Shown piece after piece: positions 1 through 64,000 of a stretch of 64,000 nucleotides of DNA. The position numbers and the translations under genes are program-made. The notes beneath the pieces are model-generated. The model saw only the letters and a program-made list of their open reading frames with translations, was not told the DNA's origin and did no database searches. Position 1 is the stretch's first letter; each line of letters opens with the position of its first letter. The DNA lies in assembly GCA_002269645.1 (NCBI GenBank), contig NIVC01003293.1, forward strand, positions 136,194 through 200,193, read 5' to 3'. The DNA comes from Macrostomum lignano (Eukaryota).

Positions 1-4471
<4,471 letters not shown>

Positions 4472-4803
4472 GCGAGTAGTTCTGGAATTGAAATCAATAT
4501 TTCACTGAACACAATGCAAATCTGACAGTTAGAATAGAATATTTAAGCAGATTTAAATGCCATTTATATTTTTGTACCGGAATATTTAAAAAACATTTTT
4601 TGCAACTGGCCGGAAATTTTGCTGGAGGCTTTCGTTGCAAAATGCATTGGCGAGAGAAAAAAATTCAGTTTTTAGGACTACGTCGTAAATTAGCAATGTG
4701 TCACCATCTGGACTTCCCCTAGCAGAAGCGTCTTTGTGCTTCAGTTGTCTGTGCTGTTCTACTGTATACCGAATTGCAGACAGATTAAATATACAGAGCC
4801 TCT

Positions 4804-5274
4804 CAGGTAGAGTTGCTTGCTTTGCAAATAATGTGAATAAAAAACCCACAATCAACATTTGTAAGTCGACGCGTTTCGCGTGACGCAAAAAATTGATGAG
4901 TAAATAATTATTCTGCACATTATTATTGATGAATAATTATCGACCCATGTACATCTGACCATAAAATTGAGATTCTTTAGGCCATGCACATAAAAGCTTT
5001 GTCCCCCAACCTCAACACTCAACTCCAACATAGTGGCGCAGGCCATGTTCTCCGTGATTTTTAAGTTTTGAGAGAGAACGCCGACTACGGACTGCACTGC
5101 TCTGCCAAAGTCTCCGTCCGTGTGCCATCAATTTTTTGCGTCACATAAAAAAATATTATCGTTAGCTTCGGTTTTTTTCGTTCTAATAAAATAAACCTGA
5201 AGATGCACCCCGGAGTGCGAAACGCGTCGACTTGCAAGTGTTGACTGTTGGTTTTTTATTCACACAGAGCCTCT
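4804..5274 (+). mobile_element. Penelope-like element remnant: inverted terminal segment plus hammerhead-ribozyme core
   Basis: Absent from the paralogous site near 15560. Flanked by a duplicated CAGAGCCTCT (4794-4803 and 5265-5274). 48-bp imperfect inverted repeats at 4832-4879 and 5217-5264. CTGAAGA-T-GCAC-loop-GTGC-GAAAC-GC-GTC at 5197-5228. Confidence 0.65.
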
Positions 5275-6869
5275 AACGAGTTTTCCAAAATCAAATCTAT
5301 GAAGTAAAAATCGCTAAGAGATATGCGTCTCCATAAATCAATCTGAAACTTAATGCAAGCAGGGATTAATTACAGTATGTTTATGTAATGCCGTCGCTTC
5401 CGACTCTTTGATGACTACTGCTGCTGCCTACTAACTCTCCCTCTGGCTGTCCTTAACAACTTGCACGGCAGGTAGCTGGCCTGAGTGGTCTAGCACTATG
5501 GTCCGAGAACCCTCGCTTAGTCTCTATCAGGTTACAATTAGATATTAAACTGAGTTGGTAGTTGGGTTGCTGCCACCTTGTAGGTCTACAGGTGTCGAAT
5601 AGACAATAAACTAAAACTAACAATATGTGATTGGTGGTGCAGAAAGGAAGGAGGGGAAAGAAGTGAAGGACCTAAGCCGCGGGTTGAAGTTGTATTTATA
5701 CTAACAATGATGAACAGGCCAGCCAAATTGTCTGTGGTAAATGAACGGTTACGATAGTCTGTGGGAAAGGCATGGTAGACAAAGGGAGACGGCTAACTGA
5801 AAAGTACAAGGTAATAGAAAGTACAAATATTTGGAGGATGTAAATCCGACAACAGGTAATATCCTTGACAGGCTATCCCTAGGTAGGCCTACTGTAAGTA
5901 GAAAATAAATAAGACAAGGCAAGTCAGTTAAACGTTTATTAATGTGAGTAACGGTCACAGGCCGATCCTAAATTATCGTTCAATTGCTCAGCTGGTGTCG
6001 CAGTAACCAGCCCTAAGCCTTATTAGGTGTCAATTTGATGTTGCCCCATAGCGTAGGTTGTAGGCCTTGAGACCAGACGGGTCCAGACGGTGTTGAAGGT
6101 CTGGCGTGCTGTCGACACAATAGCCTGCGGCAGTCTTAATGAGCAATGGCAGCTGCTAGGTTATCCCTAGGAAAAGCGTCTAGCGAATCTGCCTAAGCTA
6201 GTCCGTCTAGGAAAAGCATCTAGGAATACTAGCTCTTGCTCGAAGCCAAGCAGGCGGTCTCCGAACGGATGGTCTCTTTTGGGCCCTCACCTACTCCGTA
6301 TTTATACTAAAATCTGGGGCGGGCTCAGGGCCAATAGAAAGCTCAGAATCAGTTCCGTGGCAGATCTCGAGGCAGTTCCGTGGACTACCCGGAGCCAGGA
6401 ACGATCTCGGAGATGTCCATAAGACATCTGCCTCATCACGAGTGCTCCGCATGGCCTACTGGTACACTGCTTACATGTTGCAGCATGCAAGGAGTGCAAC
6501 CAAGACCCCACGAGAGCCTACCCCGGGCGGAGAGCTATGCTCTCGTTCCCGCAGACTAACAGAGACTGTACTAAGGGAGAAATATCCCACTGACTAACAT
6601 TCTATTTTTAGCCCATTGCAGCCTGCGCCAGGGCTCAAGTGATGAAGCTCGAACTCTGCTCCAGTTTCCGCAGTCGAAATACAATATTGACTGCGCGGCA
6701 TCTTCTTTAGCCAAGAGATAAGCAGACCGCTCGTTCGTTCTTTTTCTTGCAAAATAATAATTTTTAAATAAACAACACGTAAGCTTGCAGGACCTTGTAC
6801 AGCCATTATTGTTAGTCTCTTTGGTAAAATACTGTTCAAAGCAAAAAAGCATCAGCACTGAAAGACAGC

Positions 6870-7162
6870 TATCTAACCAAGAAATCAGCACCCCCCGTGA
6901 GCTTTGGCTCAAAGCATCCCAGCAACCTCCATGAGCCACAGCATTTCTGCAACCCTCCCCATGAGCCAATTGACATCTCAGCAATTCCCCCATGACTCTT
7001 TTATGGTTGACAGGGCGATTATTTTATAATTGAACCCTTAACCCTAACTCTAACCAAATTGCCCATGATCGCTTTGGGCCACAGCATTTCCGAAAAATCG
7101 GTTGAGCCGTTTTTTTAAAACCAATCACACAGATGCCGACTAATGATGTTTAGTATAGTCGA
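6870..7162 (-). mobile_element. Short copy of the local non-autonomous Helitron-like family (mirrored at about 9014-9305 +)
   Basis: A|TCgactatactaaa 5' end at 7162, the aaaatcggttgagccg core and degenerate ttgacatctcagcaattccc repeats are shared with the long copies. The 3' CTAG end is degenerate. Confidence 0.6.
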
Positions 7163-7715
7163 TTACATGAGGTACAAAAGTATTATAGAACGGCTTTTTT
7201 GCACCTGGAATTCAAACGCTCAATCGAAGCTGAAAAATTTAAAGCATGAAACATAAGCAACTTAAATCAGTTGGTAGAAGAGAAGAAACAACAGTCATGT
7301 CGTGAAGCTTCTGAAAATGGAGGCTAGTTATTCGTTTTTTAGAAAAAAATCTTGCATATTTCTGGGAAGTGGGAGAAGTTATTCTAACAAGGAATTTCGT
7401 GTAATGAATAGCGAGGAAGGTCGAAGGTGCGGCAATAGTGACGAACAGCAGTGGCAAACCGAAAAGTATTTACAGCACTCAACTACGACAGGATCGGTGA
7501 CTAAAAAAGGGAGACAAAAGGGCGAGTCGGAGGCAGCCGCTGGCCTGAGCAGCCCCGCGCGGTATAAAAACCACTCAATGGTTGGGTAGGGGCTGCTCAA
7601 GCACCCACGGACAGAGACAGCACTGAACAGAGGAGATGCTGCTCATAAAGAGATATACTGAATTAAATGCAGCTTACTTACTTACTTACTTACTACTGAC
7701 GGGGGGCGCAGGCGC

Positions 7716-8505
<790 letters not shown>

Positions 8506-10080
8506 CTGCATTTAATTCAGTATATCTCTTTATGAGCAGCATCTCCTCTGTTCAGTGCTGTCTCTGTCCGTGGGTGCTTGAGCAGCCCCTACCCAACCAT
8601 TGAGTGGTTTTTATACCGCGCGGGGCTGCTCAGGCCAGCGGCTGCCTCCGACTCGCCCTTTTGTCTCCCTTTTTTAGTCACCGATCCTGTCGTAGTTGAG
8701 TGCTGTAAATACTTTTCGGTTTGCCACTGCTGTTCGTCACTATTGCCGCACCTTCGACCTTCCTCGCTATTCATTACACGAAATTCCTTGTTAGAATAAC
8801 TTCTCCCACTTCCCAGAAATATGCAAGATTTTTTTCTAAAAAACGAATAACTAGCCTCCATTTTCAGAAGCTTCACGACATGACTGTTGTTTCTTCTCTT
8901 CTACCAACTGATTTAAGTTGCTTTGTTTCATGCTTTAAATTTTTCAGCTTCGATTGAGCGTTTGAATTCCAGGTGCAAAAAGCCGTTCTATAATACTTTT
9001 GTACCTCATGTAATCGACTATACTAAACATCATTAGTCGGCATCTGTGTGATTGGTTTTAAAAAACGGCTCAACCGATTTTTCGGAAATGCTGTGGCCCA
9101 AGGCGATCATGGGCAATTTGGTTAGAGTTAGGGTTAAGGGTTCAATTATAAAATAATCGCCCTGTCAACCATAAAAGAGTCATGGGGGAATTGCTGAGAT
9201 GTCAATTGGCTCATGGGGAGGGTTGCAGAAATGCTGTGGCTCATGGAGGTTGCTGGGATGCTTTGAGCCAAAGCTCACGGGGGGTGCTGATTTCTTGGTT
9301 AGATAGCTGTCTTTCAGTGCTGATGCTTTTTTGCTTTGAACAGTATTTTACCAAAGAGACTAACAATAATGGCTGTACAAGGTCCTGCAAGCTTACGTGT
9401 TGTTTATTTAAAAATTATTATTTTACAAGAAAAAGAACGAACGAGCGGTCTGCTTATCTCTTGGCTAAAGAAGATGCCGCGCAGTCAATATTGTATTTCG
9501 ACTGCGGAAACTGGAGCCGAGTTCGAGCTTCATCACTTTGGCACTGAAGAAGATCAGCTGCATTCTTGTTCTAGCAAAGAGCTACTTAAAGAGAAAAGAA
9601 AAATGATAAACATACTGTAAATAATCCTTGCTTGCATTACGCTCGAAGCTGTACATCATCAACTTGTCGAAACGGCTTTCTTGGTAAAGAGAATTATTGC
9701 AACATCATGATTAAAATCTGAATACCTTCAAAAGATTATGTTTAGTATTCGCCGAAAACATACTCTTGAATCTTCAATTCAGGAATAAATGAGATGTAAT
9801 ATTCGAGGGGAAAAAACAGCCAAAATTTCTTTCATGTTTTACATCCTGCGAAAAATGAATTGAATGGAATCTGAAATAGAAAAATTAAATATCGATGAGC
9901 ACTTTTAGTCACGAATTTGCTGATTAGAGTTTTTTTGAAGCTTACTTGAAGTAGTTAGCTCAATGTTCATAGCAATGAATTAAAAACTGTAATATCAATT
10001 AAATGATAGAGTTCCAACGGCTTGAGAGTTCAGAGATACCTCGGCAGCGGCCGCTCGGGCCAGGCCTGATGCGAGGGCAA

Positions 10081-10300
10081 GGTGTACCCAGGTGGGGTGT
10101 ACCCAGGCGGGGTGTACCCAGGCGGGGTGTACCCAGGCGGGGTGTACCCAGGCGGGGTGTACCCAGGCGGGGTGTACCCAGGCGGGGTGTACCCAGGCGG
10201 GGTGTACCCAGGCGGGGTGTACCCAGGCGGGGTGTACCCAGGCGGGGTGTACCCAGGCGGGGTGTACCCAGGCGGGGTGTACCCAGGCGGGGTGTACCCA
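10081..10300. repeat. 15-bp minisatellite (GGTGTACCCAGGCGG), about 14.7 copies
   Basis: Near-perfect tandem array. Confidence 0.97.
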
Positions 10301-10394
10301 GTCATTCAGAAAATTTTCCGATTGAATTCTTTTTGACTGGTAGAGATTAATAAACACCCTCTACCAGGTCGCTCCTTATTGCTTGGCATGGACA

Positions 10395-10718
10395 GAGAAG
10401 CCACCCACCTCACTCTAATCACTTCTCATAGGCTAATATGAATAGAGAAGCCACTTGCCTCACCCCAGTCGCTTCTTATTGGCTTTACTAAATAGAGAAG
10501 TCACCCAACTCACTCCAGTCACTTTTCATTGGCTGAGATGAATAGAGAAGCCACTTGCCTCACCCCAGTCGCTTCTTATTGGCTTTACTAAATAGAGAAG
10601 TCACCCACCTCACTCTAATCACTTCTCATAGGCTAATATGAATAGAGAAGCCACTTGCCTCACCCCAGTCGCTTCTTATTGGCTTTACTAAATAGAGAAG
10701 CCACCCACCTCACTCCAG
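10395..10718. repeat. ~59-bp tandem repeat with alternating A/B units (about 5.5 copies)
   Basis: Recurrent atagagaag(c/t)cac..ctcac..attggct; every second unit is nearly identical. Confidence 0.88.
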
Positions 10719-11226
10719 ACGAATAGGAATCCTTCAGTGCCCAGGACTTTGACGGCGGCAAAACCCTCGGTTTAGCCTGGCTAAGGGCTACCTGCAATAA
10801 GTTAATCTCGTGCGGATTGGTTTATGTGAGTACAGGCTCGTACCTGTTGCTTTCTTACTACCTGGTTGAGAGTTACAAACCAACACAGAAGACAAGTTTG
10901 CACGAACTTCTCCGGTGCAGGACAAGTACCCGGAAGAGATCTCCACCGCTCTGGTTCTGACCCACGAGATCGGGCACAACCTCGGCTTCGAGCACATGCA
11001 GGACTTCCCTGCGTGCCAGTGCAATCGGTCGTCAACCGGCTGCATAATGAACTCTTATCTCGCGTCTGCGACTCGGTGAGTGTAGAAATTTAACAGTTTA
11101 CAGAAATTTGAACAGCTGTGAGCTGGTATCGATTTTACAATCGATTTCCCATGCTCCACCCCAGCATGGAAGCTCTGGGCTGGTCATCCTGCTCCTTGGA
11201 CGCCTGGAGCTCGCAAGCCAGCGAGA

Positions 11227-12255
11227 CAGACCGACACAAACAGACACAGACAGACACAGACAGACACACAGAGACACAAACAGACACAGACAGACACAGA
11301 CAGACACAGAAAGACACAGACAGACACAGACAGACACAGACAGACACAGACAGACACAGACAGACACAGACAGACACAGACGCAGGCAGACACAGACAGA
11401 CACAGACTGACACAGACAGACACACAGAGGCACAAACAGACACAGACGCAGGCAGACACAGACAGACACAGACAGACACAGACAGACACAGACAGACACA
11501 GACAGACGCAGGCAGACACAGACAGACACAGACAGACACAGACAGACACACAGACAGACACAGACAGACACAGACGCAGGCAGACACAGACAGACAAAGA
11601 CAGACACAGACAGACACACAGACAGACACAGACAGACACAGACGCAGGCAGACACAGACAGACACAGACAGACACAGACAGACACAGACAGACACAGACA
11701 GACACAGACAGACACAGACAGACACAGACAGACACAGACGCAGGCAGACACAGACAGACACAGACTGACACAGACAGACACACAGAGGCACAAACAGACA
11801 CAGACGCAGGCAGACACAGACAGACACAGACAGACACAGACAGACACAGACAGACACAGACAGACACAGACAGACGCAGGCAGACACAGACAGACACAGA
11901 CAGACACAGACAGACACACAGACAGACACAGCCAGACACAGACGCAGGCAGACACAGACAGACAAAGACAGACACAGACAGACACACAGACAGACACAGA
12001 CAGACACAGACGCAGGCAGACACAGACAGACACAGACAGACACAGACAGACACAGACAGACACAGACAGACACAGACAGACACACAGACAGACACAGACA
12101 GACACAGACGCAGGCAGACACAGACAGACACAGACAGACACAGACAGACACAGACAGACACAGACAGACACAGACAGACACACAGACAGACACAGACAGA
12201 CACAGACGCAGGCAGACACAGACAGACACAGACAGACACAGACAGACACACAGAC
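11227..12255. repeat. ~1-kb compound (CAGACA/CAGA/CAGACG)n microsatellite
   Basis: Directly visible; accounts for the long low-complexity ORFs at 11098-12269. Confidence 0.97.
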
Positions 12256-12608
12256 AGCGAATGCTTCACGAGGCTGAACGTCGAAAGCGAGTACTTAAAA
12301 TATTTTTTTACATCAATGAACTGGTTCTGATTTCGTAATTTCTATAACTGAATTTGTTTTCTCACTGTGAGGCGCACGCCAGGTAGGAAAAGGTTGGCGT
12401 AGTTGAATCCGAGACTGATAAGTTCGTAAGCCGCATGTGGCAGTGGCCGTAGTACTCGCTTTCGACGTTCAGCCTGGTGAAGCATTCACTGTCTGCGCTT
12501 CTGGCTGCGGAAGAGAACAGCCGCTGGCACTGGGCGGTTGAGGACCTGCACTGTCCTTTGTAGCAGAAGGCCTGGAGAACAGCGAGCGGTCGGAAAAGGT
12601 TAGTATAA

Positions 12609-13434
12609 TGTTGTAGGCCCAATTTAAATTCTCGCGTCACTATGGAAACATAACTCGGAAAAGAGTTTTTGTTTAAATGAATCTGGTCCCCCACCCCAAT
12701 CTTATTATAAATACACGGGAGTTTTGCGCCCAGAGAGGGAACCGAGTTCCGACCGAGACTTTTCAGTTAGATCTTTGGTTCATAGGCGAATTGCCTATAA
12801 AATTGAAGAAGTGTTCCAAGCCTTCCTTCATTTGCTAGAAAAGCTAAGAGCGAATGCTCATTGGACAGAAAGTAGAAATTACCAAGAGCAAGAGACGAAT
12901 AGTCTAAAAGCCAATTGCGTACTTGCAAAGAGCAGAGGCGTAGCCAGCCAATAGAAAGGGGAGATATCCCAATAGAAATATTCGAACTGAACAACCAATG
13001 GGAAGTCGTATATGACAAGAGCAAATCCGTAAGAGGAAATTGAAACTCACCGGGCAACCTCGATCCACTGGAGGACGCTGCTTTAGGACTTAGTCATCCC
13101 CCCTCTCTCCCTAGCTAAACAGTGTCTTGCCGCTCGGGCACTGCGCGCTACCAGGGCAATCCGTGCTTACGTGAAAGCCCATAATCTTAACTCCGTGACA
13201 CCGTATTTTAATAGTCCACAACGAACCTAATAGCTAAATTTATGAAATTCTAGAATTATAGCAAATTTTATCCTAATACAACATGGTGATTGCGGTAAAA
13301 TTTAGAGAATAATAATGGTCCCCTACAACAACTTGGTGACAGCTGTAGAATTGTGAATAGGCAGAGGAATTCCCCTACAACAACTTGGTGGCACAGCGAG
13401 ATAAAATACAATAATAGTAAAGAGGCCTACAACA
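12609..13434 (+). mobile_element. Solo-LTR-like insertion (826 bp, TG...CA)
   Basis: Begins TGTTGTAGGCC and ends GGCCTACAACA (11-bp perfect inverted ends). ATAA on both sides (12605-12608, 13435-13438) as a 4-bp TSD. Internal TATAAATA near 12706. No coding signature. Confidence 0.65.
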
Positions 13435-15601
13435 ATAATGCTTTTGTTACTAGTACGTACCTCACTTTTGAAGGTGATGTGAGTTACAAAATTATTAATG
13501 TAAAAAAATATTACATCAATAGAAATTACGAAATCAGGACCAGTTTATTTAATGTAAAAAAATATTTTTAGTATGGAGCTTTTAGTAAGTCAGTTGGCTT
13601 ACTAGGAGAGTATTTATCTTCAAATTAATTTTCGAGTACAGAAGATCTATGAGTACTAAAATAGGGTTCTTTGCTGCGCAGGAACGGAACAAAGCAGGCA
13701 CAGGAAATTCAAGAACACGGGCTCATGCTTTGTTGCGCACTTCGACCACATGTTTCGGCATCAGCTCCGACTTCGCTGGTCACTGACCTTCACCCAGGCG
13801 GAGCTTCTGGACCTTCAACAGATGGTACCAGGTGACCATGGATACCCTGTTGCGAAATAACTTTAAAAAATGGCAACCTCAACTGCTGGACATCCTCAGC
13901 CAGTCTCTCAAGTAGTCTGTAGTCATCCAGACGCCGTTGGCTCCTTTAAAGGGTGACAAAAAAGTGATCAAGGACGCCCAATTTCATTTCTGAAGCTCGT
14001 AAAACTTCTGCGCATAAAGGTGGCTTTAATTAAGTTTAACCTTTCATTTCATTAAGTTTAACCTTTTTAACCTTTCAAACGAAACCTCAGAAAACGTAAA
14101 AACTGCTAAAACAATCAAAATCAAAATAAAATTAGTGCGAAGGTATGACAGCTGCTACTGTACACTCGACAGAAGCTATTACTTACATGTGGACGAAATT
14201 GTTTCTGATCGTAATAAATTCTTTCTCAATTTCATGTGCCGCCTGCGTATCAACTTTTTAAAATCCTGCTCAGGTGTCCATAGTCCCCCGATGCCACCCG
14301 ATGAAGGTGTCGACGGCGTCGAGGTAATGACGGAACGCTTGCGAGACTAGCTGAGAATGTCCAGCAGTTGAGGTTTGCCCACCGTCGATCCTTGATTAGC
14401 GAAACTAGAGACATTTGCAATATAAAGTGTACACAGTCCCCTGATACCACCTATTGAATGTCTGGAAGCTCCACCTGGATTAAGGCCAGTGACCAACGAA
14501 GTCAGAGCTGATGCAGACACATGTGGTCGACTTACTGATGAAATTTGGAGGCTTGACAAGGCTGCAGTGAGGCGCAGTGCTGATTGGCACACAGGGGGGG
14601 GGGCATTGAATACTCTTCTAGGAAAAGCCGACGAACGTTCGTACAAGATAAAACCAGGCAAGTCATTTTTGAACCCAAAACCAACCCGTAGATGTGCGTG
14701 AATTCGACCTGCACGCTGTTAAGCACGGTGCGCGCCTGCAGTTCATGTCCTGACTGCGGCGCCAACGGGGTGCTCACTACAGGCAGCGTCTGCTTCTGCA
14801 ATCCGGGCTTCGCTCCGCCAAACTGTTCCACTGTAGGCTGCGGCGGCTCCGTGACGTCACCGCTGACCTGTTCCGGTGAGTATGCCGATGCAGCTCCAAA
14901 CGCAATACCTTTGAAGAGCAAACAGAAGCATTTTAATTTCCTCATTTGATTTATAGGACCTGTGGGCACTACAGCGACACCGACTCGTGCATGGACAACT
15001 GCCACCACTGGCACAACTGCCAAGACAGATGCGACTGCCACCACTGGCACTGCCAAGACAGATGCGACTGCCACCACTGGCACAACTGCCACCACTGGCA
15101 CAACTGCCACCACTGACACAACATTTCTTCTGCAAAGATTCACACTCAATCCCGATGGTGGAGTGAACTGTGGCGATCAGTTAGGCGCAGCCATCAGCTC
15201 AATTATTTTCATGACATTGTCGACACTGACAATCATGATGAAGCGAGTAGTTCTGGAATTGAAATCAATATTTCACTGAACACAATGCAAATCTGACAGT
15301 TAGAATCCAATATTTAAACAGATTTAAATGCCATTTATATTTTTGTACCGGATTATTTAAAAAACATTTTTTGCAACTGGCCAGAAACTTTGCTGGAGGC
15401 TTTCGTTGCAAAATGCATTGGTGAGACAAAAAAATTCAGTTTTTAGGACTAAATTTCCAATGTGTCACCCTCTGGACTTCCCCTAGCAGAAGCGTCTTTG
15501 TGCTTCAGTTGTCTATGCTGCTCTACTGCACACCGAATTGCAGACAGATTAAATATACAGAGCCTCTAACGAGTTTTCCAAAACAAATCGATGAAGTAAA
15601 A

Positions 15602-16262
15602 CTGGGTATGCGACAGTGTGGTTCGTAGAAGGCATGTATCAAAGCTCGTATCGTATTTCCTTATTTCGCACTCATACCGTACTACTTGTAATCCTTCATT
15701 CATTTCAACAATATTCTATACGTATTAATATTGCGCTTATGTTACTTTTGTATCTGTAGTTATTGGTCGCCTCGCATGTATTTATTCTATTATTTTTATT
15801 TCATGCATATCGTGTTACTTCTCGTAAAGTAGTTCCTATTTATGTACATGTATTTAGTTTACAGTATTCTAGCACGAGTTTGTACAGTTCGCTTGGGGGG
15901 GTTGCCTGATTAGGCCTGTTTATCAATTGTTATCATGTTTACATGTACATTATACTCGTAAATATACGCTTGCAGTCAGCGGCCGCTTTCTCACTTCTTC
16001 TCTGCTCGCGGGTCCTTAGCCGTCTGGCTTTTCCTCGCCCTCACAAGTTTACCCTTCCGCCGCCTACTTCGGCCCACCAATCAGCAGGGTCTCGACCGGC
16101 CTTCGCAAGGCGCAACCAGAGCTCATTGGATTAAAGCCCATTAAAGTACCCACTTACAATTACGCTAGTGTGAATTCGGCTGCTGAGCTGGATCGTAGAC
16201 TTAATCAAATTAGTTAATAAATTAACCGCTACACCAGAAAAGTCTTCCGCCGTAATCGTCAC
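15602..16262. mobile_element. ~660-bp insertion relative to the paralogous segment, possibly LTR-derived
   Basis: Homology to 5290-5350 is interrupted here and resumes at about 16263. AATAAA..CTACACCA near the end. No clean TSD. Confidence 0.3.
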
Positions 16263-16622
16263 AGCTAAGAGGGACGCGTCTCGATAAATCAATCTGAAAC
16301 TTTTAGGAAGCGATGACAAAAATATTAATGACGTTGAGACCTGACAAAGAATAACGAAATTGTAACAAACAGCTTGTAATTTATTTGATCGCGGATCGCG
16401 GACATTCGAGGAAAAATTTATTGGTCCTCAAGATAAAGCCAATAATCCCAATTGTAATTGACTTAAGGGAACGCGAAAAAGTTAGATCTTGGTGCTTATA
16501 GCAGTGTTTTTTTGCATTGTTTAGCAATTTGACGATCATTATTCACATTTTTTATGCAGAACAATACATTACTACAAACAATGCATTGTTTTTAGGACCT
16601 TCAAACAGAAAAAAATGCAAAG

Positions 16623-16717
16623 AATCAGCGGTCGCAGCACGTGACAACGATTAGTCTATGGCTCGCGCTTACCGGCGCTCGCCAGACAATCGTTGTCACG
16701 CACTGGGACCGCTGATT
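16623..16717. repeat. 95-bp hairpin (34-bp imperfect arms), MITE-like
   Basis: aatcagcggtcgcagcacgtgacaacgattagtct pairs with agacaatcgttgtcacgcactgggaccgctgatt. Confidence 0.7.
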
Positions 16718-17633
16718 ATTTATCCATGGTTGCTCGAGGGTTGCTGTAATAATTATTAAATGTAATTTTGAGTGACTGCTTTATTCTACTTACCTTGTAC
16801 TTACTCTCTCTCTCTCTCTCTCTCGGAAAAAATGAGTTGGTTTGCTATGTCATGGTGACCCATATTATAACGTCCATGACTGGCAAGAATTTTAAGCACA
16901 TTTTTTCGAAACTGGCTTATAAAATGTGTAAATATCTGCTTATATTATCAATCAAAACCTGCTTTGACAATAAGACACTAGTCACAGAGATAGACTATAA
17001 ATAGATGCCCTGACACCAGGGCACTCTAGTCACAAAAATAGGAATTCAAAATGTAGACAATCAATAGAATGTTGTAGGATTTTGCTTTGCTACTTACTGA
17101 TGGAACTAGTAAGTAGAATGCCAGGACCTGTGCGTCAATAAATATAGTTTGGGGTCCCTGCAGCGCGTCCTCCGCGCCCTATTTTAGGAAACACTGACTG
17201 GGTGCTAATGGATATTAAATATTGGCTAGGATGATTCCCTCGGTAAATACATACAGTGTAGTTTCTCATATTTGATCGGCAAAAACTGATGAGAGGGACT
17301 CCAGGCCAGGTACTGCGAGATTTTCTCGATATACTGACTGTTTGGCAAGGCAATTAATCACACAGAGGCAACGTTTCTGCTTGCGGGCCGTTCCCGTGCA
17401 AACATAGCTAGCAGCTAGTTGATGACTTCTCTGAACTCCTCGGCTGGCCAATTACTGAATGGGACAGCTGGGGGTCGTCTGGTTGATGCAGCATCGGAGT
17501 TAGGAAAATTCCTGCATTTATTGACAGGCGGCAATGCAGATAAAAGTGAGAAAATTTTGTGGACTTTGCGAATTCGGCCTGAGCCCATAATCTAAGGCAG
17601 CTCTGATCGCACGCAGCCCAGTCTGCAAGCAAA

Positions 17634-20600
17634 ATGTCAAAGAATCAAGTGGCAGCCTGTTTCCACGTTAAGGCGGACTCTGGGATGCCAGGCGAAGCGC
17701 CTCATCAGCCAGCGGCATCAGTTGAGGAGATTCTCTCCAGCTTCATCAAGTACGCCAGCCACAGCGGCATGCTGCCCGGCATGCAGAGGCAGGGTGCCAA
17801 GCGCACCGTGTTGACCGCTCTGGCAGTGCTGGCCAATGTCTTGATCTATGCCGAGTGTCTGGCTACCATGGTGATGTTCTTGCGCCTGCCAACGGCCCTG
17901 GATGCAAGCACAACTTTGCTGGTTGTGTCCATCATCTTTCACTCCTACTGTGCCTCGATCAGCTCTCTGTTCATATGGTCCAGCTGCTCGGGAAGGCTGA
18001 GCAGCTTTCTGCTCGATGTGGACGCAATACTGGCTGATTCGAGAGGCGTGCCTCAGCTGGAGGCGGCACTGCGACAGCGGTTCTTTCAGTACAAGGGTCT
18101 GCTCAGGAAGTTCTTTGCAGCGTTTTTCACTGCCGTAGTGATCAACTCGATCATGAGCGTGACCCTCATCATCATGGCTCCGAACCAGGTTCCTTTCATG
18201 TTCAACATCCGCATTGCGATGTTCGGCTCTGCAGGGACCGGTCACCTGCCAGCAGTCCACCAGGCTCCCTGGGCGCAGGTGGCCAGCCAGGTTGCCGCTT
18301 CGGTCTGGTGGATCTACAAGTCACTCCTGTGGAACTTCGGGTTTCTGCTCTTCTTCACCCTAGCTTGCATCCCTACCCACCTGCTGCTGGGCTACAGTTC
18401 GGGGCTCGCGGCCCAAGTTCGAGAATCCCAGGGACTCACGGGAGACGCAGCCGCGGCCTATCGACTTTTCTATTTAAGGATCGCGGGCGCAGTTGAATCC
18501 GCTGACGCCATCGTACGCCTGTACCTGTGCGCCACCTTCCTGTTTAGCATCGTGGCCGTGATGTTCAACGTCAATGCTTTGATAGACATGAGCCAGGTGG
18601 ATCAGCTGGTGACCTCAATCCTGGCCGTGTGGATCGGATCCAGCCTTCTGCTGCTTTGCCTGCCAGTTTTCATGTGCGGCAGAGTTTTGGTTCTGGTGAG
18701 GGCACGAAGCAGCTGCAAATCTTGTAGCTTGCGAGCTTCTTTGGATTAGTTTATCAAGATTTATTTGGATTAAGGTCTTTTCTTATCTAGGTGTTATTTC
18801 AACTTTTGCTACACCAGAACTGAGCAAGACATTCACATGAAATTCAAGGACACGGGCTAAAGTTTTGTTGCGACAACTTCTCAAAAAAGAATCAGGAGTG
18901 TCCTTTGAATTCCCTTTGGAATTCAACGATTCTGCCAGAAGTTCGGATTTTTCCCATAAATACACTTCTGTGTGCCAATCAGCACCGCGTCTCAGTGCGG
19001 CCTTGCCAAGCCTTCAAACTTCTTCAGCATGTCAAGCGCACGTGTCTGCATCATATCTGATTTCGGTGGCCTCCGACCTTCAAATCCTCAAAAATGGCTC
19101 AACCGATTTTCTTCAAACTTGCACCATTCGATCAGAAATTTTCCTGGGACGGTACATGCATCTTGGCTAAGAAATTGCTCAATGTTAAAGGGATTAAATA
19201 TTCGAAAAACATGCTTTTTTGAAAAGGTCAAGCCAAATTTTTGACTTGAATTGCATTGTAAGAATGCTAGAGAAAAAACTGACTGACTGAATTTATATTC
19301 TGATAAATATTACATCACAACAAGTTGAAAACAGTGTCGAAGAAATGCGCACAAGACTTGATTAAAATTGCGTAACCATATTGCTAACTTCAATTGAGAC
19401 GGATACTGGCTGACTGAGAAATTGATTATGTCATACCTTTTTACACTAAACGACTTGCTGTAAGTATTGAATTATAAGGGCCAAAATTCATGTTCTCCAA
19501 TTGAAAAGAGATAGTCTAGATGCGAACAGACTGGACTGCTAATGTAGCGACCTGGGTTCGAATCTTAGTAGTGCAAAATAATTTTTATATTAAAGCACCT
19601 TAAAAACACGAAACTGCTAAACATAAAAGAAGCACAATGTCAAACATTGAAGAGCCACCATGTAAAACATAAAAGAGTCACTATTTCGAACATTAAAGAG
19701 CCACCACGTCGAACATTAAAGTGCCACTATGTCAAACATTAAAGCGCCATCATGTCAAACATGTATGTGACTGCATGTCAAACATAAAAGAGCCACCATG
19801 TCAAACATTAAAGAACCACCATGTCGAACATTAAAGAGCCACCATGTCGAACATTAAAGAGCCACCATGTAGAATATTAAAGAGCCACTATGTCAAACAT
19901 TAAAGAGCCACTATGTCAAACGTAAAAGTGACTTTATGTCAAACATATCAGTGTTTTTATGTCAAACATTAAAGAAGCACCATTTCGAACATTAAAAAGC
20001 CACCATTTCGAATATTAAAGAGCCACCATGTCAAACATTAGAGAGCCACCATGTCAAACATAAGAGAGCCACCATGTCAAGCATAAAATATACACAATTT
20101 CAAACGTAAAAGTATTGCAAGCCAATGCCAATTTTTAGTCATGCCAATTTTTAGGGAGCCACTATAAAGCTAAGGAAATTGTCGCACTAGCTACTTTTGT
20201 CTGGTGGATGCTTGCTATTTGGGGATACTTGCTATCTGGGGGGGGGGTGCTTGCTATCTGGGGGATGCTTGCTATCTGGGGGTGCTTGCTATCTGGGGGA
20301 TGCTTGCTATCTGGGGGATGCTTGCTATCTGGGGGATGCTTGCTATCTGGGGGATGCTTGCTATCTGGGGGATGCTTGCTATCTGGGGGATGCTTGCTAT
20401 CTGGGGGATGCTTGTTATCTGGGATGCTTGCTATCTGGGGGATGCTTGCTATCTGGGATGCTTGCTATCTGGGGGATGCTTGCTATCTGGGGGATGCTTG
20501 CTATCTGGGATGCTTGCTATCTGGGTGATGCTTGCTATCTGGGGGGTGCTTGCTATCTGGGTGATGCTTGCTATCTGGGGGATGCTTGCTATCTGGGGGT

Positions 20601-23600
20601 GATTGCTATCTGGGTGATGCTTGCTGTCTTGGGATGATTTCTTTTTGCATTGCACTTCATTTGAGCAGTTTGTCGGTTTTCTTTGTGAAGGTTTTTTTGT
20701 ATGTCAAATATTAAACAGCCACCATGTCAAACATATACGTGACTACATGTCAAACATAAAAGAGACACCATGTCGAACATAAAAGAGCCACCATGTCGAA
20801 CATTAAATAGCCACCACGTCAAACATTACAGAGCCACCATGTCGAACATTAAAGGGCCACTATTTCAAACATTAAAGAGCCACCATGTCAAACATTAAAG
20901 AGCCACCATGTCAAACATAAAAGAGCCACTATGTCAAAAAAACACGTGACTTCATGTCAAATATTAAAGAGCCACCATGTGAAACATACACGCGACTCCA
21001 TCTCAAACATTAAAGAGCCACTATGTCAAACATAAAAGAGCTACCATGTCAGACATAAAAGAGCTACCATGTCAAATATACAAAAGCCATCATGTCAAAC
21101 ATAAAAGGGACACCATGTCGAACATAAAAGAGCCACCATAGAGAACATTTAAGAGCCACCATGTCAAACAATAAAGAGCTACCATGTCAAACATAGAAGA
21201 GCCACCATGTTAAACATAAAAGAGCCACCATGCCAAACATAAAAGAGCCATCATGTCAAACATATATGTGACTCCATGTCAAACAGTAAAGAGCCACCAT
21301 GTCAAGCATAAAAGAGCCACCATGTCGAACATAAAAGAGCTACCATGTCGAACATAAAAGAGCCACCATGTCAAACATAAAAGAGCCACCATGTCGAACA
21401 TAAAAGAACCACCATGTCGAACATAAAAGAGCCACCATGTCAAACATTAAAGAGCCACCATGTCAAACATTAAAGAGCCACCATGTCAAACATATATGTG
21501 ACTCCATGTCAAACAGTAAAGAGCCACCATGTCAAGCATAAAAGAGCCACCATGTCGAACATAAAAGAGCCACCATAGAGAACATTTAAGAGCCACCATG
21601 TCAAACATTAAAGAGCTACCATGTCAAACATAGAAGAGCCACCATGTTAAACATAAAAAAGCCACCATGCCAAACATAAAAGAGCCACCATGTCAAACAT
21701 ATATGTGACTCCATGTCAAACAGTAAAGAGCCACCATGTCAAGCATAAAAGAGCCACCATGTCGAACATAAAAGAGCCACCATGTCGAACATAAAAGAGC
21801 CACCATGTCGAACATAAAAGAACCACCATGTCGAACATAAAAGAACCACCATGTCAAACATTAAAGAGCCACCATGTCAAACATTAAAGAGCCACCATGT
21901 CGAAGATTAAAGAGCCACCATGTCTAACATTATAGAGCCACCATGTCGAACATTAAAGAACCACCATTTCAAACATTAAAGAGCCATCATTACATTAAGG
22001 TGCCACCATGTCAAACATTAACGAGTCACCATGTCAAGTATATTCGTGACTCCATGTCAAACATAAAAGAGCCACCATGAAGAACATTAAAGAGCCACCA
22101 TGTCAAACATTAAAGAGCCACCATAAAAGATACACAATTTCAAACGTAAAAGTAAGCGTCATGCCAATTTTAAAGGAACCACTGTAGAGCTAAGGAAATT
22201 GTTGCACTAGCTACTTAATGTCTGGGGGAAGCTTGCTATTTGGGGGATGCTTGCTATCTGGGGGATGCTTGCTATCTGGGGGATGCTTGCTATCTGGGGG
22301 ATGCTTGCTATCTGGGGGACCTGGGTTCGAATCTTAGTAATGCAAAATAATTTTTTTATTAAAACACCTTGAAAACACGAAACTGCTAAACATAAAAAAA
22401 GCACAATGTCAAACATAAAAGAGGCACCATGTCAAACATTACATGGGCACCATGTAAAACATATACGTGACTCTATGTCAAACATTAAAGAGCCACCATG
22501 TAAAACATAAAAGAGTCACCATTTCGAACATTAAAGAGCCACCACGTCGAACATTAAAGTGCCACCATGTCAAACGTAAAAGAGCCACCACGAAGAACAT
22601 TAAAGAGCCACCATGCCAAACATAAAAGAGCCACCATGTCAAACATTAAAGATCCACCATGTAGAATATTAAAGAGCCACTATATCAAACATTAAAGAGC
22701 CACTATGTCAAACGTAAAAGTGACTTTATGTCAAACATATCAGTGACTTTATGTCAAACATATAGGTGTTATTATGTCAAACATTAAAGAACCACCATTT
22801 CGAACATTAAAGAGCCACCATTTCGAACATTAAAGAGCCACCATGTCAAACATTAGAGAGCCACCATGTCAAGCATAAAATATACGCAATTTCAAACGTA
22901 AAAGTATTGCAAGCCAATGCCAATTTTAAGTCATGCCAATTTTAAAGGAGCCACTATAAAGCTAAGGAAATTTTCGCACTAGCTACTTATTGTCTGGTGG
23001 ATGCTTGCTATTTGGGGATACTTGCTATCTGGGGGGGGGTGCTTGCTATCTGGGGGATGCTTGCTATCTGGGGTGCTTGCTATCTGGGGATGCTTGCTAT
23101 CTGGGGGATGCTTGCTATCTGGGGGATGCTTACTATCTGGGGGATGCTTGCTATCTGGGGGATGCTTGCTATCTGGGTGATGCTTGCTATCTGGGGGATG
23201 CTTGCTATCTGGGGGATGCTTGCTATCTGGGGGATGCTTGCTATCTGGGGGATGCTTGCTATCTGGGGGATGCTTGCTATCTGGGGGATGCTTGCTATCT
23301 GGGGGATGCTTGCTATCTGGGTGATGCTTGCTATCTGGGGGATGCTTGCTATCTGGGGATGCTTGCTATCTGAGGGATGCTTGCTATCTGGGGATGCTTG
23401 CTATCTGGGGGATGCTTGCTATTTGGGGGATGCTTGCTATCTGAGGGGTACTTGCTATCTGGGGGATGCTTTCTCTCTGGGTGATGCTTGCTGTCTTGGG
23501 ATGATTTCTTCATTTGAGCAGTTTGTCGGTTTTCTTTGTGAAGGTTTTTTTGTATGTCGAATATTAAACAGCCACCATGTCAAACATTAAAGAGCCACCA

Positions 23601-26132
23601 TGTCGAACATTAAAGAGCCACCATGTCAAACATTAAAGAGCCACCATGACAAACATTAAAGAGCCACCACGTCAAACATTAAAGAGCCACCATGTCGAAC
23701 ATTAAAGAGCCACTATGTCAAACATTAAAGAGCCATCATGTCAAACATTAAAGAGTCACCACGTCAAACATTAAAGAGCCACCATTTCGAACATAAAAGA
23801 GCCACTATGTCAAACAAACACATGACTTCATGTCAAATATTAAAGAGCCGCCATGTGAAACATACACGTAACTCCATCTCAAACATTAAAGAGCCACTTT
23901 GTCAAACATAAAAGAGCTACCATGTCAGACATAAAAGAGCCACCATGTCAAATACACAAAAGCCATCATGTCAAACATAAAACAGCCACATATACGTGAC
24001 TTAATGTCAAACCTTAAGGAGCCACCATGTCGAGCATTAAAGAGCCACCATGTCGAACATTAAAGAGCCACCATGTCAAACGTAAAAGGGTCACCATGCC
24101 AAACATAAAAGAGCCACCATGTCAAACATAAAAGAGCCACCATTTTAAACATATACGTGACTCCATGTCAAACATTAAAGCGCCATCATGTCAAACATAT
24201 ATGTGACTGCATGTCAAACATAGAAGAGCCACCATGTCAAACATAGAAGAGACACCATGTCAAACAAAAAGAGCCACCATGTAATATATAAAAGAGCTAC
24301 CATGTAAAATATAAAAGGGCCATCATGTCTAACATTTACGTGACTCAATGTCAAACATTAAAGAGCCACCATGTCGAACATTAAAGAGCCACCATGTTAA
24401 ACATAAAAGAGCCACCATGCCAAACATAAAAGAGCGACCATGTCAAACATATACGCGACTCCATGTCAAACATTAAAGCGCCATCATGTCAAACATATAT
24501 GTGACTGCATGTCAAACATAAAAGAGCCACCATGTCAAACAAAGAAGAGACACCATGTCAAACATAGAAGAGCCACCATGTCAAACATAACAGAGACAAC
24601 ATTTCAAACGTAAAAGGGCCGCCATGGTGAACATAGAAGAGCCACTATGTCAACATTAAAGAGCCACCTTTTTAAACATAAAAGAGACAACGTTTCAAAC
24701 ATAAAAGAAGTGTCATGCCAAACAAAATGGAGCCACTATAAATCTAAGGAAATTGTTGCACTAGCTACTTTCTCTGGTGGATGCTTGCTATTTAAGGATG
24801 GATACTTGCTATCAAGGGGATGCTTGCTATCGGAAGGATGCTTGCTACTGGGGTAACTTGCTATTGGGAGATGCTTGCTCTTGGGGGGTGGAGGGTAATT
24901 GCTATCTAAGAGGGGGTTGCTAGATATCTATAAGGTCTCTTTGTATCCAGGTTAATGCTTGCTATCTGGGGTTGCTTGCGGTCTGGGGATGCTTGCTATC
25001 TGGGGATGCTTGCTATCTGGGGATGCTTGCTATCAGGGGTTGCTTGCAGTCTCGGGGATGCTTACTATCTGGGGTCTGGGGGATGCTTGCTATCTGGGGG
25101 ATGCTTGCTATCAGGGGTTGCTTGCTATCGGGGGGATGCTTGCTATCTGGGGGATGCTTGCAGTCTGGAGGATTTCGCTATTTGGGGATCGATGCTTGAA
25201 TGCTGTCTGAGGATGCTTGCTGTCTTGGGATGTTTTGTTTTTAGAGGGAATGTCTGTTGTTTTTTATGAAGGCTTTATTTTGCTGTCTATTTGTTATTTG
25301 TAAAGAACAAGGATTCTATCCAGATGTCCCCCATCGGGGGGCAAATATTGCTAGTTCTTAACTAAATTCTTAACTAGTCTCTCAAGCATTCAGTCATCAT
25401 CCTAACGCACTTTCTGCAGATAGCACCTGTGACTATTGTCTGGCAATAAAAAGTTAATCCTGACCTTGAGTTTCGTATGCCTGCGAGAAGGACTGGACAG
25501 CGCGGGAAACGTATTTCGATTGGTTGCATAAGAGAAGTTAAGTTACTGGGGCTATGAGACTCAAGATACGAGCTAGCAACACACAGTCGCTAATATGAGG
25601 ATTGTCCAACGCGTATTGCACTATCGCCAGGTTCCACGAACCGCGCATGCAGTTAGCAAAGGTTTCACTGTCCGGTGAATTAAGAAATCTGCTTTTAATT
25701 TGCAGGTCAAGAAGCCTTTAAACGTTCTGCAGCGGCAAGAGATCACGAAAAATAACTTTAAAGAGGTAAATCGGTTATCAGCATCAACTATTTAGCTTAT
25801 CCAAGCATTCCTACGCACCTTACCGGTTGAATTCAATTCCCAGCTTCTAGTGCTTCTGGAGGTGGTGAACAGCAGCAGCTGCGGCATCACCTGCGCCGGC
25901 CTCTTCACCATTGACTATTCGCTGATTCCAAGCGTGAGCCACATCAACCTCGTGTTGCTTCTTTACTCCGAAATTAGGTTATAAACTTGATGCTGCAGCT
26001 GTTTTATTATTGAAATTTCAGCTCACCGGACTGCTGCTGACGTACTTCATTCTGATTGTGCAGACACGGCAGGGCGCTGGCGGCCCCGGCTGTCCCAGTG
26101 GGGGCGGCGCTTTCAACGGCTCAGCGCTCTGA
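17634..26132 (+). CDS. Gustatory-receptor-like (7tm_7/GRL-type) seven-transmembrane protein, 440 aa, 4 exons
   Basis: Exons 17634-18695 (multiple TM helices), 25706-25765, 25844-25933 (LLVLLEVVNSSSCGITCAGLFTIDYSLIPS) and 26022-26132 (LTGLLLTYFILIVQTR..*). All three introns are GT-AG and phase 0. The C-terminus matches the GR-family GxFxxD and TYxxxxxQ signatures. Confidence 0.87.
19084..25354 (+). mobile_element. Satellite-filled non-autonomous Helitron-like element inside GR intron 1
   Basis: Family core gctcaaccgatttt near 19097, tRNA-like segment at 19508-19567, internal arrays, and a 3' hairpin CCCCC-ATC-GGGGG (25328-25340) followed by CTAG|T at 25351-25355. The 5' boundary is uncertain. 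Confidence 0.72.
19549..25260. repeat. Higher-order satellite: alternating ~21-bp (AAAGAGCCACCATGTCAAACA) and ~18-bp (GGGGGATGCTTGCTATCT) arrays in a duplicated ~2.77-kb unit
   Basis: 21-mer arrays at about 19630-20100, 20715-22125, 22400-22880 and 23570-24730. 18-mer arrays at about 20200-20635, 22220-22317, 22990-23500 and 24770-25230. The unit head gacctgggttcgaatcttagta recurs at 19549 and 22318. Confidence 0.93.
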
Positions 26133-26291
26133 GTGACAGCTGCATGAATGAAAAGAGAGTGGAGAAAATTGACAGCAAACAAAATCTTCACTGATGATCA
26201 ATGGAAGACCGCTTGAACTAGATCTACCATCTAAGATACAATTGAAACCGAAGAATAGCCAATCATCCTGCCGGGCATTCCACTGTTGACC

Positions 26292-26347
26292 CTAAACCTA
26301 ACCCTAACCCTAAACCTAACCCTAACCCTAACCCTAACCCTAACCTA
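26292..26347. repeat. Interstitial telomere-like (TAACCC)n
   Basis: About 9 units with TAAACC variants. Confidence 0.85.
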
Positions 26348-26963
26348 CATCGTCGGCAGTCGCAGGGCTGGCAGTCAAAATGGTTCTTTTCTACAATATC
26401 AAGCACGCAACATCAAAGACAAAAAACACAAGTCTGTGGCGACCAGACTGTACGCGACCGGCAGCACCAGTGCAGCCGCACTGGAAACCCCCCAACCTCT
26501 GTCTAGCTGAGGTGGGGTGGTTGCGCACCGCGCTAGCCGGCTCGCTAAGCCAGAGGGTTGGCGTAGCCAATCACGTCACGCGCCACCTGTTTCGCACCTC
26601 CCTTGGCTTAGCCCCTCAATCTGGCGTTGTTTGTAAATATATAAATACACGCGCAAAGCAGCACAAACTCTTCGCTGCCATTCCATCTATTGAAACAAAA
26701 ATGCCTTCCGTCTCAAGTCGTTAATATTGCTACCTGGCTCTTGAAATAACGGCTATGATTTGCTCTAAAATACATTTTACTTTCGTCAAAAGATATGCGT
26801 GAAAGTTGACTTGAAATTCTGCAAAGCTATCACTTCTGGACAATGACCTGTTTATAACGCGTTCAAAGCTGCCACAAGTGAAATCACAGTGCAGTGTCGA
26901 ATATACTGTAGAAACTGCTTCAGTCGCGAATGTATCAAGCCCGTATATTTGTGTTGAACAGCA

Positions 26964-27120
26964 ACTCCTGTGGAAGTTCGAGTTTCTGTTCTTCTTCACC
27001 TTAATTTGCATCCCTACCCACCTGCTGCTGGGCGACTGGGTTCGCGGCCCAAGTTCGAGAATCTCAGGGTCTCACGGGGGACGCAGCCGCGACTTATCGA
27101 TTTTTCTATTTAAAGATCGC
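26964..27120 (+). pseudogene. Frameshifted fragment of the GR-like gene
   Basis: Aligns to 18323-18484 (LLWKFEFLFFFTLICIPTHLLLG versus LLWNFGFLLFFTLACIPTHLLLG), then has small indels. Confidence 0.88.
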
Positions 27121-27577
27121 ATCCTGAAGGAAAGCCAGCGTGGACCACTGAAGCCCGCATCGCCAGATCTCGACTAAAAAACGGATGTACGAGACTTACT
27201 ACAAGTAACAAACTATCGGCTGTGGCTCCGACACCGACACGGTGGCTGTGACACCCTGCATACAGAGACCACAGTGTGAATGAATGTGCGTGAATGAACT
27301 CATGGACCAAGCCGCCCACCTCGACCAGGCGGACGTCCCAACGACCCTCCGCGCCGCCAGCCAGATATGACAGCCACTGGCTTATCCAGACCTGCACTTA
27401 TCAGCTTATCAACCAGTTGCTCGTCGGGGCGAGCACCCCGACGGCAGCACGCACCACCGCATGGGCCCCGCGGATACGCCCAACTGCCCGGACTGTGATG
27501 AACCCAAGAAGGTGTAGCACATCCTGCAGTGCTGGCCACGTGGCGACCGCTAACGCCGGATCGGGGAGAAGAAGAAC
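27121..27577 (+). mobile_element. Degenerate non-LTR retrotransposon 3' remnant
   Basis: HHRMGPADTPNCPDCDEPKKV*HILQC resembles the C-terminal Cys/His knuckle, followed by a short (GAA)n tail at about 27567-27577. Confidence 0.55.
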
Positions 27578-28486
27578 CTTGGCGCTAGTGCTGTCTCCTT
27601 GTACTCGTACTGTACCTCTATGCTACTCCATTGGCACATTTACAAGTTACATGTATTTTTCACGATTCATATTCTCATAACTGGATTCTCAAGTTAATGT
27701 CGGATACCATGAAGGAAAGACTGCAAAGAATTATCTTCTTTTATTTTTCGTCCTTATCTTACTCTTACGTATTACTAATATATTCTAACCATAAAAATAT
27801 CCCAATTTCTTCCATAGGGTAGCCAACACAGTCTGCGATTGGGATCTGCGATTGGAAATTAAGCCAGTGGCTAATACGGTCTTGCTTTTGTCAGCTTTAA
27901 ATTGTTTAAATTGGTTGGCTAGTTGTATAGTAATTACTATAAAAAGCGTTCATAGCAATGTGAAGCCTCTTTTGTGCACCGCATAGAAACTGCGTTAGTA
28001 CCGTATGTGAAGATCATGCTGACTAGCTGTTTGTACTGTGAATTCAGCATCAGCAATGTTTAGCTCTACCGAACTTGCTAGCTGAATCGTTTTTCTCGCT
28101 GTACCGGTTCTCTCGCTGAGAATGTTTTGTCACGAGTGCAAGCGAGTGTGACTCACATCTAAAACAATTACACATCTAGAAGCAGCGCACACGGCGCACT
28201 TAAAAACATTGCATGCTAAAAAAAGAAATATGCGGATGGAAAAATAAATAAACACACAAAAATGTTGTGCAAGAAAATACAAATGTTCTTAGTAAAAAAC
28301 GTTTTCTTAGAAAAATGCATTTTTACATCCCTGTTATTAATGAGCCCACTCATTTTTTCTCTATAAATATAAGCAGAGTTCAGCCCCCAAAAGGCCATGC
28401 TGCGGGCCCTCGGCTAAAGCCACAGGAGTTTCCCAAAGTTTTCCATCTGTCTGAGGATCTGCTACACCGCTGTGCCTCTTCCATTC

Positions 28487-31214
28487 ATGGCAGGTAAGTT
28501 CCGCTCTCACTGCCTGATTTTCCCCGGGCACGCACGAAGCTGTACGGCATTCAATCCGCAAATTTCAGGTGCACTGCTGCTCACTCTCTCCATCCTGGCT
28601 GCTGGAGCTGCAGCAGACACTGAGTACACGCACGTGTGGGACTCCGCTGACATGGCGCTGGGCTGCAGGCCATGGCTGTCTGTGCAGGTGAAGACCGGAG
28701 ACCTCACCGAGTTGCACAACATTACCTTCACTTTGTCCACCAGGTGAGAATTTGGTTTGACTTTGTCTGCCTTTCANNNNNNNNNNNNNNNNNNNNNNNN
28801 NNNNNNNNNNNNNNNNNNNNNNNNNNNNNNNNNNNNNNNNNNNNNNNNNNNNNNNNNNNNNNNNNNNNNNNNNNNNNNNNNNNNNNNNNNNNNNNNNNNN
28901 NNNNNNNNNNNNNNNNNNNNNNNNNNNNNNNNNNNNNNNNNNNNNNNNNNNNNNNNNNNNNNNNNNNNNNNNNNNNNNNNNNNNNNNNNNNNNNNNNNNN
29001 NNNNNNNNNNNNNNNNNNNNNNNNNNNNNNNNNNNNNNNNNNNNNNNNNNNNNNNNNNNNNNNNNNNNNNNNNNNNNNNNNNNNNNNNNNNNNNNNNNNN
29101 NNNNNNNNNNNNNNNNNNNNNNNNNNNNNNNNNNNNNNNNNNNNNNNTCGGTGGCCGCCGCGTTGTAGGTCTGGTGCCAGCGGGCGAGGCAGTGGCGGCG
29201 GACGGCAGCCTGCGCGGCAGCCAACGGGATGGGCGCGGTGCCTTGCGCCAGCGTGGAGCCTCGCTTGGCGATCTCGTCCACGGCCTCGTTGACGGGGATT
29301 CCCGCGTGGCCAGGCACCCACTGCAGGTGGACCGAGGTTCTCCGGGCCGCGAGGTCGGCGAGGCTGGCCCAGACGGCGTCGATCATGGTGGTGCCCGTCG
29401 ACCCGGGGCCGGACGCGAGCGCTCAGGGAGTCAGAGCAGATGCGGACCGGCGACAGCTCTGCCGGGTCCGGGCCGCGAGCACCCACCTAAGGGCCTCGGC
29501 GATGGCCACTAACTCGGCGTGGAAACTAGACGTCACGTGGCCAGCAGCGACGCACAGCGTGGTGTCGGGCTCGACCAGGACGCCGCTGCCGCCGTCCAGG
29601 ATGCCGTCCTTTGCCGCTCCGTCGGTCCAGACCACAATGCCGGCGGGCGGCAGGGCGGCAAGCGTCTGCTCCGCCGCAGCTCTCCGGGCCTCCGGCAGGT
29701 CACCCCGCGAGGTCGGGGAGGCCAGCTGCAGCCCAAAGGTGACGGAGTCCAGAACAGCCCAGGGAGGTGTCGTCGGGACAGCGTGGACGGGCTCTCACGG
29801 GGAGCCGCCCAGGCCCGCAGCGCTGCATACGCTGGCCGCCGTCTCGCGCCAGCCGCGGGCGCTTTGGAGGCGGCGGCGCGGGGCCAACGCTGGCCGCGCA
29901 GGCGCGCAGCGGGTTGTCATGCGGCAGCCTGAGGGCGCGCTCGTGGAGGAGGCCAGCGTGCATCTCCGCGCGGACTGCCATCGGCGGCAGTCCAGCCTCG
30001 CGCTCCAGCACCTCCGACCTGGTGTTCCGCGGACACCCGGTGATGATGCGCGCGCCCAGGCGCTGGGCTCGGTCCAGGTGGTCGATAGCCGTCTTGCAGG
30101 CCGTCGGCATCCAGGCGCCGGCAGCGTACTCCAGCACCGGCCGCACGTAGGCCGTGTAGAGCTGGCGCACGTCGCTCTGCTTGGCGCCCCAGTTTCTGCC
30201 AGACAGCGCCGCCAGGACGCCGCAGCGGGCGCGGGCGCGGCCGGCGACGTTGGCGGCGTGCGCTGAGAAGCTGAGCAGCCGGTCCAGGATGACGCCGAGG
30301 AAGCGCGGCTGGCGGTCCGTCGAGAGCGGGGAGGAACTTCCCCTCGTAAGCCTTGGGGTTTCAGCAATTCCCTCCCATAAGCCTTGACATCTCAGCGATC
30401 CCCCCCCGAAGAGTCACAGCATTATAGAAATTTCCCCCAAGCCTTGGGATCTTAACAATTCCCAAATGAATATTTCATGTTCGACATGACGCTTCCTTTA
30501 TGTTTGACATCGCTTCTTTTTGTTTTACATGAAGCTTCTTTTATTTTTGACATGACACTTCCCCTTCTATTTTTTACGTGACGCTTCTTTTATGATTTTT
30601 TCTTTTCCTTGAGTTTTTTTTTTCTCCCAAAATTTGAACCCAATTCGCTGCATTTGCAGTTTAGTCCACGGAATAAAAATATAATATATAAAATGCTCGT
30701 AAATAATGTATATTCTGCGGTTCCGTCTGTTTACGTCTAGGCTAGCTCTAATCCAACTGATGACATGAATTTTAGCAGTAAAAATAAAAATTCACATCAA
30801 GTTGGTTAGATCACAGAAATCAGTAATGACGTGATCAATTTCTCAATCATTTAGTACGAATGTAAACATATGATACAGACAGATATGTATCAGTCTATTA
30901 AAGGTAAAAATATGGTTACGCAATCTCAATCAAGTCCTGTGTTTTGCTTCCACATCGTGTTTTCAAACTGTTTTTTGAAAACCTTAAAACTTAAAACCTT
31001 AAAACATTAAAACCTGATGCAATCCTTACCAGAATCAGAACTCAGTCAGTCAGTTTTTTTCTCTAGCATTCTTAAAATGCATTTTAAAGTCGAAAAGTCA
31101 GCTTGACCTTTGCAAAAAGCATGCTTTTTGAATAATTATTCCTTTATAAAAATTCATAAAGTTTAATAAAAATCGGTTGAGCCGTTTGTCAAATCAATCA
31201 CATACCTAGGTACC

Positions 31215-31279
<65 letters not shown>

Positions 31280-34200
31280 AACATTTATAATATAGTGGAT
31301 GGAATTTAAAGATACGATCGAGCGCACATTGTGTTCATATCTCTTGAAATTACGTTTCATTGTTTTGTTTTTATTGCAAATACCTTACCGCAATATCGCG
31401 CAGGAACTGTTTACATTCCAACTATCACTATTTAGGACATTCGTCAACCAAACCGTCTTGCCAAGCGGTTATGTTCCAGACGAAAAACACCTGCTGCTGG
31501 CTCTGATGTTCGACACCGGCATGACCAACTGGCGCCACCAGTCCTTCTGCATCCCCGGAACCCCGTGCCGATCCAGCTTTAACAAGGAAATCCTTAGCCA
31601 GGATAAAAGTTTTGGCCTCGTGGTAACTTACAAATGGAAGGATTCATTGCCTAAGGAGGTCAAGACAAAAAAATACAATGAAGATTGTCCAGTGCTATGC
31701 ACAGGTAAGGCTTACATATAGTGGCTGCGGCTAACACCAGCATTATGTTTTTACCCTAGCCCTCTTCCATAAACTGCATTCGCACGCATCGAAATCATTT
31801 GCAGCCATGACCTGCCCTAATCCGCACACTGATGACCAGCTGAATGAAAAGAATCTTATCTGCACCTCCTGGAACAGCAGTCGGACGGCAGCAGAGCTGC
31901 AACTCAGGAAGCTGCCGTTTCAGCAAATTGAGTACACCTGTGTGCCGAATTTCGTCTTTCTCGGTGCGGAGAGCAACACCAGCTTTGTCAGACGATGCAC
32001 CCAGGTAAAAAATATACCCGCTATCTGATTCTTCTTTTAAATCCTGCTTCTAATCTTTAAACACATCCAGATTAGTTTCGTCTCGATACCAAAGTATCCC
32101 TTCGAAAATTGAGTTATGGATACGTGCACAGGAATATAAAGTTTACCTAGGCCAATAGAGAAAAACAGGTTCAGCGTCACCTATAGAGTGTCCTTTAAAT
32201 TCTTCACTAGCTATATAATAGGTAAATCAACTTTGAGGTTTGTCGAAAGTACCGCAAAACAATTAACGTTGCTACAAAGTTAACTTTTTTTGTTTTAACG
32301 CATCCACTAGCAATATTTGAAAAGCTGAACTAGTTGCGATAATGAAGCTTCGATAAAAAGTTTCGACTGCCGAGTTGATAGATAATTATAACAAAGGCAT
32401 AAAAGAAGTCTACAGATGCCAGCATACTTACTTGACTTTGCTGTAGGGGGCTCCGCATAGTCAGCATAAGTCACTCATTTACGAGTAAAATCGAACGTGA
32501 AATTGCTTTGAGTGTTGCAATCCCCTATCGAGCTATTTATCGGAAACTTCTCAAATGCTTCACCATGCTGAATCATTTGCTTGTGAGGCACTTTTTGACA
32601 GTGACCGCCGGATTTCAACGACCCCCAGGTCAATTCGATTATCGATGGGAGGCAGATCGGAGTATCATCAGAGTATCCAGACTCAGCCAGAGGATCTGCA
32701 AGCCAATTGATTAATTCACCCAGTCCGGAGACCATCTAGACGCTCGTTTAAGCTCAGCTCAGAGTTTCGTTCTCATTTATTACTCATCACTCCATTGAAT
32801 CTGCTCTCGGGAAGGTGCGGCGGAATGGATGCATTATGATATATGAAATCCATTTCGTCTTCGATATTTAGCTTAAAGCTGACGCAGACATTCAGATATC
32901 TCACTGTCGTTGTATCTAGGTCTTAATCATGAGAAAATTACAGTATAAGATCCCGGATGCGATCTGATTCTTTTTCTGGAATAGATTGCTTGCGGCTCTG
33001 ATGTTCCTGCGGTGGAGTCAAAGCAGTGCCTGTGGGGGGAGACGAGGGACAGCAGTGGGAGTTGCCGGCAGTCGGGCGCGTCAGCCCCCTCTCCCTGTGC
33101 TGTGATTAGACGTCAGCCACTGGTTAATCCGAGTGGTGACAACGGCGGTGGGGATGGGGGCAATAGGCAGGGTACCAGTAAAAGACCCGGTCGAGCCAGC
33201 CTTGGCCAGGCCATCGGCCAGCTTCTTGCCGAGGTGATCCGAGTGCCCGGGATCCACCTAAGAAACACCTTTTTGGAGGCGATTAAGTGGTTAAGCTGCG
33301 TGATACAGTCGAGGACTATGCGCGAGCAAGTGGTGTTGCGCCCAAGGTCATGGATCGCCGGAGAGTGGAGGGTAATCTCCTTCCCTCATACATGCTGATT
33401 GTACTGTACAGCTCTATGATTCAGGAGCAGATAGCGAGAATGTCGCTCTGACGGTAAAGGAAATGCCGGTGGGCTGGGAGAAGGTCGCCACGATGCTCCC
33501 TCCAGCCACGATGCAGAAGCCGTAGCCAGATGTGGAGCTGATTTGAGACCCGTCAGTGAAGCAGCGGATTTCACGGGGTTGCCAGTTGTTCCTTGATTAG
33601 TGGCATAGTGGAATGCAGCCGTGGGAGATTTCTCAAGAGTAGCCGACGCCCGGAGTCCGCCCATTTGTCAGATGTCTCAACTCCTCTGCGGTATTCGCAG
33701 AGTTGTCGACACCCTCAGAGGTAGCAGATGAGGCAGCTTCCGTTCTTCTCTGTTCTTGAGCTTTTTTCTCTGGCGGAATTTCTGCAAGCGGGTGATGCTA
33801 CGGGCCTTCTTTTTGGAGATTTGACGCCGGCTACTCTCTGTTGTCCATCGACTTTAGTATTTTACTGAGAGGCGGCAGGGTTGTTGGAATCAGATGACGA
33901 ATTGGGGTTAAGATGAGGGACAGCAGGGCCGTAATTCTAAAGCCAACAGCCAGCAACCGGGGTTGGCTGGAGTCCATGCCAGCACGACCGCTAGCACCCG
34001 AGAAACTCCTCGGCTAGGATCCCGACTTGAAAAAACCAGAGGCTGAACCAAATATCACGATACTACATAGGCCCCCTGAGAGAGAAAGGGAGGCTGTCTC
34101 CAAAGCATGCAGACAACCTACATACCCCAATTCGGACGGAGCCACTGGATGCATTGCCAGCGCCGGACCCCAGTCTGTCCAGCAGCCCTAGGGTCTGCCT

Positions 34201-37200
34201 AGACAGCTTGGAGAGGTGTCTGTAATGCAGTATTCCCATCAGCCTTGTCCTGCTCCTACTATATATAGAAAGAGACGTGAAGCATCGCAGACCAGAGCCC
34301 GTAGACCCACTTTGTCTTATAGTTCGTAATTCACATGCATGCTGGAATGCCAATGCAAGCGCTGTGTATGCACATAAGAAACAAAAATCTTACGCTCTAA
34401 GGGCAATAATTTGTTGCAAAAAATTGAATTTAGTCCATCACAAAATTAACAACTAAACTAACTGCCAAATAAAAGCACAAAAACCTATTTTTTTTAAACA
34501 GGATGCGGTGTGGGACAGTGGAATCCCGACCTGCGTGTCGCTGCCGTGCACTCAGATGCCCGTCTATCCAAACGAAACAGCCGTCATAAAAAGCTTTACA
34601 TTCAGAAGCGTCACTTACAATTTTGCTGATGGCCAGCTTCTTGTGCACCTCTTGTCGAATGGAACCTTTCGTCCAGGCGACAAGATCGAGATCGAGTGCA
34701 AATTGGGGTTTACAGGCTCCAGCCAGACCGCCTCCTGCATGCCTGGCGGAAGCTGGAGCCCCGTCACCATGGACTGCAGCCCCGGATACTGCGGCGGCGT
34801 CTCCGTCCCTCCGACGGTGGCCAACTCGCAGGCCAACGCCACCCTCGGAAACACCTCCTGGGAGGGCGCCAGCCTCGCCTTCACCTGCAACACAAACTAC
34901 AGCGTCGGCGGCCTCCCCAACGGATCTGTCAGCTTCGTCATCAGCTGCATCAACAGCAGCTGGACCTCGTTCGCCCACCTGAACTGTCGACCGACCGCCT
35001 GCTCGAGTCTGCCGCCGGGACTGGGAAACTCCAGCCTGTACAGCTCGCTGAACCTCGAGCAGGAGCTGCAGACGGGTCTGCCGGCTTCAGGAGTGCAGGT
35101 CGACGACAGCCTCAGCTACGAGTGTCGGCCCGGCTTCGTTCGGACGACGCAGAACCGGCGATTGAGCATCTTCTGCAGGCTGGGAGACCGCTGGGAGCCG
35201 GACGTTCCCGGTCCGTGCCAGCTGCTCAACTGCTCACAGCCGGATGCCATCGTGCTGCAGCCTCAGGCTGCTCGCATGACCGTCATCAATGCATCGTTCA
35301 ACTTTGCTAACAGCTCGCACCTGCCCTACACAAGTTTGGTGCGGCTGAGCTGCGAGGAGCCGTACTTTGCCATGCCGGGCAGCAGCGAGCTGGCCGTGTG
35401 CGGACTGTCAGACGGAGATCCGCCTGCGGCAGTGTGGCGCAGCGTCGGCTCAAATGTGGCCTTCAGCTGCCGCAGTAAGCAGCTTGTCATTATTGCTTCT
35501 AATCCGAAACTTGGAGTGGTGGCTTGCAAAAGAATGTACACCAATCTGGGCAATCTAGTTATAGATACCGGTTTTATAATATTTGTATTAAACTGCCATC
35601 ATTTTTAATAACAAGCCATCTCCGAATCTTTTGTAGAGCACTGCAACAACAGTCTCTTGGCGCAGCTGGTGGGATTCGGACTCGTCGACTTCCCCACCAG
35701 CTCCTACACGGATCCCGACCGAGTTGCCAACGTCACCTGCCTTTCGAACGCCTTCGCTCCGCTGGCGGCGAACGTCAGTCTACAGAGCGACTCGCAGTTC
35801 CTCCTACAGGCGGTCTGCACTGCCGGTGACTGGACGGTGCTCAACCAGCTGCTGCTGCCGACATCGGAGACTCTGTGCCAGCCGAAGCCCTGTCTGTTGC
35901 CTACCAACCTGAGTCGATCTACAGCCGTGCCCAGCAACAACCTGGGAAACGTGACTACGGGAGACGGTCAGGTGTACCTGCCAGTGAACAGCAGCGTGGA
36001 AGTGAGGTGCTGGCCCAACAGCCGCTTCGTGGACGCGTACGCGAGCTCTCGGACGGCGACATGTGAAGCAGGTTTGATTTTTCTCATTTTTGCTGCTAAA
36101 TCTGGTTGCTAGCTCGTATAATTTTTCATCAAAATTTGTATCATTTAGGAATTTAATAGACAAATGTACTCGTAATAGCTCGTATATAGGATTCTTTAAA
36201 TTTTCAATGCCAACTATTACCTTACCTGATTCTTGAAATCGAATAATCAATTTACTGATAGTTTATAGAAGTGCTTTTCGTGTGGATAAATAAAAATCGC
36301 CTAGGAATGACATGAGCAATTGGCAGGACAATTACCAGACAAACAAGTAAGCAACTAACCCAGGCACATGAAATAAATTAACAACGCATATTTCTCAGGC
36401 CCCCAGTGGAGCACAGATGGCTCCATGAACTGCCAGCCGATCGTCTGTCTGGACAGCCAATTTGGTCCTAAAATGGATCCCAGCATTCTGGTCGGTCCTC
36501 TGAACGCCTCCATCCTGGCCGAGTCTGCGACCGGGCCGTTCCTCATCGGAGACCAGGTGGCCTTCGCGTGCCGGGAGAACATCTCACAATCAGGTCCCGT
36601 TCTGCTCAACTGCACCGCTGATTTGAACTTCACGGGCATTTGGCAGCCGAATGCTGTAGAGCCTTTCTGTCCAAGTAATTTAATGCTATGTGCGTTGATC
36701 AGAGAAGAGTCTTTTTATTATCAAACGCTCTTATGCGCAACAAATGTAAACAATCCACAGGACACTGCAGCAACAGTCAGTTAGATCAGACTACGGGAGA
36801 CGGTCAGGTGTACCTGCCAGTGAACAGCACCGTGGAAGTGAGGTGCTGGCCCAACAGCCGTTTTGTGGACGCGTACGCGAGCTCACGGACGAAGACATGC
36901 GAGCTAGGTCTGATTCGATCGTTATGGAAATATTTTTCTTTGCCAGTTCTTTAAGCTCCGAGGGCAGTTTCGAATCTAAAACTCCAGCTAAACGGGCGAC
37001 TTTATCCTGAGTTTCTGGGATTAATTATTTGTAAATCTAGGTCATTGAAATTTTAAAACCGTACCTCACGAATCTCATCTGCAGGACTTTGACAGAGCGC
37101 GTGCGTAAGGGTGTACGTAGCATTACCGAAATAAAAAGCAATAAGTTAGGAATCACGAACATAATTCGCCCTAAATGATAAAGATTTTAACTGTGTACTC

Positions 37201-39197
37201 GAATTAAGTTTAAATGAAAATTAGAAATAGCTTCGAAATGAAATGAATCAGATGATTAACTGGCAAGCCAAATACCAGACAAACGAATAAGCAACTAACC
37301 CAGGCCCATCAAATACCAGAGAATTAACAACGTATATTTCCCAGGACCTCAGTGGAGCGCAGGAGGCTCCATGAACTGCCAGCCGATCGTCTGTCCGGAC
37401 AGCCAATTTGGTCCTGAAATCGATCCTAGCATTCTGGTCGGTCCTCTGAACGCCTCCATCCTAGCCGAGTCTGCGACCGGGCCGTTCCTCATCGGAGACC
37501 AGGTGGCCTTCGCGTGCCGGGAGAACGTCTCACAATCAGGTCCCGTTCTGCTCAACTGCACCGCTGATTCGAACTTCACGGGCATTTGGCAGCCGAATGC
37601 TGCAGAGCGTTTCTGTCCAAGTAATTTAATGCTATGTGTGTTGATTAGAGAAGAGTCTTTTTATTATCAAACGCTCTTATGCGCAACAAATGTAAACAAT
37701 CCACAGGACACTGCAGCAACAGTCAGTTAGATCAGCTTGTGGGCTATGGACAGGCGGTCTTCTACAGCAGTCCCAACACCGGGTCAAATCACTCTGCCAA
37801 CGTCACCTGCTTTTTGAGTGCTTTCGCTCCGCTTGTGAACAGCAGCATGTACGGCGGCTCCCAGTTCTCAATGCAGGCGGTCTGCAACGATGGAAACTGG
37901 ACGGTGCTTAACCAGCTGCTGCTGCCGACATCGGAGACTCTGTGCCAGCCGAAGCCCTGTCTGTTGCCTACCAACCTGACTCGATCTACAGCCGTTCCCA
38001 GCAACAACCTGGGAAACGTGACTACGGGAGACGGTCAGGTGTACCTGCCAGTGAACAGCACCGTGGAAGTGAGGTGCTGGTCCAACAGCCGTTTTGTGGA
38101 CGCGTACGCGAGCTCACGGACGGCGACATGCGAGCTAGGTAAGATTAGTGTTTCGGTTTGAGTCGTATTTTTATAACGATGTCCTTCAATTTTATTGTTT
38201 TATTCAAACCGTTAAAATGTGAACAGGTGTGATGTCTTGAATATAATAGCAAAGAGGGTTGGACCGTTCTAGTGCAGCATTTCTCAATCTAGGCCGAATT
38301 TTGGATATCAGAAGCAGCGAAGTTGTTTGATCCAAGCGACTGAAAGGCCCGCGAATTGAATATCCGCAGGTTGAGCAGCAGGAGACATGCGAAATATGAA
38401 TACAATATATTTTATCGCTTTTTCTGTGTAAGGTGTTTGCTTATACACATACGCTTATACTGATATGCATACAACTTGTAAATCTAAAGGAACGTGCAAA
38501 ATTATCCCAGGGCCTCATTTGAGCGCCGGCGGCTCCATGAACTGCCAGCCGATCGTCTGTCCGGACAGTCACTTCGGTCCCGGAATCGATCCTAGCATTC
38601 TGGTCGGTCCTCTGAACGCCTCCGTTCTGGCCGAGTCTGCGACAGGGCCGTTCCTCATCGGAGACCAGGTGGTCTTCGCGTGCCAGGAGAACGTCTCCTC
38701 TTCGGGCTCAGTGCTGCTCAACTGCGCGGCTGCACCGAATTTCACAGCCGTTTGGCAGCCGAGCTTAAGTCCACCGTATTGCCCAGGTGAGTGTTTTGAT
38801 GCTGCTCGGAGATAATTAAGGCAATTGCAGGTAAGTTAAGCGCTGGTAAGTGCAGAGGAGCAAATGAATTTATTGTTTCTAGATAAGTTATGCAATAAGA
38901 GCCAAAACTTGTGGAAAGGATCAAGATGTCCTAGTTAGTGCTGCTAGTGCTCTAGGGTTTCATCCGTGGTCATTAATCTCACGCAGCTTTCAGTCTCATT
39001 ATCCTCATCTCGTTGAATCTAACAATTCCTGTTTGCCTGGTTATCTAGCTCTCGGCTTTGTTTGTGCAACACTCAGGAATGAGATACCGCAGACTACCAG
39101 ACACTATTGCAACATTTGCGGATATTTAACCAATATTTGGTCGCATTTACTATTTTTCCCTCTGCTCCTCTGCTGTTTGCTGTTGGCGTCGTGCTGA
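28487..39197 (+). CDS. Secreted/surface C-type-lectin + Sushi(CCP)-repeat protein, copy 1
   Basis: Exons 28487-28493 and 28569-28743 (signal peptide MAGALLLTLSILAAGAAA; link across the gap is inferred), 31436-31704, 31805-32004, 34502-35474, 35637-36071, 36399-36674, 36761-36907, 37345-37620, 37707-38138, 38511-38786 and a candidate last exon 39049-39197 (..HLLFFPLLLCCLLLASC*, AATAAA at 39370). About 13 four-Cys modules with C..(G)F/Y..C..W..C spacing. Confidence 0.8.
28777..29147. other. Assembly gap (371 N)
   Basis: Run of N; true length unknown. Confidence 1.
29148..30340 (-). mobile_element. GC-rich non-LTR retrotransposon fragment (RT C-terminus + RNase H; I/Ingi-like), frameshifted, 5'-truncated
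   Basis: PRFLGVILDRLLSF..NWGAKQSDVRQLYTAYVRPVLEYAAGAW..QRLGARIITG, then VWTDGA..AELVAIAEAL..CSDSLSA..LQWVPGHAGIPVNEAVDEIAKRG, in changing frames. Confidence 0.93.
30341..31299 (-). mobile_element. Helitron-like family copy, 3' part cut off by the retrotransposon
   Basis: A|TCcactatattataaa 5' end at 31299, (AG)n tract at 31217-31276, aaaatcggttgagccg core, and short degenerate acatgacgcttc repeats at 30480-30600. Confidence 0.7.
33186..33592 (-). mobile_element. Degenerate non-LTR-type RNase H remnant
   Basis: EIRCFTDGSQISSTSGYG near 33560 and VFLRWIPG..LADGLAKAG (frameshifted) near 33250. Confidence 0.75.
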
Positions 39198-40929
39198 TTG
39201 TAACAAAATTGAAATCATTATGCAGAATAATCATTGCATTAACTAAGCTTTGTTTTCGTTACTTCTGACTCTGTAAGCTTTCTACACGATATTTTACAGA
39301 ATTGTAATTACTGTTCACTGGGATTTTTATTGAGGACATAAACTACTTTCTTTTGACAACCAGTCTTTCAATAAAATGCATCCTTTTAGTGCTAATCCAA
39401 ATAACCTATTTATTGACAAGCAAGTCTTGGGGCAGCAGATACATGTACTTGTTTGTTTAACCAATAACATTTGAATGCGCAATTTTCTTCCCGTTTTGAA
39501 TGCTTCAGCTCTAAACTTTATTTGAATACTTTTTTTTTAATTACAATATCCAAAAAGCCGAGGTTCAAACATTAGATGTCTCTACTAGCAATCTAGCGCC
39601 CCCCTTCGGGGTGGCCAATAAGCAAGGGACGAATCCTTTAAAATGAAAAAAAATTCTTAGGGAGGGGGGCTAGGAATCGAATTCTCATTTTAATTCCAGG
39701 CTTATGTACCAATAAAACATGTTTGTGCAGAATTTTATAACAGACATTGAAATTCAACCATACTTGCCTTCTTTCAGAGCTACTTCTACCAGTATGCTTC
39801 AGTACGCTACCAGTACCCGTGTAAGCCTTGACATGTCAGCAATCCCCCCCCCCACAAGCCTTAACATATCAACTCCCCCCTTGACATCTCAGCGATGCTC
39901 CCATAAGCCTTGAAATCTTAAAAAATCTGTCTACTTTCTAACCCTAACCCTAACCCTAACCCTAACCCTAACCCTAACCCTAACCCTAACCCTAACCCTA
40001 AAGCATTGAAATTTCAGTAATTCTCTCTAAGAGTCTATAGCACTACTACAGCATTAAAGCGATTCCCTGCAAGCCTCGACATCGTAGGGATTCCCAAATG
40101 AATCTCTTAACTTCGACATGAAGCTTCTTTTTTTTACATTACGCTTTTTCTATCAGCGATCCCTCCCGTGAGGAGCCAACAAATAATGTAATAACTTTTT
40201 TCCAATAAACTACATGTAGCTTCTGACATTAGCCTTGACATCTCATTTATTCCCCCGTGAGCCTTGACATCTCAGCTATAGATAGATAGATAGATAGATT
40301 CCCCTCGTAAGCCTTGACATGTCAGCGATGCCCCCCATAAACCTTGAAATCTAAAAAATCCCCTGTTAACCTTGAAACGCGCTAAAATCTAACCCTCAAC
40401 CCAAACCTGACGTAAACCTAACTTTTACCCAACCTAAAGCCTTGAAATCACAGCAATTCTTCTTCCCTAAGCCTTGGCATTTAAGTGATTCCTTCTTTAA
40501 GAATCACAGCACTATAACGATTCCCTCCAAGCTTTGACATCGTAGCAATTCCCAAATGAATCTTTTAACTTTGACATGACTTTTATTTTATGTATACATA
40601 GTGCTCCTTTTATTTTTACATGACTCTTCTTCTATCAGCGCCCCCCCCCCACCGTGGCAAGCCAACAAAGAATGCAATAAAAAAACTTAAGTAAAGTACA
40701 TGTACTTTGAAGTAGCTTCTGACTTTTGCTTTAACATCTCAGAAACCCCCTGTAATCTCAGTTATTCTCTGTGAGCCTTGACGTCTCAGTGATTCTCCCC
40801 AGCACAGCACTATAGCTTCATTTAATTTTTATGACACTTGTTTCATGTCTGACATGACGCTTATTTTGATTTTTACGTTACGCTTCTTTTATTCTTCCAT
40901 GATGCTTCTTAATTTTTTAAAAGACACAC

Positions 40930-42080
40930 TTTCATTAGTTTTTATATGAGGCTTCTATGATTTTTTCATGACGCTTCTATGCTAACATGACGCTTCTATG
41001 CTTGTTTACATGACGCTTTTATGATTGTTTACATGACGCTTTTATGATTGTTTACATGACGCTTCTATGATTGTTTACATGACGCTTGTATGATTGTTTA
41101 CATGACGCTTCTATGATTTTTTACATGACGCTTCTATGATTTTTACATGACGCTACTATGATTTTTACATGACGCTTCTATGATTTTTTCATGACGCTTC
41201 TATGATTTTTACATGACGCTTCTATGATTTTTACATGACGCTTCTATGATTTTTTACATGACGCTTCTATGATTGTTTACATGACGCTTCTATGATTGTT
41301 TACATGACGCTTCTATGATTTTTAAGACGCTTTTATGATTTTAACATGACGCTTCTATGATTTTTTACATGACGCTTCTATGATTGTTTACATGACGCTT
41401 GTATGATTGTTTACATGACGCTTTATGATTTTAACATGACGCTTCTATGATTGTTTACATGACGCTTCTATGATTTTTACATGACGCTTCTATGATTTTT
41501 ACATGACGCTTCTATGATTTTTTCATGACGCTTCTATGATTTTTACATGACGCTTCTATGATTTTTACATGACGCTTCTATGATTTTTTACATGACGCTT
41601 CTATGATTGTTTACATGACGCTTCTATGATTGTTTACATGACGCTTCTATGATTGTTTACATGACGCTTTTATGATTGTTTAAATGACGCTTCTATGATT
41701 TTTACATGACGCTTCTATGATTGTTTACATGACGCTTCTATGATTGTTTACATGACGCTTCTATGATTGTTTACATGACGCTTGTATGATTGTTTACATG
41801 ACGCTTCTATGATTTTTTATGACGCTTTTATGATTTTAACATGACGCTTCTATGATTTTTTACATGACGCTTCTATGATTGTTTACATGACGCTTGTATG
41901 ATTGTTTACATGACGCTTGTATGATTTTAACATGACTCTTCTATGATTGTTTGCATGACGCTTTTATGATTTTAACATGACGCTTCTATGATTGTTTACA
42001 TGACGCTTCTATGATTGTTTACATGACGCTTCTATGATTGTTTACATGACGCTTGTATGATTGTTTACATGACGCTTCCA
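40930..42080. repeat. ~20-21-bp satellite (ACATGACGCTTCTATGATT[G]TTT)
   Basis: About 55 tandem units. Confidence 0.96.
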
Positions 42081-42504
42081 TAATTTTTTTTGTCTTGGCG
42101 TTAAAAAGCTTTAATTAAAAAAACTCTACTCTCTAAAAATTCGAACCATCGTCCCTGCATTTAGCAGTTTAGTCTGTTTACCTCTAGGCTAGCTCTCATG
42201 AATTTTAGTCATTACCCCTAAATAGAAAATATTCCCAAGACAGCAAGCATCCCCCAGTAGCAAGCATCCCCTAATACTCCTAGCAAGCATCCACCCAGAT
42301 AGCAAGCATCTGCAGATAGCAAGCATCTGCAGATAGCAAGCATCTTGCAGATAGCAAGCATCTTGCAGATAGCAAGCATACCCCAAATAATGTAGAAGCA
42401 TCGTTCCAGATAGCAAGCATCCTGCACATAGCAAGAATCCCTAAATAGCAAGCATCCCTGGATAGAAATAATCCTATACATGTAGCCAAGCTTATCAAGC
42501 GCAG

Positions 42505-43826
42505 TAATCCTTGGCTATCGAGTGCAGTAATCCTTGGTTTATTAATAGCAATAATCCATGGCTTATGAGTGCAGTAATCCTTGGTTTATTAATAGCAATA
42601 ATCCTTGGCTTATCGAGTGCAGTAATCCTTGGTTTATTAATAGCAATAATCCATGCCTTATCGAGTGCAGTAATCCTTGGTTTATTAATAGCAATAATCC
42701 TTGGCTTATCGAGTGCAGTAATCCTTGGTTTATTAATAGCAATAATCCTTGGCTTATCGAGTGCAGTAATCCTTGGTTTATTAATAGCAATAATCCTTGA
42801 TTAATCAAGTGCAGTAATCCTTGGTTTGCCAAGAGCAATAGTCCTTGGTTTATTGAGTGCAGTAATCCTTGGTTTATTAATAGCAATAATCCTTGGCTTA
42901 TCGAGTGCAGTAATCCTTGGTTTGCCAAGTGCATAATCCTTGGTTTATTAATAGCAATAATCCTTGGCTTATCGAGTGCAGTAATCCTTGGTTTATTAAT
43001 AGCAATAATCCATGGCTTATCGAGTGCAGTAATCCTTGGTTTATTAATAGCAATAATCCATGGCTTATCGAGTGCAGTAATCCTTGGTTTGCCAAGAGCA
43101 ATAGTCCTTGGCTTATCGAGTGCAGTAATCCTTGGTTTGCCAAGAGCAATAGTCCTTGGTTTATTGAGTGCAGTAATCCTTGGTTTATTAATAGCAATAG
43201 TCCTTGGTTTATTGAGTGCAGTAATCCGTGGTTTATTAATAGCAATAATCCTTGGCTTATCGAGTGCAGTAATCCTTGGTTTGCCAAGTGCATAATCCTT
43301 GGTTTATTAATAGCAATAGTCCTTGGTTTATCGAGTGCAGTAATCCTTGGTTTATTAATAGCAATAATCCTTGGCTTATCGAGTGCAGTAATCCTTGGTT
43401 TATTAATAGCAATAATCCATGGCTTATCGAGTGCAGTAATCCTTGGTTTGCCAAGAGCAATAGTCCTTGGCTTATCGAGTGCAGTAATCCTTGGTTTGCC
43501 AAGAGCAATAGTCCTTGGTTTATTGAGTGCAGTAATCCTTGGTTTATTAATAGCAATAATCCTTGGCTTATCGAGTGCAGTAATCCTTGGTTTGCCAAGA
43601 GCAATAGTCCTTGGTTTATTGAGTGCAGTAATCCTTGGTTTATTAATAGCAATAGTCCTTGGTTTATTGAGTGCAGTAATCCTTGGTTTATTAATAGCAA
43701 TAATCCTTGGCTTATCGAGTGCAGTAATCCTTGGTTTATTAATAGCAATAATCCTTGGCTTATCGAGTGCAGTATTCCTTGGTTTGCCAAGAGCAATAAT
43801 CCTTAGCTTATCGAGTGCAGTAATCT
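42505..43826. repeat. 48-bp satellite made of two alternating 24-mers
   Basis: ATCGAGTGCAGTAATCCTTGGTTT + ATTAATAGCAATAATCCTTGGCTT, with a GCCAAGAGCAATAGT variant. Confidence 0.96.
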
Positions 43827-44478
43827 AAGTGTTTTTATTTAGTCCTTTAATAAAAGCTTTTAATAAAAAATTTTACACTACTACTTAGATTCGAACCCAG
43901 GTCACTGCATTAGCAGTCTGGTCTGTTCTGCTCTAGGCTAGCTCTCATCGAAGTTATCAGTGAATTTGTACCACTTATATAATTCAACACTCACACCAAG
44001 TCAGGTAGAGTAAAAAGTCACGCGAAGCAGTTATGACATAATCAATTTCTTAGGCAAGTCAGTACCAGTGTCTATGAAAGCTAACAATATGGTTACGTAA
44101 TATAAATTCAGTACTGCACTATACTTTCACACTCAAAGCTGTGACGCAATTCAATTGAGTGTCAAATTCAGCCAGTACACAGACGATAAATAAAGTGTAT
44201 TGTGATGCAATCTATTTCAGAATCAGAATTCAACCAGTCAGTTTTTTCTCTAGCATTTTTACAGTGCGTTTCAAGTCGAAATAGCTGCTTGACCTTTGCA
44301 AAAAAGCATGTTTTTCGAATATTTAATCCCTTTAGCATCGAGCAATTTCTTAGCCACGATGCATGTACCGTCACGGAAAAATTTCTGATCGAATGGTGCA
44401 AGTTCGAATAAAATCGGTTGAGCCGTTTTTGCTAAAATCGATCACACACATACCAACAGACCATTTTTAGTATATGGA

Positions 44479-47400
44479 CTAGCAATCTACGCCCCCAGTT
44501 GGGGAGCCAAAGAAATGCAATACACGTTTTTTTAATAAGCTAAATGTATCCTTGAAATCTTAAAAAATCTCCTGTCAAACCTTGTAAGCCTTGACTTGTC
44601 AGTTATCCCACCACAAGCTTTAACATATCAACTTCCCCCCTTGACATCTCAGCAATGCCCCCAATAAGCCTTGGAAATCTAAAAATATCTGTCAACCTTC
44701 TAACCCTAACCCTAGCCTAACCCTAACCCTAACCCTAACCCTAAAGCATTGAAATTTCAGTAATTCTCTCTAAGAGTCATTATAGCACTACTACAGCATT
44801 ATAGCGATTCCTTGCAAGCCTCAACATCGTAGGGATTCCCCAATGAATCTCTTAACTTCGACATGAAGCTTCTTTTATTCTTTACATTACGCTTTTTTAT
44901 CAGCGATCCCTCCCCTGAGGAGGCATCAAATAATGTAATAAAAAGTTTTCAATAAACTACATGTAGCTTCTGACTTTAGCCTTGAAATCTCATTTATACC
45001 CCCGTGAGCCTTGACATCTCAGCTATTCCCCCCGTAAGCCTTGACATGTCAGCTATTCCCCCCCGTAAGCCTTGAAATCTAAAAAATCCCCTGTTAACCT
45101 TGAAACCCGATAAAATATAACCCTCAACCCACACCTGACCTAAACCTAACTTTAACCCAACCTAAAGCCTTGAAATCTCAGCAATTCTTCTCCCCTAAGC
45201 CTTGACATTTTAGTGATTCTTTCTTTAAGAATCACAGCACTATAACGATTTCCACCAAGCTTTGACATCGTAGCAATTCCCAAATGAATCTTTTAACTTC
45301 GACATGACTTTTCTTTTATGTATAATAGTGCTACTTTTATTTTTTACATGACTTTTCTTCTATCAGCGCCCCCCCCGTGACGAGCCAACAAAGAATGCAA
45401 TAAAAAATGAGTAAAGTACATGAACTTTGAAGTAGCTTCTGACTTTTGCTTTGACATCTCAGAAACCCCCCCCCGTAATCTCAGTTATTCTCTGAGAGCC
45501 TTTGCGTCTCAGTTTTTCTCCCCAGCACAGCATTATAGTTGCATTTAATTTTTACATGAACCCTTCATGTCTGACATGACGTTTCTTTTATTCTACCGTG
45601 ACGCTTCTTAATTTTTTAAATGACACTTTCATTAGTTTTAAATGAGGCTTCTATGATTTTTTCTTGACGCTTCTATGATTTTTACATGACGCTTCTATGA
45701 TTTTTATATGACGTTTCTATGATTGTTTACATGACGCTTCTATGATTGTTTACATGACGCTTCTATGATTGTTTACATGACGCTTCTATGATTTTTTACA
45801 TGACGCTTCTATGATTTTTTACATGACGCTTCTATGATTGTTTACATGACGCTTCTATGATTTTTTACATGACGCTTCTATGATTGTTTACATGACGCTT
45901 CTATGATTGTTTACATGACGCTTCTATGATTTTTTACATGACGCTTCTATGATTTTTTACATGACGCTTCTATGATTTTTACATGACGCTTCTATGATTG
46001 TTTACATGACGCTTCTATGATTTTTTACATGACGCTTCTATGATTTTTTACATGACGCTTCTATGATTTTTACATGAAGCTTCTACGATTGTTTACATGA
46101 CGCTTCTACGATTGTTTACATGACGCTTCTATGATTGTTTACATGACGCTTCTATGATTTTTACATGACGCTTCTATGATTGTTACATGACGCTTCTATG
46201 ATTTTTTACATGACGCTTCTATGATTGTTTACATGACGCTTCTATGATTGTTTACATGACGCTTCTATGATTTTTTACATGACGCTTCTACGATTTTTTA
46301 CATGACGCTTCTATGATTGTTTACATGACGCTTCTATGATTTTTACATGACGCTTCTATGATTGTTTACATGACGCTTCTATGATTTTTTACATGACGCT
46401 TCTATGATTTTTTACATGACGCTTCTATGATTTTTACATGAAGCTTCTACGATTGTTTACATGACGCTTCTACGATTGTTTACATGACGCTTCTATGATT
46501 GTTTACATGACGCTTCTATGATTTTTACATGACGCTTCTATGATTGTTACATGACGCTTCTATGATTTTTTACATGACGCTTCTACGATTGTTTACATGA
46601 CGCTTCTATGATTTTTAATGACGCTTCTACGATTTTTACATGACGCTTCTACGATTTTTTACATGACGCTTCTATGATTTTTTACATGACGCTTCTATGA
46701 TTTTTTACATGACGCTTCTATGATTTTTTTACATGACGCTTCTATGATTTTTTACATGACGCTTCTACGATTGTTTACATGACGCTTCTATGATTTTTTA
46801 CATGACGCTTCTACGATTTTTTACATGACGCTTCTACGATTTTTTACATGACGCTTCTAAGATTGTTTACATGACGCTTCTATGATTTTTATATGACGCT
46901 TCTATGATTGTTTACATTACGCTTCTATGATTTTTTCATGACGCTTCTATGATTGTTTACATGACGCTTCTATGATTTTTTTACATGACGCTTCTATGAT
47001 TTTTACATGACGCTTCTATGATTTTTACATGACGCTTCTATGATTTTTACATGACGCTTCTATGATTTTTACATGACGCTTCTACGATTGTTTGCATGAC
47101 GCTTCTATGATTTTTAATGACGCTTCTACGATTTCTTACATGACGCTTCTACGATTTTTTACATGACGCTTCTATGATTTTTTACATGACACTTCTATGA
47201 TTTTTACATGACGCTTCTATGATTTTTACATGACGCTTCTATGATTTTTACATGACGCATCTATGATTTTTACATGACGCTTCTATGATTTTTTTTCATG
47301 ACGCTTCTACGATTGTTTACATGACGCTTCTATGATTGTTTACATGACGCTTCTATGATTTTTTTACATGACGCTTCTATGATTTTTACATGACGCTTCT

Positions 47401-49470
47401 ATGATTTTTTTTCATGACGCTTTTACGATTGTTTACATGACGCTTCTATGATTTTTACATGACGCTTCTATGATTTTTTACATGACGCTTCTACGATTGT
47501 TTGCATGACGCTTCTATGATTTTTAATGACGCTTCTACGATTTCTTACATGACGCTTCTACGATTTTTTGTAGGACGCTTCTATGATTGTTTACATGACG
47601 CTTCTATGATTTTTTTACATGACGCTTCTATGATTTTTACATGACGCTTCTATGATTTTTACATGACGCTTCTATGATTTTTTGTATGACGCTTCTATGA
47701 TTGTTTACATGACGCTTCTATGATTGTTTACATGACGCTTCTATGATTGTTTACATGACGCTTCTATGATTTTTTGTATGACGCTTCTATGATTGTTTAC
47801 ATGACGCTTCTATGACTGTTTACATGACGCTTCTATGACTTTTACATGACGCTTCTGTGATTTTTCATGACGCTTCTATGATTGTTTACATGACGCTTCT
47901 ATGATTTTTTGTAGGACGCTTCTACGATTGTTTACATGACGCTTCTACGATTGTTTACATGACGCTTCTACGATTGTTTACATGACGCTTCTATGATTGT
48001 TTACATGACGCTTCTATGATTGTTTAAATGACGCTTCTACGATTGTTTACATGACGCTTCTATGATTGTTTACATGACGCTTCTATGACTTTTACATGAC
48101 GCTTCTATGATTTTTTACGTGACACTTCTATGATTTTTACATGACGCTTCTATGATTTTTACATGACGCATCTATGATTTTTACATGACGCTTCTATGAT
48201 TTTTTACATGACGCTTCTATGATTTTTTACATGACGCTTCTATGATTTTTTTACATGACGCTTCTATGATTTTTTACATGACGCTTCTATGATTTTTACA
48301 TGACGCTTCTATGATTTTTACATGACGCTTCTATGATTTTTTGTATGACGCTTCTATGATTGTTTACATGACGCTTCTATGATTGTTTACATGACGCTTC
48401 TATGATTTTTCATGACGCTTCTATGATTGTTTACATGATGCTTCTATGATTTTTTGTATGACGCTTCTATGATTGTTTACATGACGCTTCTATGATTGTT
48501 TACATGACGCTTCTATGACTTTTACATGACGCTTCTGTGATTTTTCATGACGCTTCTATGATTGTTTACATGACGCTTCTATGATTGTTTACATGACGCT
48601 TCTATGATTGTTTACATGACGCTTCTATGATTGTTTACATGACGCTTCTATGATTGTTTAAATGACGCTTCTACGATTGTTTACATGACGCTTCTATGAT
48701 TTTTCATGACGCTTCTACGATTCTTTACATGACGCTTCTACGATTTTTTACATGACGCTTCTACGATTCTTTACATGACGCTTCTACGATTTTTTACATG
48801 ACGCTTCTACGATTGTTTACATGACGCTTCTATGGTTTTTACATGACGCCTTTAGTCCTTTAATTAGTCCTTTAATAAAAGCTTTCAATAAAAAAAACAT
48901 TTCTCTACTAAGATTCGAACCCAGGTCGCTGCATTGGCAGTCCAGTCTGTTCACATCTAGGCAAGCTCTTATCGAATTTATTAATGAAATATTGTAGCAC
49001 TTATATAAAATTTAACACTCACTCACGAAGCAGTTATGACATAATCAATTTCCCAGGCAAGTCAGTATCAGTCTCAATTAAAGTTGACAATATGGTTACG
49101 CAATCTAAATCAAGTCTGGTGCTACGCTTCCACACTGCATTTTCAATACTGTGACGCAATTCAAGTCGGAGTTACAATTCAGTTATGATGCAATCTATTT
49201 CAGAATCAGAATTCAACCAGTCAGTTTTTTCTCTAGCATTCTTACAATGCATTTCAAGTCGAAAAGTTTGCTTGACCTTTGCAAAAAAGCATGTTTTTCG
49301 AATATTTAATGCCTTTAGCATCGAGAAATTTCTTAGCCACGATGCATGTACAGTCACGGGAAAATTTCTGATCGAACAGTGCAAGTCTCATGAAAATCGG
49401 TTAAGCCATTTTTTCTCTAATCGATTACAAGCAAGCAAGCAAGCAAGATTTTCATTTTTAGTATATAGGA
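44479..49470 (-). mobile_element. Satellite-filled Helitron-like element, right unit of the tandem pair (4992 bp)
   Basis: A|TCctatatactaaaa 5' end at 49470, (TTGC)n, family core and tRNA-like segment at about 48912-48968. 3' hairpin at 44492-44504 and CTAG at 44482-44479. Confidence 0.8.
45640..48850. repeat. ~3.2-kb array of the 20-21-bp ACATGACGCTTCTATGATT satellite
   Basis: About 150 tandem units; same consensus as 40930-42080. Confidence 0.97.
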
Positions 49471-52400
49471 TTTATGATGGTAACTTGTAATAAATTAAAT
49501 ATACAATTGAGACGTGCATGTATTTGTTTGGCTTTGCAGTTTCCGTATTCTAGCACTCGTACTTACAGTTGATTCATTAAATCTGCTGATTTCTAAGTCT
49601 ATTTTATGTAGTATGTGGTCGAGCCCTTCTGCTTGATCCTAATAGTGATCCTTGCAGCTGGTATTCTAGAAGCAATCAACGGCAAGAGGCTACTAGTGTT
49701 GAGTCAGTTGCGCCAGCTCCCCTTTGTATTTGCATCTGATGAAGTCACGCACCGCACCGCAGCACACTTTTGCGATCCAATGAAAAGCGGAAGTTTCGAA
49801 CAGGAATACAATAGAGAAAATTTTGTGCAGAAAAGCTGTGAACAATGCTACTTATCATATTTGGAGGACAGAATTTCATTGAAAGTGACAGGACAACTGT
49901 ATGGAGAAAGCATCTGTCCTTTGTTTTGTCACGAACTACTTGAGTGCTTTTTATCACAGGACCCGAAACGCGGTCATCCTGCAAGAACGTATTTTTTGAA
50001 GCCTGGAACTTTATTTACGCGCATTCACTTCTGCACGGTTGGGTGGCAACTGGACTACTTTAGATCTTATGGAACAAGGCGTAGCTCCCTCTCTGCTAAA
50101 AAGCAGCCGGGAGAGTCATGTACTTGTTTTTGCTGTTGTTTTGCAAAAACAAGTTGTTTTGTTTTGTACTAGTTTTTGAGATTTTGCTGTGCTACAATTT
50201 TATTTAGCTATGGTACGAAAGCATGGACCAATAAGTTTAGACTTTCAACTACAAACTAAAAAACGGTATCCGTCTTCAAAACATCAATTGTCGACAAGGA
50301 CTCAACAATGTTCGCCGAAGGAAGACGAAAGGAACAACTGCTCAGGTTTCCTCAGAGTTTCTAGAGCACTCCAGCGAGCCACTGATAATTGGAACAATCA
50401 GAATTTCCGCTTCCTAACTGAGACAAACACAGTGACGGACGTCCATTGGGTCAGAAGGAATGTGCAATCTGTAACCTCACAGTGTGCAAGAAAACGACAA
50501 ATAAATTTAATATTCCTGGAGCAACTAAGAAATATACAAGCTTGACTGACACACAAACCTTTTAGAACTGAGAATGAATTTCGCAGACAACAGACAGCAG
50601 ACTAACAGACAACAAGATACGGTGTCAGATAGTTGTTAATCTTAAAAACTACTTAAAACTTTAAATCCGAACAAAGTCACAAGGCTTCAAAAGGCCAGTG
50701 TGCGTCGCGTCAACTTCCTGTTCGAGCAGGTCCGTCAGCTTCCAGGTCTGTAGAGATCTCCAAACACAGTAGCCTACTAAAATTAGTAACATAAAATTAT
50801 GAACACAAATTTAAAAATAGCTATGTGTCATACTCTATTTTTAGTAATACCAGTCATATCACGCAAACAGCGAGTGGCTATGCTATTGTCCGAAAAACCG
50901 GTTCTCGACATCTATTTTTAGAACTTCCAAATATGGTAAATGTTAACCTGAATGTGACCCAAGTCTCACCCCTTTCTATTCAAAAACCCCACCTGTCAAA
51001 TAATAAAATTCCTTTCGTGAACTCATAAAAAAACCGGTTTTGACCTCAAGGTCGACTCAGGGCCGAAAAATTGTGTATAAATACAAACGCAAAATCCGAG
51101 CTGAAATCTCAGACTCGGAGCAGCCTCCAAAGATCTTGGGCTTTGCAAGAGCAGCCAACGAGGCTATATCTCTGAGGAAGTGATAAACACCAATTGGTAA
51201 GCTTTGTTTGAGACTTCGTTATTTTGATTATTGAGAGCGATTATTATTGCCGGCCGTTACTGTTCAGTTGATTTCACTGAGACTATTGAGTTTGAGGCCT
51301 CCCATTTTCCTAAGGGATTGGATAGGATCTGCGGACCGATTCCGATACCCTTAGAGGATTATCGATTGATTGATTTGGTTATCCTAGATTAACCGATAGG
51401 AGTACACTACTCCGATTCCGTTAGTTCTAGAAGAAGATGCCCTTTTGGAGGACCTCGCGTTATTATAGAAGTTGATTCTGTTATTAGGGCGCATCGTTGA
51501 TATTGATTTCTGCACTCGAGGAATACATTGATTTCGGCACTCGAGGAAATACTGCGACGTCGATTTTATTGTTACGCTCTCACTTTCGGCCGATTCTAGA
51601 CTTCAAGAAGATTCCTCCGGAGAAGAAGATTGGAAGAAGCAAGTTCTAGACACGCGCGCAACAAAGAAGAAGAAACAAGGAACGAGCTCGGAGAACCTGC
51701 CCGACGAAGAAGAGGAGCCCGCAACAGTAAGTGCACTACATTTTTGTTCCCAGGCTTAAGTGTCTGGAAGTGGGAGTTTTCGGGGGACTGATCACCTCCC
51801 GAATCAACTCTTCAGGTCTAGGCGTTGTAAAATCGGCCACCACTGGGATCAATGTCATTCTCTGGCGGTCGGGTGGGGCTTTGGACTGCAAGACTGTCTT
51901 CATACGAGTAGAACGAAGAAAAGAATTCTCTCGGACGTCGGGAATCAGACGAGCTGCTGACATTGCGGACGTTCCGTTGCCTGTTTGTCAACGCCTCGGC
52001 ACAAAACCGCAGCCTCGATGTTGTCCAGCAAGCAGAGCACGACAGTCTTCTGCTGGTCGACCACCAAACCGACACTCGTTGCAGAAATAAGCAGCTTGTT
52101 TAGCTAACCCTCGACAATTGAGCGCAGCAGGGTGAGATCGTTGGTTTAGAGCCGCAGACACTGTCAGTAGTATTTCACTGCGCTGTGCAGTCCTTGTTGA
52201 CTGTGAATACGTGACTGGCGAGGACCGGCAGCTCGCCATGCAGCTTTATCGGATGTATTTGCAGGGGCATGATTTTTAAGTTTGTAAAATTAGTTATTTT
52301 TTATAACAGGTACACTAATTAAGAGTCGTGCTTACTAACAATTATACTACAAGTAGTGTATACAATGAATTTGCATTCTGTATATTATATAAACTATTTT

Positions 52401-55239
52401 TCCTTCTATTGCTCCAATAAGTAAAGCAGATAGCAAAAGTTCTATATAATGTTTCTTCATACGTGTAGTACAGGCTCGTACAATTCAATTCTACTGTAAG
52501 TATAATATCAATACAATGATGGGTGTAAAATACTTATGACTATAAGTATGATAAAACTAGAGAGGTTATTGTTCATAAAGCTATCTTACCCCCCACAAGG
52601 CCTGTTGTTGTACGCAAAAATACCAATAACTTTCCACACGTTTTCTAACGAACTTTAACGAACATTATAAAACTTTAATGGAAGTGCTTTTCAAAAGGGC
52701 CAGGGTGTCCCACAGACACAGCAAATATTTATTTAGCCCGAGAAACAGAGAGTGTACATGCCTGGTGACAGGAGGCCAGGGGCCGCTGTACACCCTGTGT
52801 GCGCGTGTGCTCGTGTACGTCAGCAGAATGAGTATGACAGCTTGCTTGCTCACTCCAGCTGCGAGCCTACTGGTCATTTTGATTTTTCGCAGAACCCAAA
52901 AGCCAACCGCTTGCGGAAACGAACTTGCAGAGAGTGGCACCATGCCAATTGTCTTGCCATGCGTTTTCTACCCCAATTGCATGCTAGCTAATCTAAGTGT
53001 TGCGGCAATTCGCTGCAATTTTGCTGTGTTCCATCTTTTAGCAGGACAATGCCAACAGCCACCAATTCACTGGCTCTTTCCCGCGCACCCGTGAATATTT
53101 CATGAAAGGAAAGCAAGGCTGTAGGACAAAATTGCCAGTAGATGAATTTTGGAATTGGGAATAGAAAATGATTTGCTTTGGGGAGGCGGGAATCTTTCAG
53201 ATGCGTTTCTCAGGCAAAGAAATTTGTACTTTAAAGGCAAGGAAAATTCTAATGCACTAAAAAGATCCGATAATTCAGCCGTGTAAAATTTGTTGGAGAC
53301 TTTTAGACAAATAATTATGAGCGTATAACCATTTGAGGCGATTGGGGTCTACCAAGTCTCGGAAATCTTAGAAACAGCGCTCTGTGCTGCTGTCACCAGA
53401 TAATTGATTTAAAAATGCTGAGAGACTTTTATCCCATAGTGGTTTATCGAACTGTTTTGAAGCAAAAAACTAACAAAGGAAAACAGAGACTTTTGAGACC
53501 GACCTCTCAACGTGGACCCGGAGAGCTATATCAATGGAATCTACGACAACGACCTCACCCTCAGAGACAGCTTCAGAGCCCAGAGAATGGCTTCAGTCTA
53601 ACCGAGTCGGCAAGATTCTCGAGCAGATCTCAAGCGGTAGGCGTTCAGATCTAACTGAATTTCAGTCTTTAACTTGGGACCTAAAACCCCAGGCTAAGAG
53701 GCACTGTAATCTATTAAATTTCATGTATATTGCGCTAGAGAGAATGCCTACAGTTGCAGATCACTATCCATATTTTGGCTCCGGCTCAGGGGTCCGAGCT
53801 GAAAACGCTTTAAAGTTCAAAGTTTTAACTTTTAAAGTGTACAGGACGCTGGACGGCGACCCCAACCCAGTCTTTAGCATGAACTCCTACTGGACATTAT
53901 ATCAAGTAGTGAGAGGTACTTGAGTCCTAAGGTACCGACCTGCCGATCAATTTGTTTGATGGCCAGATAACAAAAAAACAAACGAAATTTTTCATATATA
54001 TCGGTTTGAGACTTTGTTTGCAATTGAAAAAAGTACTTGAGTACATAGGTTGAGTACATAGGTACAAAATTTCGGGTTGATATGCCAAAATATGGACAAG
54101 TGTGGTTCCTCGCGTTTTAGACTACTGGTGCTTAGAGTGCTTAGTGCTTTCTACACTACAGTGCTTAGTGAATTTACTGGTTTGAGTTGGTAGAATGCTG
54201 CCACCAGGTTCCTGATATTCCCAAACCCTAGTATAACCCTAAAATTCGCGATCTACCCCCGTCGTAATTACTTTCCCTGGCCGAAACTACTGACAGTAGT
54301 GTAAAAGCAAATCTATCCCGTGACTAAATTCTGCCCCTAAATTATGCTCTACTACAATAAACTGAACTAGCCCTGACGATGTCCATTGTGGACGAAATGC
54401 ATCGGCAATGAAATAAGATAAGAGAATATAGAAAAATAGAATAGTTTATATGCTGATTCCTTATTTCGTGTATTTACTTTTCATTAAGCGAGCTACTTTA
54501 CCTGAATTACTTCCAACAACTCTATCGATAGTCATATTACAAACGACAGTTTCAGCTACGAATAAAGCCATATAAATAAAGCAAGCACCTAGGACTATTT
54601 AAGTAGAAGAATTGATTAGTTCTTGGCGAGCGCTCACTTCGCTTGCAAACTCGTGAAACTACTCAACAGACGAGCAATACTCTCGTAACTCGTGAGTAAA
54701 TGCTGACTTGATTCCTATGGCCTGTACCCTCGTATGAGTGAGTTCATGAGTAGAAAACTATTCTTATAGCTGCAATAACTTTATTAAAATACATTCACAG
54801 GTGTCTGCTAATAATCCAGGAAATTCATTTCGACTGATGAGTGTGAATAACTTAGTAAAATTTACTCAGGGAGTTCAGAAGTTGTGGGCATGCATGCCGA
54901 AGACTTGTGAATCAATTATTGCATTCGATTTTTCACTCGTAGCTAGCAAAATTTCCCATAAACTTCCTATTCCCATTGGTGAAAGTACTTTTGCCTAGCG
55001 CGAGAGCTAACAGACGCCCGGCCATGATTTCCTCAGTTGCCCAGTGAAGAATTTTTGAGTATCTTACCAACCATTCCCATGCTTCATGCACACTTGGGAG
55101 GGGATAGAAGAAACTGCAAACGCCTCCCCGTGCCTTGAAAAGCTTTTGGCAAAACCGTTTGCTGGTTAACTGCCCTTCATTTGCTCTTGAGCTGATGCGG
55201 GATACAGGTAGAGGCATTCACCTAAATGTAAATTAGGCT

Positions 55240-56830
55240 GACTCCTACAGACCGTGCTAACAACATATGCCAACAATCGGATGAGGGTCCTTGAACACAC
55301 AGCCCTGAATTGTGGCACAAGTACAAGCCGATGCCAATCAAATTCTTTACTGTCGCACGTAGACTTCTCATTCTAGTCGGCTGGTAGAAATTAGATTTCA
55401 CACTGAACGCTCTCCAGCATGAAGATTCTGAATCAGTATATTTCCCACTAATTTTGCTCGAAATGAAGCAGAGAATCCCACCAAAGCACTGTAAATCAAA
55501 ATTTCTGCTATTTACATTCAGAAAATGCTAAAAAACGACATCATTAAGCCTGTCAAATTCAGTGAAAGGGCTTCACTGTTTGTCGTGGTCAAGAAAGCCG
55601 TGGTAAGCTGAGGATGTGTTAAATACAATTAAATACGGGGAGATCGCAGTGGGGCAATTCGCGTGCCGGAAGTTCTCGTGGAAGCGTATTTTTTTTGCAA
55701 CGTCTTTTAAAAAATAAGTGCGAAAGCTTCTGTATTTAAAAGCTTTTGTATTTTCGATTTGTGTGTAGCCATGCTGGAAAAGCTATTTAAGGCTTTAAAG
55801 TCATTTAATGGTCTCGCTAAAAGCAAGAGATGTCAGCTAAAGTCTAATGAAGAATGACGAAAGTCTCTGAGAAAAAGATGGTAAACTCAACTCCTACCTA
55901 CCACTGTGTGTTCAGGTTATCAACTGTTGATACAGAAAAACTAAATGTACTTCCTATTCCTCCTGCTCCTACATGAGTACACTCGTAAAAGGAATTTCCA
56001 AACTTTTGTGGCCATTATTCCACACTTTGTGGCCATTATTTCGCATTTTTGTGGCCATTATTCCACACTTTTGTGGCCATTATCCCACAATTTTGTGGTC
56101 ATTATTTTGCTTTTTTGTGGCTAATATTCCACACTTTTGTGGCCATTATTCCACAGTTTTGTGGCCATTATTCCAAACTTTTGTGGCCATTATTCCACAC
56201 TTTTGTGGCCATTATTCCACACTTTTGTGGCCTTTTTTCGCATTTTTTTCACTTTAATACACAGATAAAGAGGGGTGGATGGACAATAAACGAGAGGAAT
56301 TAGTGACGTGATGAAAGCTGTACATGGAGTAAATATACATTGGGGAGCAACTGTTGAGTAATGGATGCAACTAATCGCTATTGGGTCTGGATGAAAGTTT
56401 GTCTACAGTGACTAATTGACTGACTCCAAAAAAATGGGAAATTCAGTGCAGCTTTCCAAAACGCACTTTCATCAAATATGAACTGTGAAATATGAAGTAT
56501 GAATTGTGACTCTTGGAAATAGCAATTAAGATAGAATTCGCACGGAATACCATTTCTACACTTTGAAACTGTCATTTTCGGTTTAGTTACTCGCGACTGG
56601 CAAGAACTGTTTGAGCTGGTTGAATACCAATTGTTTCTTTAAACATAAATGAGTAAAGGCCAGCTTTGAGCAAATCGAGACTGAGGATGCGAGTGCAGCA
56701 TGCCTACACTATCGTTTTGAATATCAAAAAGCCGTACATGGCCAGACAGCTCTCAAGTGCAGCAGTATTTAACATCTGCTGTGTACTACGTCTCGTATAG
56801 ACTCATAAAGTTTGTCAAGACTGAAGCCGT
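55240..56830 (+). mobile_element. Highly degenerate Ty3/Gypsy-like pol remnant
   Basis: LTTYANNRMRVL (protease-end-like), KMLKNDIIKPVKFSERASLFVVVKK (RT N-terminus, compare IIEPV..SEWASPIVVVKK) at about 55522-55600, and AVYYVSYRL (RNase H PVAYASR-like) near 56780; many stops. Confidence 0.55.
56003..56245. repeat. ~22-bp minisatellite (TTTGTGGCCATTATTCCACACT)
   Basis: About 10-11 tandem units. Confidence 0.92.
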
Positions 56831-57917
56831 GGAAATGCGGGATATGAAGCCCACGCTGCATTATGCGCATTTCAGCTCATGTTTTATACATATCTCAGAA
56901 AGTTCAGTCCACAGAACTTGAAAGAATGAAAGAAGCTTGAGTGAGGAAGCCTTAGAATCCAACAATGCATTCAGACTGCCGCAGAATTTGGTTGCTGAAG
57001 TGGTTTGTACAGACTGCATTGGAAAATGCGCTAATTAGCTGTTGTGCCTCCCTGCTCCCAGTTGAGTTCTCGGGGCACGTGAATTTAAAGTACAAAAATC
57101 AGCAATTCTGTCCGCGAATCACAATATATTTAAAAGAAAATTTTCTTTGAAAGAGGTTACTGTAAGTTTCCACCTTAATAAATCTAATTCCTGTTCGACC
57201 TGATGTTACAAACACCGACGCAAGATCGAATAAAATATTTTTAAATTACTTCCAAAAACCAACGTGCCATTCACGATAATAAAACATCTTCTCCTCTGCG
57301 TCCATTTGGCTGAGTTCAGTCGGTGATTGCAAGATTTTTTATCTTAACGAGCTATTTGCTGGCAGGTAATGTCTTAGTTTTAGGCATAAATCAACGCTCT
57401 GAGAATCTACCTCTAAGGCATTAAGCTCGAAGATTAAAAATATTCGCGCTCGAGTAGTGATTTTACCATTTACAAAGACTTCGCTAAGCAGCTAATACGT
57501 CTTTCCAGGGGATTTTCTTCAACTTGTTCTGCACCATGCATGCATTAGTCCTTTTTCACTCAGTAGTGATTAGGCTGTTAACGGCTAAATTGTTAGAAAT
57601 GTTCGAAACGGCGTAAATTCTACCCATTGTCATTACAGTCTAATATACTATTGTTACAGTCTAATATACTATTGCTCAGTAGGTGTACGCAGCTTGGGCA
57701 AGGGCTGCCAGTTTTTCCAATCCTCATCGAGGCAGATCCGGCCAATCCAGAGGCTGTAGGGTCGGAAAGGACAGAGAGAGGAGAGCCTCAGCCTTGGCAA
57801 CGAGAGTAAACAAACATCGCTTGGGATAGACGGCCACTGTTGTCCTGGACCATTATTAAACCCTTTCCTCGGCTAGGGGCATGGGCGGAAGAACCAAGCG
57901 TTTCCTACCAGAGAGAC

Positions 57918-60900
57918 ATGACTGTGAAAAAATCTGCTCGATTTCTGCTTTGCTGGCTCGTCTGCTGCTGCTGCAGTTCGGTCTGCTTTGGCTACAGGTG
58001 GGACTACATCAAGATGCCGGACTTCAAGGGCACTGAGTACATCTTCCGCTACCCGCTCAAAGATGACTTGACACAGAGTGAATACGAACATGGGGAAAAG
58101 TACCAAATATTTGCTTCGGCCTGCTTTAATCTGACAGAAAACAGCCACAAAATCTTTGCTCCGCTTAACGACACGAGAGCGCTGGATGCGTTTACGAAAT
58201 TGTTTGCCGAAAAGTGAGTCGCTTTCTATCATTTTTAGATTATAATTATTAGTATATTGAAGTTTTTGCTTGCTTAACTCGAAACATCGTATGAGATTAT
58301 TTTTGGAAGACTCAAATCCACAAGTAGTATTTAAAGAACATTTTTATCTGGTAATACGAGCTTGTATTTTAGCCTGTGGTTCAACAGCAAATTATGGTCA
58401 CGAAAGTCACAGGGTTTGTAGACAACATATTCTCAATACATTTTCCCTCTTGCCGAATATTTTAGTGCAACCGTCAAAACGATTCTGGACGACAAAACTC
58501 TCTGCACCAACTGGACCTACCGGCCCTATCACTATTCTGGAGGAGCCCCGGTGCCCCTGGCCTGGAACATGTTCGGGCCGACTTTCACCCCGCCAGCATC
58601 GCTGTGGGACGGCTCCTCTGCAGACAAGGCTGCAAATCTGATCACACTGAAGCGATTTGGAAGCATGTTTAAGTACTCTGCGGAGAAATCCAGCGTCGAA
58701 ATGTACTACATGTGCGAATACTTTGCACTGCGTGAGTTGAGTTCATTTATTTGCTGAAATTCTTTAGTACCTGTAAAATGTTTGCTCTAAGATTTCGTTG
58801 CCGAAGAAAAGAAAAAGTAGCTCTCATCAAAAGATTAAATAAAAGCATCGTGATCCGCAAACTGACGGCCCCATTTTCAGCCAACAGCTCAGCTTCGGAT
58901 ACATATCTCTGCAGCCAGGCGACCTCTGTTGCCAGCTGGGACGGTGGCCCAACGGTCAACCAGAGCTACTGCGTGCACAGGCCGAAGCGAAAGCCGGATG
59001 ACGATTACAAATCTGACTACTCTGGCTACACTCTGTTCTGCGAGAGAGGCGGCGGACGCCCAGCGCAGGCGGAGAGCGTGGAGAAGCGAATGAAGCTGTG
59101 GTTGGTTTCAAAAATGCGTACACTTATTCCTATGTTGTTTCCATCGTGTCAGTACGATTATCTTTTGCCGACGAAACTGAAAAGGGGGTTTGTCATCTTG
59201 CTCCGACAATGGACGCGGTTTAATCGGGGGCGGGAGGCAGTTTCTTTGTCGGGTCTCTCCATTTGATCGGAGCTGTGTGTATAGTCCACAGACCATATAG
59301 AATATAGACCAGTAAAGTGAAGAAAAAAGTGGGCCATTTCCCCCCATAAGAAACTGTTCCCTCTCACCCACCCCAGCTCGATCGATATGTGGTACAGGGC
59401 GGGCCTCTTTTCCATAGTGCTCCTATTGGACACATGCATTTGAGATATTTTTTTTCTTTTCTTTCGGTTCGGTTCGGCCAGACAATCGTACCCAAGGACT
59501 GCCATTGATTTCGGATTAGTTTCAGCATGTGCGGAACGTCAAGAAAGGTTGACACTGATGTTTGGATCACATGGATGCGGAAATGAAGCATTAACATTGT
59601 CCCACGAACTTATCTTGGCACCGAGAGTTTCAATAGCCTTAATATTATGCTGCGTTCCGTCACACGTAAAAGATGTTGCGATAACACCAACCTGGTACAG
59701 CCGCTGGATGCACTCCTCAACAGCAGTAGCTAAAAATTCCCCATCAACGCCGTTGACTAAGAAGTAGCCTAAAGGCAGTTTCCAGTAGTTCTTCAGCCCA
59801 ACAGCCATCAACACAAGTGCAGATGATGCTTCCTGTTCGCTTACGTTGCCATCTCCCTTGTCGACAAAGCCAAGGAACCTGCCCTCGCAATCGCTCCATT
59901 CGACCATGGACTTCAGAGACATCTCGTCTGCTACAATGTTGCAGTAGTCAAAGGCTTGGCCATTGGCTGAGCTGCGGCGACGTGATAGCTCTTGAAATGC
60001 TTGGACGCAAAATCCTGGAAGGCATCGCACACTTGAGATCCATTTCCGTAAAGACGATGGATGCGGAAGCTGGAAAAACTTTCTCACGTATTCGTATGCC
60101 TTAGGACTGTAGTAGTGCAACGTTGAAGCAAATCGCCGAACTTCAGGGGGAAATTTTTTTATTCTCCTGTTTTTGGTTGGCACTAGACAGTTCAACAATG
60201 AATTTGATGACAGAAACTGCAGACGGGATGCTGCAGCTTCGTCAACAATATTGTTTACCTTAAGCGCTTTCAAAATATTAGTCAGTGACTTCGACCGCGC
60301 CCTCAGTCGCTGGTGCCTCTTGTTCAGAGCCCTGAATTTGCTGTACTTTTGAGTGATTGATTTACTCATGATCTCCAAGGCTCGTGAATTTTTCTTCGCG
60401 ACCGAATGCGCAAATAAAAGCCGCTTGTACCTGCGCTTCAGATTCTTAAGCTCTCTTACTTTTACTTGATACGCCTCCTTGCTTACACAGTTGAAATGAG
60501 GATCCAGAACTGGTTCGTGGTCAGCTCCATCTACGTTGGCAGCGAGCTCATCAAGCGGGTTGAAGGATGCAGGCCGCGGCAGTTCGCGGTCCGGTTCACT
60601 GAGAAAGGCACTGAAATCGATTTCGGCAGCTGCAGAAGCAGATGCGGCAGTCATTCTCTTCCTCCTTTTTTGCGCAGGTTGCAAGTGACTTGGAAAGGCA
60701 GGAAAAATCGATGGAATCGCTCCTGGATACAGCCGCCTTTTGCACATTTGCTGAGAGGCATTAAATTGCTCAACGAAGCACGATAGAGAGAAGTGCTCGG
60801 AGCAAATTCTTGATGACGATGACGGCTGAAAGCCTTCTCGACGGATTGCTGAGATCCATTTTTGCTTCAGCTCATCGTCTTTCGGAAAGGAGTGAAAGGA

Positions 60901-63900
60901 CACTCCAGTTGTCAACGAGGACTTGTTTGAGCAGCCAAAAGCACAGCAATAGTTGCCACACTTTCTGGTGCTCTTCTCTTTTTTTGATACGCTAGAAGCA
61001 GGCTGCATTGATAAGAATGCTTGTTTGAGTTTTTTGCGGGATATTTTTGCAAGGAAATATTTATTTTGCCTCTCTGAGGTTTTTAAAAGTCTTTATAATG
61101 AGTAAATTTCAAGCACTGGCCAGCTTTAAAAATGAGACAGCCCCATTTTTTGTACCACATATCGATCGAAGTGGGGCTTTGGGGAAGGACCATTTTTTGC
61201 GTTGCTTTTTTGTCCCACAACGCGCCTGGGCAGGCCCCCGAGATTCGCAGTCTATATTCTATATGGTCTGTGGTATAGTCATCAAAATAGCTTTTATCTA
61301 TATCTTTTGCTCATATCCAGTTAAGAGCTATATAACATGGACAACTAAATTATACTACTGATCCTAATTTTCCTTGTACTACTGGTACCTTACTAAGATA
61401 GGGATACACGGAGATAGGATTTCCATGATTCTGCATGATCCGACAGAGAAAGTGCCCCTCGGATAGGCCTTTAAAATATTTTCGGAACAGCTGAAATCGC
61501 CTTTACGCACTCGAGGGTTTTACCTGGTGTGAGAAAATATCAAAATAGAGATTTGAAAGCTTTTCGTTTCGCTCTCTATTCTACATTTTTGCGTCGGATA
61601 TACAGTTGTAGTAAGTAATAATACATACATATTAATACTAATTAATAAATACTGTTTAATTTTTAGGATATTCGTCAACCAAAACCGTCTTGCCAAGCGA
61701 TTGGGTTCCAGACGAAAAACACCTGCTGCTGGCTCTGATGTTCGACACCGGCATGACCAACTGGCGCTACCAGTCCTTCTGCATCCCTGGAACTCCGTGC
61801 GATCCAGCTTTAACAAGGAAATCCTTAGCCAGATAAAACTAAGGGCCTCGTGGTAACTTACAAATGGCAGCACTCGTTTCCCAAGGAGGTCAAGGCAGAA
61901 GAATACGACAAAGACTGTCCAGTGCTATGCACAGGTACGGCTTGCAGATAGTAGCTGCTGCTAACACCACCAATAATGTTCCTACCCTAACCCTCTTCCA
62001 ATAAACTGAATTCGCACGCATCGAAATCATTTGCAGCCATGACCTGCCGCCTAATCCCACACTGATGACCAGCTGAATGAGAAGAATCTTATCTGCACCT
62101 CCTGGAACAGCAGTCGGACGGCAGCAGAGCTGCAACTCAGGAAGCTGCCATTTCAGCAGATTGAGTACACCTGTGTGCCGAATTTCGTCTTTCTCGGTGC
62201 GAGAGCAACACCAGCATTTGCCAGACGATGCACCCAGGTAAATGATTTCTCGCTAAGTTTTATTCCGTTTCGCTTATCGCATCGGACCATACAACCGATT
62301 TCGTTTCGTAGAAAGCAATTTAAAATTTAAAATTCATTTAAAAGCTAATAGAAACGAAAAACGCAAACTAAACACAGTCTGCGTCATTCAGGAATTCTAT
62401 CGATTTCATACCCAACCACACAGTTTGCAAACGCAAACGGGCTTCAAATTTCATGAAACCGCATTTACGATGGCATCCGATTGCTAAATGAATAAGGCCA
62501 AGGCGCCAAACTTGTTTGATTAAAACATGCGTAGGACAAAAGGAAGCCAATTTTTGAATCATGGAACAGATTAACGACGGGACGCTACGACTCGTAAATC
62601 GGCCATGGCGACCTGTACAGAACTTGAACTGAAGTATTCGACCTTAAGTGCTGAATTTGTTTACACTTAGAAGTCAAAAAACGTTTTGCAGCTGTACCGT
62701 ACGCCTGAATAATGATCAATAGTCTATAGGACTACGCAGCAATAATTTTCGTATGCATGCACATCGATTTTCGGAAACAGGACGCCGTGTGGGGCAGTGG
62801 AATCCCGACCTGCGTGTCGCGGCCGTGCACTCCGATGCCCGTCTATCGAATGACACAGCCGTCATCACAAGCTACACCTTTAAAGGAGTTACCTACAGTT
62901 ATTCTGACGGTCAGTTGCTGACGCAGCTGCTTTCGAATGGAACTTTCCGGCCGGGAGACAATATCCAGATATCCTGTAAGCCTGACCTTATGGCTCCAGC
63001 CAAACCGCCTCCTGCATGTCTGGCGGCAGCTGGAGCCCCGTCACCATGGACTGCAGCCCTGATACTGCGGTGGCGTCTCCGTCCCTCCGACGGTGGCCAA
63101 CGCACAATCAAATGCGACCTTCGAAACACATCTTGGGAGGGCGCCAGCCTCGCCTTTACCTGCAACACAAACTACAGCGTCGGCGGCCTACCCAACGGAT
63201 CTGTCAGCTTCGTCATCAGCTGCATCAACAGCAGCTGGACCTCGTTCCCACCTGAACTGCGACCGACCGCCTGCTCGAGTCTGCCGCCGGGACTGGGAAA
63301 CTCCAGCCTGTACAGCTCGCTGAACCTCGAGCAGGAGCTGCAGACGGTCTGCCGGCTTCCGGATGCAGGTCGACGACAGCCTCAGCTACGAGTGTCGGCC
63401 TGGGCTTCGTTCGGACGACGCAGAACCGGCGATTGAGCATCTTCTGCAGGCTGGGAGACCCTGGGAGCCGGACGTTCCCGGTCCGTGCCAGCTGCCTCAA
63501 CTGCTCACAGCCGGATGCCATCGTGCTAGCCTCAGGCCGCTCGCATGACCGTCATCAATGCATCGTTCAACTTTCTAACAGCTCGCCACCTGCCCTACAC
63601 AAGTTTGTGCGGCTGAGCTGCGAGGAGCCGTACTTTGCCATGCCGGGCAGCAGCGAGCTGGCCGTGTGCGGACTGTCAGACGAGATCCGCCTGCGGCAGT
63701 GTGGCGCAGCGTCGGCTCAAATGTGGCCTTCAGCTGCCGCAGTAAGCAGCTTGTCATTATTGCTTCTAATCCGAAACTTGGAGTGGTGCTTGCAAAAGAA
63801 TGTACACCACTCTGGGCAATCTAGTTATAATACCGGTATATAAATTTGTATTGAACTGCCGTCTTTTTCAATAACAAGCCATCTCGAATCTTTTGTAGAG

Positions 63901-64000
63901 CACTGCAACAACAGTCTCTTGGCGCAGCTGGTGGATTCGGACTCGTCGACTTCCCCCACAGCTCCTACACGGATCCGACCGAGTTGCCAACGTCACCTGC
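57918..64000 (+). CDS. C-type-lectin + Sushi-repeat protein, copy 2 (frameshifted in this assembly; runs off the window)
   Basis: Exons 57918-58213 (MTVKKSARFLLCWLVCC.. signal-like), 58466-58731 (..EMYYMCEY, CTL-like end), 58881-59100 (FCERGGGRPAQAESVE, CTL-like start), then from 61667, about 62035, 62781 and 63899 exons homologous to 31436, 31805, 34502 and 35637. These last exons carry many single-base indels. Confidence 0.72.
59287..61272 (-). mobile_element. P-element/THAP9-type DNA transposon, internally deleted, in an intron of CTL-Sushi copy 2
   Basis: Perfect 23-bp TIRs CACAGACCATATAGAATATAGAC (59287-59309 and 61250-61272) and an 8-bp TSD GTATAGTC (59279-59286, 61273-61280). Confidence 0.96.
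59470..61008 (-). CDS. THAP-domain P-type transposase, C-terminally truncated
   Basis: THAP (CCAFGC..FHSFP..W..RICSEHF..GAIPSIF), coiled coil, LHYYSPKAYEYVR, DEMSLK, WKLPLGYF and TCDG motifs. A +1 frameshift near 59548 precedes DVPHMLKLIRN, and homology stops at about 59470. Confidence 0.92.

What the first reader, a model, noticed from the sequence alone, without database searches (positions are those of the whole stretch)
17634..26132. Hidden complete gustatory-receptor-like gene with the ancestral three phase-0 introns, split by a 7-kb satellite intron
The ORF track shows only a 371-aa orphan membrane ORF. Splicing at 18695 to three small exons 7 kb away restores the GR/GRL C-terminus (CAGLFTID..LLTYFILIVQT). 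Three phase-0 introns near the 3' end are the known ancestral arrangement of the insect GR superfamily. The host is clearly a non-model invertebrate. If it is a flatworm (inference), a GRL is notable because the family is poorly documented there. Automated annotation would likely truncate this gene.
Basis: partly seen in the sequence, partly recalled or inferred. Interest (0 to 1): 0.7.

Follow-up and report, generated by a model that had tools for sequence, protein, structure and literature searches.

The report
Flatworm-type gustatory-receptor-like gene, four exons
The 371-codon "orphan" reading frame is the first exon of an intact four-exon gene for a gustatory-receptor-like ion-channel subunit, and its last membrane helix lies 7 kb away behind a repeat-filled intron; this is an ordinary family member from a poorly documented host group, probably a Macrostomum-like flatworm.

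Summary
The observation and the interpretation both hold.

**Gene model.** The ORF 17634..18749 is real. Splicing 18695>25706, 25765>25844 and 25933>26022 uses GT..AG sites, all in phase 0, and gives a 440-aa protein.

**Family evidence.**
- The ORF alone has no Pfam hit. The three small exons alone score 22.5 bits against 7tm_7. The C-terminal 168 aa spanning the 7-kb junction score 35.3 bits (cut-off 26.6).
- A profile built only from homologues finds three significant fragments in the whole window: the ORF, exon 3 and exon 4. Nothing lies inside the intron.
- The closest relative is a Macrostomum lignano protein that UniProt names "Gustatory receptor". It aligns without gaps over 160 residues across all three junctions.
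- The three intron positions fall in the same alignment columns, in phase 0, in nemertean and bivalve GRL genes. An annelid and a tardigrade share two of the three.
- The AlphaFold model matches only insect GR/OR/Orco structures.

**Intron 1.** It is 7010 bp and filled by a transposon-like fragment plus 23-bp and 18-bp minisatellite arrays.

**Open points.** Expression, function and the exact host species are untested.

**Verdict.** A new member of a known kind, of modest interest.

The parts
17634..18695 (+). Exon 1 (1062 nt, residues 1-354): N-terminus and TM1-TM6
   Evidence: The ORF begins at the first ATG after a stop codon. The donor is CTG|GTGAGG in phase 0. The homologue profile matches it at E 3e-26. 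Six hydrophobic segments lie at about residues 58-80, 92-115, 160-183, 228-252, 293-315 and 326-352. GC3 is 0.72. A long first exon is also found in the Owenia (1167 nt), Solemya (1053 nt) and Ramazzottius (1098 nt) GRL genes.
18696..25705 (+). Intron 1 (7010 bp, phase 0), expanded by repeats
   Evidence: It has GT..AG ends. Its position is shared with the Lineus, Solemya and Ramazzottius GRL genes at alignment columns 576|577, where the intron measures 522, 329 and 220 bp. GC is 0.41. No GRL-like coding fragment lies inside it.
18805..19600 (.). Dispersed-repeat (transposon-like) fragment inside intron 1
   Evidence: It matches other places in the window at 73-88% identity, including 49413-48881, 44431-44200, 44107-43856, 3527-3240 and 14594-14477. 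Two of those copies also sit next to 23-bp-period arrays or similar arrays.
19619..25189 (.). Alternating 23-bp and 18-bp minisatellite arrays inside intron 1
   Evidence: Tandem Repeats Finder reports the arrays. A higher-order duplication, 19549-21875 versus 22318-24739, has 84% identity over 2.45 kb.
25706..25765 (+). Exon 2 (60 nt, residues 355-374, VKKPLNVLQRQEITKNNFKE): cytoplasmic extension after TM6
   Evidence: The acceptor is TTTGCAG| and the donor is |GTAAAT. 12 of 20 residues are identical to M. lignano P0012, with the same length. The AlphaFold model shows a continuous helix over residues 324-363 across the junction, with pLDDT about 90.
25766..25843 (+). Intron 2 (78 bp, phase 0)
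   Evidence: It has GT..AG ends. It falls in the same alignment columns, 604|605, as introns in Lineus, Solemya and Owenia. M. lignano isoform P0001 departs from P0012 exactly here and continues with V..., as expected for read-through of a GT donor.
25844..25933 (+). Exon 3 (90 nt, residues 375-404, ...CGITCAGLFTIDYSLIPS)
   Evidence: The homologue profile matches it at E 4e-6. This exon is 90 nt in Lineus, Solemya and Owenia as well. It holds the invariant residues G388 and F395.
25934..26021 (+). Intron 3 (88 bp, phase 0), six codons before the TY of the TM7 motif
   Evidence: It has GT..AG ends. It falls in the same columns, 634|635, in Lineus, Solemya, Owenia and Ramazzottius.
26022..26132 (+). 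Exon 4 (111 nt including the TGA stop, residues 405-440): TM7 with the motif TYFILIVQT
   Evidence: The homologue profile matches it at E 6e-5. Pfam 7tm_7 positions 336-366 of 370 match the small exons. T411 and Q418 are invariant and Y412 nearly so.
26964..27120 (+). Frameshifted relic copy of part of exon 1 (pseudogene fragment)
   Evidence: It is 87% identical in DNA to 18323-18484 and carries a 5-bp deletion. tblastn hits fall in two different frames.

Best explanation
Window 17634-26132 (+) holds one intact four-exon gene. It encodes a 440-aa gustatory-receptor-like (GRL) protein of the seven-transmembrane ion-channel superfamily (insect GR/OR/Orco, Pfam 7tm_7).

Exon 1 encodes the cytoplasmic N-terminus and TM1-TM6. 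Three short 3' exons encode the cytoplasmic stretch after TM6 and TM7, which carries the family motif.

The three introns are the conserved phase-0 introns of the family. The first has grown to 7 kb through the insertion and amplification of a repeat element that carries minisatellites.

By inference from solved insect relatives, the product would assemble into a tetramer whose TM7 helices line a cation pore. It would serve as a ligand-gated (or otherwise stimulus-gated) sensory channel subunit.

The host is most likely a flatworm related to, but not identical with, Macrostomum lignano.

Shown here: the gene structure, family membership, fold, predicted topology and intron homology. Inferred: splicing in vivo, channel function, a sensory role and the host identity.
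For: - Canonical GT..AG sites, all phase 0, give an uninterrupted 440-aa frame.
- Pfam 7tm_7: no hit for the ORF alone; 22.5 bits for the three small exons alone; 35.3 bits (E 1.1e-8, cut-off 26.6) for the 168 aa across the long junction, colinear with profile positions 219-366.
- An exhaustive phmmer search of 1.84 billion representative proteins gave 11 hits. The named ones are 'Gustatory receptor' proteins (M. lignano, Plectus, Ramazzottius); the rest are uncharacterised spiralian proteins with the same C-terminal motif.
- M. lignano A0A1I8J294 (P0012) aligns without a gap to residues 262-421, with 73 of 160 identical, across all three junctions and with equal exon lengths.
- The intron positions are identical by alignment column and phase in four other phyla.
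- A six-frame scan with a profile that excludes the window's own sequence finds only these pieces, in order.
- There are seven hydrophobic segments. K+R counts are 21 on the N-terminal side against 3 on the other, which predicts the N-in topology of the family.
- The AlphaFold model has pTM 0.67 and pLDDT 80-93 over TM4-TM7. Foldseek's top 22 PDB hits are all insect GR/OR/Orco (BmGr9 8vc2 E 2e-7, TM-score 0.65; Orco 6c70 E 1e-4). The next hit has E 0.14.
- GC3 is 0.71 in the small exons and 0.72 in exon 1, against 38-42% GC in the introns.
Against: - There is no RNA evidence, so the 7-kb splice is inferred.
- The whole-protein 7tm_7 score (24.6 bits) is just under Pfam's cut-off of 26.6.
- The last motif residue is T, not F: TYFILIVQT. 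M. lignano shares this variant.
- Intron 1 is 13 to 30 times longer than in the relatives examined and about 80 times longer than introns 2 and 3, so it could impair splicing.
- The AlphaFold model is of low confidence over the N-terminus and TM1-TM3, and it was built from only 11 sequences.
- The host assignment rests on two best hits at only 44% and 57% identity.
Confidence: 0.82

Rival explanations
1. A recently disabled gene. The repeat and minisatellite expansion of intron 1 prevents correct splicing. The locus then yields at most a 371-aa, six-helix truncated product that ends at 18749, and the 3' exons have not yet decayed.
For: - Intron 1 is 7010 bp, against 78 and 88 bp for the other two introns and 220-522 bp at the same position in relatives.
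- The region is in flux: a frameshifted relic of exon 1 lies 830 bp downstream of the stop codon, and the window is full of satellites and transposon pieces.
- Read-through of the first donor gives a short in-frame tail and a stop.
Against: - All six splice signals are canonical and the frames are intact.
- Every residue that is invariant or nearly so in the family alignment is retained in the small exons.
- Their GC3 equals that of exon 1.
- The minisatellite copies have diverged to 77-90% identity, so the insertion is not very recent, yet the exons show no decay.
Confidence: 0.12
2. Two remnants of a tandem pair. Exon 1 belongs to one GRL copy that lost its 3' end. Exons 2-4 belong to a second copy that lost its 5' end. 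The satellite block between them is intergenic.
For: Local duplication of GRL sequence has occurred, as the fragment at 26964-27120 shows.
Against: - The pieces are exactly complementary on the homologue profile, with no overlap and no gap: positions 54-322, then 321-344, 343-378 and 378-397.
- No other 5' or 3' GRL piece exists in the 64 kb.
- Donor and acceptor phases match, and the junction residues align without a gap to the M. lignano protein.
- AlphaFold runs one confident helix across the junction.
Confidence: 0.04
3. Not a GR-family protein. It is a lineage-specific multipass membrane protein whose C-terminal resemblance is chance or convergent.
For: - The whole-protein Pfam score is sub-threshold.
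- No PDB sequence is matched by phmmer.
- Identity to non-flatworm relatives is only 15-23%.
Against: - The structural search is specific to GR/OR/Orco, with a sharp cliff after those hits.
- The C-terminal 7tm_7 score is above the cut-off.
- Three intron positions and phases are shared with relatives.
- The T, Y and Q residues of the TM7 motif are shared.
Confidence: 0.02

Closest known systems
Macrostomum lignano A0A1I8J294 ('Gustatory receptor', 180-aa fragment) and its isoform A0A1I8J111 (132 aa, named 'PRA1 family protein')
   Same: This is the best hit in 1.84 billion representative proteins (E 8.5e-21, 44% identity). It aligns without gaps over 160 residues across all three junctions. 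Exons 2 and 3 have the same lengths of 20 and 30 residues. It shares the TM7 variant TYhhhhhQT followed by RQ. The shorter isoform departs exactly at junction 2, which implies an intron at that point.
   Different: Identity is only 46% over the shared part, so it is a paralogue or comes from another species. The database entries are C-terminal fragments that lack TM1-TM4. The DNA of that locus could not be fetched, so its intron sizes are unknown.
Spiralian GRL genes: Lineus longissimus XP_064619349, Solemya velum KAL5017309 and Owenia fusiformis CAH1789215
   Same: They share the architecture of one long 5' exon plus short 3' exons, including a 90-nt penultimate exon. Phase-0 introns fall in identical alignment columns: all three in Lineus and Solemya, and two in Owenia. 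They also share the C-terminal block GLTxxGLFxID...TYFxxxVQ.
   Different: Identity is 17-20%. Their motif ends in QF, whereas here it ends in QT. Their first conserved intron is 0.3-0.5 kb, whereas here it is 7 kb.
Insect gustatory and odorant receptors with solved structures (BmGr9, Gr43a, Gr64a, MhOR5, Orco)
   Same: The predicted fold is the same, with Foldseek probability 1.0 and TM-scores up to 0.66. There are seven helices with a predicted N-in topology. There is a Pfam 7tm_7 match. The family hallmarks of three 3' phase-0 introns and the TM7 motif are present (PMC9998090).
   Different: Sequence identity is 9-15%. No ligand, partner subunit or channel activity is known for this protein, and the F of the motif is replaced by T.
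Non-arthropod GRLs with known roles: C. elegans LITE-1/GUR-3 and Nematostella Grl1 (recalled from the literature and cited in PMC5533540 and PMC7746228; not tested here)
   Same: They belong to the same superfamily outside the arthropods. They show that such proteins need not be taste receptors: their roles include light or peroxide sensing and body patterning.
   Different: No direct comparison was made here. Neither appeared among the 11 hits.

Membership tests
GR/GRL family (7TM ion-channel superfamily, Pfam PF08395 7tm_7) | Significant match to the family profile | tested here: met
   The C-terminal 168 aa score 35.3 bits (E 1.1e-8), above the gathering score of 26.6. The whole protein scores 24.6 bits (E 1.9e-5), just below it. 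The ORF alone has no hit.
GR/GRL family | Seven transmembrane helices | tested here: met
   There are seven hydrophobic segments, and the AlphaFold model shows the corresponding long helices. TM7 is encoded only by the distant exons.
GR/GRL family | Inverted topology (cytoplasmic N-terminus, extracellular C-terminus) | tested here: met
   The positive-inside count is 21 K+R in the N-terminus and loops 2-3, 4-5 and 6-7, against 3 in the other loops and the C-terminus. This is a prediction only.
GR/GRL family | TM7 motif TYhhhhhQF | tested here: inconclusive
   The motif here is TYFILIVQT. The T, Y, five hydrophobic residues and Q are present, but the final F is T. The M. lignano relative has the same variant (TYFVLIIQT). 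Variant motifs are accepted in the literature (PMC9998090, PMC7746228).
GR/GRL family | [quoted passage not shown] | tested here: met
   All three are phase 0. They fall in the same alignment columns as introns in Lineus and Solemya (all three) and in Owenia and Ramazzottius (two each). No insect gene was compared directly.
GR/GRL family | Fold of the solved GR/OR/Orco subunits | tested here: met
   Foldseek against the PDB returned only GR/OR/Orco chains in ranks 1-22 (E 2e-7 to 7e-3, TM-scores 0.45-0.66). The next hit has E 0.14. The model's mean pLDDT is only 67.9.
GR/GRL family | Tetrameric ligand-gated cation channel activity | not testable with these tools
   This needs heterologous expression with electrophysiology or imaging.
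GR/GRL family | Transcribed and spliced as modelled | not testable with these tools
   No RNA data for the source organism are on hand. Neither the exact model nor the ORF is present in the 15-billion-protein collection.

The most novel reading that the evidence does not exclude
Early-branching (macrostomorphan) flatworms may keep a small, very divergent GRL clade with all three ancestral introns and a TYhhhhhQT pore-helix variant, while planarians and schistosomes have lost the family.

This clade appears not to have been described in the literature. The M. lignano entries are automatic fragment annotations. No paper in the searched library mentions both Macrostomum and GRL. Searches in Schmidtea and Schistosoma found no members (PMC3261222, PMC5533540).

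If so, this locus would be the first full-length flatworm GRL gene model. It would date the loss of the family within Platyhelminthes.
Probability: 0.45. Interest if true: 0.45.

Novelty: new member of a known kind. Interest (0 to 1): 0.35.

Why it matters
There are two modest points.

1. Evolution. If the host is indeed a flatworm, the family's signature extends to Platyhelminthes: a long 5' exon, three phase-0 3' introns and the TM7 motif. The reported absence of the family from planarians and schistosomes then becomes a secondary loss inside the phylum.

2. Annotation. The only part of the protein that standard profiles recognise is TM7, which lies 7 kb away behind masked satellites. A gene finder that caps intron length or stops at repeats would emit a 371-aa orphan membrane protein and miss the family. 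The two M. lignano relatives are annotated as fragments, one with a wrong name. Counts of chemoreceptor genes in repeat-rich invertebrate genomes may therefore be too low.

Tried and rejected
- Word-index homologue searches found nothing useful. The single-sequence search gave no hit. The search with alignment A1 returned only the tardigrade protein already in the alignment.
- phmmer against PDB sequences gave no hit. The relation to solved structures shows only at the fold level.
- Exact look-ups all came back empty: the 371-aa ORF, the 440-aa model, the THAP ORF and the Sushi ORF, and the loci of the two M. lignano proteins. The source genome could therefore not be named, and the M. lignano gene structure could not be read.
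- Robertson 2015 is not held. The intron claim therefore rests on PMC9998090 and PMC7746228 and on my own mapping.
- Alternative 3' exons inside intron 1 or elsewhere in the window were looked for and none exist.
- A second GRL gene in the window was looked for. Only a 157-bp frameshifted relic was found.
- M. lignano itself as the source was considered and judged unlikely. The best identities are 44% and 57%, and no near-identical protein exists in a collection that holds its proteomes.


Full report
**Observation**

The ORF 17634..18749 (+, 371 aa) is in the sequence.
- CTG|GTGAGG at 18695, joined to TTTGCAG|G at 25706;
- GAG|GTAAAT at 25765, joined to TTCCCAG|C at 25844;
- AGC|GTGAGC at 25933, joined to ATTTCAG|C at 26022.

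Exon lengths are 1062, 60, 90 and 111 nt. All three introns are therefore phase 0, and the joined frame gives 440 aa and a TGA stop at 26130-26132. Introns 2 and 3 are 78 and 88 bp.

Intron 1 is 7010 bp. It begins with a dispersed-repeat fragment (18805-19600) that recurs elsewhere in the window. It is then filled from 19619 to 25189 by alternating arrays of a 23-bp and an 18-bp unit. A roughly 2.4-kb block is itself duplicated at 84% identity. 'Satellite intron' is a fair description.

**Is the join real or wishful?** Five independent lines say it is real.

1. Pfam. The ORF alone, with or without its read-through tail, has no family hit at all. The 86 aa from the three small exons alone score 22.5 bits on 7tm_7, at profile positions 336-366 of 370. 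The 168 aa that span the 7-kb junction score 35.3 bits (E 1.1e-8), above the gathering score of 26.6, in one colinear stretch over profile positions 219-366. The whole protein scores 24.6 bits, just under the cut-off.

2. An unbiased scan. I built a profile from the ten homologues only and scanned all 3040 six-frame fragments of the 64-kb window. Three were significant: the ORF (3e-26), the exon-3 fragment (4e-6) and the exon-4 fragment (6e-5). The exon-2 fragment was a weak hit (E 12) that fits between them. The order of profile positions is 54-322, 321-344, 343-378 and 378-397. Nothing inside intron 1 or elsewhere competes.

3. A close relative. The exhaustive search of 1.84 billion representatives gave only 11 hits. 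The best is a Macrostomum lignano cluster. Its 180-aa member, which UniProt names 'Gustatory receptor', aligns to residues 262-421 without a single gap, with 73 of 160 residues identical. The alignment runs straight across all three junctions, and exons 2 and 3 have the same 20- and 30-residue lengths. Its 132-aa sister entry is identical up to '...NDKE' and then continues 'VSSW...'. That is what read-through of a GT donor at junction 2 would give.

4. Composition. GC3 is 0.72 in exon 1 and 0.71 in the pooled small exons. The introns that touch them have 38-42% GC.

5. Structure. AlphaFold runs one helix (residues 324-363) through the 354|355 junction at pLDDT of about 90.

**What it is**

The other hits are GRL-type proteins. 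They come from a bivalve (Solemya), an annelid (Owenia), a limpet (Patella), a nemertean (Lineus), a nematode (Plectus, named 'Gustatory receptor') and a tardigrade (Ramazzottius, named 'Gustatory receptor').

In the alignment the invariant residues are G388, F395, T411 and Q418, and Y412 is nearly invariant. These form the C-terminal block that ends in the family's TM7 motif. Here the motif reads TYFILIVQT. The canonical form is TYhhhhhQF (PMC9998090). The M. lignano relative has the same final T, so this looks like a lineage variant rather than damage.

The protein has seven hydrophobic segments. Lysine plus arginine counts are 21 on the N-terminal side of the membrane and 3 on the other. 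This predicts the cytoplasmic N-terminus that sets this superfamily apart from GPCRs.

The AlphaFold model was built from 11 sequences. It has pTM 0.67 and mean pLDDT 67.9. Confidence is 80-93 over TM4-TM7 and poor over the N-terminus, TM1-TM3 and the 183-209 loop. Searched against the PDB, its 22 best matches are all insect gustatory or odorant receptors or Orco: BmGr9 at E 2e-7 with TM-score 0.65, then Gr43a, Gr64a, MhOR5, AaegOR10 and Orco 6c70. The next match drops to E 0.14 and probability 0.18.

**The intron claim**

I fetched the genomic loci of four relatives and mapped their exons exactly onto the annotated proteins.
- The window's three introns fall between alignment columns 576|577, 604|605 and 634|635.
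- Lineus and Solemya have phase-0 introns at all three of these column pairs.
- Owenia has the second and third. Ramazzottius has the first and third.
- The penultimate exon is 90 nt in Lineus, Solemya, Owenia and here.
- The last intron lies six codons before the TY of the motif in all of them.

[quoted passage not shown] I did not compare an insect gene directly. The overall architecture (1062 + 60 + 90 + 111 nt) is nearly that of Solemya (1053 + 69 + 90 + about 115 nt).

The one unusual thing is the size of intron 1. It is 7010 bp here, against 522, 329 and 220 bp at the same site in Lineus, Solemya and Ramazzottius.

**Why intron 1 is large**

The 500-bp piece at 19090-19596 recurs in reverse orientation at 49413-48881 and at 44431-43856. 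In both places it also abuts long tandem arrays: a 23-bp unit at 45599-48849 and a 48-bp unit at 42501-43825. The reverse complement of the 18-bp unit occurs at 42238-42447. The simplest reading is that an element carrying minisatellites inserted into an ancestrally short intron and then expanded. This is an inference.

**Host**

The window is eukaryotic and very repeat-rich. It contains an assembly gap (28777-29147), a P-element/THAP-type transposase ORF, RNase H remnants and Sushi-repeat exons. The best relatives of two unrelated proteins are both from M. lignano: the GRL at 44% identity and the transposase at 57% over 99% of its length. Neither these ORFs nor the model are present as exact sequences in a collection that includes M. 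lignano proteomes. The source is therefore probably a different macrostomid or a neighbouring flatworm lineage.

**Mechanism (inferred)**

By homology with the solved insect receptors, four such subunits would form a channel in which TM7 lines the pore, with TM5-TM7 contributing the contacts between subunits. A stimulus acting on the extracellular-facing pocket of the helical bundle would open a cation path.

Which stimulus is unknown. Family members outside the arthropods include light and peroxide sensors and a developmental gene, so 'taste receptor' should not be assumed. I put about 0.8 on the gene model and family assignment, and lower, unquantified confidence on a chemosensory role.

**Rivals**

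- The main rival is that the expanded intron has disabled the gene, so the locus now yields only a six-helix truncation. This cannot be excluded without RNA. It is disfavoured by intact signals and frames, the retained family-invariant residues, the matching codon bias and the evident age of the arrays, whose copies are 77-90% alike.
- A 'two half-genes' reading is disfavoured because the pieces are exactly complementary, with no overlap and no gap, and no other pieces are present.
- A frameshifted 157-bp relic of exon 1 at 26964-27120 (87% identity, 5-bp deletion) shows that local duplication has happened.

**Novelty**

GRLs are known across protostomes, including molluscs and annelids, and UniProt already labels M. 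lignano fragments automatically. Published searches found no members in Schistosoma mansoni or Schmidtea mediterranea (PMC3261222, PMC5533540). No paper in the searchable library mentions both Macrostomum and GRL.

This is a new, full-length member of a known family from a poorly documented host group.

Noticed in passing
window 26289-26345: There is an interstitial telomere-type repeat, (CCCTAA) x 9.5, that is (TTAGGG)n on the other strand. It lies 157 bp downstream of the GRL stop codon.
   Followed up: no
window 26964-27120: A 157-bp relic copy of GRL exon 1 is 87% identical to 18323-18484 and carries a 5-bp deletion that shifts the frame. No other GRL parts lie around it.
   Followed up: yes
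window 40941-42089, 42238-42447, 42501-43825, 45599-48849, with flanks 43856-44431 and 48881-49413: This is a second, AT-rich block of long minisatellite arrays with 23-bp and 48-bp units. It includes the reverse complement of the intron's 18-bp unit. It is flanked by copies of the same 500-bp dispersed repeat that precedes the arrays in GRL intron 1. This suggests a transposable element family that carries and spreads minisatellites.
   Followed up: partly
window 59539-61008 (-): An intact 489-aa ORF has THAP, P-element HTH and TNP-like RNase H N-terminal domains, so it is a P-element/THAP9-type transposase that lacks the C-terminal domains seen in longer relatives. Its best hit is M. lignano BOX15_Mlig025972g2 at 57% identity.
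   Followed up: partly
window 6637-7715 and 8463-9538: A 1079-bp inverted repeat at 99.4% identity encloses about 750 bp, and an RNase H-like ORF (7636-8052) runs from the end of its left arm into that spacer. It is either an element with long inverted ends or a palindromic assembly artefact.
   Followed up: no
window 34508-38161 and 62753-63843: Large exons encode Sushi (complement control) repeats (Pfam E 2e-18). A diverged, partly frame-broken second copy sits near the window's end, so the extracellular-protein gene is duplicated.
   Followed up: partly
window 125-514 and 11118-12250: Two ORFs share the same 37-residue start ([37 protein letters not shown]). The first continues with a disintegrin-like CGNGILEAGEQCDCGP motif. 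The second runs into a 1-kb (ACAGACAGAC)n array.
   Followed up: no
window 28777-29147 and 29200-30400: An assembly gap of 371 N sits inside a GC-rich retrotransposon-like region, which has an RNase H-type ORF at 28565-29386 (-).
   Followed up: no
proteins P0001 and P0012 (M. lignano, UniProt A0A1I8J111 and A0A1I8J294): Both database entries for the closest relative are C-terminal fragments that start at the residue matching window residue 262. One is named 'PRA1 family protein', which looks like a mis-annotation.
   Followed up: partly
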